Positions 1-64,000 of a stretch of DNA of 64,000 nt are shown in pieces. The notes below the pieces were generated by a model that ran no database searches, was not told the DNA's origin, and worked only from the letters and a program-made list of their open reading frames with translations. Numbering within the stretch: position 1 is the first letter of the stretch; each line of letters begins with the position of its first letter. Both the position numbers and the translations under genes were made by a program. Source of the DNA: an uncultured Candidatus Saccharibacteria bacterium (GTDB taxonomy: Bacteria > Patescibacteriota > Minisyncoccia > Phycocordibacterales > UBA9973); assembly GCA_964591445.1 (NCBI GenBank), contig CAZQAW010000002.1, positions 3,394 through 67,393 on the forward strand. Reading direction: 5' to 3'.

Positions 1-691
1 GAGACCAATACATGTGCGTGCGGTCGATATCTTCTTTGAGTACATGCGCGGCGTTGGTGAGAATAGAAAGTATTTTGCCTTCTTTGTCGGTTTTCAAGCC
101 TTTGTTTTGTTTGATCGTTTCTGCATCGTGCATCGTAAGTCCATAAGTTTGCGCAAGCAGGTGCGTGAGATTTTCTCCGCCAAAGAGCGAGAACTTTGCA
201 CCCACACTTACTCCATGCGAAACGATGGAAATCTCGCTTTCTGTTTTTCCAACATGAACAAAAAGTTCTGGGGCTTGCATGCGTAACGGCGCAAGATGTT
301 TTGCTAAAGCTTCTTCTTCATATACCACACTCCTTGTACGAAAGCCTGCCGCGCGAGCAATGCGTTTGTATGTTTCTTGTTCACGGCGTATTTCACGAAG
401 TGTAAGCTCTGTCCCCTTGTGCGAAGGAATAACAAGTGCAACTTCACGAAGTTCAACAACTTTTTTCATTTCACGAAGCGCAACAAGTAAAGCTGCTTCG
501 TTTGTAATGCCGTCGTGGCCGATAGTGTGTTTGTGCAAACGAATAGACGCATGCTGTTTAAGAGCAAGTTCATCGTCTTTGCGAACGAGTGAAATATAAA
601 AAGCTTCTTCGTGGCCGATGTGGAGCGCAGCAAAAGAAGATGGCCCAAACCATTGTTGCATGCGAGAAAATCTGTACGGTTGTACTTTCAT
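1..691 (-). CDS. Actin-like ATPase of the PilM/FtsA family. Partial: the C-terminus runs off the window start. My own translation begins MKVQPYRFSRMQQWFGPSSFAALHIGHEEAFYISLVRKDDELAL...
   Basis: I translated the minus strand of 1-691 by hand and found a continuous frame with no stop, which the ORF track cannot list because the stop lies outside the window. The GxxHxG-type N-terminal ATP-binding loop and the later HVGKTESEISIVSHG motif are typical of FtsA/PilM/MreB actin-fold proteins. The plus-strand ORFs 14..286 and 279..599 look non-protein-like. Confidence 0.5.
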   Translation of the reverse strand, partial: MKVQPYRFSRMQQWFGPSSFAALHIGHEEAFYISLVRKDDELALKQHASIRLHKHTIGHDGITNEAALLVALREMKKVVELREVALVIPSHKGTELTLREIRREQETYKRIARAAGFRTRSVVYEEEALAKHLAPLRMQAPELFVHVGKTESEISIVSHGVSVGAKFSLFGGENLTHLLAQTYGLTMHDAETIKQNKGLKTDKEGKILSILTNAAHVLKEDIDRTHMYWS

Positions 692-711
692 CTTCTACAG
701 TATACGTTACA

Positions 712-1326
712 TTATTCTTTCGGTGAAGAGGAAGCGCTAAGTTTTGCGCGAATAACTGGCCACAGTACAGGTACAAATGAAAGAACAACTATACCTCCGA
801 TAACCGGTGCAATATATGCGTCGATGTTTGGAATTCTTGAACCAAAAAAATATCCGAAAGACGGTATGATGAGCGCCCAGAACGCTACTCCAACAATATT
901 GAAAAGTGAAAAACGCGAGTACTTCATTTGCCCGATACCGGCAACCACTGGAGCAAATGTACGAATGATCGGAATAAAGCGCGCGACAAAAATAGTTTTG
1001 GCTCCGTGTTTTTCGTAAAAGCTTTGCGCGTGAGCAACGTACTGTCTTTTGAAGAAAAGCGAATCGTCGCGGACGAAGAGAGATATGCCGGCGCGCTTGC
1101 CGATGGCGTAGCCGACGATATAGCCAAGCGCGCCGGCAACGAACACCACAACAAACACCGAAGTGAGCGGAAATACTCCTTGCGCCGCAAAAATCCCCGC
1201 AGCAAAAAGCAAAGTATCTCCCGGCAAAAAGAACGCAACCGGAAATCCAGTTTCCGCAAAAATGATTGCAAAGATACCAAGCAGTCCGAGCGAATGTATC
1301 AAAAATTCCGGATCAAGAAAAGACAT
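712..1326 (-). CDS. DedA/TVP38-family membrane protein. The start was refined to the internal ATG (MSFLDPEF...), which directly follows the stop of the upstream gene.
   Basis: Multi-TM protein carrying the F(A/I)ETGFPVAFFLPGDTLL motif characteristic of DedA. The longer ORF 712..1401 would overlap the neighbouring gene by 70 nt. Confidence 0.7.
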   Translation of the reverse strand: MSFLDPEFLIHSLGLLGIFAIIFAETGFPVAFFLPGDTLLFAAGIFAAQGVFPLTSVFVVVFVAGALGYIVGYAIGKRAGISLFVRDDSLFFKRQYVAHAQSFYEKHGAKTIFVARFIPIIRTFAPVVAGIGQMKYSRFSLFNIVGVAFWALIIPSFGYFFGSRIPNIDAYIAPVIGGIVVLSFVPVLWPVIRAKLSASSSPKE

Positions 1327-1327
1327 A

Positions 1328-1732
1328 TTAGCGGACTTTGGAACCAGGCGGCACGTCGCTTTCTGGTGTAAGGAAGATCGGCCGTGTCTTACCTTCTGCA
1401 TCTGGCACGCTGTCTACCGCCATAAGCATACCGTGCGACTCCACTCCGCGAATTGTTCGCGGTTCCAAGTTTACGATGTATAGCACTTGCTTACCAACAA
1501 GCTCTTTGAATTCTGGGTAGTATTCTCGAATACCGGAAACAATCTGCCGCACATCTTGTTCTGGTTCTATAGTTCCATCAGTCGGAACTTTCATACCAAA
1601 ATCCACCATGCATCGCAAAAGCTTGTCCGCGCCTTCAACTGCTTCCACTTCGCGGATCGTACCGATGCGAATATCCATTTTTTTAAATTCATCATACGTT
1701 ACGTATTCTGTTTTTTTATTTTCGTTTTCCAT
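1328..1732 (-). CDS. CsaA/YgjH-like tRNA-binding protein (EMAP/OB-fold domain).
   Basis: The DIRIGTIREVEAV...KLLRCMVDFG...KQVLYIVNLEPRTIRGVESHGMLMAV pattern matches the MetRS C-terminal/CsaA tRNA-binding domain. Confidence 0.7.
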   Translation of the reverse strand: MENENKKTEYVTYDEFKKMDIRIGTIREVEAVEGADKLLRCMVDFGMKVPTDGTIEPEQDVRQIVSGIREYYPEFKELVGKQVLYIVNLEPRTIRGVESHGMLMAVDSVPDAEGKTRPIFLTPESDVPPGSKVR

Positions 1733-1735
1733 AAT

Positions 1736-2179
1736 TTAATTCCCAGCCCTAGACTGGTCGGCCTTGGGCCGAATATCAATAAATCTTTGTAATATCACCG
1801 CCGCAGCTTTTGCATCAATGTTATTCCCTTTCTCAATTTTCGTTTTGCGAGCATCGCGAGATTCTTTGCCTTGGCGCCCATGCGCTTCAAACGAAGAAAA
1901 CATTTCTCCGACAAGCTCAACCGGAACACCAGTTGCCTGTTCAAGCTCTTCTTTGAAGTTTACGATCAAAGCTTCAACTGCATTCACTTGTCCAATATTC
2001 CCTTTTCCATCACCGAGCGCAATCATTCCTACACCTTTTTCTTTTACGATCTCGGAAAGTTCGGCAACCAAATGTGGCGTCGTATCCAAAGTATCATGCG
2101 GAAAAGCAATGACGCCGCCATCGTCAGAAAGCGCCACCCCAGTCCGCCGCACCCCATAATCTACCCCCATCAGCTTCAT
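1736..2179 (-). CDS. ruvX: Holliday junction resolvase-like protein RuvX/YqgF.
   Basis: The N-terminal MGVDYGxxRxGVALSD is the RNase H-fold YqgF signature. Confidence 0.85.
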   Translation of the reverse strand: MKLMGVDYGVRRTGVALSDDGGVIAFPHDTLDTTPHLVAELSEIVKEKGVGMIALGDGKGNIGQVNAVEALIVNFKEELEQATGVPVELVGEMFSSFEAHGRQGKESRDARKTKIEKGNNIDAKAAAVILQRFIDIRPKADQSRAGN

Positions 2180-2215
2180 ATATATGAGAGTAGCATATTT
2201 TCTGCCCGCTCTGCA

Positions 2216-2243
2216 TTGAATTTAAACGAGAATATGGTATGAT
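2216..2243 (+). promoter_or_regulatory. Candidate sigma-70 promoter: TTGAAT, 16-nt spacer, extended -10 TGgTATGAT. The start codon lies about 7 nt downstream, so the mRNA would be leaderless.
   Basis: Read directly from the sequence. The predicted transcription start coincides with the ATG at 2250. Confidence 0.3.
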
Positions 2244-2249
2244 GCCTGC

Positions 2250-2528
2250 ATGAACGATCTTTGGGTACATATTTCTGTGCTAGTGCTCACTTTGTGGGTT
2301 TTGGTATGGAAAGGCTATGCCCTTTGGACTGCGGCACAACGTCGCGAGCGGACTTGGTTCATCGTTCTGCTCATTGTGAACACGATTTCGATCCTCGATA
2401 TTTTCTATATCTTCCAGATCGCCAAGAAAAGCCGCAAAGACGTGTGGAATGTCTTCAATAAAAGCATTTTTTCTCTCGGTGAATGGAAATCTAAAAAAGA
2501 CAAAGACGGAAGCGAAGTAACGATGTAA
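2250..2528 (+). CDS. Small membrane protein (2 TM), function unknown.
   Basis: Hydrophobic segments LVLTLWVLVW and WFIVLLIVNTISILDIFYIF. No recognisable catalytic motif. Confidence 0.45.
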   Translation: MNDLWVHISVLVLTLWVLVWKGYALWTAAQRRERTWFIVLLIVNTISILDIFYIFQIAKKSRKDVWNVFNKSIFSLGEWKSKKDKDGSEVTM

Positions 2529-2542
2529 GCAGATAAACTAAG

Positions 2543-3043
2543 TTGTGGTATACTGGAAGAGTGCCTGAGCAGTATAAACGAAAACCAAATACCAGCTGTA
2601 CCGTCTGCAAGAAACCTCTGTATCGTCGTCCTTTAGTTTTACAAAAGAACGGAAATAAAGCATTTTGCAGTCTGACATGTTATGGTCTTTCAACAAGAAA
2701 AGAGCATCCTTGCATTGTGTGTGGAAAACCTATCCTCGCACAGTTTAATAAAAAAACGTGCAGTCGGGCATGTGCAAATACCAACAGGTCCGGAACTCAA
2801 TACAGAGTTGGTAGACCAAATGACAAAGCAGTCAAAGACCGGGCTCTCAAAATAAAGTTACTTAAACTACGAAGCGGGCAGTGCGAAAGATGTGGATATA
2901 GTACCCGCGAAATTCTCCAAGTTCATCATAAAAATAGAAACCACTCAGACAACAGAGTTACAAACCTTGAACTCATTTGTCCCAACTGCCATTGCAAAGA
3001 GCACTATTTCAATAACAGCTGGTTGAAAAAATATACAAAATAA
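2543..3043 (+). CDS. HNH endonuclease-like protein with three CxxC zinc-ribbon pairs.
   Basis: The C-terminal HHKNRNHSDNRVTNLELICPNCH is an HNH motif. It is preceded by CTVCKK..CSLTC, CIVCGK..CSRAC and CERCGY. Confidence 0.65.
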   Translation: MWYTGRVPEQYKRKPNTSCTVCKKPLYRRPLVLQKNGNKAFCSLTCYGLSTRKEHPCIVCGKPILAQFNKKTCSRACANTNRSGTQYRVGRPNDKAVKDRALKIKLLKLRSGQCERCGYSTREILQVHHKNRNHSDNRVTNLELICPNCHCKEHYFNNSWLKKYTK

Positions 3044-3058
3044 GGTAATGTTCTACTC

Positions 3059-3144
3059 GGAAGCGTGGCAGAGAGGTCTAATGCGCTTGTCTTGAAAACA
3101 AGAGTCCTGAATAGGGACCGTGAGTTCGAATCTCACCGCTTCCG
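3059..3144 (+). tRNA. tRNA-Ser, anticodon UGA (long variable arm). CCA is not encoded.
   Basis: Manual fold: acceptor GGAAGCG/CGCTTCC, anticodon stem CTTGT/ACAAG with loop CTTGAAA, 17-nt variable arm, T-loop TTCGAAT, discriminator G. Confidence 0.9.
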
Positions 3145-3156
3145 CAGAAACAAAAC

Positions 3157-3186
3157 TAAAAAAGTGGCATTCAGCCACTTTTTTAG
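3157..3186. terminator. Bidirectional intrinsic terminator hairpin AAAAAGTGGC-ATTCA-GCCACTTTTTT.
   Basis: GC stem flanked by an A-tract and a T-tract. It sits between the tRNA-Ser and the convergent dehydrogenase gene. Confidence 0.6.
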
Positions 3187-4103
3187 TTTACCCTATTTTT
3201 ATCTTGTCCTGTTTTTAACAAATTAATCATTGAATCTACAGCCATATCACTACACAATTTAATTTCAGTTTCAGTATTAAATGCATTTGAGCCATTGAAA
3301 CAATACCAGTTACTCATCGGCAGTGAATCAAATTCTCCACTCCCCAATTTGTAATCTGAAGCAGCTCTTAGTCTTCCCGATTTAAGTTCATTATAAAGTG
3401 CAGTTTCATCAAGCGGACCACGATGCATGAAGCTTACAATGAGTGAGCCACCTTTGATAAGTTTTAATTCTTGTTCACTAATAAAATGTTCTCCCGCATC
3501 TTTTGAAACACAAAGGAATACGATATCGCTTTCAGAAAGCAGTCTGTTGAGTTCTTTATATTCCAAATTTGATTCTTCATGTCTTGTCCTACTAAAGTAA
3601 GAAATAGAAGCTGGGCGGAACGGCTCGATCATTTTTGCAATTTCTTTTCCAATTCTTCCGAACCCAACGATCCCAACGTGCTGACCTTCAATACCTTTGC
3701 TTGTCATGAATTTCTTCTCTCCTGCTCGCCCCAAATCAAAAATATTTCGATTCATTGCAAGTGCCATAGTTATAGCCCATTCTGCAACAGCATGTGTGGG
3801 CGCGTCCGGAGTATTTGCAATTGCAATTCCTTTGCTTGTTACATATTCGTGATTTGGTATAAAATCTTTATATCCAATTCCAGTAAAAACAATGGCTTTC
3901 AAAGCGTCCCCGGCATCAATAATCTTGTTACTGAGTTTTTCTATTCCGCCAAGAATATACCCATCTTTCCCTTTCACAGCCGCAACAAGTTCTTCTTCTG
4001 TTGCTTCGGGCTTATCAAGTCTTTCAATTTCAAACCCAGCATTACGAAGTTTTTCTTCGTGTTCTTTTTGTATAAACAATGAATCAGTTATAAGTATTTT
4101 CAT
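3183..4103 (-). CDS. D-isomer-specific 2-hydroxyacid dehydrogenase (phosphoglycerate/glycerate dehydrogenase family).
   Basis: NAD-binding GIVGFGRIGKEIAK motif and the overall domain order of the D-2-hydroxyacid dehydrogenase family. Confidence 0.8.
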   Translation of the reverse strand: MKILITDSLFIQKEHEEKLRNAGFEIERLDKPEATEEELVAAVKGKDGYILGGIEKLSNKIIDAGDALKAIVFTGIGYKDFIPNHEYVTSKGIAIANTPDAPTHAVAEWAITMALAMNRNIFDLGRAGEKKFMTSKGIEGQHVGIVGFGRIGKEIAKMIEPFRPASISYFSRTRHEESNLEYKELNRLLSESDIVFLCVSKDAGEHFISEQELKLIKGGSLIVSFMHRGPLDETALYNELKSGRLRAASDYKLGSGEFDSLPMSNWYCFNGSNAFNTETEIKLCSDMAVDSMINLLKTGQDKNRVN

Positions 4104-4107
4104 AAAA

Positions 4108-4722
4108 TTATTTTATCTTAGTCACCCTCACCACCCGACCAGTAGAATCATAAGTAGTCCACTCTCCTGTTTGTTTTCCTTTTTTGAAATATCCCGAGCG
4201 CATGATGGTGCCAACTTTTTTGCCTTTGGCTGGCTTGCGGAACCATTGCCAGTAGCCTTCCATTTTGCCGGCGACGGTTTTGCCTTTTGCCCAGACACTG
4301 CCGTCTTTGTGGTAAACGATGTGTGGTTTATTTGTCGAAGTTTGTTTTTGTTTTGAAGCTGTCTTCCCTTTCTGTTTTTCCAAAACTTCTTTCACTCGAA
4401 ACTTTGTAATTTTTGTTACAAGCGCGAGTGGAAGTTTTTCGGTCAGCGGAAATTGAATCGTGCCTTTTGATGTTTCGTATTTTGAAAGTTCTTTCGCAAA
4501 ATTGCTTACGCCAGACGGTGTCGGGAAAAATCCAATATGATTTTTGAATCCACCAAAGAACACCAAGTTCTCATGAAAGATAAACGCTGGCATGCCGTAC
4601 TTCATCGCCTCGGTCGCCTTCGGCGCAGCTTTCTTGATCGTCGCACGCATTTGTTTCAAAAATACTTGTACGTCTTTCGGATAAGAATTTATATATGCGT
4701 CTACAGTGGTAAAACTTTTCAT
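4108..4722 (-). CDS. DUF1801 (YdhG-like) domain protein with a C-terminal MORN/YwqK-like repeat.
   Basis: The N-terminus, DAYINSYPKDVQVFLKQMRATIKKAAP...GMPAF, is DUF1801-like. The C-terminus carries G..G.W repeats. Confidence 0.5.
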   Translation of the reverse strand: MKSFTTVDAYINSYPKDVQVFLKQMRATIKKAAPKATEAMKYGMPAFIFHENLVFFGGFKNHIGFFPTPSGVSNFAKELSKYETSKGTIQFPLTEKLPLALVTKITKFRVKEVLEKQKGKTASKQKQTSTNKPHIVYHKDGSVWAKGKTVAGKMEGYWQWFRKPAKGKKVGTIMRSGYFKKGKQTGEWTTYDSTGRVVRVTKIK

Positions 4723-4793
4723 AAAGATAGTTTATCACAATATGGCTTTATACTTCCCCATCCATCACAAAACCGCTATAATGAGCGTTATAT

Positions 4794-5357
4794 ATGGCAG
4801 ATGAGACTTACAACCACGAAGAAGTAAAAGCCTTGATACATAAGGCCAAAAATGGCGATTCCGAGGCTTATGGCGAAGTCTATCGGGCTTACTACACGCC
4901 GGTCTACAGGTACATCTACCTCCGGACCAAAAGCCGGGACCAGGCAGAAGACTTGGCGCAGACGGTGTTTATGAAGGTATACAAATCACTTTCAAACCTC
5001 GAAACCACGTCCACGTCCCCGCTCGCTTACTTCTTTACGGTTGCAAGAAACACCATCATCGACCACTGGAGAAAAGAAGGTCACGGCACAGTGTACGACG
5101 ACGAAGTTGTCGCCAGCCAGTCGGACAAAGAGCAAGACACGATGGAAAGCTTTGAGACGAAAGAATCAAAAGAGCTCGTCCACCAAGCGCTCGGAATTCT
5201 GACCGAAGAACAACAAGAAGTCATGCGGCTCAAGTTCATCAGCGACCTGTCGACCAAAGACATTGCCACGATGCTCGAGAAAAGCGAAGAAGCCGTACGA
5301 CAACTGCAATCGCGCGCACTCAAATTACTTCGGGCCTATTTTAAAAGAGAAAGCTAA
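4794..5357 (+). CDS. ECF-type sigma-70 family RNA polymerase sigma factor.
   Basis: Region 2 (YRYIYLRTKSRDQAEDLAQTVFMKVY) and region 4 HTH (EEQQEVMRLKFISDLSTKDIATMLEKSEEAVRQLQSRALKKLR). Confidence 0.8.
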   Translation: MADETYNHEEVKALIHKAKNGDSEAYGEVYRAYYTPVYRYIYLRTKSRDQAEDLAQTVFMKVYKSLSNLETTSTSPLAYFFTVARNTIIDHWRKEGHGTVYDDEVVASQSDKEQDTMESFETKESKELVHQALGILTEEQQEVMRLKFISDLSTKDIATMLEKSEEAVRQLQSRALKLLRAYFKRES

Positions 5358-5358
5358 T

Positions 5359-5964
5359 ATGAAAAAAGAAACACGAACAATCGAAGAAGTTCTCGCACAC
5401 GCTCTACAGATGCATGAGTCTGGTATTTCGACTGCCGAGATCTACAAAGCTTTCCCCGAAGAAGCAAAAGACTTGCGCAGCTTTTTCGACACGATCGAAA
5501 TTTTGAAAAAGCAGACAACACACATCACACCAAGCGAAGACGCTTTCCAAACGATGCTCGCAACACTCGACAAACAACCGTTTGCGGTGCGCTCGCCTTT
5601 TACCAAGTCGTGGTGGAAGAACTACGGCGGCATGCTGTCTCTAGGCGCAACGCTTGCGCTTGTCTTCGTGCTTCAAAGCAAAACTCCAAATACCCAAGTC
5701 GCAATTGAAAATGCACCTGCACCGATGGCGATGACAGAAGTTGCAGACACAGGAGCACTTGCTGGAACTGAAACTCCTTCGATCATGGTGGCAAAAATGG
5801 CACCCGCACCAAGCGGCTCTGTCGATGATGCAATTTCTGAAATCAACTCTTCATCTTCACAAGAAACTTCGTACGGAAAGGTCGCCCGCGACAAAGAACT
5901 TGCTGCGTATGATAAAAACGACGTTAACACTTTTGCAAATACATCTTATGAAGAACTTTACTAA
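5359..5964 (+). CDS. Putative anti-sigma factor: single-TM protein translationally coupled to the ECF sigma gene (1-nt spacer).
   Basis: The ATG lies 1 nt after the sigma stop codon. The protein has one central TM segment (MLSLGATLALVFVL). The call rests on gene context only. Confidence 0.4.
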   Translation: MKKETRTIEEVLAHALQMHESGISTAEIYKAFPEEAKDLRSFFDTIEILKKQTTHITPSEDAFQTMLATLDKQPFAVRSPFTKSWWKNYGGMLSLGATLALVFVLQSKTPNTQVAIENAPAPMAMTEVADTGALAGTETPSIMVAKMAPAPSGSVDDAISEINSSSSQETSYGKVARDKELAAYDKNDVNTFANTSYEELY

Positions 5965-6673
5965 AACAACTTTCATACTTCTCTTTGCGATCTTCGCCTT
6001 CGCACCACATAAAAGCGAAGCTGCCGTACTTGGCTTGGGCGCAAATTTCTGCGACCGACTTCCTGGCATCGAACAGAAAATCCTAGTGCAAGTAGAAGAC
6101 TTCCAGACAAAACGTGAAGCAAACAAGCCGGCGCTTTCTATCAAACTTGAAGAAGCATGGACTGCAGACAAAGAAGAGCTTGCGGCAGAGCGACTTGCTG
6201 CAGACGAACGCCGAGAAGCGCAGATGGAAGCTCTCTTGGCAAAAGCAACAACAGATGCCGAGAAAAAAGCGGTGACAACTTTCAAAATAAAAGTAGACAA
6301 AGCAGTCAAAGATTTGCGCGCAGCTATAGACAAAGCAACTCTCTCCTACCAAACTGCGGTGAAAGCCCTTCGTGATGAACGCTTGGCTGGGCTCGATGAA
6401 AGCATCGCGGCTTACAAAGTGCACATCCAAACTTCTTTTGCAGTGATGAAAGAATCCTGCGTAAACACAAAGCCAACAGAAAAAACTATCCGTGCAGAAA
6501 TCGAAATGATCCGCGAGGGCTTGAGAAAAAACCAAGAACTTTTTGACAGCAAGATCGACGGCATCGACGCTATCGCCGAAGTGCGAGCAGACTCAAATGC
6601 AAAAGCCGAAGCAACGTATACAAAAGAAATGAAGTCTGCAGAAACAGCGCTCCGCAAAGTATTGAAGCAATAA
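5948..6673 (+). CDS. Secreted coiled-coil protein (signal peptide MKNFTKTTFILLFAIFAFAPHKSEA). Third gene of the sigma operon.
   Basis: Signal peptide at the internal ATG. Overlaps the preceding gene by 17 nt. Ala/Glu/Lys-rich heptad-like sequence. Confidence 0.45.
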   Translation: MKNFTKTTFILLFAIFAFAPHKSEAAVLGLGANFCDRLPGIEQKILVQVEDFQTKREANKPALSIKLEEAWTADKEELAAERLAADERREAQMEALLAKATTDAEKKAVTTFKIKVDKAVKDLRAAIDKATLSYQTAVKALRDERLAGLDESIAAYKVHIQTSFAVMKESCVNTKPTEKTIRAEIEMIREGLRKNQELFDSKIDGIDAIAEVRADSNAKAEATYTKEMKSAETALRKVLKQ

Positions 6674-6712
6674 ATTCTAGGCATTCCATTTTTTATTTGC
6701 TACCATGAAAGT

Positions 6713-7174
6713 ATGAACCCAAAGGACGTACTGTATGAATGGACAACGAGCGAATACGTATCTACGAAAAAAACCGTGGACTGGTATTGGGCTGTCGGCA
6801 TCATTGCCACTTGTGCCACTGTTGCCTCCATCATCTATCGCAATTTCCTTTTTGCAATTTTCGTCATCTTGGGCGCGGGGTTTCTCATTATGTTCCAAAT
6901 AAAAAAGCCGAAACAAGTGGACATGAAGATCTTGAAGCGCGGCATCATGATAGACAACTATTTGTATAGTTTTGATTCGATCAAATCGTTCTGGGTGGAC
7001 AACCGCGGCCACAGGCTCTACCTCCACTCCGACCGCATTGTGCTCCCAATGATGGCGATCCCCCTTGGCGAAACGAACCCCGAAACCGTGCGAAGCTACC
7101 TCGCGGAACACTTGAAAGAAGAGGAAGTCTCCGAAAATTCCCTCTCAACCATCGTCGACAAGATTGGGTTCTAA
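6713..7174 (+). CDS. Hypothetical membrane protein.
   Basis: Two TM segments followed by a soluble C-terminal domain. No recognisable motif. Confidence 0.4.
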   Translation: MNPKDVLYEWTTSEYVSTKKTVDWYWAVGIIATCATVASIIYRNFLFAIFVILGAGFLIMFQIKKPKQVDMKILKRGIMIDNYLYSFDSIKSFWVDNRGHRLYLHSDRIVLPMMAIPLGETNPETVRSYLAEHLKEEEVSENSLSTIVDKIGF

Positions 7175-7180
7175 AAAAAT

Positions 7181-7206
7181 AAAAACTGCCGGAGGGCAGT
7201 TTTTTA
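7181..7206. terminator. Intrinsic terminator CTGCC-GGAG-GGCAG followed by TTTTTT.
   Basis: Hairpin plus T-tract immediately after the stop at 7174. The convergent tRNA-Arg follows. Confidence 0.55.
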
Positions 7207-7209
7207 ATG

Positions 7210-7281
7210 TGGTCCCGGCAGGAATCGAACCTGCATCATAACTTCCGCAAAGTTACGTCCTATCCATTGAACGACGGGACC
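7210..7281 (-). tRNA. tRNA-Arg, anticodon GCG as read from the sequence. Carries G37 and has no encoded CCA.
   Basis: Manual fold of the reverse complement: acceptor GGTCCCG/CGGGACC, D-stem GTTC/GGAC, anticodon stem TAACT/AGTTA with loop TTGCGGA, T-loop TTCGATT, discriminator A. Confidence 0.8.
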
Positions 7282-7323
7282 AGTAGTCTGTATCGCTACA
7301 CTACCAGTTTTTTAACTAAAAAG

Positions 7324-7614
7324 CTACTCTTCTTTATTATTTTTCAACTCCCCCTTCGCCCATTTGATGATTTGCTCTTTTGTTGCTTCTCCGCAGATCC
7401 AACCCTTACTTTCTGTGTTGTATAAAAATGGCACGCCGCCGCACATGTCTTTGTCGTATTTTTCCATCAGTTTTTCGTTTTCGCTGTTGTGCCAGATTTC
7501 AACACGAGTAACTTCAAACCCAACTTCCTTTTCAACTTCGTCTAAAAGTGTTCGGATGCGCTCGCAGTGCGGACATTCTTTGCCGTAAAATTCAAGTAAG
7601 TGCGGTGCTTTCAT
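7324..7614 (-). CDS. Thioredoxin/glutaredoxin-like protein with a CPHC active site.
   Basis: FYGKECPHCERI is a thioredoxin-fold redox motif. The start was refined to MKAPHLLEF, which abuts the stop of the upstream gene. Confidence 0.7.
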   Translation of the reverse strand: MKAPHLLEFYGKECPHCERIRTLLDEVEKEVGFEVTRVEIWHNSENEKLMEKYDKDMCGGVPFLYNTESKGWICGEATKEQIIKWAKGELKNNKEE

Positions 7615-7615
7615 G

Positions 7616-8128
7616 TTAGATAGTTTTGACCGGAAGAACAAAAGTGTCCGGAGTTCCTTCGCCGCTCGGATTTTCTTCGGTAAAGACAAGATCAAGTGTT
7701 TTAGTCGAAGGTGTTTTAGTAAGCTTCAATTCCGCATCATAACGCACCGGGCCGGTCGTCATCCAATCTTCGTCTGTTGTAAGCGTACCGCCACCGACTA
7801 CGTTGCCATCACCATCGATCACTTCGACAAACCCTGCTTGCGCTTCAAACACGCTCCATGCGCAGCCGAGAATATCCATCTGTGTGTTGTCGACAACTGT
7901 TTTTACAGTAAGCGGAAATGCGACCGTCGTTTTCGAAAGTGGGGTGCTGACGATAAGCCCACACGCACCGTTGTCTGTGGCAATAGCTTCAGCTTCTTTT
8001 TGAGAAGAAAATTTGTCTCCAATACCGTCTACCTTGTACTTGCTTTCGCGGAAAAGATATATAAGAAATGCAATAAAAAGAAGCGCGATCACGAGCCCAA
8101 TAGTATAGCCTTTTGATGTTCTGTTCAT
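7616..8128 (-). CDS. Membrane-anchored Ig-like (Gmad2-type) domain protein.
   Basis: N-terminal TM (IGLVIALLFIAFLIYLF) followed by a beta-rich domain. The family assignment is tentative. Confidence 0.35.
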   Translation of the reverse strand: MNRTSKGYTIGLVIALLFIAFLIYLFRESKYKVDGIGDKFSSQKEAEAIATDNGACGLIVSTPLSKTTVAFPLTVKTVVDNTQMDILGCAWSVFEAQAGFVEVIDGDGNVVGGGTLTTDEDWMTTGPVRYDAELKLTKTPSTKTLDLVFTEENPSGEGTPDTFVLPVKTI

Positions 8129-8173
8129 ATAAGTAGTATAGCAGATAAACAAAAACCCGCCGAAGCGGGATTG

Positions 8174-8428
8174 TTATTTTGTCATTCGAGAAACGAGAGA
8201 CTTTCGGCGAGCAGCAGTGTTCTTTGAGATAACGCCTTGCTTTGCAGCCTTGTCGATAGCTTTGTAAGCGAGAGCGAGAGATTTCTTGCCTTCGTCTTTG
8301 TTCTTGCCTTTGACAAGCTTCGTAACTTTCTTGACGGCTTCCTTGTAGTTCTTCTTGCGGCGGTCGTTGACTGACTTTTTGCGAAGAGAGCTTCGAAGGG
8401 CCTTTTTTGCTGAACGTGTAATTGGCAT
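8174..8428 (-). CDS. rpsT: 30S ribosomal protein S20.
   Basis: MPITRSAKKALRSSLRKKSVNDRRKKNYKEAVKK is the typical bS20 N-terminus. The ORF-track start lies 42 nt upstream of this conserved start. Confidence 0.85.
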   Translation of the reverse strand: MPITRSAKKALRSSLRKKSVNDRRKKNYKEAVKKVTKLVKGKNKDEGKKSLALAYKAIDKAAKQGVISKNTAARRKSLVSRMTK

Positions 8429-8469
8429 GCGGGTACTATACCAGATTATAGGAGGGGAAGCAAGAAGCA

Positions 8470-8530
8470 CCTCACCCCCGGACTTCGTCTCGGCCCCTCT
8501 CCATTAAACTGGAGAGGGGCTGGGGTGAGG
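8470..8530. repeat. GC-rich nested-palindrome element, copy a: CCTCACCCC - CCGGACTTCGTCTCGG - CCCCTCTCC ATTAAAC TGGAGAGGGG - C - TGGGGTGAGG.
   Basis: Outer 9-bp inverted repeat CCTCACCCC/GGGGTGAGG encloses an inner palindrome CCCCTCTCC/GGAGAGGGG. The same modules recur at 16027-16065 and 43757-43870. Confidence 0.6.
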
Positions 8531-8554
8531 TCGCAATTATGCTATAATTCTCCT

Positions 8555-9136
8555 ATGATATCCAAACTTACCGGCCCTATCGCCCACGTAGATGAGAAGT
8601 TCATCGTTGTAAATGTCGGCGGCGTCGGCTACAAAGTTTTCATCACAACAGACTTGATGGGCAAGATTATCGGCAACGATGTACGCCAAGCCGAAGTCTG
8701 GACACACTTAGCCGTGCGAGAAAACGCTCTTGATCTTTTTGGATTCGAAGACATATCTGAACTTCGATTTTTTGAAATGCTGATCGACATTTCGGGCATC
8801 GGCCCGCGCTCTGCCCTTTCCATCATCTCTATCGCGCCGATCGATACTTTGAAACGCGCGATTGGTTCTGGCGACACATCTTACCTTACCAAAATTTCCG
8901 GCATCGGCAGAAAAACTGCAGAGAAAATCGTCATCGAACTTCGAGATAAGCTTTCCGCGCTCGGCCACAAGAGCGAAGTTGGCGAACACAAAGCTGAGCT
9001 CGACGCACTCGAAGCACTCAAGTCTCTTGGCTATTCTCAAAACGAAGCTCGAGACGCACTCAAAGATTTGGATCCGTCAGTCACAACAACGAATGCCAGA
9101 ATCAAAGAAGCACTCAAAATTTTGGGAGGGAAATAA
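8555..9136 (+). CDS. ruvA: Holliday junction branch-migration protein RuvA.
   Basis: MISKLTGPIAHVDEKFIVVNVGGVGYKVFI...GIGPRSALSIIS...ISGIGRKTAEKIVIELRDK shows the RuvA domain I/II helix-hairpin-helix motifs. The start was refined to ATG 8555. Confidence 0.9.
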   Translation: MISKLTGPIAHVDEKFIVVNVGGVGYKVFITTDLMGKIIGNDVRQAEVWTHLAVRENALDLFGFEDISELRFFEMLIDISGIGPRSALSIISIAPIDTLKRAIGSGDTSYLTKISGIGRKTAEKIVIELRDKLSALGHKSEVGEHKAELDALEALKSLGYSQNEARDALKDLDPSVTTTNARIKEALKILGGK

Positions 9137-9162
9137 AAAAATCCCCGAACGGGGATTTTTTT
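9134..9162. terminator. Bidirectional terminator AAAAAAATCCCCGAACGGGGATTTTTTT.
   Basis: Perfect GC hairpin flanked by an A-tract and a T-tract, between convergent genes. Confidence 0.65.
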
Positions 9163-9164
9163 AT

Positions 9165-9434
9165 TTATTCATTCTGTAGTTGATCAATCATTGATTTTTC
9201 TTCTTTCAATACATCGTTGAGTAGTGTTTCGTCATGCATTTTGAACGCTTTGTTTTTCTTGTCGTAGTTTGACCAAAGGAAATTTAAAAAGTTTGGGTCT
9301 TCTTTTGCCATTTCCAAAATATCGATCAGATATCGTCCAGGCATACGCCCTAAGAAACCAATAAATTCTTCTTGGTTTTCAGGCGAGAGCGCAGAAAGCG
9401 CGAGTTCTTGTTTTAGTAGTTCAAGTGGAGACAT
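9165..9434 (-). CDS. Hypothetical small protein (89 aa).
   Basis: ORF with plausible protein-like composition and good intergenic fit. No recognisable motif. Confidence 0.35.
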   Translation of the reverse strand: MSPLELLKQELALSALSPENQEEFIGFLGRMPGRYLIDILEMAKEDPNFLNFLWSNYDKKNKAFKMHDETLLNDVLKEEKSMIDQLQNE

Positions 9435-9660
9435 AAAATTAGAATCCGATTGTTTCAGAAAAATTTTTCAGAATACCAAAAAGCTTTTGCTGCTTTGCAT
9501 TCAAGTCTTTTAACTCAATACTTGAGTAATGTGCGCTCACAGGAGCTTTTCCGAAAGATTCATTCGTTGGCATTTGTTCCATATAGCTCAATAATAATAT
9601 GCCAGGCATACAAAGTGCAAGTTATTTGCTCTTCCTCGATAAAACATATAAGCTGTCAAT

Positions 9661-10614
9661 ATGCCAGAACTCCCAGAAGTGCACACAACCGTGTCCGGAC
9701 TCCAAGACGTGCTTCCCTATCTTTTTATCAAAGACGTATGGACGGATTTGACCACAACAGACAAGCGAAATACCGACTCAGTAAAGCATCCGGCTTATTT
9801 TGAATACTTTAAAAAAGAAGTTACTGGAAAAAGAATTGAGAATGTGTCTCGCCGTGGGAAAAATATTTTGATCAAAATTGAAGGCGGTAAGACCATTCTC
9901 ATTCACATGAAAATGACAGGTCATTTGCTTTTTGGACGTTACGACTATAATGCAAAAGAAAATACATGGTTCCCGCATGACGAAGAACCAAACCAAGCGC
10001 TTCGCGACCCATTTAATAAATATGTACACGTGGTGTTTACTTTAAAAGACCCGAAAAAGTCTGGCGCCAAAAGCGAAGTGCATTTGGCGTTTTCTGACTC
10101 GCGCAAGTTCGGGAAAATGACTTTGCTTGAAACCAGTGAACTAGAATCAACATTACACTTGTCTCATATTGGGCCAGAGCCGCTTGAAGAAAGTTTTACA
10201 GTGGCAAAAATGATAGAGCGACTCGCGACAAAACCAAACGGCAAAATCAAAAGCGTACTTATGGATCAAACGGTCATCGCCGGCATCGGCAATATTTATT
10301 CGGACGAAATACTTTGGGAAGCCGGCATTCACCCCGAGGAATGCGTAAAAGATATTCCACTTCCCCTTTTCTCTCTTATGTTCAAAGCAATGAAAGCAAC
10401 GCTTTCACGAGGAATTGATTTCGGTGGAGACTCGATGAGCGACTACAGAAATATTTATGGCGAACCGGGGAAATTTCAAAACGAACACAATGTATATCGC
10501 CGCACGGGAAAGCCTTGCAAGAAAAAAGATGGCGGCACTATTGTTCGCAAAGTTGTCGGCGGACGAAGTGCGCACTTTTGCGACATGCACCAAAAACTTA
10601 TAAAGCAAAAGTAG
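9661..10614 (+). CDS. mutM: Formamidopyrimidine-DNA glycosylase (MutM/Fpg) with a C-terminal zinc finger.
   Basis: N-terminal MPELPEV with catalytic Pro2 and Glu3, H2TH region, and a C-terminal CKKKDGGTIVRKVVGGRSAHFC zinc finger. Confidence 0.9.
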   Translation: MPELPEVHTTVSGLQDVLPYLFIKDVWTDLTTTDKRNTDSVKHPAYFEYFKKEVTGKRIENVSRRGKNILIKIEGGKTILIHMKMTGHLLFGRYDYNAKENTWFPHDEEPNQALRDPFNKYVHVVFTLKDPKKSGAKSEVHLAFSDSRKFGKMTLLETSELESTLHLSHIGPEPLEESFTVAKMIERLATKPNGKIKSVLMDQTVIAGIGNIYSDEILWEAGIHPEECVKDIPLPLFSLMFKAMKATLSRGIDFGGDSMSDYRNIYGEPGKFQNEHNVYRRTGKPCKKKDGGTIVRKVVGGRSAHFCDMHQKLIKQK

Positions 10615-10653
10615 TTCACAAGACTTTTTTCGTATCTTTTATATAATAAAGAC

Positions 10654-11232
10654 ATGGATGATCTCAAATGGTTTATCGCAGTGATGGGGCTACTCTTTGT
10701 CGGGTGGCTTGTTTCTGGCGGGCCAACACGTTACAGCTCGACAAAGCCTTTTATCCGGCCACCGCAACCTTTGGACACTGGCGAAGTGTACGGGCCAAGT
10801 AATCCGTTCTCTTTCTTCCAACCTGCACCAGTTATCCAGCCGACATACCCAGATGGTTGGCAGCAAGTGAACACGCAATATTTTACGTTCTACACACCAG
10901 ACGGTTGGCGCGTGCGAGAAATCAATTCGGACGACACGTATCGCGGGGAAATAACAAACGGAAACACTGTCATCACTTTTGATTTTGGAAAAGACACAAA
11001 CCCGCTCAGCTTTGAAGGCAATCCGCGCTACACAATCAACCACGAAGATATTGGCACATATGATGCAAAGATCGTCGTGCCTGCCGGCGGAACAAGTGGC
11101 ACAACCGGAGCTTACTACAAAAAACTTTTCAAAAAATACACACTCACGATGACCGGAGAAAATCTGACTAAAAAAGAACAGACAACTGCGCTCACTATTT
11201 TCCGATCTGTGCGATTTAAAATCGTACGCTAA
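10654..11232 (+). CDS. Hypothetical membrane-anchored secreted protein.
   Basis: N-terminal TM (WFIAVMGLLFVGWLV) followed by a soluble domain rich in Pro/Tyr/Thr. Confidence 0.4.
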   Translation: MDDLKWFIAVMGLLFVGWLVSGGPTRYSSTKPFIRPPQPLDTGEVYGPSNPFSFFQPAPVIQPTYPDGWQQVNTQYFTFYTPDGWRVREINSDDTYRGEITNGNTVITFDFGKDTNPLSFEGNPRYTINHEDIGTYDAKIVVPAGGTSGTTGAYYKKLFKKYTLTMTGENLTKKEQTTALTIFRSVRFKIVR

Positions 11233-11726
11233 ATATTCAAAATTCGAAACACAGCAATTCCAAAAGCTGTTGCGACATTCAACGATTCTTTCTTCCCTTT
11301 CATTGGGATCTCGGCAACAACGTCGACAAGTTCCAAAATATTCTGCGGCAAACCTTCAACTTCGTTGCCGACAAGAAATGCGATTTTATTCCAGTAAGAG
11401 GCTGGTCCGCCTTGGGCGGATATTTTTTTGTAATCAATGGAATTTTCTGACTGTTCGATTGCAATGATTGTAAAATCTTCTTGCTTTAATTTTTGAAGAA
11501 GTGGTGGAAGTGTTGCGCTGTGCGTCCAAGGAATTTCTTTTTCTGCGCCAAGAGCAGTTTTTGCAATATCTTTTCGTGGACGAAGAAATCGATCCAGAGG
11601 GTCCGGAGTATAACCGACTAAATGTATATGCGAAATTCCCGCCGCGTCAGCAGTTCGAAACATCGCACCAACATTTTCGGCGCTCCTAATATTGAAGAGA
11701 ATCGCACACGACTCTTGAGATTTCAT
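11229..11726 (-). CDS. SpoU/TrmH-family RNA 2'-O-methyltransferase.
   Basis: ILFNIRSAENVGAMFRTADAAGI...IAFLVGNEVEGLP...LNVATAFGIAVF shows SPOUT-class motifs. It is encoded directly downstream of tRNA-Lys. Confidence 0.75.
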   Translation of the reverse strand: MKSQESCAILFNIRSAENVGAMFRTADAAGISHIHLVGYTPDPLDRFLRPRKDIAKTALGAEKEIPWTHSATLPPLLQKLKQEDFTIIAIEQSENSIDYKKISAQGGPASYWNKIAFLVGNEVEGLPQNILELVDVVAEIPMKGKKESLNVATAFGIAVFRILNI

Positions 11727-11729
11727 TTG

Positions 11730-11802
11730 TCCGCTCGGTAGGAATCGAACCTACGACCATCTCCTTAAAAGGGAGCTGCTCTACCAACTGAGCTACGAGC
11801 GG
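11730..11802 (-). tRNA. tRNA-Lys, anticodon UUU. The first position is a C1-G72 pair, and CCA is not encoded.
   Basis: Manual fold: acceptor CCGCTCG/CGAGCGG, D-arm GCTCAGTTGGTAGAGC, anticodon loop CTTTTAA, T-loop TTCGATT, discriminator A. Confidence 0.85.
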
Positions 11803-12085
11803 AAATAACTATAATTTAGGTACACTTCAAAATACCATAACAACCCTTAAAAATCAACTTTTTCCTATAGGAAACGAGACTTTTCTGGTTTATCCACATG
11901 GCGAGACTTTACACTTTGCATAGACGTAGTACAATAAATCTAAATCAGGTTTGTTACAAATTAAAAGTGATCCTCTTGAGGAATTATATTCGTAATTGAG
12001 TAACGGGCCTCAAAGATTTATTATATTAGTTCTTTACACGAGACTGTTCGTTTAAAAAATAAATATGGTAGGGGTATACAAAGTG

Positions 12086-12146
12086 AAAGGCCATCGGCAT
12101 GAAGCGTAATGAAAATTAAGCTCTATACCGATGGCCTTTTTTCTTT
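12086..12146. terminator. Long hairpin AAAGGCCATCGG...CCGATGGCCTTTTTTC (12-bp stem, ~30-nt loop) with a T-tract on the plus strand.
   Basis: It lies immediately 3' of the holA stop on the minus strand. In plus orientation it could also terminate a transcript from the 280-nt non-coding region upstream. Confidence 0.5.
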
Positions 12147-12164
12147 ATGCAAAAATTCTGGTTG

Positions 12165-12893
12165 TTACAAAACAGAAAGCACGAATTGTTCAAGCGCTAT
12201 CTGCGAGTCGCTTCCCTGCCTTCGGCTTTCATACAACACGCTTGCGAGTTTGGAAGACATATTTTCAAGTTCTTCTTCGCTAAATTTTTTTGCAGCAGCT
12301 TCAGCTTTTTTGTGAACGAATGGATTGAGTCCGAGCGTTGTCGCGCTTATGCCCTCGCTTTTTTTTACGAGCAACATATTCTTCATTTGCCAGAAAAGTA
12401 TGCCATGAAGTTCTTCTGCAGATTTTCCATTGCGCCACGCTTTTGCAATGTGCACCCACGATTCTTTTTTGTCGCGCATGCCAAACGCATCGGTAAGCCC
12501 AAAGACGTTGAATTCTTTTTTGCCGTATTTTGAAACTGGCGTTTCAAACTGCTCGACATCTTCTGCCACTTTTTTCAACTTCATTAATGGATCTTTCAAA
12601 AGTGATCTTTCAGAAATGACGAGCACGTTTTCGCTTTCTTTGAGTTCTTTCAGGTGAGAAAAAATATATTCACTCACTTCCGCATTTTCAAGTCCGCGTT
12701 CGAGCACAATGACATGCTTTGCACCGAACAAAGATGATGTAGTCATGTAGTCATTCAAAACAGAAACGTCGACGTCGACGTCGACGTCGTTCATAGAAAC
12801 AACTGTGTATTCTTTTTTAAGATACGCTTCAACAACTTTGTCGCACGCACTGTGGCGCTTTACATTGTTGTCGCCAAAATACACGTAGATCAT
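12165..12893 (-). CDS. holA: DNA polymerase III delta subunit (HolA-like).
   Basis: N-terminal IYVYFGDNN...VVSMNDVDVD...LFGAKHVIVLE matches the delta-subunit AAA+-like N-domain. The size and the position beside polA are consistent. Confidence 0.65.
   Translation of the reverse strand: MIYVYFGDNNVKRHSACDKVVEAYLKKEYTVVSMNDVDVDVDVSVLNDYMTTSSLFGAKHVIVLERGLENAEVSEYIFSHLKELKESENVLVISERSLLKDPLMKLKKVAEDVEQFETPVSKYGKKEFNVFGLTDAFGMRDKKESWVHIAKAWRNGKSAEELHGILFWQMKNMLLVKKSEGISATTLGLNPFVHKKAEAAAKKFSEEELENMSSKLASVLYESRRQGSDSQIALEQFVLSVL
12767..12790. repeat. Perfect tandem hexanucleotide repeat (GACGTC/GTCGAC)x4 inside holA, encoding DVDVDVDV.
   Basis: CGTCGACGTCGACGTCGACGTCGT is read directly from the sequence. 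It is in frame and each unit is itself a palindrome. Confidence 0.9.
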
Positions 12894-13372
12894 ATGCGGA
12901 CTTTTTTCTTATATGCTTTGTAGGTGTCGCCATATTTTTCTTCGAGCATTTTTTCTTGCTTCATGACAAACGTGATGCGCGTGATAATGAATACCGCAAT
13001 CGCAATAAGCGTGATCGGCAAAGAGTCTGAAAGAAATCCGTATGAAATAAGAAGGAGTGCGAGACCAACATGCGTCGGGCTGCGAAAAATTTTGTACGGA
13101 CCTTGGTGAAAGTGCGCGACATCGTGTTTGGTATCTGGATGGTTGCGGGCGTGAGCTGTGCGCTTTGAAGTCATTTGCGCCCAAACGATAATCGCCGTTC
13201 CTAAAAAAAGAATGAATGCGCCCCACATATGTGCGCCTTTCATCAACAGACTTGCCGGAAAAAGCTGATCTACTAAAACACCGACGACAAAACCAGCCAA
13301 ATAGACCGTATAAGAAGTTGCTAATACGCCATGCACATTTGAAGTAAGTTTTTTCTGTGGTGTTTCGTTCAT
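12890..13372 (-). CDS. Isoprenylcysteine carboxyl methyltransferase (ICMT/PEMT) family membrane methyltransferase.
   Basis: Multi-TM protein with the C-terminal GPYKIFRSPTHVG motif, which corresponds to the ICMT RHPxY-type SAM-binding region. Confidence 0.65.
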   Translation of the reverse strand: MNETPQKKLTSNVHGVLATSYTVYLAGFVVGVLVDQLFPASLLMKGAHMWGAFILFLGTAIIVWAQMTSKRTAHARNHPDTKHDVAHFHQGPYKIFRSPTHVGLALLLISYGFLSDSLPITLIAIAVFIITRITFVMKQEKMLEEKYGDTYKAYKKKVRI

Positions 13373-13389
13373 ACTACAATCGTATCATA

Positions 13390-15807
13390 TTATTTCACCT
13401 CCCCCCAATTCTCCCCTGCGCCATAGTGCACCTCAAGCGGCACGTCGGTTTTGTAATGAAGATAGGATTCAGAAAGCACTTGCTCCATCGCAGTTTGGAT
13501 AAGCTCGCTCGCTTTTTTCACGTCTTTTTCTTCAATTTCATAAATAAGTTCGTCGTGAATCTGAAGGATGAGCCGCGCACTTTCTCCGAGGCCAGCTTTT
13601 GAAAGCGCTTGGTCGGCGTGCAAAATTGCAAGTTTAATGATATCGGCAGCTGTTCCTTGAAGCGGCGCATTGGTCGCAGTTCGCTCAGCCATTGCTCGAA
13701 TAAATGGGATTTTTGAATTGATATTTGGGAAATGTCTTTTACGGCCGAACAATGTTTCCGTATAGCCGTGCTGTAGCGCAAACGCTTTTACTTCATCCAA
13801 ATATTCGCGCACACGGGCAAATTCTTTGAAATAATTCGTATAGAAAATCTGCGCTTCTTCGCGAGATGAATTCAAATTCTTCTTGAGCGCCGAAACTCCC
13901 ATACCATAAATGATGCCGAAATTGATCACTTTTGCCCGTCGTCGCATTTCAGAATCGACTTTATTTTCCGGAACACCGAAGACTTTCGACGCAACAGACG
14001 CGTGAACGTCTTTGCCTTCTTTGAAAACGTTGATCAAAAATGGATCGCCGGAGAGCATTGCCACAACACGAAGCTCTATCTGCGAATAATCAAACGCGAC
14101 AAGCTTTGCTCCAGCACCTGCTTTAAAACCGCTTCGTATTGCCTTGCCGAGTTCGCTTTTGATGGGGATATTTTGCAAGTTCGGATTGTTCGAAGAAAAT
14201 CGTCCCGTCGCTGCACCATTTTGAGAAAAGGTGGAATGTAGTCTTCCATCAACGCCCACTAAATCTGGGATCACATCTATATACGTCGAGAGTAATTTCT
14301 GCAGTTCGCGATATTTGATGATTTCAGAAATGATCGGATTTCCTTCTTCGAGTTCTTCAAGCACTTCGATCTTCGTTGAAAATGTTCCGCTCGCACCGCG
14401 CTTCCCTTTTGTTTTCAAACCCATTTTGTCAAAAAGAATTTCTGAAAGTTGTTTTGGTGAATTCAAATTAAATTCCGTGCCGGCAAGTTTGTAAATAGTT
14501 TTTGTAATTGCATCCAGCTTTGCATGATAATCTTTTGAAAGTTTCTTGAAAAAGTCCTGATCGACGAGCAACCCCTTCTCTTCCATGCGACGAACAATCG
14601 GCATGATCGGCTTTTCAATTTCATCAAACACTGTTTGCAACCCCGCATCTTTTTTGAGCTTTTCAAAAATCACTTCCCGCGCTTTAGCAAAAGAATCCGT
14701 CCGCGCAAAATGCACAATGTCTTCAAGCGTCGGGTTCGTCATGTCAGAATTTAAAAGCGAAAGCGCAATACCTGTCTCAATCAACGCTTCTTTGCCGACT
14801 TCTTCATCGACAGAAATGCCCTTCAACGCCGCGTCTTCGGCTTGGTCTGCCACTGCCTCTCCACCGCCAAAGATAGATTTTACTCGCGCGTACAAACTTC
14901 GAAATTCAAGTTCAGTGAAAAGTGTTTCGATTTTTTTCATATCAAATGCATCACGAAAACTTTGTTCCGGAAGTTTGAAATCAATCGGCGCGTCTCGGCG
15001 AATGGTCGCAAGTGTTTTAGAAAACAAAGCTTCTTCTTCTCCGTCTTCGAGAAGCTTGATAATGCGGTCCGTCATGCCGGCTTTTTTGAAAGCGTCTTTG
15101 TCTTTTTTTAAAGCTTTGTACATTTGTTCGATAGTACCGAAAGTTGTGATGAGCGTTGTCGCAGTTTTTTCGCCAATGCCTTTGATGCCGATGATGTTAT
15201 CAGATGGATCACCGCGAAGACCTTTGTAGTCGGGCAGTAGTTCCGGCTTGAAACCAAATCGCGCAAGCACGGCGGCTTCGTCATATACTATTGTGTCCGT
15301 AATTCCCTTCTTCAAAGTAAACACCTGCACTTTTTTCTTGTCGACAAGTTGAAGCGTATCCATGTCTCCCGACGCAATGATGATTTCCAATTCTTTATCA
15401 CCCTTCATTTCTTCGACAACAGTTCCTAGCACATCGTCGGCTTCAAAACCTTCTTTTGCATAAACTGGAATTCCAAATGCTTCAAACACTTTTCGAGAAC
15501 CTTTAATTTGCGAAATCAGAGCGTCGTCTATTTTTACCCGAGTTCCTTTGTAGCCATCGTACGCTTCGTGACGGAAAGTCTTTTTCGGCAAGTCAAAAGC
15601 CGCGACAATGTAGTCGGGCTTGAGGTCGGTAATGATACGAATGAGCATTGTAGAGAGTCCGTAGAGCGCGCCTGTCGGCTCACCTTTTGAAGACATGAAG
15701 TCCGGCAAGGCATGATAAGCCCGATGAATAATGGCATGCGAATCAAGCAAAACCAGGCGTTTTACCCTGAGCGAAGAAGGGTTTTTAGAAGTCTTTACGG
15801 TTGCCAT
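13390..15807 (-). CDS. polA: DNA polymerase I (5'-3' exonuclease plus polymerase domains). At 805 aa the central 3'-5' proofreading domain appears vestigial or absent.
   Basis: N-terminal 5' nuclease motifs (LLDSHAIIHRAYHAL, GIKGIGEKTA), C-terminal Pol A motifs (DYSQIELR, RRRAKVINFGIIYG, QIHDELIYE). I could not find a DTETT-like Exo I motif. Confidence 0.9.
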   Translation of the reverse strand: MATVKTSKNPSSLRVKRLVLLDSHAIIHRAYHALPDFMSSKGEPTGALYGLSTMLIRIITDLKPDYIVAAFDLPKKTFRHEAYDGYKGTRVKIDDALISQIKGSRKVFEAFGIPVYAKEGFEADDVLGTVVEEMKGDKELEIIIASGDMDTLQLVDKKKVQVFTLKKGITDTIVYDEAAVLARFGFKPELLPDYKGLRGDPSDNIIGIKGIGEKTATTLITTFGTIEQMYKALKKDKDAFKKAGMTDRIIKLLEDGEEEALFSKTLATIRRDAPIDFKLPEQSFRDAFDMKKIETLFTELEFRSLYARVKSIFGGGEAVADQAEDAALKGISVDEEVGKEALIETGIALSLLNSDMTNPTLEDIVHFARTDSFAKAREVIFEKLKKDAGLQTVFDEIEKPIMPIVRRMEEKGLLVDQDFFKKLSKDYHAKLDAITKTIYKLAGTEFNLNSPKQLSEILFDKMGLKTKGKRGASGTFSTKIEVLEELEEGNPIISEIIKYRELQKLLSTYIDVIPDLVGVDGRLHSTFSQNGAATGRFSSNNPNLQNIPIKSELGKAIRSGFKAGAGAKLVAFDYSQIELRVVAMLSGDPFLINVFKEGKDVHASVASKVFGVPENKVDSEMRRRAKVINFGIIYGMGVSALKKNLNSSREEAQIFYTNYFKEFARVREYLDEVKAFALQHGYTETLFGRKRHFPNINSKIPFIRAMAERTATNAPLQGTAADIIKLAILHADQALSKAGLGESARLILQIHDELIYEIEEKDVKKASELIQTAMEQVLSESYLHYKTDVPLEVHYGAGENWGEVK

Positions 15808-15826
15808 ATAGGCTTAGTATAGCATT

Positions 15827-16294
15827 TTAAGAGATCTCAATCTCGCGAATAGATTCTTCTTTGTGAGACAAGTTTACCTTGATTGCATCAGACGGAATGA
15901 GTCCTGGAACCTGTTCTGGCCATTCGATCAGAATAAGATTTTTTGGATCAGACATGATTTCTTGCCAGCCGAGTTTTTCTAATTCTGTTTTGGAGCTTAA
16001 GCGGTATGCATCTATATGGATGAGTTTTGTGAATTGCCCCCTCTCCTGGCTAGGAGAGGGTTGGGGTGAGGTTGGTGGAAGATTATAGAACTTCATAATT
16101 ACAAACGTTGGTGAGACGAGATGTTCTTTTACGCCAAGCTCTCGCGCGATTGCTTGCGTGAACGTTGTCTTCCCTGCGCCAAGGTCTCCGGAAAGTGCAA
16201 CAACAGCCGCGCCGGTAAACCGGCGCGGCTTCACTGCTTCCAGCACTTCTTCCGCAACAGATTGTATTTCAGGTAGCTCAAAACTTCGTTTCAT
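15827..16294 (-). CDS. tsaE: tRNA threonylcarbamoyladenosine biosynthesis ATPase TsaE (YjeE), carrying an in-frame insertion of about 14 aa.
   Basis: P-loop GDLGAGKTTF, SPTF and HIDAYRL motifs. Between SPTF and HIDAYRL lies NLPPTSPQPSPSQERGQ, which is encoded by the palindromic repeat at 16027-16065. Confidence 0.8.
   Translation of the reverse strand: MKRSFELPEIQSVAEEVLEAVKPRRFTGAAVVALSGDLGAGKTTFTQAIARELGVKEHLVSPTFVIMKFYNLPPTSPQPSPSQERGQFTKLIHIDAYRLSSKTELEKLGWQEIMSDPKNLILIEWPEQVPGLIPSDAIKVNLSHKEESIREIEIS
16027..16065. repeat. GC-rich palindrome element, copy b: CCCCCTCTCCTGGCTAGGAGAGGG TTGGGGTGAGGTTGG, inserted in frame in tsaE.
   Basis: Same inner palindrome and GGGGTGAGG module as at 8470-8530 and 43757-43870. 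It translates as PTSPQPSPSQERGQ on the minus strand. Confidence 0.6.
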
Positions 16295-16314
16295 GCGGAG
16301 ACTTTAGCATAAAG

Positions 16315-16428
16315 AAAAGAAAGAAACTAGTTGGAAAAGCCTTGCGGAGGCTGTCGAGCCGAGCAGGCTACATTTTCAGCAGAAAATGATAGCTTGCTTT
16401 TCCAGCTAGTTTCTTTCTTTTCCGACAC
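16315..16428 (+). ncRNA. Candidate structured RNA or repeat element, copy 1. The conserved ~50-nt core CCTTGCGGAGGCTGTCGAGCCGAGCAGGCTACATTTTCAGCAGAAAAT sits inside a 24-bp flanking stem.
   Basis: The core is shared with 36935-36985 and, in reverse complement, with 63229-63284. The flanking arms AAGAAAGAAACTAGTTGGAAAAGC / GCTTTTCCAGCTAGTTTCTTTCTT pair with a single U-G wobble, which holds only in the plus-strand RNA. An intrinsic terminator follows at 16434-16457. Confidence 0.45.
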
Positions 16429-16433
16429 AAAAC

Positions 16434-16457
16434 AAAAGCCCCCGGTAGGGGGCTTTT
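16434..16457. terminator. Terminator hairpin AAAAGCCCCC-GGTA-GGGGGCTTTTGT.
   Basis: GC stem with flanking A and T runs. It lies 3' of the large minus-strand gene and 3' of the plus-oriented element. Confidence 0.6.
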
Positions 16458-16484
16458 GTACATGCGACTGCGCTTCTTTCACTT

Positions 16485-19292
16485 TTAGTGAGGCAAATGT
16501 GTTGGAGCTACCTGCTTCACAAATCGTGTCGGAGCGAATACTTTTCGTCCAAGCATAATAAGAAGAAGGACAATGAGAATGAATGCGAGCCAGCCGATCA
16601 AAGTATTCGGGAAGAGGCCATCTGCACCAAAGAGTGCAAGTGCTCCCAAGAATCCTACAGCTGATCCGGCGATCGTGTCGATAGAGTATGCAACAACGTC
16701 ATCTTGGATATTGCTTCCATAGACGTAAGCTGCTGTTCCTGAAGCAACAAGGGGGTCACCATTCTTTGCAGTTGTGCGAACGATACCATCGACGAAGAAA
16801 GATTCTTCTTCCTGAGGGTTGAGTGTTCCCACTTCTACCGTAACAGTATTGTCTTTCAAAGAATATTCACCGCGAGTGTTTCGAACGTCTGTAACATTTT
16901 CTGGAAGTTGGATGTGCACGACTACATCACGAAGCGTTGTTCGCTTTGCAATATTTTTGTAAGTAACAACGTAGTCGATCGCATCGCCTGGTCGGTATGT
17001 TTCATAACGACTTTCAATAGTAAGCGTCATGAGAGGAACATTACCTGAACCACCGCCACCTGTGTAGATGATGATCGGATCAGTATTTGTCTGAGCCTGA
17101 GTTCGGAATGACAAGATGTTTCCATAGACTGTTCCGCTTGTGCCATTTGAAGCAACTGCCCGGAAGTAGTACGTCGTATTTGGAGCAAGGTTATAGATCG
17201 GAGCAGAAAAAGACGTATTACCATATACAGTCTGAGCTGTAGTTGTTGCACCAAGAGAGTATGTGCTTCCCCACTGGAACCATACAGATGCTGTGGTAGA
17301 ACCACTGCAATTACCACCAAGAGGACATACGTAATTCATTCCAGAAACATATCCATTCAAGTTTGCACTTGTCTGGCCAACACCAGAAGCAACAAGAGTT
17401 GAAACTGAAAGTTGAGTTTGCTGAACGTAGTTGTATTCGTCGTTGTCTGTTGGGTACGCACAACCTGGATCGTTCATGTCTACATAACCATCGTAGTCGT
17501 TGTCGCGTCCGTCATTACATGCGTAAGTTTGTGGAGGATTGATGATCTGGTTGTATTCATCATTGTCTTTCGGAGATGAACAACCAGGGTCATTCATGTC
17601 GACATACCCATCGCCATCGTTATCAAGGTTGTCGCTACATGCGTATGTCTGTTGATACACAGTTCGCATATTTACAACAAGTGTTCGAGTTTGGATCGCT
17701 CCGCCCAAGATAGATGCAGAAAGTGTAAATGTTGTTGTTCCGTAAATCGGATGTGTGTCGATAGATCCGCTTGTTCCAACTGGTCCAAGAGATGAGATCG
17801 AAACATTTGTACAATCATTTGTTGTCGCCCATGTAAGAGTCGAAATACCGCCGCTGTTTACTGTTGAAGGTGAAGCGTTGAAGCTTGTAATCGCACAGTA
17901 TCCTTGTGAAGGCTGTTGTGTAACATACACTGTGACTGTTTTTGTCTGAGTTGGACCAGGTCCGTCTGCAGTCAAAGTAAATGGTGTTGTCGCGATCAAA
18001 TTTCCTGTTGAAGTTGAACCAGAAAGCATTTGTGAACCAAGATTTGTAATAGAAACTTGATCACAGTTTGTTGTTGTCCAGTACAAGTTTGCAGGGCTAC
18101 CATATGCCGTAGTTGAAGGTGCCGCAGAAAAACTATTGATAACACAGTTCTGAACTTGTGGCTGCTTCACTGTCACCGTAACAGTACGAGTGATAGTTGT
18201 ACCGTTGTTACAGTTTACTGTAAGTGTATACGTTGTTGTATTTGTCGGAGCAACTGTGACAGATCCAGAAAGTCCGGGATGGCTGTTGCCTGAAGTTGGA
18301 GAAATACTTACGCTTGAAGCGTTTGTTGTATTCCAAGAGAGTGTAGTCGTGTCACCTTTGTTGATGTTTGTAGATGATGCAGAAAATGTCGCAGTACATG
18401 CTGGAGGATTTCCTACATTGATACTTACAGTGTCATAAAGTGTGTTGCCGTTTTGACAGTGTACAGTAAGAGTATATGTTTGGTCGTGTTGAAGAGCGCC
18501 AGTCGGCTTTGTTCCAGATGGAACAGTTGCATTACCAAGGCCTGAAATGCTAGCGCTTGTAGCACCAGTTACTGACCATGAAAGTGTAGACGAACCGTTG
18601 TAAGAAACGTTTGTCGGACTTGCATTGAAGTAGTTGATGTTACATGCAGCTGGAGGAGGTGTGTTACCTACTAGAAACTGCGCGCGAACCGTACCTTGGT
18701 GACAGAAAGTCTGGCTTGTCGGGCAAGTAGAATCCGGACCGACTGAGCCCATATTGAATCCTCCGCCAAAAATAGCTGCTGCGTCATTGGCAGAAAGCGG
18801 AGTTCCGTACGTAGAATGTTCAGCGTACCATACCGCAGAACCAGGAACATACGTAAGCGTCTGAGCCTGAGAACCATTGATACTTACTGATGCAGAACCT
18901 GACTGAGGACAGTTTGTACAGTTTGAAGCTGTTACTGAACCAAAGAATGTCTGACTATGAACTGCGCCTGTCGACTGAGGACTCATTCGCACAGTTGTAT
19001 TTTGTGCAGCTACAGGACCAGTGTTGTGATAGTAGACACGAACGGCAATGGTATCTCCTGGATCAGCAGACACAGAACCATACCAAGCCGAAGTTGAATT
19101 CGGATTGTTGGTGACGTTCATCACCTTGACCGTAGCGAGGTCGCCAGGGTTTGTGTTGAAATACGTAGTACTCTGTGCTTGAGCCATGCCAAAAAAAGCA
19201 AAGCCGACGGCAAGCGTTCCCAAGAATACGTATTTCTTTATATTATTGAAATAATTCATATACTTTTTCTTACTGTTTATAATTCTGTACAC
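16485..19292 (-). CDS. Large cell-surface adhesin-like protein: signal peptide, DUF11/CARDB-like N-domain, four tandem ~85-aa Ig-like repeats, two dockerin/TSP3-like Ca-binding repeats, fibronectin-III-like domains and a C-terminal TM anchor.
   Basis: Repeats such as NxSPxxVxxGxxTTLxWxTTNAxxVSIS...TYTLTVxCxNG occur four times. Two CxDxxDNDxDGYVDMNDPGC motifs are present. The C-terminus contains GLFPNTLIGWLAFILIVLLLIMLGRK. Confidence 0.65.
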   Translation of the reverse strand: MYRIINSKKKYMNYFNNIKKYVFLGTLAVGFAFFGMAQAQSTTYFNTNPGDLATVKVMNVTNNPNSTSAWYGSVSADPGDTIAVRVYYHNTGPVAAQNTTVRMSPQSTGAVHSQTFFGSVTASNCTNCPQSGSASVSINGSQAQTLTYVPGSAVWYAEHSTYGTPLSANDAAAIFGGGFNMGSVGPDSTCPTSQTFCHQGTVRAQFLVGNTPPPAACNINYFNASPTNVSYNGSSTLSWSVTGATSASISGLGNATVPSGTKPTGALQHDQTYTLTVHCQNGNTLYDTVSINVGNPPACTATFSASSTNINKGDTTTLSWNTTNASSVSISPTSGNSHPGLSGSVTVAPTNTTTYTLTVNCNNGTTITRTVTVTVKQPQVQNCVINSFSAAPSTTAYGSPANLYWTTTNCDQVSITNLGSQMLSGSTSTGNLIATTPFTLTADGPGPTQTKTVTVYVTQQPSQGYCAITSFNASPSTVNSGGISTLTWATTNDCTNVSISSLGPVGTSGSIDTHPIYGTTTFTLSASILGGAIQTRTLVVNMRTVYQQTYACSDNLDNDGDGYVDMNDPGCSSPKDNDEYNQIINPPQTYACNDGRDNDYDGYVDMNDPGCAYPTDNDEYNYVQQTQLSVSTLVASGVGQTSANLNGYVSGMNYVCPLGGNCSGSTTASVWFQWGSTYSLGATTTAQTVYGNTSFSAPIYNLAPNTTYYFRAVASNGTSGTVYGNILSFRTQAQTNTDPIIIYTGGGGSGNVPLMTLTIESRYETYRPGDAIDYVVTYKNIAKRTTLRDVVVHIQLPENVTDVRNTRGEYSLKDNTVTVEVGTLNPQEEESFFVDGIVRTTAKNGDPLVASGTAAYVYGSNIQDDVVAYSIDTIAGSAVGFLGALALFGADGLFPNTLIGWLAFILIVLLLIMLGRKVFAPTRFVKQVAPTHLPH

Positions 19293-19334
19293 GACTGTAC
19301 ATTTTTAAATCTTCGATACAAGTGCATCAAAAAC

Positions 19335-19372
19335 TTGAAAATGTACAGGGTAGCGAATGTGTTGCTACCCTG
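19335..19372. terminator. Hairpin TACAGGGTAGC-GAATGTGTT-GCTACCCTGTA 3' of the minus-strand gene 19397..20845.
   Basis: 11-bp perfect stem followed by a T-rich run on the minus strand. Confidence 0.45.
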
Positions 19373-19396
19373 TAGTTTACTCTTAAAGCAATCTTT

Positions 19397-20845
19397 TTAC
19401 TTTCTGCTTCCATTATTACTGTTGCGACTACCACCACCATTTCCACCTTGACGAGCCGTAGCTTGTCTTGGGGCTGGGTCTTTCTGTCTAACATTATTGT
19501 TCCTGTTATTATTTTTAGGAGCTTCAACATTTTGAGAAGGTTTACTCAGCCTTACATCGGGAGATGTTTCAACATCTTGGCGACTTGGACCAGCGTTGGT
19601 GTTACTTCGTGGGCGTGGCGCAGAATTGTAATTCTGCTTATGCCCTTTTGGAGTTACATCACTGGTTCTTTCGCGTGACCTTGATGGACCGTTGTAAGCA
19701 CTGGGCTCATTGCCTTTCAAGGTGTTTGCGGTAAGGACTTGATTATCATTTCTTACATCTCTTCTAGGTTTAGTGTAAGAAGAAGCAGAATTTTGATAAC
19801 CAGAACCTCTTGGCCTCGGATCAGGATTAGTATAGCCAGTATTCGTGGTTCCATTATAACCTCGTGGACCACCGCCACCTTCAGTTGGATTACCACCACT
19901 GCCATCAACAGACTCACCACCATTTCCTTCTTGTGGCCAACCGGTTGAAGGGTTGGTAACAGGAGGTGGTGGAGGGTTGTGAATATTCGTAACCTGATTG
20001 TTGTAATAACTATTATCAGTGTACGAATTGTCGATGAAAGTAGGAGCTCCTCCACAACATTGCTGTTGAGGGATATACATTGGTGTATATCCTAAGCTCA
20101 TACCCATACTTACACCAACCGAAGCGGAAGCATACGATTGCCCGCCTGTGTGAACATATACAGGAACCTCACGGTCTCTGTATTCCACAACTGTTTTGGT
20201 TTCAGCATGAGTTTCAGGAGCCGGTGTTTGTTCCGGTCCGTCATCGGCCAAAGGCGTTTGTACGGTTGCACCTGTAGTTACTACGATAAACGGATTACCA
20301 CATTCAAGTGACATCCAGGCAACTTTTGGATAAGTTTTTGAATGACTTATTCCAGGAACTACATTGGGGTCAAACACAAGATAGTGTTCTGTGTAGTGTT
20401 CATTCTTACGTGTTGCACGTGAATAACTACCGACAGTTACCTGATCAAGCTCTACGCGTGTCGTCCAAATCTGAGAAATGGGCTTAGATTGAACATGGCT
20501 GTTTTGCATGAACCACCTCATGTTATCCGGACGAATGTCTAGTCTTTCACCTTTGTCGTTTGTCCAACCATAAAGATCACTGTAATAGCGTAATGTGACA
20601 CTCCCTGTTTGTTCATGCTGTGCACGAAATTTAAGAGTGGGATCATCTAAGGCAGCTTCCAATTGAGAAATTTCTGTACGGCTTTGTTTCGCAACAAAGC
20701 CGTAAGCTTTTACTTGAGTATCGGCATTAACGATACCATAATCTACATAAGGATTTTGTGCGCACAACTGCTTCTGTGAAGCTAAGTTAAATGCGGTAAG
20801 CAATAAAATTGCTTTGATTTGAGTGTAAAAGAACTGATTTTTCAT
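19397..20845 (-). CDS. Secreted protein with a long low-complexity N/P/G/S-rich C-terminal region and a basic tail.
   Basis: Signal peptide MKNQFFYTQIKAILLLTAFNLASQ, an N-terminal globular part, and a C-terminal half dominated by P/G/N/S/T/R. Confidence 0.45.
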   Translation of the reverse strand: MKNQFFYTQIKAILLLTAFNLASQKQLCAQNPYVDYGIVNADTQVKAYGFVAKQSRTEISQLEAALDDPTLKFRAQHEQTGSVTLRYYSDLYGWTNDKGERLDIRPDNMRWFMQNSHVQSKPISQIWTTRVELDQVTVGSYSRATRKNEHYTEHYLVFDPNVVPGISHSKTYPKVAWMSLECGNPFIVVTTGATVQTPLADDGPEQTPAPETHAETKTVVEYRDREVPVYVHTGGQSYASASVGVSMGMSLGYTPMYIPQQQCCGGAPTFIDNSYTDNSYYNNQVTNIHNPPPPPVTNPSTGWPQEGNGGESVDGSGGNPTEGGGGPRGYNGTTNTGYTNPDPRPRGSGYQNSASSYTKPRRDVRNDNQVLTANTLKGNEPSAYNGPSRSRERTSDVTPKGHKQNYNSAPRPRSNTNAGPSRQDVETSPDVRLSKPSQNVEAPKNNNRNNNVRQKDPAPRQATARQGGNGGGSRNSNNGSRK

Positions 20846-21035
20846 GTGAATATGTTTTATTTTGTTTGTTTACAAGATTTTCTGGCGTAGGGCGGGGTGT
20901 CGGGAAAAATAAATACACTTCTTACGTCTGGTTATATGATAGCATATCCAAAGCTAAATGTCAATACCCCCTCTACCCCATTTTCCCCTTATTTCTATAG
21001 GCTAAAATCGGCCTTTCGGGTATACTTTATGTATA

Positions 21036-22739
21036 ATGACCATCCAATTTGACGACGAAAAAGAGGCTCGAAAGCTCGAAGAACTCCGCAAAGTCGAGGA
21101 AGAAGACCTGGTCCGCATCTTGGCCGAGGCAAAATACGGCATTCCGTCCATCGATTTGTCTGGGCAAACCGTTGAAAATGAAGCACTTCGCCTAGTCGAC
21201 GAGCCGGTTGCACGAGCACTCGAAGTTGCACCATTTAAACTCTTGGGCAAGAACTTATATTTGGCAATTCGCACACCAGAAAAAGATGGGTTAGAAGATC
21301 TTCGACAAGAAATTGAGAAAAAGGGCTATGGTGTCGCCTACTACATGGCGTCTCGCGCAAGTTTGGAAAAAGTCTGGGCGCGCTACAAAGAACTTTCGTA
21401 TGCATCAAGCTCAAAAGTGGGCGGTATCGATATTTCTGGTGAAGTTGTCGCAGGTATTGGAGAAAAAGTGCGCACTATTTCGGATGTACAACAAGCTATC
21501 GACGACTCGACAAAAGAAAACAAAACACATCGCATTTCGCATATTCTTGAAATACTTTTGGGTGGAGGAATTGCAATCAACGCTTCTGACATACATATCG
21601 AACCCGAAGAAGCAGACGTGCACGTGCGTTTCCGTCTAGACGGCGTACTTCAAGACGTAATGAAGTTCGACATGCAGACGTACAAACTTTTGAATTCGCG
21701 CATCAAGCTTCTCTCGGGCTTGAAACTGACAACATCTTTGAACGCGCAAGACGGGCGCTTCAGTATTTTCCTCGGCACGGATGAAATCAGCATTCGTACG
21801 TCGATGATTCCTGGCGCGTATGGAGAAAGTATCGTGATGCGTATTCTTAACCCAAAATCTATCCAAGTAAATCTTGAAGACCTTGGCATTCCGGAGAAAT
21901 TGCTTGCAATCATCGACCAAGAAATTAAAAAACCAAACGGGCTCATACTTCTAACCGGCCCAACAGGTTCCGGAAAAACCACAACGCTCTATGCGTTCTT
22001 GCGCAAAATTTACAGCACACAAATAAAAATCATTACGATCGAAGACCCGGTGGAATATCATTTACCAGGCATTACTCAGACACAAACTGAAAATGAAAAA
22101 GGCTACACCTTCCTCGAAGGACTTCGCTCTGCGCTCCGCCAAGACCCGGACGTGATAATGGTTGGAGAAATCCGCGACGACGAAACCGGGAAAATTGCTG
22201 TTGAATCTGCGCTTACTGGACACTTGGTGTTTTCTACACTTCACACCAACAATGCGGCTGGTGTGATTCCTCGACTTATCGATTTGTCGGTCAATCCGAA
22301 AACGCTTGTCTCTGCCCTTTCTCTTTCGATGGCGCAGCGCTTGGTGCGAAAGCTTTGCACGAACTGCAGAAAAGAACGCGACCCGAATGCAGAAGAAAAA
22401 AATAAAATGGATTCGATACTTGCCAAAGCCGAGCAAGATGGAAAGCATGTTGCTGAATACGGAATTACACTCAACGCTCCGTACAAAATCTATGACGCAG
22501 TCGGTTGCGAGAAATGTAACAACACTGGCTACAAAGGCCGCTGCGGTATTTACGAAGCAATCCGCACAGACGAAGCAATTGAAAAACTGATTGTTCAAAG
22601 CCCGAGCGAAAGAGATATAAGAAAAATCGCGCGAAGCCAAGGCATCCTCGACATGCGCGAAGACGGAGTGATAAAAGTGATCAAAGGCGTCACTTCACTT
22701 GAAGAAGTAAAAAGCGTTGTGGATCTGGATGAGAACTAA
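21036..22739 (+). CDS. pilB: Type IV pilus / type II secretion assembly ATPase (PilB/GspE family).
   Basis: N-terminal GspE_N-like domain, Walker A LLTGPTGSGKTTTLYA, Asp and His boxes, and a tetracysteine zinc motif CTNC...CEKCNNTGYKGRCGIYE. Confidence 0.85.
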   Translation: MTIQFDDEKEARKLEELRKVEEEDLVRILAEAKYGIPSIDLSGQTVENEALRLVDEPVARALEVAPFKLLGKNLYLAIRTPEKDGLEDLRQEIEKKGYGVAYYMASRASLEKVWARYKELSYASSSKVGGIDISGEVVAGIGEKVRTISDVQQAIDDSTKENKTHRISHILEILLGGGIAINASDIHIEPEEADVHVRFRLDGVLQDVMKFDMQTYKLLNSRIKLLSGLKLTTSLNAQDGRFSIFLGTDEISIRTSMIPGAYGESIVMRILNPKSIQVNLEDLGIPEKLLAIIDQEIKKPNGLILLTGPTGSGKTTTLYAFLRKIYSTQIKIITIEDPVEYHLPGITQTQTENEKGYTFLEGLRSALRQDPDVIMVGEIRDDETGKIAVESALTGHLVFSTLHTNNAAGVIPRLIDLSVNPKTLVSALSLSMAQRLVRKLCTNCRKERDPNAEEKNKMDSILAKAEQDGKHVAEYGITLNAPYKIYDAVGCEKCNNTGYKGRCGIYEAIRTDEAIEKLIVQSPSERDIRKIARSQGILDMREDGVIKVIKGVTSLEEVKSVVDLDEN

Positions 22740-22741
22740 AA

Positions 22742-22775
22742 AAGACTCGCACAACATTGTGCGAGTCTTTAATTA
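22742..22775. terminator. Bidirectional terminator AGACTCGCACAACATTGTGCGAGTCTTT.
   Basis: 10-bp GC-rich stem between the convergent pilB and the gene at 22780. Confidence 0.6.
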
Positions 22776-22779
22776 TCCC

Positions 22780-24165
22780 CTAAGAACCATATGGCTTTGT
22801 TTTTTCTTCTAAAAACTTTTCAAGTTCAGGAGAATACTTAGTGTTATATGCTAAGTCTTTTTTACGCATGAACTCATCAAATTCAGCAAGAGATTTATCC
22901 CCAAAATTGCGAAACTTTTTAAAATCGCTTCGTTCAAACAAAGTAGCATGCCAAAGATAAGTAATGCCGTTTCCTCTTAAGCAGTTATACAAACGCACAC
23001 TAAGGTCAAAATCATCTATCGATTTGCACAACAACTCAATGCGTTTCTCATTATATATTTCCAAAATGTCCGGTATCTGACTGTCTTTATTGTCCAATTT
23101 TTCCTTAAGATCAGGGTAAATGGCGAGTAATGCTGAAGTTACTTCAATCGGTAAATTACTGTTTACAAGATTTGCTTGGTAAAGATGCTTTGCAATTACT
23201 AACGCAGAAGCTTGGATTCTCTGTTTTTCAGAAAAAATCTGATTCTGCATCCTGTTTCGTAGGTGTAATTGTTTCAGTAATAAATACACTGTACTCGAAA
23301 CTTCATTCCATTCGGGAATAAGTGAAGAAACAATAAGATCTTTCTTCCTTATGAACATAGCGCTTTTTAATGCATTCATCCCTTTTCTATAGAACCGTAC
23401 TCTTGAATAATCAGACATATCTACAAAATATTCTCTGTCAGCTTGCGTCAAAGTCGGGAGTTCAAACTTTTCTTCTATTACAAACTTTATATGTCGAGGT
23501 AAAGTGCTTATTTTATTCTTAAGCAACGCCACAAATTCACTTGAAATATAAGGAGCGGTTTTAAGTTTTGCCTTCTCTATATATTCTTGAGCGATTTTCT
23601 TTACAATTTCTTTTGAGTTGGCAACTTCGTCAGAAAATGGGAAGTATATTCCATTTTTATCATTGTGTATTTTTCTTATACACTCTTCAAAAAAACGAAT
23701 ATGTCTGTACGGTTGTTTGTAAAATAATTGCGGTGCTTCGCCCAAAACAGAACGTACTAACTTTTTTTCTTCCTCGGTAATTTTTTCCTCAAAAGTAATA
23801 GTTTGGTACGAATCTATGACCTGCAATACTCCTTCAAGATAGGCAATGGCTTCATCTAGTTTTAAATAATCAAAAATTGCCTTTTGCATATTTTTGATTT
23901 CTTCACCGCTTATCTGAAAAGCGACTGCAATATCTTTTTCATCCGTCAGACACCAGGCGTAGAGCTTGAAAAGTTCGAGCTTAAGCTGGCGCCCGGTTGG
24001 CTTTGGGCCAGATTCTTCAACTTCTTTTTTTGTGGCAGTTGAATGTTTCCTAATTGCAGATTCGTTTATTTTTAGTATTTGAGAGATTACTCTCATTGGC
24101 AGTCTTAAGAAAAGACAGGTGCGGATAAATACTTTTACTTCGGGTGTAATTTTTATTTTATTCAT
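22780..24165 (-). CDS. Hypothetical regulator: N-terminal HTH plus a C-terminal domain resembling the RNA polymerase alpha-subunit C-terminal domain (alphaCTD). Encoded in an AT-rich stretch.
   Basis: The C-terminus DLSVRLYNCLRGNGITYLWHATLFERSDFKKFRNFGDKSLAEFDEF parallels the alphaCTD pattern LSVRSANCLK..I.TVGDL......L.K..N.G.KSL.EI. The N-terminus has an HTH-like ISQILKINESAIRKH. The local GC content is visibly lower than in the flanking genes. Confidence 0.45.
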   Translation of the reverse strand: MNKIKITPEVKVFIRTCLFLRLPMRVISQILKINESAIRKHSTATKKEVEESGPKPTGRQLKLELFKLYAWCLTDEKDIAVAFQISGEEIKNMQKAIFDYLKLDEAIAYLEGVLQVIDSYQTITFEEKITEEEKKLVRSVLGEAPQLFYKQPYRHIRFFEECIRKIHNDKNGIYFPFSDEVANSKEIVKKIAQEYIEKAKLKTAPYISSEFVALLKNKISTLPRHIKFVIEEKFELPTLTQADREYFVDMSDYSRVRFYRKGMNALKSAMFIRKKDLIVSSLIPEWNEVSSTVYLLLKQLHLRNRMQNQIFSEKQRIQASALVIAKHLYQANLVNSNLPIEVTSALLAIYPDLKEKLDNKDSQIPDILEIYNEKRIELLCKSIDDFDLSVRLYNCLRGNGITYLWHATLFERSDFKKFRNFGDKSLAEFDEFMRKKDLAYNTKYSPELEKFLEEKTKPYGS

Positions 24166-24256
24166 TTGTAAGGAGTTTTTTAGTTTTCTCTATTCTAGCA
24201 TATTTTTTACTTTTGTCAATGTATTGGTGAGTATGAACGTATGTTACAATTTTTGT

Positions 24257-24442
24257 ATGTTTAAGAGTCTTCGAAATCCAAAAGCTTTGGGAGATATCAG
24301 TAAAGATTTGGGTCAAATATTTTTTGCATCTGTTTTTCTCAGTGGCTTGTTAGGCACTGCAGGAAATTACTTTAGTATTGTCACTGGCCTCATTTTATCA
24401 ATTGTATTTTGGTCAGCCTATATAATTACTAGAAAATTATAA
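24257..24442 (+). CDS. Possible small membrane protein (~61 aa), low confidence.
   Basis: The internal Met of ORF 24119..24442 gives a 2-TM peptide. The region is AT-rich, and a second ~33-aa hydrophobic ORF follows at 24446-24547. Confidence 0.25.
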   Translation: MFKSLRNPKALGDISKDLGQIFFASVFLSGLLGTAGNYFSIVTGLILSIVFWSAYIITRKL

Positions 24443-24550
24443 TTTATGAATATACATTTTATGACAAACATGTACATATTGGGCGCATTACTTGCCATAG
24501 CAATAATTCTTTTAATTATCGCTGCAAAGAAAAACACAGATAAGTAAAAC

Positions 24551-24578
24551 AAAAAAGCCACCGTGAGGTGGTTTTTTT
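24551..24578. terminator. Terminator AAAAAAGCCACC-GTGA-GGTGGTTTTTTT.
   Basis: Hairpin with a T-tract after the small ORFs. Confidence 0.5.
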
Positions 24579-24908
24579 GTTTGTGAGAAAAAAGCATTAA
24601 TCTTTAAACAATCCTTACAATGCTATGCACTGGAAGTAATAGATTTTTAAAGGATAGAACCAGAAACTATAAATAGTACCAAAACGTCCTTTGCAAATCT
24701 CTAGAGACCGGAGCCTGATTGCTTAAAGATTGATGCCTTCTTTTGTTGTAAATGACTGGAGACTTTATTATACCTACTCTATACAAAGTGCAAAGTCTGT
24801 GTTGTTAATATCTCTGTGGATTACGTGTGGAAAATGGTATACTACCTCTATAAGTTATTAACAGAACAAAGTTTAGCATAAAAATATTGTATTGTCAAGC
24901 ACCCTCTT

Positions 24909-25910
24909 ATGGACAAAGACGAAGCACAATTGAACAAAAACGAAGACCGCTACCTCGACCACACTTTGCGGCCAAACGCTTGGGATGAATATATCGGCCA
25001 AGAGACTATAAAAGAGAACTTGCGCATACTTCTTCAAGCTGCAAAAGAACGCAACCACCCAGCGGAACACATCCTTTTCTACGGGCCGCCAGGTTTGGGC
25101 AAGACAACACTTGCGCACCTTATTGCCAAAGAAACCGGCCGACAAATGAAGATAACTTCCGGCCCGGCTATTGAAAAAGTCGGAGACTTGGCGTCCATTC
25201 TTACCAACCTTTCTCCGGGCGATATTATTTTCATAGACGAAATCCATCGCTTGAACAAAATGGTGGAAGAAGTGCTCTACCCGGCAATGGAGTCCGGCGT
25301 GCTTGATATCATCATCGGCAAAGGACCGAGCGCTCGCACCATCCAGCTCGACTTGCCGCCGTTTACGCTCATTGCTGCGACAACTCGAATCGCTCTCCTC
25401 TCTTCCCCGCTCCGATCACGTTTTTCTGGTGGAGTGTTTCGACTTGAGTTTTATACCGAAAAACAAATCGAATCCATCATCGCACGTTCTGGCAAAATTC
25501 TCGGTATTACACTTGAAGATGAAGCACTTTCAGAAATCGCAAAACGTTCACGCTTTACTCCGCGAACTGCAAACTACTTTTTGAAACGCTGCCGCGACTA
25601 CGCACAAGTTCACAAAAAAGATTTAGACAAAAAAACAGTCTTTCTCGCGCTTTCGCTTTTAGGTATCGACGAGCTCGGACTTTCGCAAAGTGATCGTCAT
25701 GTACTCGAAGTTATCATTGAAAAATTTAATGGCGGGCCTGTCGGCTTGAACACTATCGCCGCAGCGACGAGCGAAGAAGAAGCGACTATTGAAGAAGTAG
25801 TAGAACCGTATTTAATCCAAAGAGGCTTGCTCGAACGCACTCCCCGTGGACGCATCGCAACCAAAAAAGCTTACGAACACCTGGGTTTTGATTTTATAGA
25901 AAAGGAATAA
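24909..25910 (+). CDS. ruvB: Holliday junction ATP-dependent DNA helicase RuvB.
   Basis: LRPNAWDEYIGQE...ILFYGPPGLGKTTLAHLIA (Walker A), DEIHRL (Walker B/sensor), and a C-terminal winged-helix domain. Confidence 0.9.
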   Translation: MDKDEAQLNKNEDRYLDHTLRPNAWDEYIGQETIKENLRILLQAAKERNHPAEHILFYGPPGLGKTTLAHLIAKETGRQMKITSGPAIEKVGDLASILTNLSPGDIIFIDEIHRLNKMVEEVLYPAMESGVLDIIIGKGPSARTIQLDLPPFTLIAATTRIALLSSPLRSRFSGGVFRLEFYTEKQIESIIARSGKILGITLEDEALSEIAKRSRFTPRTANYFLKRCRDYAQVHKKDLDKKTVFLALSLLGIDELGLSQSDRHVLEVIIEKFNGGPVGLNTIAAATSEEEATIEEVVEPYLIQRGLLERTPRGRIATKKAYEHLGFDFIEKE

Positions 25911-26203
25911 AAAAAGCCCCCGTACATCTTTTCAGACATACGAGGACAAAACATGAAATCAAAACCGTATTTTTAATGGAGACTAAAAATAATGTAAGAA
26001 GAAAGTAGTCCAACAATTGTTAAGATAACAAGAAGAGCAATTTTTTTAGCTTTTGCTGCTGTAGGGTGTTCATTATAGAAGTGAGCGCCCTCTCGTGAAA
26101 TGTGCTTTGCTGACATATGTGCTTGTGTTTTTAATATTATTAAAATTTTGTGAATTAGGATATTTATTTAGATAGTACGCCTGTCTATACAGCTTGTCAA
26201 CAT

Positions 26204-26232
26204 TTGAAGTTTGGGGGCGGAAAGCGTATAAA
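26204..26232 (+). promoter_or_regulatory. Candidate ruvC promoter TTGAAG-N17-TATAAA. The predicted transcription start lies at or 1-2 nt before the ATG, so the mRNA would be leaderless.
   Basis: Read from the sequence. The -10 element ends 8 nt before ATG 26241. Confidence 0.35.
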
Positions 26233-26240
26233 TAGAGCAT

Positions 26241-26717
26241 ATGAAACTCATTGCCATTGATCCTGGATACGACCGCGTGGGGATTGCGATTATAGAAAAA
26301 GACGGAAAAAACCGCGAGACACTTCTCTATTCCGACTGCTTTTGTACTGACAAAACACAGACTATTACCGAGCGGATTTTTTCTGCCGGACAAGAAGTTG
26401 AATGGCTGATCAAACAATTCGCGCCAGAGATGATGGCTTTGGAAAAGCTTTTTTTTGCAAACAATAAAACAACAGCTATGGGAGTTTCGGAAGCGCGCGG
26501 AGCGTTGCTTTATATTGCGTCACAATATAATTTGAAAATCGTTGAATATACGCCGGTGGAAATCAAAGTTGCGGTGGCAAGCTACGGTAAAGCAACAAAG
26601 GAAGACGTACACAATATGGTTGCAAAACTCATAACACTTCCTACAAAGAAGCGTTTGGATGACGAAGTAGACGCTATCGCGCTCGGCCTCACCGCCTTGG
26701 CACATAAGGGTTTTTAA
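26241..26717 (+). CDS. ruvC: Crossover junction endodeoxyribonuclease RuvC.
   Basis: MKLIAIDPGYDRVGIAII (catalytic Asp), ...EKLFF..N...A.....ARG...YPVEIK..V.G.G.A.K..V..MV.....L......DAIAL shows the RuvC motifs. Confidence 0.9.
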   Translation: MKLIAIDPGYDRVGIAIIEKDGKNRETLLYSDCFCTDKTQTITERIFSAGQEVEWLIKQFAPEMMALEKLFFANNKTTAMGVSEARGALLYIASQYNLKIVEYTPVEIKVAVASYGKATKEDVHNMVAKLITLPTKKRLDDEVDAIALGLTALAHKGF

Positions 26718-26834
26718 GGAATTTCCTCGTTTTCCACACACTTTGCCTTTACCTCTTGCAAAGCGTAAAACTTTTTGTTACAAATAATGCACTAAGTAAA
26801 TAACGGTCGCTATTATTATTTATTTTTATATCGT

Positions 26835-27017
26835 ATGAGTTATAAAGACGACGAAATGACCATGGAAGAAACAGACATATTCATGAACAATGCAGATATA
26901 GCAGAGGAAGATGAAATGGATATGAGTGATGACGACATGGATATGGACGACGACGCGCTCGACATGGATGAAGACGGAGACGACGACATGTTTGGCGGCG
27001 AAGAAGAAAATAATTAA
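26835..27017 (+). CDS. Extremely acidic Asp/Glu/Met-rich small protein (60 aa) with DMD repeats.
   Basis: MSYKDDEMTMEETDIFMNNADIAEEDEMDMSDDDMDMDDDALDMDEDGDDDMFGGEEENN. Flanked by a promoter-like AT-rich region and a strong terminator. Confidence 0.45.
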   Translation: MSYKDDEMTMEETDIFMNNADIAEEDEMDMSDDDMDMDDDALDMDEDGDDDMFGGEEENN

Positions 27018-27027
27018 AAGGAAATAT

Positions 27028-27055
27028 AAAAAGCGCAGCTCTCGCTGCGCTTTTT
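27028..27055. terminator. Bidirectional terminator AAAAAGCGCAGC-TCTC-GCTGCGCTTTTT.
   Basis: Perfect 8-bp GC stem flanked by A and T tracts, between the convergent acidic-protein gene and tyrS. Confidence 0.65.
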
Positions 27056-27062
27056 ATATTAA

Positions 27063-28451
27063 TTATATTGTGAATTTAACAAACCGCTTTTTGCCGATCT
27101 TGAGCGTAAGCTCTTGTTCTATTTTTATTTGCGGGTCGGAAATCTTTTCTTTTGTTTCCAGGTCTGTGACCGCGCCTTCGTCGAGCAAGCGACGGAATTC
27201 CCCTTTTGATTCTACAAGCCCATTTGCAAGTACGGCATCGATCAAAAGTGTTTCTTTTTCAACTTTGAATTCATCGATCTCATCCGGAATTTCTTTTTTC
27301 TGGAACTTGGTAATAAAGTCTTCTTCGGCTTCTTTGACATTTTTCTCACCGTGATATTCAGCAACAATCTGCCGTGCAAGTTCCATTTTGATATCTTTTG
27401 GATTCACTTTGCCGCCGGCAATTTCTTTTTTGATTTCTTCGATTCTGTCGAGCGTTGTGTATGTGCAAAGTTCAAAGTAGTTTGCAATGACAGAGTCTGG
27501 AATCGAAAGCACTTTGCCGTACATGTTGGCCGGTGTGTCAGTGATAGCAATGTAGTTATCCAAACTCTTACTCATCTTTTCTTTTCCATCGAGTCCAACA
27601 AGGAGTTCAAAACCAAGCACTGCTTGTGGCGGCTGATTGTTCATCTTCATCACATCGCGGCCGACAAGCATGTTGAACATTTGGTCTGTACCGCCAACTT
27701 CGAGGTCACACGAGCCATAGATAGACGCGAGAACCGTCGAGTCGATACCTTGAAGCACAGGGTACATCATTTCGTGCATATAGAGCTCTTGGTTGTTTTT
27801 GAGTCGAAGTTGAAACATGTCACGTTCGATCAAGCGAGAGTGGGTAATATGTCGAAGTGTTGCAAGAAATCGAGAGAGAGAAACTCCATGCACAATATTG
27901 TTCTTCAAATGTGTTTTCTGCATTCGAGTTTCGTCATAAATAACAGCTTTGCCTAAAAATGAATTTCCATCGACAGAAAGTTTGCTTTCAGTTTCTGGGA
28001 CGTTGATATTTACTTTCAACCCTTCTTGGACAGAGATGTCTGTCACCCCAGCAAACCAGTCTGAATTGCGGATCCAAGAAAATACTTTTTCATCGAGCAA
28101 AAGGATCTTCCCTACTTGGTCGAGGTACGTTTTCATATTTTCTTCAATTTGCTTTTGGTCGATTTCTGGGCGAACTTTGCTTTTGCCTGTCGGGTCGCCG
28201 ATCATGGTCGTGTAGTCTCCGATCAAGAAAATAACCTTACAGCCCAGATCCTGGAACCGGCGAAGCTTGCGGAAGACGACCGCGTGCCCGATATGAATAT
28301 CCGGCCGAGTCACATCCACGCCAAATTTAATCACCACTTTTTCTGGCTGTTCAATAAGCTTCTTACGAAAAGCGCCGTCCGGGTCGATAAACTCTCCTAC
28401 CCCACGCGCCAGCAATTCGTCTATAATTTGAACTCTTTCTTTCATAGGCAC
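27063..28451 (-). CDS. tyrS: Tyrosyl-tRNA synthetase with a C-terminal S4-like domain.
   Basis: HIGH motif (PDIHIGHAVV), KMSKS motif (KMSKSLDNYI), GGTDQ-like EVGGTDQMFN, and a C-terminal S4-like region. Confidence 0.85.
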   Translation of the reverse strand: MPMKERVQIIDELLARGVGEFIDPDGAFRKKLIEQPEKVVIKFGVDVTRPDIHIGHAVVFRKLRRFQDLGCKVIFLIGDYTTMIGDPTGKSKVRPEIDQKQIEENMKTYLDQVGKILLLDEKVFSWIRNSDWFAGVTDISVQEGLKVNINVPETESKLSVDGNSFLGKAVIYDETRMQKTHLKNNIVHGVSLSRFLATLRHITHSRLIERDMFQLRLKNNQELYMHEMMYPVLQGIDSTVLASIYGSCDLEVGGTDQMFNMLVGRDVMKMNNQPPQAVLGFELLVGLDGKEKMSKSLDNYIAITDTPANMYGKVLSIPDSVIANYFELCTYTTLDRIEEIKKEIAGGKVNPKDIKMELARQIVAEYHGEKNVKEAEEDFITKFQKKEIPDEIDEFKVEKETLLIDAVLANGLVESKGEFRRLLDEGAVTDLETKEKISDPQIKIEQELTLKIGKKRFVKFTI

Positions 28452-28538
28452 ACTTTAGCATAAATGACGCTTTTTGTCTTTTAGATAAAATAAAAACCCC
28501 TCCTTAATACGGAGAGGTCTTTTAAAATTTTAACCTTC

Positions 28539-29255
28539 TTATAGTTCAATAAGTTTTCGCGCAGTTTGTGCTATCTCATATTCTTTTACACAACCACCTG
28601 CTTTTTCCCAACCTTCATTCATGACTATCTTTCCAATTGGCAAAGAAGTTATAACCGGTTGATAGAAAAGCTCAAACTTACTATGAGTTTCACCTTCTTT
28701 TATAAAAGGAAGGTGACAATTTAAAAACGGGATTTGATTAAAAACGAGTCCGTTATTTTCTTCTGCAATATCAAGTATTTTCTTTCTTAAATCTTTAATA
28801 CCTTTCCTAATACCTTTAGGATGAGAATATAGTGGACTACTTATAAAAGCCAGACCTGAGTCACTCATATCCATCATCCACAAAATTGCTTTATAGCGTA
28901 GCTGGGTATAATTTTCACAAGAACGTAAAGTTCTTGATACTTTATATTCCATAATCCAGTTAGCCAAATAAAGAGTTATCCGCCAACTAATCCTTCGGCT
29001 TAAACCAAGATTGGTTTGTTTTTCATACCACTCAGATGAGTTATAAGGGATTTCATAATACCTTGAATAGTATGATTTTTGAGCAATTTTTTGAAATTCT
29101 TTATGAGAATTCAAAAAAATAATTCTCAATAATGGAATTAGCTTAGGTATACGACAAAGAAAAAAGTACTGTGATTCTACGCCAAGTAATATCATTGGAC
29201 TGCATACAAGAAACCCAAGAAGGGTTGTGTACATAATTTCTACTATTGTGTTCAT
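28539..29255 (-). CDS. Hypothetical protein in a distinctly AT-rich block. It has an N-terminal TM and no recognisable motif.
   Basis: Long ORF fitting the intergenic boundaries. Its composition is visibly more AT-rich than the neighbouring tyrS and PBP genes. Confidence 0.4.
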   Translation of the reverse strand: MNTIVEIMYTTLLGFLVCSPMILLGVESQYFFLCRIPKLIPLLRIIFLNSHKEFQKIAQKSYYSRYYEIPYNSSEWYEKQTNLGLSRRISWRITLYLANWIMEYKVSRTLRSCENYTQLRYKAILWMMDMSDSGLAFISSPLYSHPKGIRKGIKDLRKKILDIAEENNGLVFNQIPFLNCHLPFIKEGETHSKFELFYQPVITSLPIGKIVMNEGWEKAGGCVKEYEIAQTARKLIEL

Positions 29256-29367
29256 ACGTATTGGTTTTTAATTTTTTCATTTAAATTATATCATACTAAT
29301 TTTATTAAGTCAAATAATTTATTTTTATGTCACAAAAACATTATTTTCTATGTTACTATTTATACAT

Positions 29368-31875
29368 ATGAAAAAAATTGTATCTTTGTTTGGTAGCTCG
29401 AAACATCGCGTCCGAAATATCATCTTTTCTGTTTTGGGTGTTGGTATTATCTTGGCGAGTTTTCTTTTTATTTGGATCGGGTCACTCGATATTCCCGACT
29501 TCAAATCCTTTGACGAACGACGAGTTGAAAAGTCGACACAGATCTACGACCGCACCGGCGAAGTCTTACTCTACGACATTCACAACAACTACAAACGAAC
29601 AGTTATTCCCTTTTCTGAAATGGGCACAAATATCAAAAACGCAACTGTCGCTGTTGAAGACGCGGAATTTTACAACCATAAAGGTATTCGCATAAAATCC
29701 ATCATTCGCGCGGTGCTTTCAAATTTGAACATTATTAAAAACGGAAATACTCAAGGTGGATCAACCATCACACAACAAGTTATTAAAAATAGCCTCCTTA
29801 CTCAAGACAAAAAAATTACCCGTAAACTCAAAGAGTGGTTTCTTGCAGTAAAGCTTGAACAAGTGATGTCTAAAGAAGATATTTTGGCAATCTATTTGAA
29901 CGAAAATCCTTACGGCGGAAGCATGTATGGTATACAAGAAGCTTCAAGAACATTCTTTGGTAAAGAACCGAAAGATTTAACAATAGCCGAATCGGCCTAT
30001 TTAGCAGCGATACCAAATGCGCCGACATACTATTCGCCTTATGGAAAAAACAAAACAAAACTTGATGAACGCAAAAACTTTATTTTGGGGCGAGAAAAAG
30101 AACTTGGTTTTATAACTCAAGAAGAATATGACACAGCGAAAGCAGAAGTGGTAGAGTTCAAACCGCAAGAACTTGTCGGCATCAAAGCGCCACACTTTGT
30201 GTTTTACATAAAAGAATATTTGGAGACAACATACGGCCCAGACATGGTGGAATATGGCGGATTGAAAGTCATCACAACACTCGACGCAGAACTCCAAGCA
30301 AAAGCGGAAGAAGTTGCGCTTACAAATGCGCTTAAAAATCAAAAAGACTTTAACGCTTCAAATACAGCAGTTGTTATCCTTGATCCAAAAACCGGTCAAG
30401 TGCTTTCGATGGTTGGTTCACGAAACTATTTCGACAAAGAAATCGACGGGCAATTCAACGCCGCAACTGGCTTCCGACAGCCGGGTTCATCATTTAAACC
30501 ATTCGTTTATGCAGCCGCATTTGGCAAAGGCTATACTCCAGAAACGACATTGTTTGATGTACCGACGGAATTTAATGCAAGTTGTTCTCCATATGGCGGC
30601 GGAAAGAATTGCTATATGCCAGACAACTACAACGGCGAATTCCACGGCCCGATGATGCTCAAAAATGCTTTGGCTGAATCCATCAACGTTCCGGCAGTTA
30701 AACTTTTGTATTTGGTTGGTATCAAAGACGCGATCAAAACTGCAAAAGATATGGGTATCAAAACGCTTACCGACCCGGACCGATACGGACTTACTCTCGT
30801 GCTCGGAGGCGGCGAGGTTTCACTTCTTGATATGGCCGGCGCGTATGGAACATTTGCAAACGGCGGCGTTAAACAAAAAACACAATCAATACTTTCTATT
30901 CAAGATTCCAATGGAACAATGCTTGAAGAATACCAGGAAGAAAAAGCCCAAGTACTCGACAAAAATGTCGCGCTTACTATCTCGCAAATACTTTCAGATA
31001 ACGAACTTCGAACTCCAACTTTCGGTACTAATTCAACCTTGAACGTTTCTCCAAACGTTGCCGTCAAAACCGGTACCACAAATGCAAACAAAGACGCCTG
31101 GATGATGGGATATTCAACTTCGGTTGTAGTGGGAGTCTGGAGTGGAAACAACGACAACACTTCGATGAAAAAAGGTTCGACTGTTTCTGGTCCGACGTTT
31201 AGCGCGCTCATGCGCGAAGCGCTGAAGAAATATCCGGAAACGTCTTTTGAAGACCCACTTCCAAATCCTAATTATGATTTTTTGAAACCAGTCATTCGAG
31301 GTAAATGGTTAGGAGGTGAAAGCTTTACGATAGACTCGATTTCCGGAAAACTTGCAACAGAATTTACTCCGACAGAAACTCGGGTTGAAAAAGTGATTAC
31401 CAATGTGCACGATATACTTTACTGGGTAGACAAGAGCGACCCGATGGGTCCGGCACCAACAAACCCAGAAAAGGATTCTCAGTTTAAAAATTGGGAAACA
31501 GCTGCGCAAAACTGGTGGAATAAAAATCAAGGAAGCTACCCTGTTGTAAGCACAGGCAGCGCTCCAACCGAGTATGATGACGTTCACACACTTGCAAGCA
31601 AGCCAACGGTTACATTTATTTCTCCAATAACAAACCAAACAGTTAGTGGTGAAAGCCAAGTGACAGTAAACATTTCCATGACAGGCATGTATCCTTTCAA
31701 AAAAATGGATGTGTTTGTAAACAACGTATTTCTTGGCTCTACTCAAACAAATACTTTTACATTTACACCAAACGATATTGAAGGAATAAGCGAAACAAAC
31801 GAGCTCCGCGTGCTCGTTAAAGACAGTATTTATAATGCGGGTGAAGCAAAAAACACATTCACTGTCACACTTTAG
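29368..31875 (+). CDS. Class A penicillin-binding protein (bifunctional transglycosylase/transpeptidase, PBP1A family).
   Basis: GT51 motifs (EDAEFYNHKGI, GGSTITQQVIKN), transpeptidase SSFKP (SxxK), SIN (SxN) and KTGTTN (KTG), plus an N-terminal TM anchor. The start was refined to MKKIVSLF. Confidence 0.85.
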   Translation: MKKIVSLFGSSKHRVRNIIFSVLGVGIILASFLFIWIGSLDIPDFKSFDERRVEKSTQIYDRTGEVLLYDIHNNYKRTVIPFSEMGTNIKNATVAVEDAEFYNHKGIRIKSIIRAVLSNLNIIKNGNTQGGSTITQQVIKNSLLTQDKKITRKLKEWFLAVKLEQVMSKEDILAIYLNENPYGGSMYGIQEASRTFFGKEPKDLTIAESAYLAAIPNAPTYYSPYGKNKTKLDERKNFILGREKELGFITQEEYDTAKAEVVEFKPQELVGIKAPHFVFYIKEYLETTYGPDMVEYGGLKVITTLDAELQAKAEEVALTNALKNQKDFNASNTAVVILDPKTGQVLSMVGSRNYFDKEIDGQFNAATGFRQPGSSFKPFVYAAAFGKGYTPETTLFDVPTEFNASCSPYGGGKNCYMPDNYNGEFHGPMMLKNALAESINVPAVKLLYLVGIKDAIKTAKDMGIKTLTDPDRYGLTLVLGGGEVSLLDMAGAYGTFANGGVKQKTQSILSIQDSNGTMLEEYQEEKAQVLDKNVALTISQILSDNELRTPTFGTNSTLNVSPNVAVKTGTTNANKDAWMMGYSTSVVVGVWSGNNDNTSMKKGSTVSGPTFSALMREALKKYPETSFEDPLPNPNYDFLKPVIRGKWLGGESFTIDSISGKLATEFTPTETRVEKVITNVHDILYWVDKSDPMGPAPTNPEKDSQFKNWETAAQNWWNKNQGSYPVVSTGSAPTEYDDVHTLASKPTVTFISPITNQTVSGESQVTVNISMTGMYPFKKMDVFVNNVFLGSTQTNTFTFTPNDIEGISETNELRVLVKDSIYNAGEAKNTFTVTL

Positions 31876-32133
31876 TTACCATAAGATAGTGCTAACAGGA
31901 ATATTCTCCTTTTTGAGTTCAGTTAAAATCTCATCCTTTTTTATAAAGAGATGCGATTTTAATGTTTGAGATATTTTAAAATGAATAGTATTTTTTTTAA
32001 TTTCAACTTGTTCTTTTGAGAGCTCAATGTTTGTTACTTTTTTGAGCACGCGAAGAATAGATTCTTTTTGGTCGTCGGCCGAAAAAAGTATTTTTTTGAA
32101 TTGGCCTAAAAAATCGTTCAGTCGGCCGTCCAT
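31876..32133 (-). CDS. Hypothetical small protein immediately downstream of dnaN.
   Basis: The ORF abuts dnaN. No confident motif. Confidence 0.35.
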   Translation of the reverse strand: MDGRLNDFLGQFKKILFSADDQKESILRVLKKVTNIELSKEQVEIKKNTIHFKISQTLKSHLFIKKDEILTELKKENIPVSTILW

Positions 32134-32134
32134 A

Positions 32135-33232
32135 CTAGCGGTTCATTGGCATTACCAAATAAGTAAATGAAGTGTCGCCGGAACCTTGAATAACGAGCGG
32201 TTTATTGCTGCCATTTGAACGGAACACCACGCTGTCTTGGTGAATGGATTGGAAACAGTCAAACACGTATTTATAATTTACATTCAAATCCACCTGTTCC
32301 CCAGAAAGTGCGCCGTCTACCGAAGTAGTATTTTCCCCGACATCATTATTCTTTGCATAGAGTTTTATTTTTTTCTCTTTCGGGTTAATGGAAAGAGTAA
32401 TTTGGTTAAATTTATCTGAAAAAATATTTGAAATTTTAAGCGCGTTCATTGCGTCTTGTTTTAAAATAATTGCTTCGGTCGTATGAGTTTTTGGAATGAT
32501 CTGTTTGTAGTCAGGGAATACGCCGTCGATAACTCGAGAAGTGAGATAAAGCCCTTGTGTTTCAAAAACGATCTGATTTTTACCAATAACCATATTCGCA
32601 TCGGTATCTATATCCTGACACACACGCACTATTTCTAAAATGTTCTTATACGGAATAATGATCGGAGAAAATTCATACGTTTCTTTAGTTTTTATTTTCT
32701 TTTCCGCTAAGCGGAATGAGTCAGTCGAGACAAATACAAGAGAACCTTGATCCGGATACATATACACACTTGAAATTTCTGGCTTTATTTCAGAGAGTGA
32801 TGCGCTGTAGTATACCGCTTTAAAGCCTTCTATAAGCTTTTTAAGAGGGATTGTGATGGATTCACCTTCTACAGTCGGAAGCGTTGGAAAATCTTCGGCT
32901 GGCTGGCCTTTAAGGATAAAAGAATTCTTTTTTGTTATCATTTCCAGGTTTCCATTCTTGAGCTCAATATTTACAACACCTTCGTCATACATAGTAGAAA
33001 AAAGACTTGAAAGAAGTGTTCCAGAAACAGCACAAACACCCTCTTGCTCGACTTTTGCCGGAACTTCAAGTTCGATACCTAAAGAAAGATTTGTTGCGCG
33101 AAGCTTCACACTTTTACCAGCGACCACAAAAAGAATAGATGAAAGCACAGGGAGGGTTAGATTTTTACCCGTTACGCGTTCAGCATTACTTATAGCCTTC
33201 TTTAGTTTTTCAATTGAACACTCGAATTTCAT
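32135..33232 (-). CDS. dnaN: DNA polymerase III beta subunit (sliding clamp).
   Basis: Three-domain beta-clamp pattern beginning MKFECSIEKLKKAISNAERV. It sits immediately downstream of dnaA. Confidence 0.9.
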   Translation of the reverse strand: MKFECSIEKLKKAISNAERVTGKNLTLPVLSSILFVVAGKSVKLRATNLSLGIELEVPAKVEQEGVCAVSGTLLSSLFSTMYDEGVVNIELKNGNLEMITKKNSFILKGQPAEDFPTLPTVEGESITIPLKKLIEGFKAVYYSASLSEIKPEISSVYMYPDQGSLVFVSTDSFRLAEKKIKTKETYEFSPIIIPYKNILEIVRVCQDIDTDANMVIGKNQIVFETQGLYLTSRVIDGVFPDYKQIIPKTHTTEAIILKQDAMNALKISNIFSDKFNQITLSINPKEKKIKLYAKNNDVGENTTSVDGALSGEQVDLNVNYKYVFDCFQSIHQDSVVFRSNGSNKPLVIQGSGDTSFTYLVMPMNR

Positions 33233-33463
33233 ATATGTGTATTTTATTCTTTATTAAATACTATTACTAATACTAGCATGGTGGATATGTGGATTAGTGG
33301 TATAAAACCCTTATTTTGTATAGCTTAATTGATAATTTCATACTGTTTATTTCTTGTTGATAATGTTGACTGTATGTTTATAAATACACATTTTTCATTA
33401 AAGGATATATTCTTTCCACAGATGAGGTATCGGTTGTATACACACTTCACACTCTTTTCCACA
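33233..33463. promoter_or_regulatory. dnaA-dnaN intergenic region: candidate oriC segment with degenerate DnaA boxes and an AT-rich stretch that could be a DNA-unwinding element.
   Basis: GGTGGATAT, TGTGGATTA (33281-33297), TTTTCCACA (about 33456). Long AT-rich run at 33300-33410. Confidence 0.5.
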
Positions 33464-34813
33464 TTATTTAAACAGAGTTCTCAACTGTTCAAGCTCTTGG
33501 ATAAGTCCCGGGTCGGTTTTTAAATCTTTCTTGATCTTTAAACACGAGTGAATGACGGTCGTATGGTCTTTACCACCCAATTTTTGCCCAATAAGAGGGT
33601 ATGAGACATTGAAATCCTCTCGAAGGATATACATAACAAGCTGGCGTGCCTTTACTATCTCCTTTCGGCGTGTCTTGTCATAAATAGCTTCTTCTTCAAG
33701 GTTAAAGAATTCAGCAATAGACTTCACCACATCTTTAATTGCGACATTTTTCTTTGGGCGAATGTTATTTTTGATAAGATTTTTAACTTCAGCCAATGTA
33801 ATTTCGCGATTTTTGAGTTGAGATTGTACTAAAATAGAATTTAAGCTCCCTTCAAGCTCGCGAATACTGCCTTGGATCGATGCCGCCAGGTGTTCAAGTA
33901 CTTCGTCTGTTATTGAAACAGCTGATTCCTTGAGTTTCTCTTTGAGAATTGCCAAACGAGATTCGTATTCCGGCTGGTTGATATCAACGATCATACCCGC
34001 AGAGAAGCGAGACTTGAGACGGTCTTCAAGGCCTGGAATGTAGTTTGGGTGTTTATCTGAAGAAAAGATAATTTGCTTGTTGTTTTCGTATAAAGTATTG
34101 AATAAATGGAATAATTCTTCTTGTGTTTTCTCTTTTGTGGAGATGAATTGGATATCGTCCATAATAAGCACATCGTATTTACGGTACTTTTCTTTAAAAC
34201 TATTTGGTTTGTTGTTTTGGACGGAGTTGATGTAATCGATAGCGAACTTTTCAAGAGTAATATAATGCACTTTTTTCTCTGGATAGCGAGCTTTAATAGC
34301 ATTTCCTATTCCTTGAATAAGGTGTGTTTTTCCGAGTCCTGTATCTCCATAGATAAAAAACGGGTTATACGAGGTTCCAGGGCGGTTTATGATGGCTTGT
34401 GAAGCAGCATGAGCGAGTTCATTGAATGGTCCGACGACAAATGAATTTAAATCATAGCGTGGGTTTAAGTTGTCTTCTTTGTTGATATATAAATCTTGAA
34501 GTGGAAGTTCTCTGTGACTAAAAACACTTTTATCTTCAAAGTGTTCTTGCGCTTTTTGGCGAGCATCGTGTTTGCTAATGATGTACTCTACCCCGCGAGT
34601 ATCCTCCGCAAATGTCATGAGTGTTTTTAAAATAGACTTGTGAAATTTTTTATAGAGCCAGTCTTTAACGAATTCATTCGGAACGCCGATGTAGATGGTA
34701 CCAGCTTCCTGTTTTGCAATAGAGGTGTTCTTGAACCATGTACTAAAGTTGGCTTTAGACATGTCTTTTTCAAGTTCAAGTAAACAATTGTCCCACAGTT
34801 CTTTGGTATCCAT
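33464..34813 (-). CDS. dnaA: Chromosomal replication initiator DnaA. The start was refined to the internal ATG (MDTKELWDNCLLELEKDMSKANFSTWFKNTS).
   Basis: Walker A GDTGLGKTHL, sensor and box motifs, and a C-terminal DNA-binding helix. The ORF-track start is a GTG that lies inside a perfect DnaA box. Confidence 0.9.
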   Translation of the reverse strand: MDTKELWDNCLLELEKDMSKANFSTWFKNTSIAKQEAGTIYIGVPNEFVKDWLYKKFHKSILKTLMTFAEDTRGVEYIISKHDARQKAQEHFEDKSVFSHRELPLQDLYINKEDNLNPRYDLNSFVVGPFNELAHAASQAIINRPGTSYNPFFIYGDTGLGKTHLIQGIGNAIKARYPEKKVHYITLEKFAIDYINSVQNNKPNSFKEKYRKYDVLIMDDIQFISTKEKTQEELFHLFNTLYENNKQIIFSSDKHPNYIPGLEDRLKSRFSAGMIVDINQPEYESRLAILKEKLKESAVSITDEVLEHLAASIQGSIRELEGSLNSILVQSQLKNREITLAEVKNLIKNNIRPKKNVAIKDVVKSIAEFFNLEEEAIYDKTRRKEIVKARQLVMYILREDFNVSYPLIGQKLGGKDHTTVIHSCLKIKKDLKTDPGLIQELEQLRTLFK

Positions 34814-34982
34814 ATGAAGTACACCTATTATAGACTTTAAAAGTATATTTGCAAAATTATCCACAGCTTAATTAACATGTGGATAAGGTGTGGAAAGATA
34901 TGAATAACTTTTCTCACCCCTCGCTTCGCAAGGGAGGAAAATTGAGCTTGTAAAATAAAATATTTTATTGTATACTCCCCTC
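34814..34982. promoter_or_regulatory. Region upstream of dnaA with perfect DnaA boxes TTATCCACA (34857-34865) and TGTGGATAA (34878-34886), plus TGTGGAAAG (34889-34897). It also contains the rpmH promoter.
   Basis: Exact matches to the TTATNCACA consensus in both orientations, 10 nt apart. Classic rpmH/dnaA divergent arrangement. Confidence 0.55.
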
Positions 34983-35117
34983 ATGTCATTCACATATAAC
35001 CCGAAAAAGCGAAAACGAGCCACAACTCACGGCTTTCTTGTTCGAAGCAAAACCAAGAACGGCAAGAACGTCTTGAAGCGCCGCCGAGCTCAGGGCCGAA
35101 AGCGAATAGCTCTCTAA
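34983..35117 (+). CDS. rpmH: 50S ribosomal protein L34 (44 aa). Not in the ORF track because it is shorter than 60 aa.
   Basis: My own translation: [44 protein letters not shown]. The stop lies 3 nt before rnpA. Confidence 0.85.
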
Positions 35118-35120
35118 ACT

Positions 35121-35453
35121 ATGCTCCCAAAGTCCAAGCGCGCCACATCTTCTCATATAGATGAACTCGCAAAAGGTAAAAAGACCCTTTCGGGGGCTTT
35201 TTTTACTATGTCGGTGAGATTTGTAAAAAACCCTTTAGAAATAAGCCGATTTGCGGTTATTGTCTCTAAAAAAGTGGCTAAAACAGCTGTTTCTCGCAAT
35301 AAGCTCCGCCGACAAGCCTATTCCGCCTTGGAAAATAAGGATATTTTTCTTCCCGCTGGGATGATCTGCGCTTTCTATGCTAAAAAAGAGGCTGAAAAAG
35401 CACAATACGCTGATTTATCAAGGGATATTTCAGAACTTATATCAAAAATATGA
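35121..35453 (+). CDS. rnpA: RNase P protein component.
   Basis: Basic protein with an RNR-like motif (SRNKLRRQAY). Positioned between rpmH and yidD. Confidence 0.85.
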   Translation: MLPKSKRATSSHIDELAKGKKTLSGAFFTMSVRFVKNPLEISRFAVIVSKKVAKTAVSRNKLRRQAYSALENKDIFLPAGMICAFYAKKEAEKAQYADLSRDISELISKI

Positions 35454-35665
35454 ACAAAATAGCTATATTTTTTATCAAATTCTATAAAATAATCCTTCGG
35501 CCATTCTTAGGTAATCAAAAAATCTGTGGATTCTACCCTACTTGTTCCGAATACGGTCTCCAAGCCTTTCAAAAATACAACTTTTTCAAAGCAAGCTATC
35601 TCACTATCCGAAGAATCCTTCGTTGCCATCCTTGGCAGAAAAATCATTTTGATCCACTGCCATAA
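35450..35665 (+). CDS. yidD: Membrane protein insertion efficiency factor YidD.
   Basis: FIKFYKIILRPFLG..CGFYPTCSEYGLQA is the conserved YidD motif. Overlaps rnpA by 4 nt (ATGA). Confidence 0.85.
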   Translation: MNKIAIFFIKFYKIILRPFLGNQKICGFYPTCSEYGLQAFQKYNFFKASYLTIRRILRCHPWQKNHFDPLP

Positions 35666-35704
35666 ATATTTTGAATAGTTCTCTTTTTAGAGTACAATAG
35701 GGAA

Positions 35705-36439
35705 ATGTTAACCTCACTTTGGACAGCTGTGCTCTATAAGCCACTTTATAACGCTCTCATTGCCATTATCGAGTTTATCCCGGGCCACAATGTTGCGGTC
35801 GCGGTGATTTTACTTACTATTATCGTCAAACTCATCCTCTTCCCTCTCACTCGCAAATCAATCATCAGCCAGGCAAAATTGAAAGAACTTGAACCGGAAA
35901 TCGCGCGATTGAAAGAACAATTCCCTGACAAACAAGAACAAGCAAAAAAGACGATGGAATTGTACAAGCAATACAACGTCAATCCATTCTCTGGTTGTTT
36001 ACTCATCTTGATCCAAATCCCGATTATCTTTGCGCTCTACTACGTGTTTTACAAAGGACTCAATTTTAATCCCGACATGCTCTACTCGTTCGTTGAATTT
36101 CCAAAAATCATGAGTATGGAATTTTTGGGAATTATGATGCAGGGCAAAAGTATTGTGCTCGCCGTGCTCGCTGGTGTTACACAATTTGTCCAAGCATATC
36201 TTTCTACTACAATGCCGACAAAGAATCCGAATCAGACTGGCTTTGCCGCTTCATTTGCACAAAGCATGAATATCCAAGTTCGTTACGTACTCCCAGTGAT
36301 CGTGGCAATCATCGCTTATCAGATTTCTGCTGCAGTTGCACTTTACTGGGTCACAAGCAACCTCTTTACTATTGGGCAAGAATTCCTCATCCGCCGCAAA
36401 CTAGGGTCCAAGAAAGTATCTGCTGTAACTCTCAACTAA
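35705..36439 (+). CDS. yidC: YidC/Oxa1-family membrane protein insertase (short form).
   Basis: Five-TM core carrying the conserved YidC helices. Confidence 0.85.
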   Translation: MLTSLWTAVLYKPLYNALIAIIEFIPGHNVAVAVILLTIIVKLILFPLTRKSIISQAKLKELEPEIARLKEQFPDKQEQAKKTMELYKQYNVNPFSGCLLILIQIPIIFALYYVFYKGLNFNPDMLYSFVEFPKIMSMEFLGIMMQGKSIVLAVLAGVTQFVQAYLSTTMPTKNPNQTGFAASFAQSMNIQVRYVLPVIVAIIAYQISAAVALYWVTSNLFTIGQEFLIRRKLGSKKVSAVTLN

Positions 36440-36440
36440 C

Positions 36441-36905
36441 ATGAACAGAAGCGATATAGAAAAAAGCATACACGACCTTTTCCGGGCAACGAATCTCACT
36501 ATCGACGAAGTGGTGGTGAAAGATGATGAAGACACAGGCATGGTATGGTTTTCTATTCGTACGAGCGAGCCGGAACTTTTTATCGGCCGAAATGGTGAAA
36601 CACTTCAAGCTTGGAACCATATCGTTCGCAAAATGATCGAGAAACAACTTACCAGAGCGGAAACCTTTACTGAAATCTTGATCGATGTAAACGACTATCA
36701 AAAGAAAAAAGTAGACAGTTTGAAAACAATAGCTCATATGATGGCTGAACGCGCACGATTCTTCAAATCAAGCGTCGATGTCGAGCCGATGTCCCCTTAT
36801 GAAAGAAAGATTATTCACTCATATCTTGCAAATAAAAACGATGTGACAACAGAGTCTGCGGGCGAAGGACGAGACAGGCATGTGGTGATCAAATACGTTG
36901 GTTAG
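36441..36905 (+). CDS. jag: Jag/KhpB-like RNA-binding protein (KH plus R3H domains).
   Basis: The C-terminal ERKIIHSYLANKNDVTTESAGEGRDRHVVIK is an R3H motif. Typical gene order after yidC. Confidence 0.8.
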   Translation: MNRSDIEKSIHDLFRATNLTIDEVVVKDDEDTGMVWFSIRTSEPELFIGRNGETLQAWNHIVRKMIEKQLTRAETFTEILIDVNDYQKKKVDSLKTIAHMMAERARFFKSSVDVEPMSPYERKIIHSYLANKNDVTTESAGEGRDRHVVIKYVG

Positions 36906-37019
36906 CCGCACAAAAGAAAAAGCATTCCGGAGACCTTGCGCAGGCTGTCGAGCCGAGCAGAGCAAATTTTCAGCAGAAAATTATGTCGTGTCTCCGGAAT
37001 GCTTTTTCTTTTGTGCGGC
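36905..37019 (+). ncRNA. Candidate structured RNA or repeat element, copy 2. The conserved core sits inside a perfect 30-bp stem that exactly fills the spacer between convergent jag and the gene at 37023.
   Basis: Core ACCTTGCGCAGGCTGTCGAGCCGAGCAGAGCAAATTTTCAGCAGAAAAT. Arms GCCGCACAAAAGAAAAAGCATTCCGGAGAC / GTCTCCGGAATGCTTTTTCTTTTGTGCGGC. Confidence 0.45.
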
Positions 37020-37022
37020 TTG

Positions 37023-38624
37023 TTAATTTAACTTCAAACTCCACAAGCTCGAATCTTTTTTATTGATGAAGAAAAGTTTGGTGCCGGTAGAGTCGATGGC
37101 GAGTGATACTGCATCGATATCTTGCCCGACGCTTTCAGTCGGAGTTTCGATGAGCGTATTTGTTCCAGTTTCAAAATCTATTTTCCAGATCACGTCAGAA
37201 AAACTCACAAGACCTTGGTACCACACGTCCGGATATTCCCCATTTGCCATTGCTGTTGGTACGCCGCAATAGGCAATGGTGTTTGTTGCAAAGACGCACT
37301 TTGCCGGCAAGGTTGTAAATGGAAATGTCGTTCGTGTCTGTTTTGCTCGGTTGTAGTCGTTGAACGTCACTATTCCTCCGACAGTTGCGCTATACAATAC
37401 ATGGTTTTTGTCTGGGCTCATAAGCGTAGTAAGGCCGTTGATCGGGCCAAGGATTTTTGAAGTTGTTTTTTTGTCTGTATCGAGCATATACGCATATCCG
37501 GGCACGGCGCTCGAAGCTTTTGTTGTAAGCAAGACTGTGTTTGTATTTACAAACTGCGGTTTCCATTCACTAAAAGGTGATTTGAATACAGAAGTTGTCT
37601 TGTTTTGCGTTGGCATGAACACATCGCCGTTTACTCCCCCGTCAAAACGTGTAAGATAAAATGTTCGTCCCACATCTCCTTTCACGAAAGACAAAATATT
37701 TTCCGGCAAAAACACCCCCTTGAGTTCTGTGTTTGTATTCTCTACGCCGATCGTATGTGTTGGTACTGTGCCGGCAAAAGTTTGAATTGCTTTTGTGTCT
37801 TGGTTGAGATATCTCATGACCACAGTTTCGCTTCCTGGTATAAATATCGCTTCGTGTACGCGTGGAATGGTTGTCGTTGTAACTTTCTCTACGCTCGGAC
37901 TATCGAGCAATGTCTCATATATACGCCCGGTCGCTTTTTCGGCGTAACGCACCACTTCTTTTTTAGTGATCTGAGGTGGAGGCACAGGCTTGGTGCACTG
38001 GAATGGAGTATTTAATTTTTCTCGTGTTGCTGCATCAACTTTGCCTGTTGGTTCTTGTGTTGCTTCGTCAAAAATAAAGAAGATTCGTTGGAAAATTTTC
38101 ACCGCGTTTTCTGTTGCCAGATCAAAAGTTGTGCTTTCCTTCCCCGGAGAACCGACGCCACTTGGCGCGATCTGTAGTTCACCGCACTGGTTGAAAAGTT
38201 TTTGCAGTTCTTTGACGTCAGTGTTCTTGGTTTTAATTCCCAGATCTTTTTTAAATACAAAAGTTGTTTGGGCTGTAACAACCTCTTTGTCTTCTTGTAC
38301 TTGGCCTGGCATGACGTCGACTTGCGCAAAGCCAAAACCTGCAACTGGATTTCCAGAAATCTGAATGAGCTTCTGTTCTTTGCTTGGAGTTGTATTTGTA
38401 TCAGTTTCTGCTGGTGTTGTGTCCGGAGTAAGCGGAGTTTCATTTTCGTCTACTTTTGTATTTGATCCAAAAGGAAAGAAGTCGCGAAGCGTGATCCCGC
38501 TTCCGTCTTGTAAAGGCTCGCCTGTGGCGGTCGTCGCAGATCTGCCTTTTAAATAAAGCAAACCGCCAAAGACCGCAGCCCCGACAACAATGAGTATGAC
38601 AATGATAATAAGTGCTTTTTTCAT
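37023..38624 (-). CDS. Membrane-anchored secreted protein with a putative peptidoglycan-binding-like segment. Function unknown.
   Basis: N-terminal TM, Thr/Pro-rich linker, an L..LF...G...G.PG.....FD..T..AVK.FQ pattern, and beta-rich C-terminal repeats. Confidence 0.4.
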   Translation of the reverse strand: MKKALIIIVILIVVGAAVFGGLLYLKGRSATTATGEPLQDGSGITLRDFFPFGSNTKVDENETPLTPDTTPAETDTNTTPSKEQKLIQISGNPVAGFGFAQVDVMPGQVQEDKEVVTAQTTFVFKKDLGIKTKNTDVKELQKLFNQCGELQIAPSGVGSPGKESTTFDLATENAVKIFQRIFFIFDEATQEPTGKVDAATREKLNTPFQCTKPVPPPQITKKEVVRYAEKATGRIYETLLDSPSVEKVTTTTIPRVHEAIFIPGSETVVMRYLNQDTKAIQTFAGTVPTHTIGVENTNTELKGVFLPENILSFVKGDVGRTFYLTRFDGGVNGDVFMPTQNKTTSVFKSPFSEWKPQFVNTNTVLLTTKASSAVPGYAYMLDTDKKTTSKILGPINGLTTLMSPDKNHVLYSATVGGIVTFNDYNRAKQTRTTFPFTTLPAKCVFATNTIAYCGVPTAMANGEYPDVWYQGLVSFSDVIWKIDFETGTNTLIETPTESVGQDIDAVSLAIDSTGTKLFFINKKDSSLWSLKLN

Positions 38625-38625
38625 A

Positions 38626-40191
38626 TTATTTACAATTACCTCCGTAGACCGAAAAGTGTGCGGCCGATATATCTCTCCAAACTAATATCTTAGATGGGTT
38701 GACTCCTCCGTTTACTAAAGTGGTTTTTTCTGCCGCCGTTTTTACTTCATATATTGCACACAAGCCGGCATTTTGCGCACTCGTTATAAATAGTTTAACA
38801 TTTTCTGCTGTTGGTGAAGCTCCGTCAAAGTTCGCGTCAATACATGTGCCAGCTGGGTGACAAGCAGCTTTATGTGTACGTGACGGCTGCCATGCTTCGG
38901 TCACTCCCCATTTTTCACCAATGGCGCTGCTTGCAAGTGCGGTCGTCATCGTTTGCAAATGCTGCTTCAGTATTTTTTCTACTTTTGTTCCCCTGCTGTT
39001 TTTGATAGGAACATCTACACCACCAGCTCCACGCAGTTCTATGCAATCTGTCGGACATCTTCCTGTGCCTTGTGGGTATTCGATGTTCAAGACAGTGCCG
39101 TCTTCTGCTACTTCTTCTACTGTGATAGTTTGCTTGTTTAGATCCAAATTGATCTCAAGCAGTTTTGGATTGAGCGTATTTAATATCGCGTACGCGCCAA
39201 GTACCAAGATAAGACCCAAGATCGCGTTTGTCATTCTCCCCTTCGCGCTTTCTTTGCTTGTGATGACATCGCTTGACATGTATTCAATACCCCCAATGAC
39301 AAGCATAAGCACAGCGAGCACTCCGGCAAGCGCAATACCGATACGGAATATGATTTTCAAATAATCTGCTACTTTTGTATCAGTGGTGTCGATTGTTGAA
39401 AGTCCGGGAAGTGGCGCAAGCAAGCAGTATTGGTTTGGAATACAACCAGGTTCTGTTGCGGCACTTACGCCATTGCCAGAGTTCAAAACTTGTCCGGGTT
39501 TTGCAGATGTGCGGAAGAATCCGTCGAAATAATTTGTATTGGTTGCGGTATTGTAGACCTGATAATAATAGTCTGTGTTGCCATTCAAATTTTTGAGTTC
39601 TATTTTTGCGTTAAATGTCCCTGGCTGTGTACTTTTGAAGAACTCACCAAGTTTTTGATCGTATGTCCCCGGTCCAGCCGAACTATACCGTGCTCCAAGA
39701 GTAAACGATCCTGTGCCTGCAATTATTATCTTTAAATTGATAGTTGCTTCTTGAAATCCAGCATTCTGGGTATCGAGCAATACTGATACTTCTTTGTCTG
39801 TTACGTCTTTTTCTTTTTCTGTTTTGAAACAAATATCTGATCCATATATCGGCGTCTGAGTACTACTGCTTGCATCAGTTACAAAGATGCAATAGTCTGT
39901 ATCTATTTTTAGGCCCGTAAGGCGTTTTGAGAGCATATTGTTTGGGCCAAGTGCAAATGGGGGCGTGAAAACAAATTGAGTTCCATCGACTCCGTTTTCT
40001 CTATACCCAATTTTTATGCTTGATCCAGTTGGTTCGAGAATCTTTCCTGTAATAAGGGCAGAGTTTATTGTCTTCTCTTCAACTTTCATGTTAATTGCCT
40101 GCACAGCATCTGCTGTAAAAGGCACAATGAACACTACTGCAAGTAGTGCGATGACTGCATATTCTTTTATATAGCCCAAAAGCTTTTGCAT
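38626..40191 (-). CDS. Hypothetical membrane protein (N-terminal signal, two central TM helices, Cys-containing C-terminal domain). Possible secretion-apparatus component.
   Basis: Central IIFRIGIALAGVLAVLMLVIGGIEYM and AILGLILVLGAYAILNTLNP helices. The assignment rests on context with VirB4 and VirB6-like genes only. Confidence 0.35.
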   Translation of the reverse strand: MQKLLGYIKEYAVIALLAVVFIVPFTADAVQAINMKVEEKTINSALITGKILEPTGSSIKIGYRENGVDGTQFVFTPPFALGPNNMLSKRLTGLKIDTDYCIFVTDASSSTQTPIYGSDICFKTEKEKDVTDKEVSVLLDTQNAGFQEATINLKIIIAGTGSFTLGARYSSAGPGTYDQKLGEFFKSTQPGTFNAKIELKNLNGNTDYYYQVYNTATNTNYFDGFFRTSAKPGQVLNSGNGVSAATEPGCIPNQYCLLAPLPGLSTIDTTDTKVADYLKIIFRIGIALAGVLAVLMLVIGGIEYMSSDVITSKESAKGRMTNAILGLILVLGAYAILNTLNPKLLEINLDLNKQTITVEEVAEDGTVLNIEYPQGTGRCPTDCIELRGAGGVDVPIKNSRGTKVEKILKQHLQTMTTALASSAIGEKWGVTEAWQPSRTHKAACHPAGTCIDANFDGASPTAENVKLFITSAQNAGLCAIYEVKTAAEKTTLVNGGVNPSKILVWRDISAAHFSVYGGNCK

Positions 40192-40192
40192 G

Positions 40193-41188
40193 TTATTTGA
40201 TGATATCTATATAAAACGATTGTGTCGTAAGCTGGAAAAGTTTCGTTACGCTTTCAAGTTCAAGCCCTACTTTTGCTCGCCCATTCTCCCCTCCGCGAAC
40301 TACGAGCAAGTTTCTTGGAAGCGGAGTTTCTATTTTATTGTTATTGATACTCCATTTGTAAGCGATTTCGTTTGTGTTCGGATCTTTCACCGAGAAGAAG
40401 TATGGTTCTGCCACGATGCTTGCTTCTTTAGAAGTCAGCCGGTATCCGTTGTTGAGCGCTTGAGCAAAGAGTGTTCCCTGAAGCGGCGATTCTTCGTAAA
40501 ACACAACTTTCGGTTTACCTGGAACGATAGTTATGCTTGCCTCGCCTCCAGTCGTCTGACTTGTTGCGTTTACTGAAATAGTCTCTTCCTTGTTCAGATA
40601 GCTTGCTTTGAAAGTAAAAGTATTCTTGCCGTAGCCAGATGCACGTTGGTCGATAGTATAATTCTTTTTCCAGTTGTAAGAATACGCACCTGCTCCGCCG
40701 TTTGTAGATTTTGCATTTGGAAGCGCCACCACTTTGATGGTCGCTTCTGAGCTTGGCAATGCTTTTCCTTCATAAAACGGCGGCACGTATGAATCAAGCG
40801 CTTCCCACAGCATGTCGAATTCCGAAGGAGTGATAACGACCTGTTTTTCAAAAGTAGCGCTGTTTGACTTGATGACGGCGCGGATGGTTGTAGATACGCC
40901 AACGTCTGGCGCACGTACTGAAAATGTTTTAATGCCATTTGCATTACTTTTGAGTTTTCCATCTTGGTACCAAGTGATTTGAGAAAGATTGAGGTCAACA
41001 CTGTAGCTCGTCAAAGTAATGGTTACGTCTTGGTTCGGCTGTGGATTTTCCGGCGCCACAGTCATGCTGATATCGCTTGCGGTTAAGGCACTTTGAGCAT
41101 AAACATTTCCAGCTCCAAAAACCGAAGCCAAAAAGACAAGTGCGAGTGTGTGCACGAGGAAAACTTTGTAATGAAAACGAGAGTTCAT
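40193..41188 (-). CDS. Hypothetical secreted beta-rich protein.
   Basis: Signal peptide MNSRFHYKVFLVHTLALVFLASVFGAGNVYA. Translationally coupled (1-nt gap) to the upstream gene. Confidence 0.4.
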   Translation of the reverse strand: MNSRFHYKVFLVHTLALVFLASVFGAGNVYAQSALTASDISMTVAPENPQPNQDVTITLTSYSVDLNLSQITWYQDGKLKSNANGIKTFSVRAPDVGVSTTIRAVIKSNSATFEKQVVITPSEFDMLWEALDSYVPPFYEGKALPSSEATIKVVALPNAKSTNGGAGAYSYNWKKNYTIDQRASGYGKNTFTFKASYLNKEETISVNATSQTTGGEASITIVPGKPKVVFYEESPLQGTLFAQALNNGYRLTSKEASIVAEPYFFSVKDPNTNEIAYKWSINNNKIETPLPRNLLVVRGGENGRAKVGLELESVTKLFQLTTQSFYIDIIK

Positions 41189-41234
41189 TAGCTTAAGTAT
41201 AAAATACTTTGTATGAAAATACGAGGGAAAAGTC

Positions 41235-43067
41235 TTACTTTACACCCTTCTCTGCCATTTCGAGTTCGTCTTTAGATTTCTTGATTGCAAGCACTTGCGA
41301 CGGGTCAGACGTGATGATCTGGTCTTCGGTATAAGACGAGATGATTTTGATAGCGACGTGTTTGAGTCCGGCAAAGAAAATACCTTCTCCGACGTTTGAT
41401 TCAAGAAGCAAATATTTCTCTTCGTCTGTGAGGTTAAAGGTTTTTTGGAGTAAGTCGATCGATGACGGAGACTGTTTAAGTAGAAGTTGGAGCGAAGAGT
41501 TAGTAACAATCGGCACGCCGTACGGGCTTTTCATAAAGTCCCCTACGTCTTGAGTGATCGTACAAAGTCCAAGGTAGTATTTTCGGCCACGCTTTGCGAT
41601 CGAGTACAAGAACGACGCTGTATCGTCGGATTTCATCATCCACCACGCTTCGTCGACAACGAGCAAGCGCTTTTTCAAATTCTTGCGCACTGCGTTCCAA
41701 ATATAGTGCGTGACGATGTACATGGCAACCGGTTTCAATTCGTCTTCCATGTCGCGCACGGAAAAAACGACGAACTTTTTGTTGATGTCGACGTTTGAAG
41801 GCTGGTTTAAAAATGTAGACCATGAACCGCGAGTGAACTTTGCCAAGCGCTGAATGAGAGACTCACTTCCCTCCATGCCAGCTAAGACCATTTCAAAGTC
41901 AGTCAAAAGCGGCGGCTCGATATTTGAGAAATCTGAATCAGCGGTGATGTCTTTGATCGCGTATGTTTCGGTAATCGCGCGGTCGACGATGGAATCTTCT
42001 TCCGGAGTAAGGCCGCCAAGCATGATACGGAAAAGCCCGACCAAGTTGATCACGTTTGAACGAAGCACGTCCGCCGGAGTTTCATCTTCGCGAGGAATTG
42101 GAAGATCAAACGGGTTGATGTGGTGTTCTGAAGAAAGTGCAATGTTGAAGTATCGCCCGCCGACGGCTTCGGCCAAATATTCGTATTCTTTTTCCGGGTC
42201 GATCACGATAACTTCTGTATCGAACATGAGCGTACGAAGGATTTCGAGTTTTGTCGCGTATGATTTACCGGAACCAGATTTGGCAAAGATGATCGAGTTG
42301 TAGTTTTCCAAAGAAAATCGATCGAAAATGACGAGCGAAGAGTTGTGGCGATTTACGCCATAGAGTATTCCCTTGTCAGACGTAAGGTCAAACGAAACGA
42401 ATGGAAAAAGCGAAGAAAGCGGCTCAGAATTGAGCTTTTGGTGGACGTTCAAGAGGTCACTTCCGAGAGGAATGACTGAATCAAACCCTTCTTCTTGCTG
42501 GAAAAGTGCCGGTTTCAAATAGACAAGCTTTGATTCGAGGATAGACTTGATTTCGTTCTCAATTTTAAAAAGCTCATTTTCGTTGTTGCCGTATACTGTT
42601 ATATAAAGCCCGACGTCAAAAATCTTTTCTTGCGCTTGTTGCAAATTGTCTCGCAATCCTTCCAAGTCTTGATACGCGGTGTCGAGCATCGGGTCGCGAA
42701 CAAGGCCTTTGCTTTCGCGGATGTTGATCTGGCTTTGTACTTCGGCAACTTTCTTTTGGAACTCGCGGAGGATTTTTGCAGTTTCGATCGGATGGATGAA
42801 AATGGAAACGTCAAAGATCTTGTCGAGGTTGATGATCGGAGAGAACCAGTTGTCGGAAAGATAGCGTGGATACGAAATGACGAAGAATGTGCGAGCCATT
42901 TTGTCTCCCAAGTTAAGTGCCTTTGGTTCTATTTTGAGCGCAGACGGCGCAATGATATCGCGGAATTCAAGCGTTGCCGCTTCATAAATTTCCGTCGGCA
43001 AAACCGGAAGCACCTGCTTCTTCCCCGCTCCGTCATCTTTCTTTTTTAGAAAATCAAAAAGTGCCAT
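41235..43067 (-). CDS. virB4: VirB4/TrbE/TraC-family type IV secretion ATPase, C-terminal ATPase portion of 610 aa.
   Basis: Walker A IIFAKSGSGKSYATK, Walker B LLVVDEAWWMM, and family-typical blocks (GLCTITQDVGDF). Confidence 0.8.
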   Translation of the reverse strand: MALFDFLKKKDDGAGKKQVLPVLPTEIYEAATLEFRDIIAPSALKIEPKALNLGDKMARTFFVISYPRYLSDNWFSPIINLDKIFDVSIFIHPIETAKILREFQKKVAEVQSQINIRESKGLVRDPMLDTAYQDLEGLRDNLQQAQEKIFDVGLYITVYGNNENELFKIENEIKSILESKLVYLKPALFQQEEGFDSVIPLGSDLLNVHQKLNSEPLSSLFPFVSFDLTSDKGILYGVNRHNSSLVIFDRFSLENYNSIIFAKSGSGKSYATKLEILRTLMFDTEVIVIDPEKEYEYLAEAVGGRYFNIALSSEHHINPFDLPIPREDETPADVLRSNVINLVGLFRIMLGGLTPEEDSIVDRAITETYAIKDITADSDFSNIEPPLLTDFEMVLAGMEGSESLIQRLAKFTRGSWSTFLNQPSNVDINKKFVVFSVRDMEDELKPVAMYIVTHYIWNAVRKNLKKRLLVVDEAWWMMKSDDTASFLYSIAKRGRKYYLGLCTITQDVGDFMKSPYGVPIVTNSSLQLLLKQSPSSIDLLQKTFNLTDEEKYLLLESNVGEGIFFAGLKHVAIKIISSYTEDQIITSDPSQVLAIKKSKDELEMAEKGVK

Positions 43068-43068
43068 A

Positions 43069-43722
43069 TTATTTTTCGAGTTTGATAGACTGTGTTACTT
43101 CGCCAGGGTTAAAAATTTTATAAAAGAGTTCCACGATTTCTTCGGTGCCAAGCGCGACAGTGCGGATGCCGATGCGAGAAAGTCCTTGTTGGATGACGCC
43201 GATGCGCTGGTCGAGCTGGCTGCGTTTTTCTTCAAAGTTGATTTGGTCTGCGGTGCGTTTATCCGTCGGATCTTTTTGTTGGCCCGGAAGCAAATTTTTC
43301 AAACCGGCAATCGTCCCTTCACTTCCCAAAGCCGGCTGCGTGTATGGCACGGTGATGAAAAAGCTTTTCGTCATGATGTTGACGCTTTCGGTAAAAGAGC
43401 GGATGAATTCAATATATTCTCGAGTTTGGATTTTAAGGAGTGGTTCGAGCTGTTCTTTCATGCGGTTCTCGAGCAAGCCAAGATATGGGCGGATGTCGAG
43501 CCGGCGGGATTGCACAGAGATTTGTGTAGAAAAATCAAGCGAATTTAAAAAGTTCTGGAATTGCAAAAGCACTGCTTGCTGTTCGTCGACAGATTTGAGC
43601 GAAAGGTTGATGGACGACGCCAAAAGTACAGCGCGAATGCCGCCGTCTTTTAAAATAATGATACCGTCCCTGACTTCTTTGATCGGGACAAAATCTTGCG
43701 TTGCTTGAGCTCTGACTGCCAT
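43069..43722 (-). CDS. virB4: VirB4-family N-terminal domain encoded as a separate 217-aa ORF. Either a split gene or a frameshift at an A5/T5 run.
   Basis: TQDFVPIKEVRDGIIILKDGGIRAVLLASSINLSLKSVDEQQAVL is the characteristic N-terminus of Gram-positive/conjugative VirB4 proteins (PIKDIRDGII..KDG.Y..ILE...INF.L.S.EEQ). Its stop TAA is separated by 1 nt from the ATG of the ATPase ORF, in a different frame. Combined length 827 aa. Confidence 0.55.
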   Translation of the reverse strand: MAVRAQATQDFVPIKEVRDGIIILKDGGIRAVLLASSINLSLKSVDEQQAVLLQFQNFLNSLDFSTQISVQSRRLDIRPYLGLLENRMKEQLEPLLKIQTREYIEFIRSFTESVNIMTKSFFITVPYTQPALGSEGTIAGLKNLLPGQQKDPTDKRTADQINFEEKRSQLDQRIGVIQQGLSRIGIRTVALGTEEIVELFYKIFNPGEVTQSIKLEK

Positions 43723-43756
43723 TAGGTTTAGTATAGCACTTACTCTTTTATTTTAT

Positions 43757-43870
43757 GGTGTGTATTCCTCCTCTCCTAGCCAGGAGAGGACTACGGCTTG
43801 CCGAGTGGTGAGGTTGTTTGTTCCTGAACTCAACCTCACCCCGAACCTTCGGTCGACCCTCTCCTAGCCA
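43757..43870. repeat. GC-rich nested-palindrome element, copy c (composite): CCTCTCCTAGCCAGGAGAGG ... GTGGTGAGG ... CCTCACCCC GAACCTTCGGTCGA CCCTCTCCTAGCCAGGAGAGGG.
   Basis: Contains the same outer (CCTCACCCC/GGTGAGG), linker (CCGnACnTTCGnTC) and inner palindrome modules as copy a. Lies in the intergenic region between the virB4 N-domain gene and the prgI-like gene. Confidence 0.6.
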
Positions 43871-43879
43871 GGAGAGGGT

Positions 43880-44290
43880 TTATTTCTTTTTCACGTCCAA
43901 CACGTCGAGCGACCATGCCATGTCTTTGAGCTTGCTTTCGGAGAGTTTTGGTACGTATGAAGATGTTGGAATCGAAGATGCAGCTTCTTTGTTTATCTCA
44001 GACTGATCTCTCGGTATTTTCTTCCAGACGTAGAGTTTGCTCTTGCCGATGTATGCGATGTATGACTGCAAGATGTCAATAAAAGGCTTGTCGTTGACTT
44101 TGTAAAATGTGAGCGCAAGTGAAAGTGCGGCAATAGGAAGCATGATAAGCACAGCAAAAAAGAACGGCAAGATTTTGTAGATGACGAAACATATTCCCGC
44201 ACCGCCGGCCAAATACAAGAATTGTCGGAACGAGAACGGCCCAAAGATCTTGTCTTCAACGTCGATGAATTGTGGAACTTTGAATTGCAT
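43880..44290 (-). CDS. PrgI/VirB3-like small membrane protein of type IV secretion systems.
   Basis: MQFKVPQFIDVEDKIFGPFSFRQFLYLAGGAGICFVIY plus a second TM helix: the PrgI-family N-terminal pattern (x.FGP.t.RQF.yl). Confidence 0.5.
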   Translation of the reverse strand: MQFKVPQFIDVEDKIFGPFSFRQFLYLAGGAGICFVIYKILPFFFAVLIMLPIAALSLALTFYKVNDKPFIDILQSYIAYIGKSKLYVWKKIPRDQSEINKEAASSIPTSSYVPKLSESKLKDMAWSLDVLDVKKK

Positions 44291-44293
44291 ATA

Positions 44294-44980
44294 TTAGACC
44301 GCTTCGCGATAAGGATCTTTCACTGGTGCTTCATTTGAAGCGGGTTTTGGTGTGGGAGGATTTGGAATTGCTGAAGGCGCAACCGGCGTATAAGTTGTTT
44401 CCTTTTTCGGCAAAGAAAATGTTCCAGAAAGTTGCTCTTTGACAAAAGAAGGCTTGCCTGAAGTCGGATTCTCGATGCCATTTAAAATATTAGCGCGGGA
44501 TTGGAGAGGAGAACTTTTTGAAGAAATTGTTACAGGCGCTGACACGGGTGTAACTTTTGGTGCCTCAATTTCAATGCCTGACTTTTTAAGCGTGTCTGAT
44601 TCGATACTGCTTACCTCGTTATTTTCTGTTTGATCGTCCTCTTCCCCCACATCGTTAATCTCTTTCAATTCTTCTCTTATCACCGCAAAGATATCTGTGT
44701 TTACTTCATCTACGATTTTACCTACCACTACAGTATCTGTAATACCAAGCTTTTCTTCAAGCTCATGTTGGTAGTTGTTTGGAGATGTTGCGCCGAGCAT
44801 CACAAATGTAGTTATGAGCTCAAGGTCTCCGAGTTGAGAAATCGTAAGGTTATTTTTTTTACCAATTTCTACTAGCTTGCGTTGGTAGTCAGAAGACATG
44901 ATAGCCTTCTGTAAAGACTCCGGCACATTTGCGTACAAGTCTTTAAGTGTCTGTATGATTTCATCTTGCGTTGGTTGCAT
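44294..44980 (-). CDS. Hypothetical soluble protein in the T4SS-like locus.
   Basis: ORF coupled (3-nt gap) to the prgI-like gene. Pro/Ser/Thr-rich C-terminus. Confidence 0.4.
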   Translation of the reverse strand: MQPTQDEIIQTLKDLYANVPESLQKAIMSSDYQRKLVEIGKKNNLTISQLGDLELITTFVMLGATSPNNYQHELEEKLGITDTVVVGKIVDEVNTDIFAVIREELKEINDVGEEDDQTENNEVSSIESDTLKKSGIEIEAPKVTPVSAPVTISSKSSPLQSRANILNGIENPTSGKPSFVKEQLSGTFSLPKKETTYTPVAPSAIPNPPTPKPASNEAPVKDPYREAV

Positions 44981-45020
44981 ATATTTTTAGTATAGCGCAC
45001 TTTTTGTTTTCTAGTAGTGT

Positions 45021-48000
45021 TTAGTGGCCATGACTATCTGCTTTTGCTTCACTATGTCCACTTGATTTTGATGGTGTATCTTGACCCCCACTTGGTTCGT
45101 GGTACGTTGCGTGCGTGTGTGGAGCATGTGGTAGGTGTCCCTGCGAATGACTTTCATTTGTTTTCCCACTCCATTCAATTGCTCTTCTAATTGCTTGCAC
45201 GCCTCCAACTATCGAAGCTGCTACAACAGTTGAACCTGGTGCAAAACCTTCATTTATCATTCCTGCCCCTGTAGCGCCTGCTAGCACTAAGCCTGAACCT
45301 TGAGCGAATCCTTTACCAAGCTCTTCCATAATCTGTTTTGTTCCTTCCCAATTGGTTTTAAGAATAGTTGACTGAGCCTGGCTAAGCTTGTTTTGGGTGC
45401 TTCTCATTTCTTTTGACGCCTTCTTAGATTTCTCAAGAAGTTGTGCGTATCGTTCTTTGAGTTGCTCTCTTTGTCGAGTTTCTGCTTCGGTTATTGTTGT
45501 GCCTTTTTTCTTCGCTTCCGCGATTTTTTTATCGAGCTCAAGTACTTCTTTTCCTACTTCTCTTGCTGTGTCTTGAGCGGCAAGAGCTTTGCCTCTTTTA
45601 TCACCGAGCTCAGTTCTGAGTTCGCTTATGTGTGATGAGGTAATTTCCTTGCCGAACTCTTTAATGTTATCTAGTTCGTCTCGCTCATCATCCAAATAGC
45701 GTTTACCGGAACGTCGCATAAGTGTAGACTGCCACTGTTTTTCGCGAGCTGTCTTGATGCGTTCTTTGTTCTTCTCCATTTTCTGTATGCCCAATGATTC
45801 TTCCATGGAAGATTGTGCTTTTGTTGCCACAACTTTTCCATTTTTGTCTACATATTCCCCTTGCGCATTCATAGCGAATACCTTGCCTCCCTTTTCGTAA
45901 GCTCGAATATTCTGATCCACAAGTGCAGCTTTCTGGGTAAGATCGGCAACTTTTTTCTGGGCTGCATTTTTTTCATCGCTCTTATCAGGAAGTGTTTTTA
46001 TGCGTGCATTTTCAATACGAATCTGGTTTTGCAAGTCTTCCTTGATATCTTTATAGTTTGTTTGTTTGTCCTTTTCTTTCTCGATTTTCTTCTCTTCATC
46101 TTTGTATTTGTGTTCATCATAGCCAAGGCTCTTGCCGTATTTGTCGTCCTTCTCTGCCTTGCGAGCTTGGAGTCCAAGCCATCCACCATCTGTTGATTTA
46201 GTATCAAGCCCCGCAAACGAAAGACCCTTATTTAAGTTCATCCCTGTCTTTTCAGAAAGTTTGTTACCAACTGCGGTATTGCGTGCATCAAATGTTGATG
46301 TTGCAAGCTTGTTTGAAGCTGCAAGTGTTGCTCTCGCCATCATTCCGCTTAAGCCTTTTTTCGCCGCTGCGTCTTTAAGACCTTGGTTTTGTGTGGCGTT
46401 ATATCCCAATCTGCCAAGTGTCGCCCGTCCGGCGAGCGCGTAGCCTCCAGCAGCCAAACCTATTGCTCCGCCTGCAAGCGCAGTTCCCGCTTTGACCACT
46501 GCACCGCCGATTTCTCCTGACATATCAAGAGCAATTTTGCGCGCGCGCATGAGGAGCGTGACGATGATAAGGAGTGGGATAAGCACGCCGAGGATGATCT
46601 GTGTCGTTGTTTTGTCGCTGCCAAGATCTCGGAAAAAGTTCGTATTCATGAACATGATGATGAGATACATGAAGAACATGAATACAGGCACAACGAATGC
46701 TTGGCTAATAAGTTTACTCCACCAGCTTGAAAAACTCATTTCCCCTAATATTTTACCACCAGATGAAGGCATGATGAGCGAGATGAATGCAATCGGCGCG
46801 AATATCATCAGTATCCAAAGTCCCGCAACGCGCGCCATGAATAGAAATGCTACGCTCGCGAACACCCATATGCCGATACAGTTAATGACCGTCATTATAA
46901 GAGATATGATAATGAACTGTCCTGGTGGTGGTGCCCCGTTTACCCCAACAGCTTCTGGTACACCGCTTTGGCTTGTGAGTTTGAGTGTGGTTGCTTGCTG
47001 GAATATAGTTTGTGGATTAAATTTACTTACGATAGCCGTTGAAACATTTCTCGTATTTTCATTTATCCATACATTCTCTACTTTGTCATTACTTACACAT
47101 TTGCCGTCTACATACATACCACCGCAAATATTGTTATAAAACACTCCTCCTAAAATATTCGAAGCGTCTATGACTACTCGTGCAAAAAACAAGCTGAAGT
47201 TGAGGAGCAGCGCAACAAGAATGACATTTTTTATGGTATTTTTTGCGTTGACGTTGTGATTGCCAAGTATAGTGCCGATGCCCACCCACAGCAAAATAAA
47301 GATGAACATGATGTTGGCAATGTCACGAGCGATCTTCCAACCTTGCTCGACGAATGTTGCTCCGGAACCTTTATATGAATTGCTGTCGAGCGTGAACCCC
47401 ATTGCCCAGTCGAGAAGTTGTCCGGACAAGCTGAACAGGAATGATGTTGGAACGAAAAAAATGTAATAAAATGCTCGAGCAAAGCACCCAGCCCAAGTAT
47501 CTGATTCTAAAATGTCACATGTAGGAAGACTGTTATTGCCTACTGAGGTGGTGGGTCCGCCAAGTCCGTTGCTAACAGAGGATGTCACACTTGAGGTATT
47601 GTTCTGTACTTCAGTAGGGATGCCTTGGTTGTCGATAGAGATTTCGATTGCATTGGAAACTACACCATTCTGTGATACTGTGCCTGTTCCCAACGAAATT
47701 CCCGTATCCGAGGAAGCAACTGCGGAATAAGTAAAAGTGTTCTTTAAAACTGCTGCAGTTTCATACACACCGGTGCCGTCTGGGTTTAAAGTGACGGGGG
47801 CATCAGTGACGATCTTGGTTTTTACCGCATTAGCTCCCGACGTATCTTTTTCCCATATTGAAATAGTTACCTCATCGTCATTTGGGTCTACGCCAGAGCT
47901 GGTTACAAGTATTTTCCATGTTGACGTTGTTCCAGACAGTGTTGTGCCTCCGTTTGCAAGGTTGAGTTTTGCATATGTTTGCGCTCGCGCAGAAAAGACG

Positions 48001-48098
48001 GGAGCAAGCATGCTTCCCCCTACTATTCCTATCATCGCTATGATAACTACGATTTTTTTGAACATGTGTATGGTGTATACAGAAATAACCTGGCCCAA
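45021..48098 (-). CDS. VirB6/TrbL-like polytopic membrane protein (about 8 TM) with a long charged coiled-coil C-terminal extension and a His-rich tail.
   Basis: N-terminal signal, a cluster of hydrophobic helices (IFILLWVGIGTILG, VILVALLLNFSLFFARVVIDA, IIISLIMTVINCIGIWVFASVAFLF, FVVPVFMFFMYLIIMFM, ILGVLIPLLIIVTLLM), then K/E-rich sequence and HLPHAPHTHATYH. Confidence 0.45.
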   Translation of the reverse strand: MGQVISVYTIHMFKKIVVIIAMIGIVGGSMLAPVFSARAQTYAKLNLANGGTTLSGTTSTWKILVTSSGVDPNDDEVTISIWEKDTSGANAVKTKIVTDAPVTLNPDGTGVYETAAVLKNTFTYSAVASSDTGISLGTGTVSQNGVVSNAIEISIDNQGIPTEVQNNTSSVTSSVSNGLGGPTTSVGNNSLPTCDILESDTWAGCFARAFYYIFFVPTSFLFSLSGQLLDWAMGFTLDSNSYKGSGATFVEQGWKIARDIANIMFIFILLWVGIGTILGNHNVNAKNTIKNVILVALLLNFSLFFARVVIDASNILGGVFYNNICGGMYVDGKCVSNDKVENVWINENTRNVSTAIVSKFNPQTIFQQATTLKLTSQSGVPEAVGVNGAPPPGQFIIISLIMTVINCIGIWVFASVAFLFMARVAGLWILMIFAPIAFISLIMPSSGGKILGEMSFSSWWSKLISQAFVVPVFMFFMYLIIMFMNTNFFRDLGSDKTTTQIILGVLIPLLIIVTLLMRARKIALDMSGEIGGAVVKAGTALAGGAIGLAAGGYALAGRATLGRLGYNATQNQGLKDAAAKKGLSGMMARATLAASNKLATSTFDARNTAVGNKLSEKTGMNLNKGLSFAGLDTKSTDGGWLGLQARKAEKDDKYGKSLGYDEHKYKDEEKKIEKEKDKQTNYKDIKEDLQNQIRIENARIKTLPDKSDEKNAAQKKVADLTQKAALVDQNIRAYEKGGKVFAMNAQGEYVDKNGKVVATKAQSSMEESLGIQKMEKNKERIKTAREKQWQSTLMRRSGKRYLDDERDELDNIKEFGKEITSSHISELRTELGDKRGKALAAQDTAREVGKEVLELDKKIAEAKKKGTTITEAETRQREQLKERYAQLLEKSKKASKEMRSTQNKLSQAQSTILKTNWEGTKQIMEELGKGFAQGSGLVLAGATGAGMINEGFAPGSTVVAASIVGGVQAIRRAIEWSGKTNESHSQGHLPHAPHTHATYHEPSGGQDTPSKSSGHSEAKADSHGH

Positions 48099-48196
48099 CG
48101 TGGACAGAATACAACTTTAGTATATCATTTACTCCTTAAGAAAATACGAAAAAACAGTGCAAAACTTTTGTTTTGCACTGTTTTTCTTTGTTTTAT

Positions 48197-50470
48197 TTAG
48201 TAGACACCCAAGTTGCTTTCAAGTATTGGTACACCAAATGCGCTGTTGATGTTGATGACATCGGTAACGTGAATTTCGGCGTAGGCTCCGTTTGGCAATC
48301 CCCCTCCGTAGAACACGTCATCCAAGAATACACTGGTTGTTGGTATAAGTGACGCTGCCTGTTCTTGGACAGAAAGCAAGTCTTTTGGATACGATTTGCG
48401 TTGTGTTGGTCCGGTGTATGTGGTGCCGACGTTTGAGCCAGTCTTGTCGATACCGTCCACTTCTTTGCGGCAGCGGTAAAAGAGGTCTACTGCGTCTCGT
48501 GTGTCAAACTCTATCTGGTATATCTCAGCTTCCAAGTTCTTTACATCGTCTCCTGTTACCAAATTTGAGGTCATGGCTTGGAATGTGCGCACCAGTTTTT
48601 CGTATTCGGTATTGTTAGGGTCAGTTTGGTACGCGGCAAGGGCCTGTGGAAGTTGGCTGTTGATGTAGGTAAGCTTGCTGATATTTGATTTCATCTGCCC
48701 GATCTGCGCTTCGATTTCGGTGTATTCGTTCTGATAAGTCGGAAGTGAATTGTATAACTGGTTGATCTCTGCTGTTACTGTCGGCATGTTGAATACATTG
48801 AACTTATCCTTCATGATATCGATAAAGCCTTTGAGTTTGACCGGCGGATCATTCTCGCTCATGCCGCCTTCGATGATACGTTGGACGAGAGATATGGTTC
48901 GTTCTTTTGACATTGCGCTGTTTGTATCAACACCGGTGTATGCTCGGAACAAAACAGTAAAGAATGAAGCGATACCACTTGCTTTTTGTATTTCTGTCAA
49001 AGCCGTTGCTTCGTTTTGGTATACCGTATCTTGCCAGTTTGCGGCTGGGCCGGGCAAGCAGAAGTCTGCTTTGTAAATTGCCGGAAGCATCTGGTTGATC
49101 GCGCCAGTTTTTGTAAGCTTGTTTGCCCCATACGTATTCCCCGGTCCAAGACGATCCAAGTAATCTTGCTGGTCTTGTATAATTCCCGGAAGTCCAGTGT
49201 TGATATCAAACTCATTTGCTGGATGGTTCCAATGTGTTTGTGATACACCAGACCCTCCGTTTGAAGATGATCCTGTGTTGCTGCCTGAACCTCCGTTGTA
49301 TTGATAAGGATTTGTGCCAGAGCTTGAAGTATCTGCAAGCGAGCTCAAACCTTTTTGCATCATCTGGTTCAAAAGCGCGTCAAATATTGCCGTAAGCGAT
49401 GCATCCAAATCTTCACTGTTGATCAAAGAGTCTGTAGGAATATCGAGCGCGGTGTTGAGCTGATGTGAAAGCACTCCACCCGGTGTGCGAGTTTCTTCAT
49501 AAGTACAAGTATATTTACGCAAACGTTCTTTTGCCGCATTAATGTCTGCTTGATTATAAGATGCTCCATCAAATGGTTCATAACTTCCGGTATTGTTAGA
49601 AGCCTCGGGTGTGGGGAGGCCTGCAATAATCATGTCCTCGCTCTTGTCCCAGTCTGCCGGTGGTTCTTCGTAGTCGCTTGGCTCTACACATACTTTCAAA
49701 GAAAGAAATCCAAAGTTGTTTTGAAGATCTGTTTTTATTTCCTGTATCCTGTTTTGTCCATAACCGGCAATTCGACGAGAAAATTCGTCGCCGGTAATGA
49801 TAGTTGCGCCGATCTGGTTGTTCTGCGGAAGTTGGGTCATTGCAAGCCATCCGTCCCAACCCCCGACGGCAAAGTCGGCTTGGAATTGTTGTGCTTGCGC
49901 CGAACCAATAACTTTGTCTAAACTATATTGCGCGTACATGGAAAAATTTGCTTGAAGTGAGGCAATCAAGTTGCGTGCAATATCTTTACCGAAAGGAGAA
50001 ACGATCTGTATTTGCGCCGTCAAACTCATGAGTTCTTCGTCAGCGATACTTTTGAAAAATCTACCGGGGTTCTGTACGAATGCTGGGGAACCTTTGAATC
50101 CAGTGTTAATCCAGTTCACTGTCGCTTGAGTGATCTTTCGGAGCAATGTTTGTGCGGCAGCACGAGCAATTTTTTTCAAACAAGTTTCTTTGTTTTCAAG
50201 TGCTTTGGTCGCTGGGTCGTTGGTGTCTACTGCCCCACTTGTCAAACCTTCAAGCTTGCTTGACCCCAAGTTAAGAAGTTTGTTCAATCCGCATCCGATA
50301 CCAGCGCCAAGTATTGGGCCTGCACCTTGGAAGATGCTTGCTCCGCCGGAGAACTGCGCTTCAACCTTGCTTACTTCAATGATGAACAAGCCTTGTCCAA
50401 GTACTCCGACAAAAACGATGACTGAAAGTATTTTTTGTAGCCAGGACTTCATACGTTTGTAGTATATCAC
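48197..50470 (-). CDS. Large membrane-anchored extracytoplasmic protein (757 aa), function unknown.
   Basis: N-terminal TM (ILSVIVFVGVLGQGLFII) with the remainder predicted to be extracytoplasmic. Overlaps the next gene by 4 nt. Confidence 0.4.
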   Translation of the reverse strand: MIYYKRMKSWLQKILSVIVFVGVLGQGLFIIEVSKVEAQFSGGASIFQGAGPILGAGIGCGLNKLLNLGSSKLEGLTSGAVDTNDPATKALENKETCLKKIARAAAQTLLRKITQATVNWINTGFKGSPAFVQNPGRFFKSIADEELMSLTAQIQIVSPFGKDIARNLIASLQANFSMYAQYSLDKVIGSAQAQQFQADFAVGGWDGWLAMTQLPQNNQIGATIITGDEFSRRIAGYGQNRIQEIKTDLQNNFGFLSLKVCVEPSDYEEPPADWDKSEDMIIAGLPTPEASNNTGSYEPFDGASYNQADINAAKERLRKYTCTYEETRTPGGVLSHQLNTALDIPTDSLINSEDLDASLTAIFDALLNQMMQKGLSSLADTSSSGTNPYQYNGGSGSNTGSSSNGGSGVSQTHWNHPANEFDINTGLPGIIQDQQDYLDRLGPGNTYGANKLTKTGAINQMLPAIYKADFCLPGPAANWQDTVYQNEATALTEIQKASGIASFFTVLFRAYTGVDTNSAMSKERTISLVQRIIEGGMSENDPPVKLKGFIDIMKDKFNVFNMPTVTAEINQLYNSLPTYQNEYTEIEAQIGQMKSNISKLTYINSQLPQALAAYQTDPNNTEYEKLVRTFQAMTSNLVTGDDVKNLEAEIYQIEFDTRDAVDLFYRCRKEVDGIDKTGSNVGTTYTGPTQRKSYPKDLLSVQEQAASLIPTTSVFLDDVFYGGGLPNGAYAEIHVTDVININSAFGVPILESNLGVY

Positions 50471-51378
50471 TCTCTTGCGAAATATTGCTGTAGAATTTCA
50501 AGTGCATTGCCAGGTTCTTCTCCATATTTCTCATATTGCGCAAGCCCCACAAGCCCAACAAGTGGGTTGTCGTAGAAATACGTCATGTTCGATACTGCTA
50601 CGCCGGTTTTGTATGACGCATTTGCAAAGTCAAGTGCGAGCTTCGCGGTTGCTTGGGGTACTTCTATTTTTTTGACTGCCTCAGCTAGGTCAAGATATGC
50701 CTTGCCTATCGTCTCAAGCTCTTTTGCTTTGCCTTCGTTCGCTTGGTCGATCGATGTTTCGAGTACGACAAGTTCGGTACCGATGCCTTTTTTCAGATAT
50801 GTTTCAAGAGTTTTGTCGAAGTTTTTTGCAAAGCTTGTATTCGTGCCGCCGGTTTTCATGTCGGCAAGTGTGTATTTGTCCTCGATATCTTTTTGCAAAG
50901 CCGCGTTCTGGCCGATCTTCTCTGCCAAGTCGTTGATGGATTGTTCTGTCAACGCCCCGGCTTCTTTAAGAGAAATGACTGTTGCGAAAATTTCTTTTGC
51001 AAAAGCTTCCGTTTCGTTGTCGTTCATTTCTATCTGCTCATCAAGGCTTGCGCCGGTTTTGATGGCGACTTGGCGTTTGCGTTCGTCGATCTCTGCTTTG
51101 TCGCTTGTGCCGTCTTTGTCGGTGTCCGCACTTGTTGCATCCGTTCCCCATAGAGCTTCTTCCCAATCCGGAATGCCATCTTTATCGGAATCTTGCGTGA
51201 CAAGTTCTTGGACCGTCGTGTGGATGACTTCTTCATTTTTTACGATCACTTTTTTCTGGTAGCGTACATACAGCCACACCGCTATGCCTACAATAAGCAG
51301 TATGACGATGATCGTTGTAAATTTTTTGCTCGGTAAATAACGCTTCATATTACTTGAATTTCGGAGTTTTAGACGCAC
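50467..51378 (-). CDS. Membrane-anchored protein with TSP3/dockerin-like Ca-binding Asp repeats.
   Basis: DSDKDGIPDWEEALWGTDATSADTDKDGTSDKAEID repeats follow an N-terminal TM. Confidence 0.4.
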   Translation of the reverse strand: MRLKLRNSSNMKRYLPSKKFTTIIVILLIVGIAVWLYVRYQKKVIVKNEEVIHTTVQELVTQDSDKDGIPDWEEALWGTDATSADTDKDGTSDKAEIDERKRQVAIKTGASLDEQIEMNDNETEAFAKEIFATVISLKEAGALTEQSINDLAEKIGQNAALQKDIEDKYTLADMKTGGTNTSFAKNFDKTLETYLKKGIGTELVVLETSIDQANEGKAKELETIGKAYLDLAEAVKKIEVPQATAKLALDFANASYKTGVAVSNMTYFYDNPLVGLVGLAQYEKYGEEPGNALEILQQYFARE

Positions 51379-51712
51379 CGTAGAAAAGTACTGGAATCAC
51401 TGGGTAAGGTGTGCCCACATCAGTAAAACATCCTGGTGATGGAGCGGCTGCGTATTTGCCAAGTATTTGTTTACCGGCAGTTGGAGAGTTTACGCTTCCC
51501 GGAATTCCTATTGGGAAAAAGTAGTTTGTCGCTGGCCAAGCACCGTTGGGAACTATGGTTACCGGTCCATATCCTGCACAAGTTATGCCGGGAATGCTTG
51601 AAGATACGATTTTTGTACTACCAAAGTTGCGAGTCACAAATGCATCCGCATAATCAAAAAGCGCAAAAGATATAAGTGCGAAGAACAATATGACAAATGT
51701 AAGCCTTCTCAT
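51350..51712 (-). CDS. Small secreted protein. Start refined to MRRLTFVILFFALISFALFDYADA.
   Basis: Clear signal peptide at the internal Met. The longer ORF would overlap ksgA. Confidence 0.4.
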   Translation of the reverse strand: MRRLTFVILFFALISFALFDYADAFVTRNFGSTKIVSSSIPGITCAGYGPVTIVPNGAWPATNYFFPIGIPGSVNSPTAGKQILGKYAAAPSPGCFTDVGTPYPVIPVLFYGASKTPKFK

Positions 51713-51741
51713 ATATATATAGTATATCTTACATGTGAGGT

Positions 51742-52575
51742 TTATTTCGTGTGGATATGTGGCGCAAGTGCTTGCGTGAGAGCGATCCAAAGCGGAAGCT
51801 CTACGTTTTCGGCACGAATTTTAAGCGAAAGAGAAAGGTTTTCAAAGGCTTTTTGGATGATTTCTTTTGTAATACCAAGCTCGGTTAGATTTTGGATAAG
51901 CACTTTACGTTTATGGGCAAAACCGGTTTTGACTACGTTAAAGAAAGCTTTTTCGGTAATGTGTGCCGTCTCGAACTTTTGTTTGGAAATATTCGTGATC
52001 GCGATGATAGCTGAATCTACTTTGGGCTCGGGAGAAAAATAATGTTTTGGAACTTTTGAAACATATTTTGGTTCGCCGTATGCTTTGACGGAAAGTGAGA
52101 GAATGCTTTCCTGTGCCCCGCGTAGTCTTCTAGACGAAGTGGGGTGTCTTCCAACAATGCGTTCAGCGACTTCTTTCTGAACAAGAAACACAATCGCGCT
52201 CGGCTGCGCCTCGCGCTCCAGAAACATCTGAAACAACGCGCCCGTAATATAGTACGGAATATTGGCGATAACTTTGTAGTCATGCGGAAGTTCTATATTG
52301 TCTTCCATAATGTCCCCTTCTATCAAAACAAGTTTTTTATTTCTGATCTCTGTTGCAAATGTTTCTTCTAAAACCGGAATCAAACTTTTATCTTTTTCGA
52401 TCGCAATAACTTTGCCTGCATGCGCGAGCAATTCTTTGGTCAGCGCACCTTTCCCGGGGCCGATTTCTAAAACTGTATCTTTGCTTGTCACGTTACCACC
52501 CGCAATCATATCAGAAAGAGCCTTCTTTGATTTCAAGAAATGTTGCCCTAAAGATTTTTTTGCGCGATGGTGCAT
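51742..52575 (-). CDS. rsmA: 16S rRNA (adenine1518/1519-N6)-dimethyltransferase RsmA/KsgA.
   Basis: SLGQHFLKSK...VLEIGPGKGALTKELL is the SAM-binding motif. The start was refined to MHHRAKKSLGQHFL by analogy with KsgA N-termini. Confidence 0.85.
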   Translation of the reverse strand: MHHRAKKSLGQHFLKSKKALSDMIAGGNVTSKDTVLEIGPGKGALTKELLAHAGKVIAIEKDKSLIPVLEETFATEIRNKKLVLIEGDIMEDNIELPHDYKVIANIPYYITGALFQMFLEREAQPSAIVFLVQKEVAERIVGRHPTSSRRLRGAQESILSLSVKAYGEPKYVSKVPKHYFSPEPKVDSAIIAITNISKQKFETAHITEKAFFNVVKTGFAHKRKVLIQNLTELGITKEIIQKAFENLSLSLKIRAENVELPLWIALTQALAPHIHTK

Positions 52576-52576
52576 G

Positions 52577-54496
52577 TTAGTCGAGGTAAATCGTTTTGAC
52601 ATTTCGTGCATACTCTCTTTCTACCAAATGTTCGGGTATGTCGTAAAGGAATTCGGATGGTGCGTTGATTTGTCGTGAACCGAAAATTGTGCGGATCGAA
52701 GCATACGTCAAAAACAATTTTTCTTTTGCACGAGTGATCGCAACGTAGAAAAGTCGGCGCTCTTCTTCTTTTTCTTCTTCAGTCGCATTCCCGTCTTTAT
52801 GATGCGGAAACAGATCTTGTTCAAGTCCGCTGACAAACACGTATTTAAATTCCAAACCTTTTGAAGCGTGAACTGTCATCATGCGCACGCCTTCTTTTGT
52901 GTCTTTGTGGTCGAGCGAATCTTGGTCTGAAGCAAGCGCTGCGTCTTCCAAAAGTTTTTCCAAACCTTCGCCGTCCGGCATTACGTCATATTTCAGCGCA
53001 AGCGAGGCGAGTTCTTTGATGTTTTCCAAACGCTCTTTGTCTTCGTCGTTTCCAGACGAAAGTTCTGTTTCGATGCCTGTTGTTTTGATAAGGTAAATGA
53101 TCGTTTCAGAAGGCGAATGCACAAGCGCGTATTCTTTGATCAAGTCCAAAATAGCGTAAAAAGAAAGGACTTTTTTCTGCATTGCCGCCGGCAAGTCATG
53201 TATGCCGCCGGCAAAAAGCTTGGCAATAGAAGTCTTGCCAATGCCTCGTGTTGGAAAGTTGATGATGCGTTTCATATCGCTCAAACTTTCGCGGTTGAGT
53301 GCGGTGCGAATGTACGCCAGCACGTCGCGAATTTCTTTTCGTTCAAAGAATTTGACGCCAAGCACTTGATAAGGAATGTTGTGCATAAGCATCGCTTCTT
53401 CGAGTACGCGGGATTGGAAGTTTGCGCGGTAGAGTATCGCAATGTCGTTTGGGTCAGTTCCCTCTTTGAGCAATCCGTCGACTGTGTCGGCAATGAATCG
53501 CGCTTCTTCGTTTTCGTCAAAGCCTTCAGTCAAAGTAATCTTCTCGCCAACTCCTTGTTTCGTGTACAAGTTTTTTTCTTTGCGATGAATATTTTTCTTG
53601 ATGACTTCATTTGCTGCCTCAAGTATCGCTTGTGTTGAACGATAATTTTCTTCAAGCAACACGACTTTTGCCGTTGGATAATCTTTTTCGAAGTTCAAAA
53701 TGTTCTTGATGTTTGCGCCGCGCCAGCCGTAAATGTTTTGGTCGCCATCACCGACCACGCAAATATTTTTATATTTTTGTGCAAGAAGTTCCGCCAAACG
53801 AAATTGCACTTCATTCGTGTCTTGGTATTCGTCGATATGCATGTACTTCCATTTTTCTTGGTAGTGGTCGAGAATGTCTGGATGTTTTATAAAAAGCCGC
53901 ACTGTTTCTACCAACAAGTCGTCAAAGTCAAAAGCATTTTCTTTACGCTTCAGTTTTTCGTAGATAGACCAAACGCGCGACGTCATTTTGTCGACGTTCG
54001 TCGTCGCGCGTTCTGCGTATTGTTCTGGAGTCAAGAAATCATTCTTCGCTTTTGAAATCACGTTCTTAAATTTTCTCGGTTCAAATTGTTTCGGATCAAG
54101 GCCTATTTCAACAACCGCCGCCTTGATGAGTGCTTTTGCATCATCGTCGTCCAAAATGGAAAAGTGTTTAATCGTGCCGATCCGTGCAGCGTTTTCTTTT
54201 AAAATTTTTACGCCAAGCGAATGGAACGTCGAAACAAACGGCAAACTCTCTCCCAGCCCCTCCTTTCGCACAGCCGCATGCACGCGTTCGCGCATTTCTT
54301 TTGCCGCTTTGTTGGTAAAAGTAATCGCCAAAATGTTCTCTCCGGCTACGCCTTGGTGCAGCAAATGCACGATGCGATGCGTAATAGTCTTCGTTTTACC
54401 AGCCCCGGCCCCAGCCACGATCAAAAGCGGCCCGTTGGTGTGCATTGCCGCCTCCCGCTGGGCCGCATTTAACCCCGAAAGATAATCCGTACTCAT
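52577..54496 (-). CDS. pcrA: UvrD/PcrA/Rep-family ATP-dependent DNA helicase (short form, about 640 aa).
   Basis: LNAAQREAAMHTNGPLLIVAGAGAGKTKTITHRIVHLL (motifs Q and I), DEYQDTN (motif II), VGDGDQNIYGWRGA (motif III), and downstream motifs IV-VI. Confidence 0.85.
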   Translation of the reverse strand: MSTDYLSGLNAAQREAAMHTNGPLLIVAGAGAGKTKTITHRIVHLLHQGVAGENILAITFTNKAAKEMRERVHAAVRKEGLGESLPFVSTFHSLGVKILKENAARIGTIKHFSILDDDDAKALIKAAVVEIGLDPKQFEPRKFKNVISKAKNDFLTPEQYAERATTNVDKMTSRVWSIYEKLKRKENAFDFDDLLVETVRLFIKHPDILDHYQEKWKYMHIDEYQDTNEVQFRLAELLAQKYKNICVVGDGDQNIYGWRGANIKNILNFEKDYPTAKVVLLEENYRSTQAILEAANEVIKKNIHRKEKNLYTKQGVGEKITLTEGFDENEEARFIADTVDGLLKEGTDPNDIAILYRANFQSRVLEEAMLMHNIPYQVLGVKFFERKEIRDVLAYIRTALNRESLSDMKRIINFPTRGIGKTSIAKLFAGGIHDLPAAMQKKVLSFYAILDLIKEYALVHSPSETIIYLIKTTGIETELSSGNDEDKERLENIKELASLALKYDVMPDGEGLEKLLEDAALASDQDSLDHKDTKEGVRMMTVHASKGLEFKYVFVSGLEQDLFPHHKDGNATEEEKEEERRLFYVAITRAKEKLFLTYASIRTIFGSRQINAPSEFLYDIPEHLVEREYARNVKTIYLD

Positions 54497-54659
54497 AAGT
54501 CTTTCTACTATAGCACACCGCAAATCTCCCCTTTTCCCCAGAAAAAGCCTTACAAAATAAGAGTAATTTCGCTTGACAAATAGCTATCTATTGTGCTATA
54601 ATATAAGCAAATATAGAAAGAAACTAAATAAATATAAACACTCAAAAACCCTATACAAA

Positions 54660-55514
54660 ATGGAAGAAATTGTAAAAAAGTTAGCGGATCTTACAACTGC
54701 TGTAAACAATGGTTTTAGACAAACCAATGAAAACCTGGACAAATTGAATGGTACGGTAAAAGATGAAGGTCGTAAAACAAGAGGATTGGTAGGTTGGAAT
54801 TTATTCTTTACTCTACTCACTCTGGGGCTTGTTATTTATTGCTGTTTTTTCAATAGTGGCTGCAATAAAGTCGCAGAAGAAAAAGCTGTTCCTTGCAAGT
54901 TGAACACAGAAATGTGGGTGACTGGCGTAGGAGCCATCAGCGATCCCGAAGCACTTGCCGCGCTCAAAGGCACAGACACGATCTACCTCAGTTTTCAAAA
55001 AGCTGACGGAGAGCGTTTCAAAAAAGTGCTTACTTTGAACACCGCCCAACAGGCTGGCAGAAAGATCGAATACCTTATCGATTTCCAAAAGATTGATAGC
55101 GTACAAAACTTCTGCACATTCCTGGTACAGGATTTCCGGATTACTGATAAAGTGCTGGTTCAAGATACTGTGAAAACAATATCTTTGCCAAGCGTGCAAT
55201 CTGTTCCGAAATCCAAAGCCAAAATGCAGGAAGGATCTGATCCGGCTCCATCAGAACAGAAGCAATCTAATGCTTCAGGTTCAGGTGTTGTTGAGTATGA
55301 CAGGTCTATCACAGGCAGCACTCAAGCATTTATAAAAATGCGTGATGGTTCGGTAAAGAAAAGGACACTTACCCTTGAAGATGGAACCAACAACTTGCTT
55401 TGGGAAAACACTGCTGATATTGTGGCAGTGAATCCCGAAATAAAGTCTGGCGATCATGTAAAAATTTTAGTAATGAATAAGCTTGATTCTTTGTTTCAAC
55501 AAACAACAAAATAA
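54660..55514 (+). CDS. Hypothetical single-TM membrane protein.
   Basis: Start refined to MEEIVKKLADL. TM segment LVGWNLFFTLLTLGLVIYCCFF. Confidence 0.4.
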   Translation: MEEIVKKLADLTTAVNNGFRQTNENLDKLNGTVKDEGRKTRGLVGWNLFFTLLTLGLVIYCCFFNSGCNKVAEEKAVPCKLNTEMWVTGVGAISDPEALAALKGTDTIYLSFQKADGERFKKVLTLNTAQQAGRKIEYLIDFQKIDSVQNFCTFLVQDFRITDKVLVQDTVKTISLPSVQSVPKSKAKMQEGSDPAPSEQKQSNASGSGVVEYDRSITGSTQAFIKMRDGSVKKRTLTLEDGTNNLLWENTADIVAVNPEIKSGDHVKILVMNKLDSLFQQTTK

Positions 55515-55532
55515 ATCGTTGTTTATTAAACC

Positions 55533-55568
55533 AAAAGCCGATGCATACAGTATGCATCGGCTTTTTTT
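55533..55568. terminator. Bidirectional terminator AAAAGCCGATGCATA-CAG-TATGCATCGGCTTTTTTT.
   Basis: 11-bp perfect stem flanked by A and T tracts, between convergent genes. Confidence 0.6.
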
Positions 55569-58500
55569 ATTTCTTCACGTTTTCAAGATACTTTGTTGAA
55601 ATGAGGTATAGATCTTCCAAGCTTTTGTTTGGATTTTTATTGAGCCAGACGCGGTTCGCCCGTTCTATATAATGTTCAATAGTTTCTTTGTTTTCTACGT
55701 CAATAGAAAGTTGTGTCGTTTCAGTAAGCTTTTTCATATATGCCCACAAGCGATTGAGTTCTCCGTTTGGAGAATCGTGAATAGTTTTTTCAGTCATTTT
55801 AAATAGGTTTGCCGCAGATTCACCCTTTACCTCTTTCCACATTGTACTCTTGCTGAGATCATCAACTTTAAATATCTTTTCATAGATATCTGCTGTTTGA
55901 ACTTCCGGAGAAGCAGCTGCTGGTTGTGGTATGTTTTCCGCTGGAGTATTTCCTTGTACTGGCGGAGTGTCTTCTGGCGCCGGAGCACTGTTTTGTGGAG
56001 GAGGGGTGCCTGTATCAAGATCGTCAGCGCCACTTTGGAAGAAGTCTTGTTTCTGAGAGCCCTGGAAGTTTCCCCGGCTTTTATTGTTCTGATTCCATGC
56101 TTCTTCTTTTATTTGAGAAGTATTATTACCTCCGTTATTGCCCTTGTCCCAAGCTTCTTCTTGTATGGTTTGTCTATCAGCTCCTCCTCTATTGCCTTGA
56201 TTCCACGCTTCTTCTTGGATAGAGCTTGCCGGAGTACTTGTTCCATCTGTTACCCCTCGAAGTTTGCGCGCGCCTTCGACAATATCGCTTCTGTGGAAAT
56301 CAGTAATTTTCTCTTTTGTAATATCGTCATGTCCGTGAATACCTGTTGCAAATTCTTTGCCGTCTGCTCCGATTGCTTTTTCTATATCGTCTGCGTGAGC
56401 GATCTTGAGCCATGTATCTGTTTTGATATTGCTGAGCTCTCCCGTTGCGCCGCCGAGCTTATTTCCCTTCCAAAGTTCTTCAGAATGTTTTTCAAGAACG
56501 TTCATCAAGTTGTTGAACTTTGTGTGGTCTACAATTTTGAGAATTCCTGTTGACTTATCAAATGAGAATGAATCTTTGAATGCGCTCGTGCTTGCGCCGA
56601 GAACGTTCCTGCCTTCTGAAAGTTTGACCAAATTTGCCGCAACGTTCAAGCTCTTTGCGCCAATTTCTTCGTTCAACAAGTCGTTCGGTACTTGCATATG
56701 GTCCATGGCGATCTCGTGAAATACTCGTTCAAGTTGCACAGGTACTCCGTTTTTACCAAGTATGACAGAAAAGTCTTGGGTAATGCCGCGTTCAACCAAA
56801 GCTTCTCCTGTTTTTTGAGTTATTGTGCCGTCCGGATTGTGCACCCCGTCTTTTGTTCGTAGATATTCCGCCGCACCCTTGTCTACGCCGGCTTCGGAGT
56901 ATTGGTGAAAGTCTGGCGCGGTCGGAGTTCCCGGCATGTCGATTTTTTCAGCAGAACTGAACATGTCTTTAATGCTGTCTCCGTATTCGTTCCACAAATG
57001 ACGTGCGCCGAAACCGAGTCCTCCGAAGATGAGACCTGTCGTTGCACCTTTCAACATAGACAATTTCACTAAAGACTTCGCTGCTTGTTCGCTTTGCTCT
57101 TTAGTAAGATTTTCTTGTTTCATTCTTTCCGCAATAACACCTGCAAACTTTGTTTCAAATTTTTCTGTTAATGCTTTGAGAGCTGCGGCATCCTTGCCTT
57201 TCAAATCTCCATATTGTGCAAGTGGAGATGCCATAAGAAGTGCATATCCTTTGTTCATCGCAGTTTGCATTGCGTATTTGTTTGTAAATTGCTGGTGTGG
57301 CTGTCCAAAGTCAATGACATTTTCGTCGAGCTCTTTTTGAGCAATAGCGAGACGGTTTGCGAGAAAACCTTGTCGAAGAGCGAATACTTCTTTGGCTGAT
57401 GCATATTCTTCTGTAAGTTCTTTTTTATCTTCTTCGCTTGCAGTTGCAAGAGCTTGTTCGAGTCCAAGCATGCGGTTTTGTGCAGATTCAAAACTTTTCC
57501 ATGCAATACTTACCTTTCCAGTAAGACCGCCGCTCATCTCTCTTTTTACCCCTGTGCTTGTATTTGTAATAATCTTCTTTTCATCGAAAGCTTTAAATTT
57601 TGAAAGCAGTTTTTCTTTGAGTTCTTCTTCTTTCAGTTTGCCGGTGTATTTATTCCATGCTGTGTCTTTTACTTTTTCGTCTCGAATACCCGCTCGAGCT
57701 TTTACCAATGTTTCGCGCACATTTTCTTTGCCTTTAAAATATCCGCGAAGTGCGCCAAGTGCTGGGGCAATTACAAGTCCGGCCCAGTTGAGTACCCCAA
57801 TTGTCTCAGCTCCACCACGAACAGTGTAGCCTGTCACAAACGACAAGCTTGGCAACATTCCTTTCTTTGTTACAACTCCAAGTTGTGCGCCGGCCGCTGC
57901 AGCCTGCATCGCATCCGGATCTTTGGCGATACGCTGGTTAAAGTCGATGTTGGCATCGATCATGCGCAAGTAGTCAGTCGCTTTTTGTTGATCGTTCCCA
58001 AATTTTGCAAGAAGGAGCGAACTTATTTTTTCTCGTTGCTTGTTGTATTTTTCTTCCGCTGCGTCGAAGTCTGATTTTTTGTGGAAGTCGGCAAATCTTC
58101 CGGACATGAATTTGTCTAGCTTGCTGCTCTCGTCGAGTCCCCATTCGCTCGGCATGTCGCCAAAGTTTGTTGCTTGCCGGTTGAAGGCTTCAACTATTTT
58201 TTTCTCTTCAGGCGTCAAGTTCTCAAGTCCGTGCGCGTATTCGATGTTAAGCTGCCCTGTTTCAGAGTCTTTAACTGCGCCGAGTCCGGTATTTTTGACG
58301 CTTTCAAAAATAGCTTTTGCGTATTTGCCGTAGCGTTTGAAGCCTTCCTTATAAACAAGCGTTTTTGCTTTTTCTTTGTTTGCTTCTGTGAAACCAGCTT
58401 TGAAAAGCTTTTTCCAGCCAAGAAATCCTTTCCCTTCTTTTTCATAGATTTCTTTTGCCGCTTCTTCTACCAAATCTACCCGTACTTGCCGCAAGTTGTG

Positions 58501-59157
58501 AAGCACCATGTTCTGCAAACTTTCGTTCATTTCAGAAAAACCCGGCAGCTCCTTCATTGGATCAAAGCCGAATTCGATACGGAATGTGTCTCCCATTTTA
58601 CGGCTCTCTTTTTCTTTTTTCTTATTTGCTATTTCTTGATCCGCTCGGCGTTTTGTTTCCCATTCAGGTACCACTGGGCCGATAAAATTTTTGGATCCTT
58701 TTTCTCTTAACTCTCTTATCTCGACAGTTTCTGCTGGCCATTTTTCCCGGATGATATCGTTTATCTCGGCGGTCTTGTTTGCAAAGATATCTTTTTCTGC
58801 AGGATCAAGATCTGTGTGGTCTTTCACTTTTTGCGCGATGAGTTCGAGGCGGTATGCCGATACTTCTCCAGTATTGAGGAATTTCTGATATTCTGCTTTG
58901 GAAATGACAATATTAGAAGCGTTGTGTTCAGCTTTTGCCTTAGCCAATGTTTCGGCAAGTTCTGTTGCTTCTTTATTGACTTTTTTATGAGCTTCATTTC
59001 TCTTTTTTTCTGCGTGCATTACAATATTTTCCTCATTCATAAGGCGTGCTTTCTTCTTGCGCAGTTCCTCTTTTGACGGGAGGCTTATTGCTCCTTCAAG
59101 TTCATTTGACATATATGTAGTATACCTTAAATTGTATAAAGTTATGCGGTACTTCAC
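55567..59157 (-). CDS. Giant hypothetical protein (1196 aa): coiled-coil-rich, two internal hydrophobic segments, and C-terminal tandem EEAWNQGN repeats.
   Basis: Long uninterrupted ORF. No N-terminal signal peptide, but it has internal hydrophobic stretches (GVLNWAGLVIAPALGALRGYF, GATTGLIFGGLGFGA) and three ~17-aa tandem repeats near residues 979-1030. Confidence 0.45.
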   Translation of the reverse strand: MKYRITLYNLRYTTYMSNELEGAISLPSKEELRKKKARLMNEENIVMHAEKKRNEAHKKVNKEATELAETLAKAKAEHNASNIVISKAEYQKFLNTGEVSAYRLELIAQKVKDHTDLDPAEKDIFANKTAEINDIIREKWPAETVEIRELREKGSKNFIGPVVPEWETKRRADQEIANKKKEKESRKMGDTFRIEFGFDPMKELPGFSEMNESLQNMVLHNLRQVRVDLVEEAAKEIYEKEGKGFLGWKKLFKAGFTEANKEKAKTLVYKEGFKRYGKYAKAIFESVKNTGLGAVKDSETGQLNIEYAHGLENLTPEEKKIVEAFNRQATNFGDMPSEWGLDESSKLDKFMSGRFADFHKKSDFDAAEEKYNKQREKISSLLLAKFGNDQQKATDYLRMIDANIDFNQRIAKDPDAMQAAAAGAQLGVVTKKGMLPSLSFVTGYTVRGGAETIGVLNWAGLVIAPALGALRGYFKGKENVRETLVKARAGIRDEKVKDTAWNKYTGKLKEEELKEKLLSKFKAFDEKKIITNTSTGVKREMSGGLTGKVSIAWKSFESAQNRMLGLEQALATASEEDKKELTEEYASAKEVFALRQGFLANRLAIAQKELDENVIDFGQPHQQFTNKYAMQTAMNKGYALLMASPLAQYGDLKGKDAAALKALTEKFETKFAGVIAERMKQENLTKEQSEQAAKSLVKLSMLKGATTGLIFGGLGFGARHLWNEYGDSIKDMFSSAEKIDMPGTPTAPDFHQYSEAGVDKGAAEYLRTKDGVHNPDGTITQKTGEALVERGITQDFSVILGKNGVPVQLERVFHEIAMDHMQVPNDLLNEEIGAKSLNVAANLVKLSEGRNVLGASTSAFKDSFSFDKSTGILKIVDHTKFNNLMNVLEKHSEELWKGNKLGGATGELSNIKTDTWLKIAHADDIEKAIGADGKEFATGIHGHDDITKEKITDFHRSDIVEGARKLRGVTDGTSTPASSIQEEAWNQGNRGGADRQTIQEEAWDKGNNGGNNTSQIKEEAWNQNNKSRGNFQGSQKQDFFQSGADDLDTGTPPPQNSAPAPEDTPPVQGNTPAENIPQPAAASPEVQTADIYEKIFKVDDLSKSTMWKEVKGESAANLFKMTEKTIHDSPNGELNRLWAYMKKLTETTQLSIDVENKETIEHYIERANRVWLNKNPNKSLEDLYLISTKYLENVKK
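56068..56223. repeat. Three tandem ~51-nt in-frame repeats inside the 1196-aa ORF (IQEEAWNQGNRGGADRQT / IQEEAWDKGNNGGNNTSQ / IKEEAWNQNNKSRGN).
   Basis: Visible both in the DNA (CCAAGCTTCTTCTTG-type units) and in the protein. Confidence 0.6.
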
Positions 59158-61895
59158 AACTTCTTTTCTATTGTCGAATATATTTTTTGAGCAACTTCAA
59201 GCTTGTCAGTCAGGATTGTATATTCTTTGTTATTCTCACCTTTTTGCAATTTATGCATGCGTCGTGCGTATTCTATTGCATCTCGTTCTTTTCCGACATC
59301 ACGCAGGTCCTGAACAGTATAGGTCTTCTTGTTTATTTCTTCAATGCGTTCTTCTACGAGTTTTTTGTTCTGAATTAGTTCTTCATCATTGAGCCATTTA
59401 AGCTGTGTTTTGTTAGGAGCTTCGTATTTTACAAGCGACTCGGTTGCTTTGACTGGTGCTGTTGAAAGAGGTACGGTTGAGCGAATCTCTCGCGCCTTTG
59501 CCATGGTTGTTGCAAGTTCGGCATTCTCTTCTTCTTGAGCAATTTCACGCTCCATTTTCTCTATTGCTTCAATCTCGTCTCGGATCGCCTTTAAATGTAT
59601 TTCATTTATTTTTGCGTCTTGGTCGAGGATTTCCGCTTCACGCATCTTCTCTTTCACTTTCTTTTCCAGATCTTCGATCTTCTCTTCAAGCTGCACACGC
59701 GCTTTTTCTTTCTGATACGCCTGAGCCTTTTCGCTCAGGACTTTTATTTTTGGAGCGTATGTATTGAGCTTAGTATCTTTGTTGAGAAGTCCGCAGATCT
59801 CGAGAAACTTTTCTTTTGTCAGTTTGTCTCTGCCCTTTGCATCTTTGCCAGGAAGTACCATTACTCCACGAACTAGTTTTGCGCCAGGGACTATTTTGCG
59901 GATTTCTTTAATAATCGGGCGCAGATCTTTTGTTGTGGAGTTGATGAAGAAAGAATTATTTCCTTTGCTGTAGGTTGCAAAAGTATCATAGCCTTTTGCT
60001 TTTGCGGCCAAGTACCCTTCTTTAAGATAATTGCCGGGAATTTTTTCACCCTTTGCATTTGTTTCGTCGTCCATTGTTGCAAAAACAGTTTTACCGAGTA
60101 CTGCACTTTCTGTTAGGATGCCTTGCTTCTTCATTTCCTCGGCTGCAACATCAAGATATTTCATTGAATCTGCCGCATGGTTTCCACGTAAGGTAATGAG
60201 TTCTCTGATTGAAACTTTCTTCTCAACATACTTGCCGCTTTTCTTGTCTTTGACTCGGATTTCTGTAAACACAGTATCGAACTCCTCGTCTTTGAACGGT
60301 TGTTTCGGATCGCGCCCTTCTTTGATAAGTTCTATTACTTTTTGGTACGGCAAATAAGAATAAAGTGCTTCAAGACTTTTTGGCCACTCGGCTTGGAAGA
60401 ACGGTGGTTTGAAATTTTTACTATCCGCATAAGATAAATTATCCACTTCATTTGTGAATTTCCCGAGTTTTTCCATCCACGGCTCAACTTCGTAAGCTTT
60501 AGCTTCGTTCATAATTCTAAGAACTATGTCTCCAGCCGAAGTTCGCGTATCATCAGTTTCCTTGTGATGATCAGCAAAAGCCATGACCAATTCGCCATCT
60601 TTTTCGATAGAAAGAGTACGCCGTCCAGTGTCGATGTGTAACACGAAACTTCCTTTTTTAAGAGGTTCTTCTATTTCGACTCCGTTTTTCGTTGCTGGAC
60701 GTGTAAGTTTTGATTTCTCACCTTTCATTACGAACTCTGTGTCCGCTCCGGAGTTATAAATAGTGGAAGCTCCGCGTTCTCCTTTTCTGCGTTGCTTGAA
60801 TTCTTGTCCGTAGTTGAGGAAGTACAAAGCGATCTGTGTGTCAAAGTCGAGCATTGCGGTTTTTACTGGTTCTTGCTCGCCAGTATCTGGGTTTTCTTCG
60901 TAGCGCGGTTCACCGTGTACTACCACGCGGTCGATGCCGTGTTCCTGCATATATTTCGCTATCTCTTGTATAGTTGCCTGCTGTGCAACTTCTTTGCTAT
61001 TTTTTGTTTCGTACTCGCCTTCCTTTAAGGCTTCTTTGAATTCTTCTTTTGTATATATCTTTTCACCAAGACGTGTTTCGAGCTTTACTTGCTTAGTTTT
61101 TTTATCAAACCCGATCACTTTTGCTTCTGCGCCCATGAAGCTAAACACGTCACCTTTTTTCATAGTCTTGATTGTTTCGTCTGCTTGGCGGCCGCGAAGC
61201 TCTTTTGCAAGCTCTTCGTCGCTCAAACCTGCTGGTCTATTTATTTTTGGTGTGGGTGCTTTTGGGGTAGTCATGGATTTTTTAGTGCTTTTAGATCTGG
61301 CTACTTTTGGTTTGGTTTCTGCCGCTATTTTGGCATCAGGTTCTTCGTCTTTCGTATCGTCTGTAAATTCATAGGTAGCTGTTGGCGGTTCGGGGATAGC
61401 GGGAGGTCCCGGTATTTCCTCTGGGGGTTCTTTGTTTTCGATTGCGGGCTCGGCTGGTGCTGGTACTTCCGGTGTTTCTTCGACAGCAGCCACCTTTTCT
61501 TCTTCGGGCTTAAAAATATCTTCTAGTTCTTTCCGGCTCTGTACTATTGTATCTATCCAGAACTGTTCGGTTTTCTCAGATATCTGAGTTTCTGGCCTTA
61601 ATGTTCTTGAGAAGGTGCTTATAAGGTTGTGAGCCGCTTCTTCTTCCCCAGCCAGAACTCTTTCAATGAACATTTTTACTACCCCGTCAACTCGTGATGC
61701 ATGTTTTTCTTTCCTCGCCTCTATGATTGCGTCGTCTGAGTTTATAAACTCAGCAAGTTCTTTTATTTTTTGAGTAAGCCGTACCTCTTGTTGCTTTAAA
61801 TGGTCCGCATTCTCAATAGACATACTAGTAGTATACCCCCTTGACACCATATTTTTATGGGGAAATCTTAATCCACACTTTTTCCACATGGCCAT
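59154..61895 (-). CDS. Large hypothetical protein (913 aa) with a possible DHH-like phosphoesterase core. Translationally coupled (ATGA overlap) to the 1196-aa ORF.
   Basis: AFADHH at residues ~440-444, preceded by VLHIDTGRR and NPDTGE (loosely DHH motifs I-III). Acidic Pro-rich N-terminal region and a C-terminal coiled coil. The domain call is weak. Confidence 0.4.
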   Translation of the reverse strand: MAMWKKCGLRFPHKNMVSRGYTTSMSIENADHLKQQEVRLTQKIKELAEFINSDDAIIEARKEKHASRVDGVVKMFIERVLAGEEEAAHNLISTFSRTLRPETQISEKTEQFWIDTIVQSRKELEDIFKPEEEKVAAVEETPEVPAPAEPAIENKEPPEEIPGPPAIPEPPTATYEFTDDTKDEEPDAKIAAETKPKVARSKSTKKSMTTPKAPTPKINRPAGLSDEELAKELRGRQADETIKTMKKGDVFSFMGAEAKVIGFDKKTKQVKLETRLGEKIYTKEEFKEALKEGEYETKNSKEVAQQATIQEIAKYMQEHGIDRVVVHGEPRYEENPDTGEQEPVKTAMLDFDTQIALYFLNYGQEFKQRRKGERGASTIYNSGADTEFVMKGEKSKLTRPATKNGVEIEEPLKKGSFVLHIDTGRRTLSIEKDGELVMAFADHHKETDDTRTSAGDIVLRIMNEAKAYEVEPWMEKLGKFTNEVDNLSYADSKNFKPPFFQAEWPKSLEALYSYLPYQKVIELIKEGRDPKQPFKDEEFDTVFTEIRVKDKKSGKYVEKKVSIRELITLRGNHAADSMKYLDVAAEEMKKQGILTESAVLGKTVFATMDDETNAKGEKIPGNYLKEGYLAAKAKGYDTFATYSKGNNSFFINSTTKDLRPIIKEIRKIVPGAKLVRGVMVLPGKDAKGRDKLTKEKFLEICGLLNKDTKLNTYAPKIKVLSEKAQAYQKEKARVQLEEKIEDLEKKVKEKMREAEILDQDAKINEIHLKAIRDEIEAIEKMEREIAQEEENAELATTMAKAREIRSTVPLSTAPVKATESLVKYEAPNKTQLKWLNDEELIQNKKLVEERIEEINKKTYTVQDLRDVGKERDAIEYARRMHKLQKGENNKEYTILTDKLEVAQKIYSTIEKKL

Positions 61896-62012
61896 TGACT
61901 TTGGTCGGCGGGTCGGCTACCATTTAAAGTACCTCTGAATGGCAGACTTTTCCCAAAGTCCTTATAATATAAGGGTTTTTACGGGGAAACAGCAGAAAAG
62001 CCTTATAAAATC

Positions 62013-63170
62013 GTGAATTTACAACCCTCACAAGACTCTCCTGGTCCCGAACGATTAGCATCGGTTGGTCCAAAGACGAAAAAAGCCTTATTTTACAAGG
62101 GTACATATGCCCAAGCTTCTTTTTTGTTGCTTGCGACTTTTGCCCTCGTTTTCCCTCCGATGGTCTCTCAGGCTAGTCTTTTCTCATATATTGTGGGAGA
62201 AAAAGCAGATGCGGCTGACCAAGCTATAGTAAAAAATGCTCCTAACTCCCAAACTATCGCTCTTTTGGAAGCAAGCCCTCGCATTGACCCTCTTTCGACA
62301 GAGTCAAATGACACTACTATATATAACAGCTCGGCCCTTGCTCCGGAAACTGGCCCGCTTGGTACGGTTGCCGATGTGGCGCTCGCTCCCGAGACAGATC
62401 AGATCAGCCTTTACGTCGTAAAATCTGGCGACACTATTTCTTCTATTGCCAAAATGTTCGGCGTGAGTACAAGTACGATCCGCTGGGCGAACGACCTTGC
62501 TTCCGGACAAAGTGTTGCTGAAGGCGCTGTTCTCACTATCCTCCCTATTTCCGGCGTTGAACATACCATTACCAAAAACGACACTTTGAAGAAAATCGCC
62601 GCACGATATGGCGCAGATATGGATGACGTTGCGTCTTTCAATGGTATTACCGAAGACACCGTGCTTGAAATCGGTTCGACTATTATTGTGCCAGACGGCG
62701 AAGTTGCTCCGGTAGAAACCAAGACAGTGAAACCGACTAAAACTGCCGACACAAAGGCCAAGAAACTTGCGACTGCAAAAGTGTTGCAAGCGAATTTGCC
62801 TACAGTTGAAGGCTTCATCCGGCCGATCATCGGTGGACGCAAGTCTCAAGGTTTGCACGACAGATACGCCATCGACTTGGCTGCGCCGATCGGAACTCCG
62901 ATCATGGCTTCAGCTGGAGGAACTGTGCTTCTTGCAAAAATGGGTTACAACGGCGGCTATGGAAACTATGTTGTTGTTAAACACGACAATGGAACACAAA
63001 CTTTGTACGCGCACATGAGCAAGATCGGCACAACTGCCGGCGCGACTGTACAACAAGGCGAAGTGATCGGCTACGTAGGTTCAACAGGACGTTCAACTGG
63101 TCCGCACGTCCATTTCGAAGTTCGAGGTGCTAAAAATCCTGGAGTTACTCCTGGAGTTTGGGAAAGATAA
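62013..63170 (+). CDS. LysM-domain peptidoglycan M23 metallo-endopeptidase.
   Basis: Two LysM repeats (YVVKSGDTISSIAKMFGVSTSTIRWAN; ITKNDTLKKIAARYGADMDDVASFNG) and an M23 core (HDRYAIDLAAPIGTPI...VVVKHDNGTQTLYAHM...GSTGRSTGPHVHFEV). Confidence 0.85.
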   Translation: MNLQPSQDSPGPERLASVGPKTKKALFYKGTYAQASFLLLATFALVFPPMVSQASLFSYIVGEKADAADQAIVKNAPNSQTIALLEASPRIDPLSTESNDTTIYNSSALAPETGPLGTVADVALAPETDQISLYVVKSGDTISSIAKMFGVSTSTIRWANDLASGQSVAEGAVLTILPISGVEHTITKNDTLKKIAARYGADMDDVASFNGITEDTVLEIGSTIIVPDGEVAPVETKTVKPTKTADTKAKKLATAKVLQANLPTVEGFIRPIIGGRKSQGLHDRYAIDLAAPIGTPIMASAGGTVLLAKMGYNGGYGNYVVVKHDNGTQTLYAHMSKIGTTAGATVQQGEVIGYVGSTGRSTGPHVHFEVRGAKNPGVTPGVWER

Positions 63171-63194
63171 AAAAGCGCAGTGATGCGCTTTTTT
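63169..63194. terminator. Bidirectional terminator AAAAAAGCGCA-GTGA-TGCGCTTTTTT.
   Basis: Hairpin with flanking A and T tracts after the M23 peptidase gene. Confidence 0.6.
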
Positions 63195-63198
63195 AATA

Positions 63199-63313
63199 CC
63201 AAAACAATAAAACAAACATTCTGAAAGCAAGCTATAATTTTCTGCTGAAAATTTAGCCTGCTCGGCTCGACAGCCTCCGCAAGGCTTTCATAATATTTGT
63301 TTTATTGTTTTGG
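63199..63313 (-). ncRNA. Candidate structured RNA or repeat element, copy 3, in minus orientation. The core sits inside a ~30-bp stem whose outer arm overlaps the last four codons of the comM-like gene.
   Basis: Reverse complement of 63229-63284: AAGCCTTGCGGAGGCTGTCGAGCCGAGCAGGCTAAATTTTCAGCAGAAAATTATAGC. Arms CCAAAACAATAAAACAAACATTCTGAAAGC / GCTTTCATAATATTTGTTTTATTGTTTTGG have two mismatches, one of which is a G-U wobble only on the minus-strand RNA. Confidence 0.45.
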
Positions 63314-64000
63314 TCGATATTGCAACGCTTCCAAAACATGCTGTGTGGTTACATTTTCGCTTTCTGCCAAGTCTGCAATGGTGCGCGCGAGTTTGATGAC
63401 TCGGTGGTATGCTCGCGCAGACAGCCCGAGTTTTTCGGCTGTCGTATTTAAAAGTTTTTTCGTTTCTTCGGAGAGCGGAACATAACTTGCGAGGTCTCGT
63501 GTATTCATCTCTGTATTTGTGGTGATGCTACGCGGATGATTTTTAAATCTTTTTCTCTGTATTGCTCTTGCGCGTTCGACGCGTTTTTTTATTTCAGCAC
63601 TTCCTTCGCCTTCTCGTGTCGTAGTGCTCAACTTTTCATAATCCACTTCGCCGACGTGCGTCCAAATATCGACGCGGTCCATGATCGGCCCGGAAATTTT
63701 TCTTTGGTATCGCGCAATATCATTTTGTCGACAGACGCATTCTTTGTGAAGCGCGCCGCGGTTGCCGCATGGACACGGGTTCATCGCTGCGACCAAAATA
63801 AATCTTGATGGAAAAACGACCGAACCTTTGGCGCGAGAAACAGTGACCACTTTGTCTTCCAAAGGTTGTCGCAAACTTTCAATCACACGTTTTTCAAATT
63901 CTGGAAATTCATCGAGAAACAAAACTCCATGATGTGCGAGCGTGACTTCGCCAGGTTTTGGAAAGGTGCCACCGCCAATCATCGAAACGTACGATGCGGT
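63302..64000 (-). CDS. YifB/ComM-family Mg-chelatase-like AAA+ ATPase. Partial: the N-terminus lies beyond the window end.
   Basis: HHGVLFLDEFPEF (Walker B/sensor), RFILVAAMNPCPCG, and a C-terminal Mg_chelatase_C-like region (ARAYHRVIKLARTIADLAE). Confidence 0.8.
   Translation of the reverse strand, partial: TASYVSMIGGGTFPKPGEVTLAHHGVLFLDEFPEFEKRVIESLRQPLEDKVVTVSRAKGSVVFPSRFILVAAMNPCPCGNRGALHKECVCRQNDIARYQRKISGPIMDRVDIWTHVGEVDYEKLSTTTREGEGSAEIKKRVERARAIQRKRFKNHPRSITTNTEMNTRDLASYVPLSEETKKLLNTTAEKLGLSARAYHRVIKLARTIADLAESENVTTQHVLEALQYRPKQ

Follow-up and report, generated by a model that had tools for sequence, protein, structure and literature searches.

The described enzymes closest to the proteins considered here share a DHH/DHHA1 fold. 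RecJ is a 5'-3' exonuclease of single-stranded DNA, represented by solved structures from Thermus thermophilus (2zxo) and Deinococcus radiodurans (5f56). The NrnA/NrnB nanoRNases and pAp phosphatases are soluble DHH/DHHA1 proteins of ~300–400 aa that bear a GGGH motif, which binds the substrate phosphate in NrnA as well as in GdpP. GdpP, for its part, is a membrane-anchored DHH/DHHA1 enzyme and consists of one chain, in which N-terminal transmembrane helices, a PAS domain and a degenerate GGDEF domain come before DHH/DHHA1. In archaeal GAN and eukaryotic Cdc45, the DHH fold is able to act as a docking subunit for replicative helicases.

The ultra-small Patescibacteria (CPR) account for much of the diversity of bacteria; their hosts supply nucleotides, and their type IV secretion system (T4SS) is essential and relaxase-less. 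This system, of an MPF-FATA-like type, is suspected to be a protein exporter, and many unannotated genes lie around virB4 (PMC12102498; PMC10633639). Genes of the kind described below are not mentioned in this role in either paper. The window analysed here, 64,000 nt of DNA from an uncultured Candidatus Saccharibacteria bacterium, holds two such genes, A and B, near a T4SS-like cluster. On the evidence of sequence and structural modelling, it is moderately probable that A and B each supply one of the two subunits of a Patescibacteria-specific, membrane-tethered phosphoesterase of the DHH superfamily, which in some relatives would be a single polypeptide.

Gene A is the upstream ORF (59154–61895, minus strand) and gene B the downstream one (55567–59157, minus strand). 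Read mechanically, they encode 913 and 1196 aa; the starts in the public record, ATG 61823 for A, with AAGGGGG just before it, and ATG 59112 for B, are the probable ones and would yield 889 and 1181 aa. These starts leave a spacer of 42 nt between the genes and no overlap, and the spacers in orthologues measure 41 and 8 nt. An earlier note on this DNA had described an ATGA overlap through which translation would be coupled, which is not what the junction reads: the sequence is ...TTG TGA / GTG AAG, i.e. GTGA, and the GTG of B is likely just the first start found mechanically. The two ORFs themselves are real, as that note held. They lie on the same strand with no terminator between them and with a strong one after B, a bidirectional intrinsic-terminator hairpin with a 15-bp stem (55533–55565) that forms the 3' end of the A-B unit. 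Beyond it stands a convergent gene for a 313-aa membrane protein (54573–55514, plus strand), conserved beside B in close relatives. At the other end, a divergent intergenic region of 117 nt (61896–62012), presumed to hold the promoter, separates A from a LysM-Peptidase_M23 gene (62013–63170, plus strand). Both N-termini are non-hydrophobic, in agreement with the absence of signal peptides noted before.

Protein A is laid out, from N to C terminus, as a presumably helical region, an acidic Pro-rich linker, a small domain, a DHH/DHHA1-like core and an extension that is probably helical too. The linker (residues ~130–205; 61281–61508, minus strand), with 15 P and 20 D/E in 76 aa, bears out the acidic Pro-rich N-terminal region recognized earlier, and no hydrophobic segment occurs in the protein. 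The core (residues 296–720; 59736–61010, minus strand), defined by AlphaFold2, Foldseek and family matches, was modelled by AlphaFold2 with a pLDDT of 90.4 and a pTM of 0.88. It resembles RecJ in having two lobes joined by a long helix, which spans model residues 268–295 (563–590 of A), and RecJ is its best structural match. In Foldseek searches of the PDB, the top 17 matches were all RecJ, GAN, RecJ-like or RecJ2 proteins, with 2zxo first (E = 3.3e-5, probability 1.0), and those with E ≤ 4e-3 were all RecJ, GAN or RecJ2. The best BFVD matches were a phage RecJ-like exonuclease and, second, a phage NrnB, and only DHH-family proteins were found among the significant matches in the two databases. 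The TM-scores were low (≤ 0.38), which may be due to the hinge between the two lobes.

Within the core, the four DHH motifs follow the metal-ligand pattern of RecJ. Motif I is LDFDT (residues 349–353; 60837–60851, minus strand), with D350 in 85/87 and D352 in 87/87 family members; motif II is HIDTG (60624–60638, minus strand), with D422 in 87/87; motif III is ADHH (60564–60575, minus strand), with D442, H443 and H444 in 85/87, 87/87 and 87/87; and motif IV is EVDNLSY (60429–60449, minus strand), with D485 and N486 in 86/87 and 87/87. In the C-terminal lobe, a family-specific Arg-Gly pair, R676-G677 (R676 at 59868–59870, minus strand; R in 86/87), appears to take the place at which canonical DHHA1 domains carry GGGH, a motif absent from the sequence of A. 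The earlier note had spoken of a weak DHH-like core with motifs NPDTGE, HIDTG and AFADHH. The second and third were correctly placed, while motif I is LDFDT and not NPDTGE, and the resemblance, judged by motifs and fold, is real and far stronger than weak. By fold and catalytic motifs, A is thus shown to contain a genuine DHH-superfamily catalytic core, for which hydrolytic activity is predicted.

The family of this core is large, with matches to 420 cluster representatives (clusters at 50% identity), 101 of them at E ≤ 1e-30. All eight residues D350, D352, D422, D442, H443, H444, D485 and R676 are kept in 121 of 152 members, ~20% deviating at one or more of these sites, and the 87-sequence core alignment shows no exception at H443, H444, D352 and D422. 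It can be argued that metal ligands intact in 80% of members, together with four invariant residues, reflect selection on catalysis. The deviating members, and the allele of A in a sister strain, A', which has DNH at motif III and IDS at motif IV, suggest that catalysis may not always be needed. Such departures, the presence of GAN/Cdc45-type proteins among the fold matches (5ghr and 7e15) and the helicase genes that flank the locus would fit a non-catalytic DHH fold serving as a binding module, as in Cdc45/GAN, that uses B to hold UvrD, ComM or the T4SS ATPase at the membrane. This reading is highly improbable in view of the complete ligands and invariant residues in the family; moreover, A shows no sequence relationship to GAN or Cdc45, its catalytic residues are strongly conserved, and there are no CMG-type partners.

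Despite its fold, A is not a RecJ orthologue, since it has no OB domain, no GGGH and no match to a sequence model. Its identity to RecJ is ~10%, and neither PF01368 (DHH) and PF02272 (DHHA1) of Pfam at curated thresholds nor the NCBIfam recJ model matches A; among 40 relatives, Pfam DHH gives weak matches to three (E 2.5e-4 to 1e-2) and DHHA1 to none. Where RecJ has its OB-fold domain, Pfam RecJ_OB finds nothing in A and the core is followed by K/E-rich sequence; K/E-rich extensions in fact lie on both sides of the core, and Arg-Gly stands for the second-lobe GGGH/GGH. Further differences from RecJ are an obligate membrane partner or fusion and a distribution limited, as far as seen, to Patescibacteria. 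With hhalign, the A family placed motifs II–III onto VDNG...TDHH of E. coli RecJ, albeit at a non-significant E of 0.12, and PDB sequence-profile searches with A returned low-complexity and coiled-coil noise plus a weak match to uncharacterised 6mtz of H. pylori over motifs III–IV. The earlier note had set a RecJ-like protein with all catalytic motifs against its own proposal of an undescribed type: the four DHH-domain motifs and the RecJ-like fold are there, and RecJ orthology is not. An undescribed type is in keeping with the scans of A and B against Pfam, NCBIfam, PHROGs and PADLOC, in which nothing was significant, and public sources name the members "hypothetical protein". The homologue search was word-indexed and returned only 3–4 relatives each for A and B, K/E-rich words having saturated the candidates, and concatenated domains of B as query yielded none; the metagenome scan gave 4 loci and the genome scan 3.

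Protein B, all of whose features lie on the minus strand, begins with a strain-variable N-terminal tail (residues 1–179; 58621–59157), exchanged along with A in the sister strain. It is followed by a conserved N-domain, predicted to be cytoplasmic (~190–420; 57898–58590), which is kept in P0007 and in the B-like proteins of loci L009, L012, L013 and L017. A Gly/Ala-rich hydrophobic segment (~430–474; 57736–57870) is predicted from hydropathy and flank charges to be a re-entrant hairpin, and a second hydrophobic segment (~695–720; 56998–57075) to be an in-to-out transmembrane helix, again from hydropathy and charge. Two internal hydrophobic segments had been claimed for B, and they are found at 448–474 and 695–712. 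Then come a conserved post-TM domain (~790–960; 56278–56790), predicted to be extracytoplasmic and common to the A-B fusion proteins described below, three tandem 18-aa repeats (980–1033; 56059–56220) of the form I(Q/K)EEAW(N/D)(Q/K)(G/N)N..., and a Pro-rich linker (~1040–1090) with a C-terminal helical domain (1091–1196), both within 55570–56040. The positive charges on both flanks of the hairpin recur in 17/17 relatives, and the charge pattern supporting the topology is consistent across 17 proteins, the second hydrophobic segment of this B being weak (mean hydropathy 1.13). Hydropathy and charge, the only bases of the assignment, predict an N-in topology with a hydrophobic hairpin, one transmembrane helix and the C-terminus out; the envelope-spanning character once suggested for these proteins is plausible for B as a membrane protein.

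The triplicated repeat reported earlier at ~17 aa corresponds to the three EEAW units of 18 aa each. The units are 39–56% identical in protein and just 54–63% in DNA, for which reason Tandem Repeats Finder did not detect them at the DNA level. As to variation in their number, proposed earlier as a check, there are likewise three copies in a 94%-identical orthologue and two divergent copies in a 38%-identical one. In sequence terms B belongs to no known family, its domains matching neither Pfam nor PDB sequence profiles. The remote-homology approach put forward before, Foldseek on AlphaFold models, led to a RecJ-like fold for the core of A, while the model of B, from a 4-sequence alignment, is unusable (pLDDT 39). 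Coiled coils, listed in the earlier note, are at most possible: the features that speak for them are helices by DSSP in this low-confidence model and a K/E-rich composition.

A and B are functionally linked, as judged from sequence comparison: they are adjacent, they occur fused in the same slot, and their alleles are replaced jointly. A B-like gene lies directly downstream of an A-like gene in L001/L007, L004, L009, L012, L013 and L017 (E 4e-23 to 1.8e-31), and a broader B-type membrane protein occupies the same slot in L002, L015, L016 and L008, so that the two are neighbours even in distant Patescibacteria. In the fusion proteins P0064, P0087, P0108, P0117 and P0084, a single chain combines the A core, the hydrophobic pattern and the post-TM domain of B (E 1e-14 to 4e-21); P0064 sits in the slot between M23 and UvrD, and at the locus of P0017 a separate B gene is absent. 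A linker of ~230 aa connects the core to the membrane segment in these fusions, which suggests that the K/E-rich C-terminal extension of A (residues 721–913; 59157–59735, minus strand) constitutes half of the interface with B. To judge from its sequence and the composition of the whole protein, this extension is probably helical or coiled-coil.

A hydrolase of the DHH superfamily at the cytoplasmic face of the membrane, as predicted for A-B, is a concept shared with the GdpP/Pde c-di-AMP phosphodiesterases. The pair might act as a membrane-anchored phosphodiesterase for the messenger c-di-AMP/pApA, or for pAp or nanoRNA, with A controlled by the external part of B, which would sense the envelope. 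GdpP offers the precedent, the best fold matches of the core include NrnB, the predicted external region of B is large and conserved, and a peptidoglycan hydrolase gene adjoins A. The chance of this reading is modest, however, since Pfam detects neither PAS nor GGDEF and no TM segment was found in A; the anchor comes after the enzyme and is here a separate, C-terminal-type partner, unlike the N-terminal TM helices of GdpP. In addition, the phosphate-binding GGGH is replaced, and the best matches among solved structures are of RecJ type rather than GdpP or NrnA. From NrnA/NrnB the family differs in that its core resides in membrane-linked proteins of 650–1450 aa. Short soluble members of the A family exist elsewhere in these genomes, e.g. 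P0027 with 374 aa.

The pair occupies a fixed chromosomal slot in the order LysM-M23, A, B, UvrD, KsgA and T4SS, near dnaA; dnaA and dnaN are both in the window. The LysM-M23 gene, divergent from A, is the slot's invariable left border in every related locus, and the order PNPase, DksA-zf, ComM, M23, slot, UvrD, KsgA and T4SS recurs in Paceibacteria, Paceibacterota and Saccharibacteria. The nearby T4SS-like cluster holds a VirB4-like ATPase and a T4SS pilin. The pair had been described as standing next to a T4SS and a LysM-M23 gene; the latter is indeed adjacent, but UvrD, KsgA and the convergent gene intervene between the T4SS cluster and the pair. Co-occurrence with VirB4, proposed at that time as a check, is borne out by conserved synteny with the T4SS/M23 neighbourhood: the order slot, UvrD, KsgA and T4SS holds in every locus with enough sequence, although linkage alone is no proof of function. 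The neighbourhood that suggests a link to DNA handling may be simple conserved origin-proximal synteny, of the kind shared with the Patescibacteria T4SS loci described before, where KsgA and virB4 are also nearby (PMC12102498; PMC10633639). In S. epibionticum, the hypothetical protein SEML1_0073 has a "DHH phosphoesterases" domain by DPAM and a growth defect in Tn-seq (PMC10633639), and it may be a relative of the A family.

This neighbourhood underlies the proposal that A and/or B are substrates of the T4SS, or surface proteins passed on to the host cell, the more so because the relaxase-less system is suspected of protein export (PMC12102498, PMC10633639). The proteins are also large, repeat-bearing and fast-evolving (A 54% and B 38% identical, vs 77% for UvrD and 87% for ComM), and an allele has been replaced between close strains. 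We regard a role as effectors as very unlikely. An enzyme's active site is conserved in A, whose relatives include fusions to membrane segments, and UvrD and KsgA always stand between the pair and the T4SS genes. No homology to known VirB/Prg/Tcp/Trs components or to effectors was found for A, B and eight relatives with Pfam, NCBIfam, PHROGs and PADLOC, and neither protein is homologous to any recognised component of the Patescibacteria T4SS. The secreted or translocated effector of the earlier note is therefore unsupported: A has no signal peptide, its relatives are fused to a membrane anchor, and the slot is fixed across classes of Patescibacteria. A phosphoesterase or nuclease complex that is split in two and tethered to the membrane is the reading that fits best, rather than a secreted effector.

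Comparison with the sister strain revealed a replaced cassette (58622–61829, minus strand) that comprises all of A and the 5' end of B, i.e. its first ~180 codons. Blastn detects no similarity between its DNA and that of the sister strain, while the flanks are ~93% identical, and A' shares 23% identity with A over 270 aa. In the sister strain (locus L004), the corresponding pair lies at 7197–9992 and 10001–13330. The block that varies is the predicted cytoplasmic part, A and the N-tail of B, rather than the external part, which again argues against effectors. Origin-proximal synteny is otherwise conserved here, and the slot stands out in it as a hotspot of allele replacement. Replacement of a cassette between strains could also be expected of cargo of a mobile element or phage, such as a tape-measure-like protein with a nuclease, or of a defence system inserted beside the T4SS, and B is broadly like tape-measure proteins in its size, helicity and Gly-rich hydrophobic segments. 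Such cargo has only the slimmest chance, as PHROGs and PADLOC give no matches, the IMG/VR scan holds no relatives, and all the genomes examined have the same slot filled and lack an integrase or other phage genes there. A phage or mobile-element origin of A-B was rejected on the empty IMG/VR scan and is largely refuted by the fixed synteny.

In the membrane-tethered phosphoesterase that is preferred here, A would be the cytoplasmic catalytic subunit, with its RecJ-like, two-lobed DHH/DHHA1-type core, a putatively intact divalent-metal site (DxD, D, DHH, D), the family-specific Arg on the second lobe and flanking K/E-rich extensions that are presumably helical. B would be the membrane subunit, consisting of a cytoplasmic tail and domain, the hydrophobic hairpin, a long helical region and one transmembrane helix, with ~480 residues predicted outside the cell: the conserved domain, three Trp-containing repeats, the Pro-rich linker and the terminal domain. 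The C-terminal extension of A may dock on the N-terminal tail of B, and phosphodiester substrates would be hydrolysed at the inner face of the membrane, while the external part of B may hold the enzyme at the cell envelope or regulate it there. Single-stranded nucleic acid or short oligonucleotides are the likeliest substrates, to judge from the RecJ-like fold and from ComM, UvrD and T4SS as neighbours.

A bolder proposal, speculative and decidedly unlikely as a whole, is that the pair forms a Patescibacteria-specific, membrane-embedded nuclease module that, together with the T4SS, ComM and UvrD, processes nucleic acid on its way across the envelope, its cassette being swapped between strains. 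Such a module might turn host DNA or RNA into nucleotides for organisms unable to make their own, or trim DNA during uptake; strains would exchange the cytoplasmic catalytic subunit together with the docking tail because both are targets in an arms race with phage or host inhibitors.

The present analysis brings to light an unannotated and widespread enzyme family with a fixed position beside the T4SS, and it yields seed alignments for two protein families absent from current domain databases. From two "hypothetical giant proteins" it also derives a concrete hypothesis that can be assayed, that of a predicted membrane-tethered RecJ-like hydrolase in Patescibacteria.

The ORF listing contains both of the large minus-strand reading frames described in the earlier note, that of the RecJ/DHH-like protein A (59154-61895, 913 aa) and that of its downstream membrane-protein partner B (55567-59157, 1196 aa), from which residues are numbered here. 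Their four shared bases had been read as an ATGA overlap that couples translation, but the junction is ...AAG TTG TGA / GTG AAG TAC..., which makes the overlap GTGA, and the GTG of B is merely the earliest possible start. Proteins in the public collection begin at internal ATGs, at 61823 for A (889 aa, with AAGGGGG ~12 nt upstream) and at 59112 for B (1181 aa), both on the minus strand. These starts leave a spacer of 42 nt, compared with 41 and 8 nt in orthologous pairs, and thus the genes are close, but coupling through overlap is not supported. No terminator-like site was found within the short spacer between these same-strand genes, while a bidirectional terminator with a 15-bp stem follows B at 55533-55565. 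Near-identical strings precede both probable starts on the minus strand (AAGGGGGTATACTACTAGT-ATG for A, 61824-61845; TTAAGGTATACTACATAT-ATG for B, 59113-59133), which suggests that A and B have a translation-initiation or regulatory motif in common.

Searches of A against curated models in Pfam, NCBIfam, PHROGs and PADLOC gave zero matches, and members of its family are annotated as ‘hypothetical protein’ in public sources. An exhaustive profile search with residues 296-720 of A plus two relatives recovered 420 cluster representatives (101 at E<=1e-30), which range from 280 to 1800 aa and in which the position of the core varies; one short member, a soluble protein of 374 aa, occurs in an unrelated gene context. 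In an alignment of 87 complete A-type cores, D352, D422, H443, H444 and N486 are kept in 87/87, T452, S453, D485 and R676 in 86/87, and D350 and D442 in 85/87, and the whole D-D-D-D-H-H-D-R set is retained in 121 of 152 family members. At the sequence level, these residues make up the canonical DHH pattern, with DxD as motif I, D as motif II, DHH as motif III and D as motif IV. The acidic Pro-rich stretch of the earlier note is present, and motifs II and III were named correctly there; for motif I, however, LDFDT (349-353) replaces the NPDTGE given in the note.

The AlphaFold2 model of the A core, built from a 40-sequence alignment (pLDDT 90.4, pTM 0.88), has two alpha/beta lobes connected by a 28-residue helix. 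Foldseek matches of this model belong to the DHH superfamily only: the top 17 in the PDB are RecJ of T. thermophilus and D. radiodurans, archaeal GAN, a D. radiodurans RecJ-like protein and M. jannaschii RecJ2 (best match RecJ, E=3.3e-5, probability 1.0), and among viral models a phage RecJ-like ‘repair exonuclease’ and NrnB rank on top. The TM-scores are low (at most 0.38, at 10-12% identity), which we attribute to a hinged two-domain protein compared at great distance. Sequence-level ties to DHH/RecJ are weak: Pfam DHH matches 3/40 family members (best E=2.5e-4), and an hhalign comparison with E. coli RecJ reaches E=0.12, with VDNG...TDHH paired with IDTG...ADHH. The ‘weak DHH-like core’ proposed previously is genuine in fold and active site, while its sequence links remain weak and its motif I had been misplaced. 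The family lacks the GGGH motif and the OB domain, and its second lobe carries a conserved Arg-Gly. By modelled fold and predicted active site, A is a very divergent member of the DHH superfamily; it is not an orthologue of RecJ, NrnA or GdpP. In Southlakia epibionticum, SEML1_0073, a 603-aa hypothetical protein of a core family scored NE/GD/GD by Tn-seq, bears the DPAM annotation ‘DHH phosphoesterases’ and no Pfam match (PMC10633639 supplementary tables); on the strength of this annotation it is a candidate relative of A among the Saccharibacteria, one whose effect on fitness can be measured.

B is an uncharacterised, new membrane-protein family. Few relatives were detected (94%, 38% and 27% identical), and B and eight relatives have zero Pfam or PDB matches. 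B is conserved in an N-domain (residues ~190-420), in two hydrophobic segments, the first of them rich in Gly/Ala, in the long helical region that separates these segments and in a post-TM domain (~790-960). The two internal hydrophobic segments noticed earlier lie at 448-474 and 695-712, the triplicated repeat consists of three 18-aa EEAW repeats (window 56059-56220), and, in line with the reported lack of a signal peptide, the N-termini of A and B are both hydrophilic. Flanking charges were compared in 17 proteins of the B-like or fused type: the first hydrophobic segment, which is long (25-40 aa), has positive charge on both sides, and the last is preceded by positive residues and followed by at most one. 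This charge pattern fits a predicted N-in/C-out topology with a re-entrant hairpin and one transmembrane helix; the AlphaFold2 model of B is unusable (pLDDT 39).

A and B belong together, as indicated by adjacency, fusions and co-replacement. Wherever a locus has sufficient sequence, it shows an A-type gene together with a B-type membrane protein in the same place, and a local HMM detects B-like proteins directly downstream of A-like genes in four additional, distant loci (L017, L009, L013, L012; E 1.8e-31 to 4e-23). Moreover, five A-family proteins (P0064, P0087, P0108, P0117, P0084) are fusions in which an N-terminal A core is followed by a helical linker, the two-part hydrophobic pattern and the B post-TM domain (E 1e-14 to 4e-21). 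The same hydrophobic pattern recurs in P0017, whose locus has no separate B gene, and in P0071, P0074, P0079, P0080 and P0083.

The pair resides near a T4SS-like cluster (37023-51378) comprising a VirB4-like ATPase (41235-43067), a T4SS_pilin domain (within 38626-40191) and a PG_binding_1 protein (37023-38624). With dnaA (33464-34864) and dnaN (32135-33232) beside this cluster, the region is origin-proximal, a placement reported for Paceibacteria in a 2025 survey of Patescibacteria T4SS (PMC12102498), which places KsgA, dnaA and numerous genes without annotation in the vicinity of virB4 and in which DHH, RecJ and UvrD were looked for and not found. In S. epibionticum, a Tn-seq study reports the T4SS, which has no relaxase or coupling protein there, to be essential (PMC10633639). 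MAGs of Paceibacteria, Paceibacterota and Saccharibacteria share the order PNPase, a ~320-aa protein, a DksA/TraR zinc finger, ComM, divergent LysM-M23, a variable slot, UvrD, KsgA, ~300-aa and ~950-aa proteins and further T4SS genes. The slot always contains A-type and B-type proteins, to which some genomes add DUF5663 and a ~550-aa protein; the P0064 fusion sits in exactly this slot (M23(-), DUF5663, 1516 aa, fusion, DUF5663, UvrD, KsgA). The possibility that the pair is mobile-element cargo is weakened by this fixed synteny and by negative phage and defence searches (PHROGs, PADLOC and IMG/VR, the last yielding no family relatives). In other Patescibacteria, DUF5663 genes (~100 aa) in the M23-UvrD slot were recorded at L015 6908-7216, L016 7100-7405, L002 210-518 and L019 4122-4412 and 12822-13127; they often precede a ~515-590-aa protein, the window carries none, and no mention of DUF5663 was found in the literature searched.

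A dispersed, structured intergenic element occurs at 16348-16390 (+), 36904-37020 (+) and 63202-63310 (core on -), with a further copy in the sister strain (L004 5765-5821). Its conserved core of ~55 nt (AGGCTGTCGAGCCGAGCAG...AAATTTTCAGCAGAAAATTAT) folds as two small hairpins and, in the two copies examined, is surrounded by a near-perfect stem of 27-31 bp whose sequence differs while pairing is preserved (MFE -72 and -54 kcal/mol, z about -9.5). No Rfam family was found for it, and its possible identities include a small RNA, a terminator and a REP-like element; two copies lie at gene 3' ends, one on either side of the stretch that runs from the T4SS cluster to ComM. Elsewhere, two large minus-strand ORFs without Pfam match (16485-19292, 935 aa; 19397-20845, 482 aa) adjoin a T2SS/T4P-type ATPase gene (21036-22739).

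Flanking DNA of the sister strain (contigs L004-L006) is ~93% identical to the window, and protein identities reach 97.7% for M23, 98.4% for UvrD, 99% for ComM and 94% for the remainder of B, but in window 58622-61829, which spans all of A and ~179 codons at the 5' end of B, the DNA shows no similarity to its counterpart. The sister allele A' (931 aa, motifs III and IV DNH and IDS) is a bona fide family member (E=2.7e-45), only 23% identical to A and from another sub-clade (nearest representative 32%). In the window, A and the N-tail of B are similar to their counterparts in a more distant Paceibacteria MAG, and it therefore appears to be the sister strain whose block was replaced. The A C-terminal extension and the B N-terminal tail are adjacent in DNA and exchanged together, and we infer that they form the subunit interface; in fusions, one continuous linker stands in for both. 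Further stretches without DNA match to this strain, which may be extra local hot spots of divergence, are 54669-54912 (N-terminus of a convergent 313-aa membrane protein), 51351-51641 (a small protein downstream of KsgA) and 47482-47980 (N-terminal region of a 1025-aa T4SS-cluster protein, 45021-48098). The earlier idea of a T4SS effector is weakened by the conserved active site together with the membrane anchor to which A is fused in relatives, and also by the predicted cytoplasmic location of the exchanged block.

The best-supported reading is that A and B form a predicted membrane-tethered DHH-type phosphoesterase, in which A would be the catalytic and B the membrane subunit, with the active site toward the cytoplasm and ~480 residues of B exposed to the envelope. 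A GdpP-like second-messenger phosphodiesterase and a non-catalytic Cdc45/GAN-like scaffold were also considered; nucleic-acid or oligonucleotide hydrolysis is the favoured prediction because the fold is nearest to RecJ and the flanking ComM, UvrD and T4SS handle DNA. The DHH superfamily is already known, but the literature searched contains no description of the A clade, of its architecture, in which a membrane module lies C-terminal to the hydrolase as a separate or fused part, of its constant location next to the T4SS of Patescibacteria or of the cassette replacement. For CPR biology, the A-B pair is a specific lead that can be put to the test.

Follow-up and report, generated by a model that had tools for sequence, protein, structure and literature searches.

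Rickettsia palindromic elements are short, hairpin-forming, multi-copy repeats of a lineage with reduced genomes, where they occupy intergenic regions and, in frame, unrelated housekeeping genes, with no transposase having been identified for them (PMC10969869). The copies located in genes are read through as a conserved peptide (PMC10969869). These repeats are the closest known kind to the element described here, one copy of which lies at the 3' end of a comM-like gene in the window analysed, a stretch of 64,000 nucleotides from an uncultured Candidatus Saccharibacteria bacterium. To our knowledge, in-frame colonisation of protein-coding genes by palindromic repeats has until now been considered particular to Rickettsia. 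Conserved terminal inverted repeats, usually bordered by short direct target duplications, characterise the ERIC/IRU-type and MITE-like repeats. REPINs, which require a RAYT transposase, are composed of two inverted REP sequences that form conserved stems around a loop of variable sequence. Hairpins can also be altered in place: quasipalindrome correction by intrastrand template switching is a mutational mechanism of E. coli and phage T4, in which one arm is copied from the other, an imperfect inverted repeat becomes perfect and hotspots of point mutation arise. We know of no case in which this process acts as a systematic extension, by 8-20 bp, of the stems of a repeat family into their flanks.

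The hairpin at the comM-like gene and its sister copies

The features of the region are listed in Table 1. The copy at the comM-like gene (copy 3) has its sense strand on the minus strand, as does the gene itself. An inverted-repeat scan delimited two arms of 31 nt each (63198-63228 and 63284-63314), which are 94% complementary and separated by a 55-nt spacer. The stem had been put at 12-15 bp in the first-pass annotation and measures 31 bp; only its outer 18 bp, which pair without mismatch (CCAAAACAATAAAACAAA / TTTGTTTTATTGTTTTGG), are specific to this copy, while the inner 13 bp are part of the repeated unit, an 81-nt module in which they close a 55-nt three-way-junction head with helices P2 and P3. 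In copy 3 the inner stem includes one A.G mismatch and one G.U pair. The minus strand folds with -52.5 kcal/mol, as against -44.5 kcal/mol for the plus strand, and the fold has a z-score of -9.7, with none of 200 shuffled sequences being equally stable. The comM-like open reading frame (63302..63982, minus strand) shows 71% identity to its best homologue and terminates in ...Y R P K Q *. As had been noticed before, and as both the sequence and the reading frame bear out, the last codons and the stop (P K Q *; CCA AAA CAA TAA, 63302-63313) form part of the right-hand arm. The 3' arm of the outer stem ends 2 nt short of the terminator hairpin of the M23 peptidase gene, and this terminator-like hairpin is probably common to that gene and to a transcript comprising comM and the element.

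Table 1. Coordinates of copy 3, of its neighbourhood and of the two other copies in the window
Feature	Position	Strand	Description
Copy 3, whole hairpin element	63198..63314	-	inverted-repeat scan and covariance model, 90.1 bits, E = 2e-27
Private outer stem, 5' arm	63297..63314	-	overlaps last codons and stop of the comM-like gene; ancestral side
Private outer stem, 3' arm	63198..63215	-	perfect complement of the gene end; derived side
81-nt family module, copy 3	63216..63296	-	13-bp inner stem and 55-nt three-way-junction head
P2, copy 3	63258..63282	-	UUGC/GCAG helix, GGA/GA internal loop, GGCU-GUCG-AGCC
P3, copy 3	63230..63257	-	GGCUA/UAGCU base helix, bulged A, 7-bp hairpin AAUUUUC-AGCA-GAAAAUU
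yifB/comM-like AAA+ gene, 3' part	63302..64000	-	Pfam Mg_chelatase and Mg_chelatase_C; extends beyond the window
Bidirectional terminator-like hairpin AAAAAGCGCAGTGATGCGCTTTTTT	63170..63196	.	read from the sequence; not flagged by the consensus scan
LysM-LysM-M23 peptidase gene	62013..63170	+	convergent with comM; adjacency kept in relatives
Copy 1	16314-16422	+	27-bp stem; antisense, between the tsaE start and the terminator of the upstream gene
Copy 2	36904-37020	+	31-bp perfect stem (inverted-repeat scan and covariance model)

With the covariance model, three copies and no more are detected in the window; they score 85-90 bits, and the next match 13.7 bits. In all three the arms are spaced by exactly 55 nt, and the stems, of 27-31 bp, are A/U-rich. 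Copy 2 begins within the stop codon of a jag/KhpB-like gene and ends 2 nt short of the stop codon of its convergent neighbour, and separate terminator hairpins are present downstream of copies 1 and 3 on the sense strand of the element. Copy 1 is closer to copy 3 than copy 2 is: the two have a common region of 65 nt (63224-63288 in copy 3) with 97% identity, match without interruption over at most 35 nt, share a unique helix at the base of P3 and are one compensatory pair apart in P3, their outer stems being unrelated.

Spread and placement of the family

Copy 3 is a member of a dispersed family of structured elements restricted to the Patescibacteria (CPR). An 18-mer from the core of the head was found at about 28 loci in Patescibacteria genomes and in 35 metagenome contigs, and every family match obtained in the genome and metagenome searches belongs to this phylum; a phage origin is not supported, since viral contigs yielded no match to the 18-mer. 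Copies devoid of the 18-mer were added by the covariance model, including six within 8 kb of L052 and four in L025. A total of 61 distinct copies has been gathered in 316 kb of CPR DNA, the hairpins measuring 100-130 nt. Copies are spaced at about one per 20 kb. One sequence (L043) was left out of the model, as its arms are unpaired and its 5' half matches L142, a probable chimeric assembly at the repeat. Intergenic copies occur in both orientations. In co-directional regions these appear random, with six copies sense and seven antisense relative to the flanking genes, and convergent regions are over-represented with respect to divergent ones (8 vs 3), some copies lying upstream of genes in the latter. 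Among syntenic relatives the element is present in some and missing in others.

No family of Rfam 15 or of the literature searched was matched by the element. With the gathering thresholds of Rfam 15 the window yields three tRNAs only, and in a permissive scan the best results were generic long-hairpin matches, namely plant miRNA precursors scoring 29 bits where 140 are required. Compared by eye, the head fits neither SRP RNA, 6S RNA, Y RNA, tRNA-like structures or the K-turn nor hammerhead, twister and other ribozyme cores, none of which had Rfam support. A self-splicing intron or self-cleaving ribozyme likewise had no Rfam match, the 81-nt module being smaller than group I or group II introns. 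A literature search by topic and by the literal head sequence returned nothing relevant on the element. Promoter scans around all three window copies revealed no conserved promoter, a promoter-like match within copy 3 resting on copy-specific bases. The terminator scan did not flag the elements, and no U tract comes after their stem. In the native terminators of the window the arms reach no more than 17 nt, A/T tracts included, and the cores are G+C-rich, unlike the stems of the element, which are thus not pre-existing terminators.

In an unsystematic look at the neighbouring genes, none that could mobilise the element, such as one for a transposase or a reverse transcriptase, was noticed beside any copy. 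Flanks inspected by eye showed no consistent target-site duplication: an 8-bp direct repeat, GAGCGAGA, stands on both sides of the L114 copy, and none was evident at the three window copies or at the first tsaD site. Proteins hosting the peptide encoded by the element were surveyed with a tandem-duplicated profile, which returned two spurious short reading frames only, and a phmmer search with the copy 2 peptide against 1.84 billion representatives gave a single false positive, a repetitive eukaryote-like protein.

Covariation of the fold and copies within genes

Across the 61 members, pairing is retained in 93.8% of the alignment cells, compared with 71.3% in shuffled alignments (none of 500 reaching the observed value) and 32-46% in slid controls, and double changes have occurred at 21 of the 25 pairs. 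Compensatory changes affect all ten pairs of P3, for which an alignment made with MAFFT only gave the same covariation signal. P2a and P2b covary across the wider family, the latter occurring as GGCU/AGCC, GGCC/GGCC, GCAC/GUGC, GGAC/GUCC and GCGC/GCGC; the internal loop of P2 is conserved, reading GGA/GA in copy 3 and GCA/GA in most family members. The head contains about 26 nt that hardly vary among many CPR lineages. The inner stem (~12-22 bp) is conserved inside subfamilies, and the outermost pairs are specific to each copy. Folding is better on the sense strand in 42 of 48 copies, and orthologous copies (L001 and L079; the tsaD copies of L110, L145 and L147) retain their pairing through compensatory change. 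Selection appears to act on the fold of one strand, either as a transcript or as single-stranded DNA, and not on any peptide.

Five of the 61 copies are contained in long open reading frames, all of them in the sense orientation and in a single frame (...LAQAVEPSR..QQ..). The tsaD gene of L110 harbours two copies and a TruB-family gene one; these reading frames continue uninterrupted across the copies, and translation through the element is predicted. The tsaD inserts comprise exactly 27 codons, matching the 81-nt module, and with the insert removed the tsaD sequence RNAGF/TKSGID has the same length as KESGL/TAKDID of E. coli, which indicates that the outer stem added no DNA. The P2b variants translate to AVEP, VDAP and RDGA; given that the peptide varies in this way as the helices covary, the constraint lies on the nucleic acid. 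Pairing of the outer stem in tsaD orthologues is also maintained through changes that alter the protein, as where Ala GCC has become GCG and the paired Gly GGC has become Arg CGC. A derived peptide is found at tsaD site 2 in at least 35 of 114 CPR TsaD homologues, and in about 80% of the TsaD homologues examined one site is occupied by a long insert. Site 1 is empty in L146, with no palindrome there, and both sites are length-variable segments between conserved blocks. The flanks of the tsaD copies both look part ancestral and part adapted.

Origin of the outer stem and comparison with known systems

A private outer stem of about 8-20 bp, drawn from the flanks of the copy itself, was observed in all well-preserved copies among the 16 that were folded, one of which (L025, 1673-1771) is degenerate; the copies with an outer stem include two in a divergent intergenic region. 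The script that sets stem boundaries automatically halts at internal loops and underestimates some stems, and its gene-overlap numbers are qualitative only. At copy 3 the origin of the two arms can be told apart. In 120 homologues comM keeps the C-terminal sequence ...LEALQYRPK, which makes CCA AAA ancestral coding sequence and leaves the opposite arm as the derived complement. Syntenic relatives, in which comM is convergent with the M23 peptidase gene, have no element and carry ordinary terminators after comM. The view that the stem is not a conserved terminal inverted repeat has held, the outer stem being private to each copy and built from local sequence. The proposal of an inverted duplication of the gene end holds in part: the arm on the gene side is the original and the other its copy. 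Since the tsaD insert is exactly 81 nt and its flanks have kept their ancestral length, the outer stem at this gene represents remodelled flanks and not an added duplication.

Copy 3 is best explained as a dispersed structured palindromic element of Patescibacteria that behaves like the Rickettsia palindromic elements, a reading to which we assign a probability of about 0.6. As suggested by its distribution, the element would be, or would have been, mobile and non-autonomous, and at each site its stem runs on into the adjoining DNA as a private outer helix. In the case of copy 3, constraint would have lain on the comM side, consisting of the last four codons and the 3' UTR, the opposite flank having become its complement. 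The outer stem would have formed after insertion, through arm-to-arm copying by intrastrand template switching at the hairpin during replication, through selection for a long helix, or through both, and copy 3 would be transcribed within the comM 3' UTR, ahead of the terminator-like hairpin. For the tsaD flanks, a stepwise co-evolution is no worse an explanation than one template switch would be.

Two other origins of the arms have been considered. It is very unlikely that a single insertion or repair event placed the core beside comM and duplicated the gene end in inverted form, thereby adding DNA. Such an event would account for an arm of ancestral coding sequence facing a perfect 18-nt complement and for the lack of the element in relatives; nonetheless, the other members examined are built in this way too, each with its own private outer stem, and the arrangement is consequently a property of the element and not of the comM locus, which contradicts the one-off footprint envisaged in the first-pass annotation. 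The tsaD stems, which added no DNA, and the orthologous outer stems, which still evolve by paired changes, also argue against it. Insertion of the core into the loop of a pre-existing hairpin, such as a terminator, with both arms ancestral, is scarcely to be expected either. Terminators of relatives do begin directly after the comM stop, with a 17-bp stem in L109, and an A-rich motif (AATAAAAC / AACAATAAAA) follows the stop in L108 and L109, a weak resemblance of low complexity. This origin is nevertheless difficult to reconcile with private stems at coding and divergent intergenic sites, where no terminator is expected, with the non-palindromic empty tsaD site of L146, and with the short, G+C-rich terminators of the window.

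A different possibility, unlikely in our judgement but deserving attention, is that the hairpin is a cis-acting structured RNA module with a function for the host, maintained by it and spreading only rarely, for instance a hairpin that binds a protein or is processed by RNase III and serves to punctuate, stabilise or terminate transcripts. The covariation of all helices, the strand-specific signal, the near-invariant nucleotides of the head, the compensation in place among orthologues, accepted in tsaD even where amino acids are altered by it, the position of copies 1 and 3 directly upstream of terminator hairpins on the sense strand and the excess in convergent regions would all be in line with such a role. 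It is opposed by the random orientation in co-directional regions and the copies upstream of genes in divergent ones, by the lack of a conserved promoter around the three window copies and of a U tract after the stem, by the variable presence among syntenic relatives, and by the difficulty of reconciling regulation with in-frame insertion into enzymes. As regards the mobile-element reading, a near-invariant head across distant CPR lineages and compensatory change in orthologues are what would be expected of an RNA functional for the host, and are not obviously expected of dead selfish insertions. More speculatively, and with a low probability, the hairpin could act as RNA within messages, as a module that acts in cis and undergoes recognition, cleavage or even excision; for example, an enzyme of the RNase III type may cleave across the long stem before the ends are ligated, or the invariant head may have a self-cleaving activity. 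If this were true, the tsaD and truB copies, conserved over a long time, would constitute a new bacterial intervening sequence or mRNA control element and not tolerated selfish DNA, and the private outer stem, by pairing the host flanks, would bring the ends of the 'exons' together.

The arrangement of the copies had also led to the suggestion that homologous recombination between copies 2 and 3 inverts the block between them. These copies are indeed in opposite orientation, as are copies 1 and 3, and bracket a block of about 26 kb (26,177 bp apart) that contains the genes attributed to it: a T4SS pilin, a TraG/VirB4-like P-loop ATPase, ksgA, uvrD, two large open reading frames (Pfam search without hits) and the LysM-M23 peptidase. 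Its description as oriC-proximal is fair, because dnaN, dnaA, rnpA, yidC and jag are located directly to the left of copy 2. The genes of the block are mostly on the minus strand, though to the right of the dnaA-rnpA region, which might be taken to favour an inversion. The similarity between copies 2 and 3, however, extends over no more than about 51 nt, of which 92% are identical, and nowhere do more than 21 nt in a row match. Efficient RecA recombination in E. coli requires a minimal length, and these values are at or below it. The convergent comM/M23 junction is kept in relatives without the element, which indicates that the present gene order is ancestral; the synteny concerns the comM/M23 pair only, as the giant reading frame beside the M23 gene shows no similarity to its positional counterpart in L107. 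GC skew has no break, in a signal too weak and noisy to be informative. Taken together, the 26-kb inversion is exceedingly improbable.

A second, unrelated case in the CPR would show that in-frame palindromic repeats recur in reduced genomes, here with a well-defined, covarying three-way-junction fold, and the element could account for some of the numerous insertions in CPR proteins that lack an explanation. Nucleic-acid structure overrides protein sequence in this case, pairing being kept through amino-acid changes in an essential enzyme. With the stem extended systematically into any adjoining DNA, including the last codons of comM, the family offers a tractable system for the remodelling of hairpin flanks. 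The repeated 55-nt head also breaks metagenome assemblies and can yield chimeric contigs, and in the annotation of CPR genomes the element should be masked or modelled.

When compared to other small repeats, the CPR element resembles ERIC/IRU, Correia/NEMIS, BOX, RUP and MITE-like repeats in being a small, presumably non-autonomous, imperfect palindrome found in both orientations in intergenic DNA that is probably transcribed. As with the ERIC/IRU type, its sequence is kept across species at variable locations, and stable RNA hairpins are predicted (PMC10969869). It departs from MITE-like repeats in having copy-specific hairpin termini, a conserved centre and, in the flanks inspected by eye, no consistent direct repeat. 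Like REP and REPIN sequences, it forms dispersed hairpins, often at the 3' ends of genes, with pairing maintained across copies; the arrangement is nonetheless the opposite of a REPIN, the head, or loop, being conserved and the outer stem variable, and no RAYT was noticed. Quasipalindrome correction would explain both the perfect private stems and the paired changes without a deleterious intermediate. With the Rickettsia palindromic elements it has in common the multiple copies, the hairpin and the placement in intergenic regions and, in frame, in unrelated genes. The likeness is one of kind, in a different phylum and with a module of 81 nt as opposed to about 150 bp, and the CPR element is set apart by a head that forms an asymmetric three-way junction and covaries strongly on one strand, by a private outer stem formed from the flanks at each copy, and by a peptide that is not conserved as the helices covary.

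Copy 3 and the end of comM

Exactly three copies of the hairpin repeat have been detected in the window by an unfiltered covariance model, at 85-90 bits against 13.7 bits for the runner-up, and the same three are its longest near-perfect inverted repeats in an inverted-repeat scan. By BLAST, the core of copy 3 recurs at 16.3 kb (97%, 65 nt) and 36.9 kb (92%, 51 nt), and arm spacing is 55 nt in every copy. The arms of copy 3 measure 31 nt each and are 94% complementary, the outermost 18 bp reading without mismatch in the sequence. Its fold energy of -52.5 kcal/mol (z = -9.7; none of 200 shuffles as good) is far from chance expectation. The stems of the window copies end where function begins: that of copy 3 stops 2 nt short of the M23 terminator, that of copy 2 starts inside the jag stop codon and ends 2 nt before the stop of the convergent gene, and that of copy 1 begins roughly 20 nt upstream of the start of tsaE and comes to within 10-15 nt of a terminator. 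Separate palindromic features of the window include a 20-nt sequence (CCTCTCCTAGCCAGGAGAGG) occurring twice, identically and 68 nt apart (43770-43789 and 43858-43877), in an intergenic gap within the T4SS-like locus, as well as long imperfect hairpins at 12086-12139, 19295-19348 and 48132-48203, the last with 34-nt arms (79% complementary) and a 4-nt loop, and lying between ORFs of 1025 and 757 aa.

Features of the repeat in the window and in other Patescibacteria or metagenome loci (L numbers)
Feature	Locus	Position	Strand	Left arm	Right arm	Note
Copy 1	window	16314-16422	plus			
Copy 2	window	36904-37020	plus			
Copy 3	window	63198-63314	minus	63198-63228	63284-63314	
81-nt module of copy 3	window	63216-63296	minus			
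Private stem of copy 3	window		minus	63198-63215	63297-63314	arms paired
yifB/comM-like gene	window	63302..63982	minus			Pfam Mg_chelatase, Mg_chelatase_C
Genic copies, tsaD site 1 and site 2	L110					
Genic copies, tsaD site 2	L024 and L114					
Genic copy, TruB-family pseudouridine synthase	L028					
tsaD outer stem	L110			AATGCCGGATTTAG	CTAAATCCGGCATT	
tsaD outer stem	L145			ATGCGGGATTTAGCC	GGCTAAATCCCGCAT	
tsaD outer stem	L147			GATGCCGGGATTTTCCGC	GCGGAAAATCCCGGCATC	

The ORF that overlaps copy 3 is considered yifB/comM-like because of its two domains, and only its C-terminal part falls within the window. Its product ends in ...Y R P K Q *, and the codons CCA AAA CAA TAA are found within the right-hand arm, as the first-pass annotation had read it, with the opposite arm taken as copied from the gene end. 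Homologues favor that direction: every one of the 120 homologues listed keeps ...LEALQYRPK at its C-terminus, with 0-5 variable residues after it, so that CCA AAA is ancestral coding sequence, to which the arm at 63198-63215 is the derived complement. An A-rich motif (AACAATAAAA / AATAAAAC) lies shortly 3' of the comM stop in two relatives (L108, 5200-5230; L109, 5163-5180) and also in the gene-side arm, a low-complexity resemblance which hints weakly that this arm is ancestral 3' UTR. The comM frame is that of all genic copies of the element; past the stop it reads P K Q * N K Y Y E S L A E A V E P S R L N F Q Q K I I, with the TAA in the outer stem as the sole barrier between comM and in-frame read-through. 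Such a phase match has a one in three chance of being coincidence, and copy 2 is out of phase with jag.

Three comM relatives (L107, L108, and L109) were fetched for comparison. In L107 and L109, comM is convergent with an orthologue of the LysM-M23 peptidase, as in the window (E = 1e-67 for L107), and an ordinary terminator hairpin without the element stands 3' of the stop; the element is likewise absent from the comM locus of L108. This comparison, which the first-pass annotation had proposed, leaves the direction of copying standing, and given the absence from all three, the element at this site is either a gain specific to the lineage or has been lost elsewhere. The closest comM protein matches are from Patescibacteria/Paceibacterota at no more than 71% identity, and the lineage of the window therefore lacks a close representative in the collections searched. 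In these closest relatives comM/yifB has been annotated as a pair of ORFs, one for the ChlI N-terminal piece and one for the ATPase part (L107, 3225-4753; L109, 3600-5161; L108, 3600-5197), which points to a frameshift, to a split gene or to an artefact of gene calling.

Conserved head and private stem

The head core GGCTGTCGAGCCGAGCAG occurs at 106 loci of a species-representative genome collection, approximately 28 of them with the full element, and all 28 of these are in Patescibacteria MAGs (Nomurabacteria, Paceibacterota, Parcubacteria RAAC4_OD1_1, and, by record title, 'Saccharibacteria'). A longer pattern matched 35 metagenome contigs and none of the viral contigs searched. A covariance model built on 25 members recovered many copies without the exact 18-mer, among them six in 8 kb of L052, four in L025 and two each in L003, L051, L110, L117, L121, L133, and L137, a density of about one per 20 kb that equals that of the window. 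No Rfam 15 family matches the element, and neither the head sequence nor a comparable repeat in CPR bacteria was found described in the literature searched; the structured repeat family is widespread and, as far as searched, undescribed. Many matches lie at contig ends (L082, L123, L135, L140, L115, L126, L132), and L043 (3601-3720) matches L142 (4048-4152) in the 5' flank and 5' arm but has a different P3 and an unpaired 3' arm, which makes this contig a probable chimera, its two parts joined at the repeated head; the element thus breaks or misjoins metagenome assemblies.

The layout is uniform in every real match, with a long stem (P1) leading to a three-way junction with P2 and P3. In P2, a UUGC/GCAG helix leads through the conserved GCA/GA internal loop into a helix of 4 bp capped by a GWCG loop; in P3, a short base helix is followed by a bulged A and then by a hairpin of 7-8 bp whose loop is ANNA. 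Across 61 distinct members, 93.8% of cells are paired, compared with 71.3% after shuffling, where none of 500 attains the observed figure, and 32-46% in slid controls; both-sided changes occur at 21 of 25 pairs and covariation at all 10 pairs of P3, in an alignment fitted to the model, with the P3 signal also present in a MAFFT-only alignment. P2b is invariant in members selected by the 18-mer and takes the forms GGCU/AGCC, GGCC/GGCC, GCAC/GUGC, GGAC/GUCC, GCGC/GCGC, and GCUC/GAGC in others. The structural signal is strand-specific, since G.U pairs favor sense-strand folding: the sense strand folds better in 42 of 48 copies, by a mean of 6 kcal/mol, as it does in all three window copies. In L052 (1852-1993 and 5974-6115) a 48-nt A/U-rich hairpin (GAGCUUAGAAAAUAAAAGGGG...) replaces the 12-nt P2b hairpin and the remainder is intact, pointing to a nested insertion or else to an expansion segment.

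Within subfamilies, P1 keeps its inner 12-22 bp, as in AAAUAGUCUUUGAGAAAUGC / GCAUUUCGAGAAGAGCUAUUU, internal loop included, and in CAGAAAUAAUUUUUUAAAUGC, which is common to four L052 copies and L010. The inner stems of the window copies are similar to those of the family: in copy 1, CUAGU.../...AGCUAG corresponds to AUAGU.../...AGCUAU of the family; in copy 2, UUCCGGAGAC corresponds to UUCCAGGAAGC of the L024 type; and the single A.G mismatch of copy 3 falls at the position of the family's internal loop. Beyond this inner part, each copy with an intact P1 extends the helix by 8-20 bp unique to itself, and the outer 14-19 bp of the window copies are mutually unrelated, which bears out the earlier view that the comM-end arm is no conserved terminal repeat. 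Copies 1 and 3, the only members with the P3-base helix GGCUA/UAGCU and one compensatory pair apart in P3, are close paralogues, yet their outer stems share nothing; the outer stem therefore diverges otherwise than by the slow process at work in the other helices, and is made locally. Four paired substitutions in P1 separate the intergenic orthologues L001 and L079, compared by eye.

Copies inside genes and the origin of the outer stem

Five of 61 copies lie within long ORFs, all in sense and in one common frame, encoding ...LAQAVEPSR..(F/I)QQ... The two copies of L110 both fall within one 430-codon tsaD ORF and split its Pfam TsaD match in three. In an alignment of CPR TsaD with that of E. 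coli, two sites are each filled, decayed or empty depending on the homologue; site 2 is long in about 92 of 114 homologues (45-55 residues between the conserved motifs on either side; the shortest have 20-30), and the element-derived motif is still visible in at least 35 of the 114. The site-1 insert of L110, L145, and L147 is exactly 27 codons (81 nt). Without it, L110 reads RNAGF|TKSGID, equal in length to KESGL|TAKDID of E. coli, and these flanks hold the private outer stems, which therefore represent remodelled flanks rather than extra duplicated DNA. Between tsaD orthologues, a silent Ala change (GCC to GCG) in the left arm has its counterpart in the right arm, where GGC to CGC turns Gly into Arg, so that pairing is kept through protein-altering changes, and P2b variants encode AVEP, VDAP, and RDGA; this comparison shows the fold of the nucleic acid, and not the peptide, to be under constraint. 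The empty site of L146 (KEAKLYEKKKPVD) has no palindrome.

The only feature resembling a target duplication is an 8-bp direct repeat (GAGCGAGA) flanking the genic copy of L114 (approximately 1705-1807), just beyond its 7-bp outer stem. Genic copies have so far been seen only in tRNA-modification enzymes, namely TsaD (L110, L024, L114, L145, L147, over two sites) and the TruB-family protein of L028, which may reflect one ancient tsaD insertion sampled repeatedly or a real bias. Copy 1 lies antisense next to tsaE (15827-16294), which encodes the partner of TsaD.

Template switching at quasipalindromes, in which replication copies one hairpin arm from the other, is a mutational mechanism known from bacteria. 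Such switching would yield, in a single step, both paired changes and private stems free of mismatches, leaving a constrained flank such as the comM end untouched and overwriting the opposite one. Selection for a long helix could give the same result more slowly, and stepwise co-evolution accounts at least equally well for the mosaic of ancestral-looking residues in both tsaD flanks.

Alternative readings and comparison with known elements

A host-functional RNA module, which would be compatible with mobility, is a serious though less likely reading: the head is nearly invariant across distant lineages, covariation is strand-specific and compensatory evolution has occurred in place, but a simple terminator or regulatory role is opposed by random orientation in co-directional intergenic regions (6 sense and 7 antisense, beside 8 convergent and 3 divergent cases), by scans around the three window copies that found no U tract and no conserved promoter, and by the existence of genic copies. 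An intron-like or processed element is unlikely. The added inverted duplication of gene-terminal sequence put forward in the first-pass annotation is improbable, as tsaD length accounting places the outer stem in flanks of ancestral length; that annotation is half right, since its account of the arm as a copy of the gene end rather than a conserved terminal repeat stands, but it overlooks that copy 3 is one of a widespread family whose members all behave in this way. Insertion into the loop of a pre-existing terminator is very improbable, considering that copies also occur in genes and divergent regions, that the empty L146 tsaD site is not palindromic and that native terminators of the window's genome are short and G+C-cored.

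The same annotation had proposed that recombination between copies 2 and 3 inverts the interval between them. Their inverted orientation holds, and the block measures 26,177 bp, with a T4SS pilin, a TraG/VirB4-like ATPase, ksgA, uvrD, the LysM-M23 peptidase, and two large ORFs without Pfam matches; dnaN, dnaA, rnpA, yidC, and jag lie directly left of copy 2. The inversion is nonetheless scarcely credible: the stretch common to the two copies is about 51 nt at 92% identity, and their longest identical run is 21 nt (35 nt between copies 1 and 3), a poor recombination substrate, and the convergent comM/M23 junction is the same in relatives without the element, so no inversion with a breakpoint there has been fixed since the lineages split. 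GC skew in the window is too weak to inform on the matter. From the dnaA-rnpA region rightward to 62 kb (37023-61895), nearly all genes are read from the minus strand and would be head-on to replication if the origin is near 35 kb, a bias which, given the ancestral order at the comM/M23 end, is not explained by this inversion.

The CPR element lacks, or shows no clear sign of, the defining features of MITEs: its outermost paired bases vary from copy to copy, and no direct duplication recurs among the flanks inspected by eye. Compared with REPINs its arrangement is reversed. The nearest analogue appears to be the Rickettsia palindromic elements (RPE), which are short, hairpin-forming and multi-copy, occur between genes in both orientations, are present or absent between relatives, and insert in frame, with read-through, in unrelated housekeeping enzymes (PMC10969869). 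The CPR element likewise combines hairpin, multi-copy, intergenic, presence/absence and in-frame genic features, and most likely works like RPE rather than belonging to that family; by this analogy it would be an RPE-like palindromic element in a new phylum. It differs in its phylum, its shorter module, its asymmetric, covarying three-way junction and its private outer stem. To our knowledge, such a stem is no described RPE feature. Two properties make the CPR element unusual, namely a stem that extends into its flanks and a nucleic-acid fold that is kept at the expense of protein sequence.
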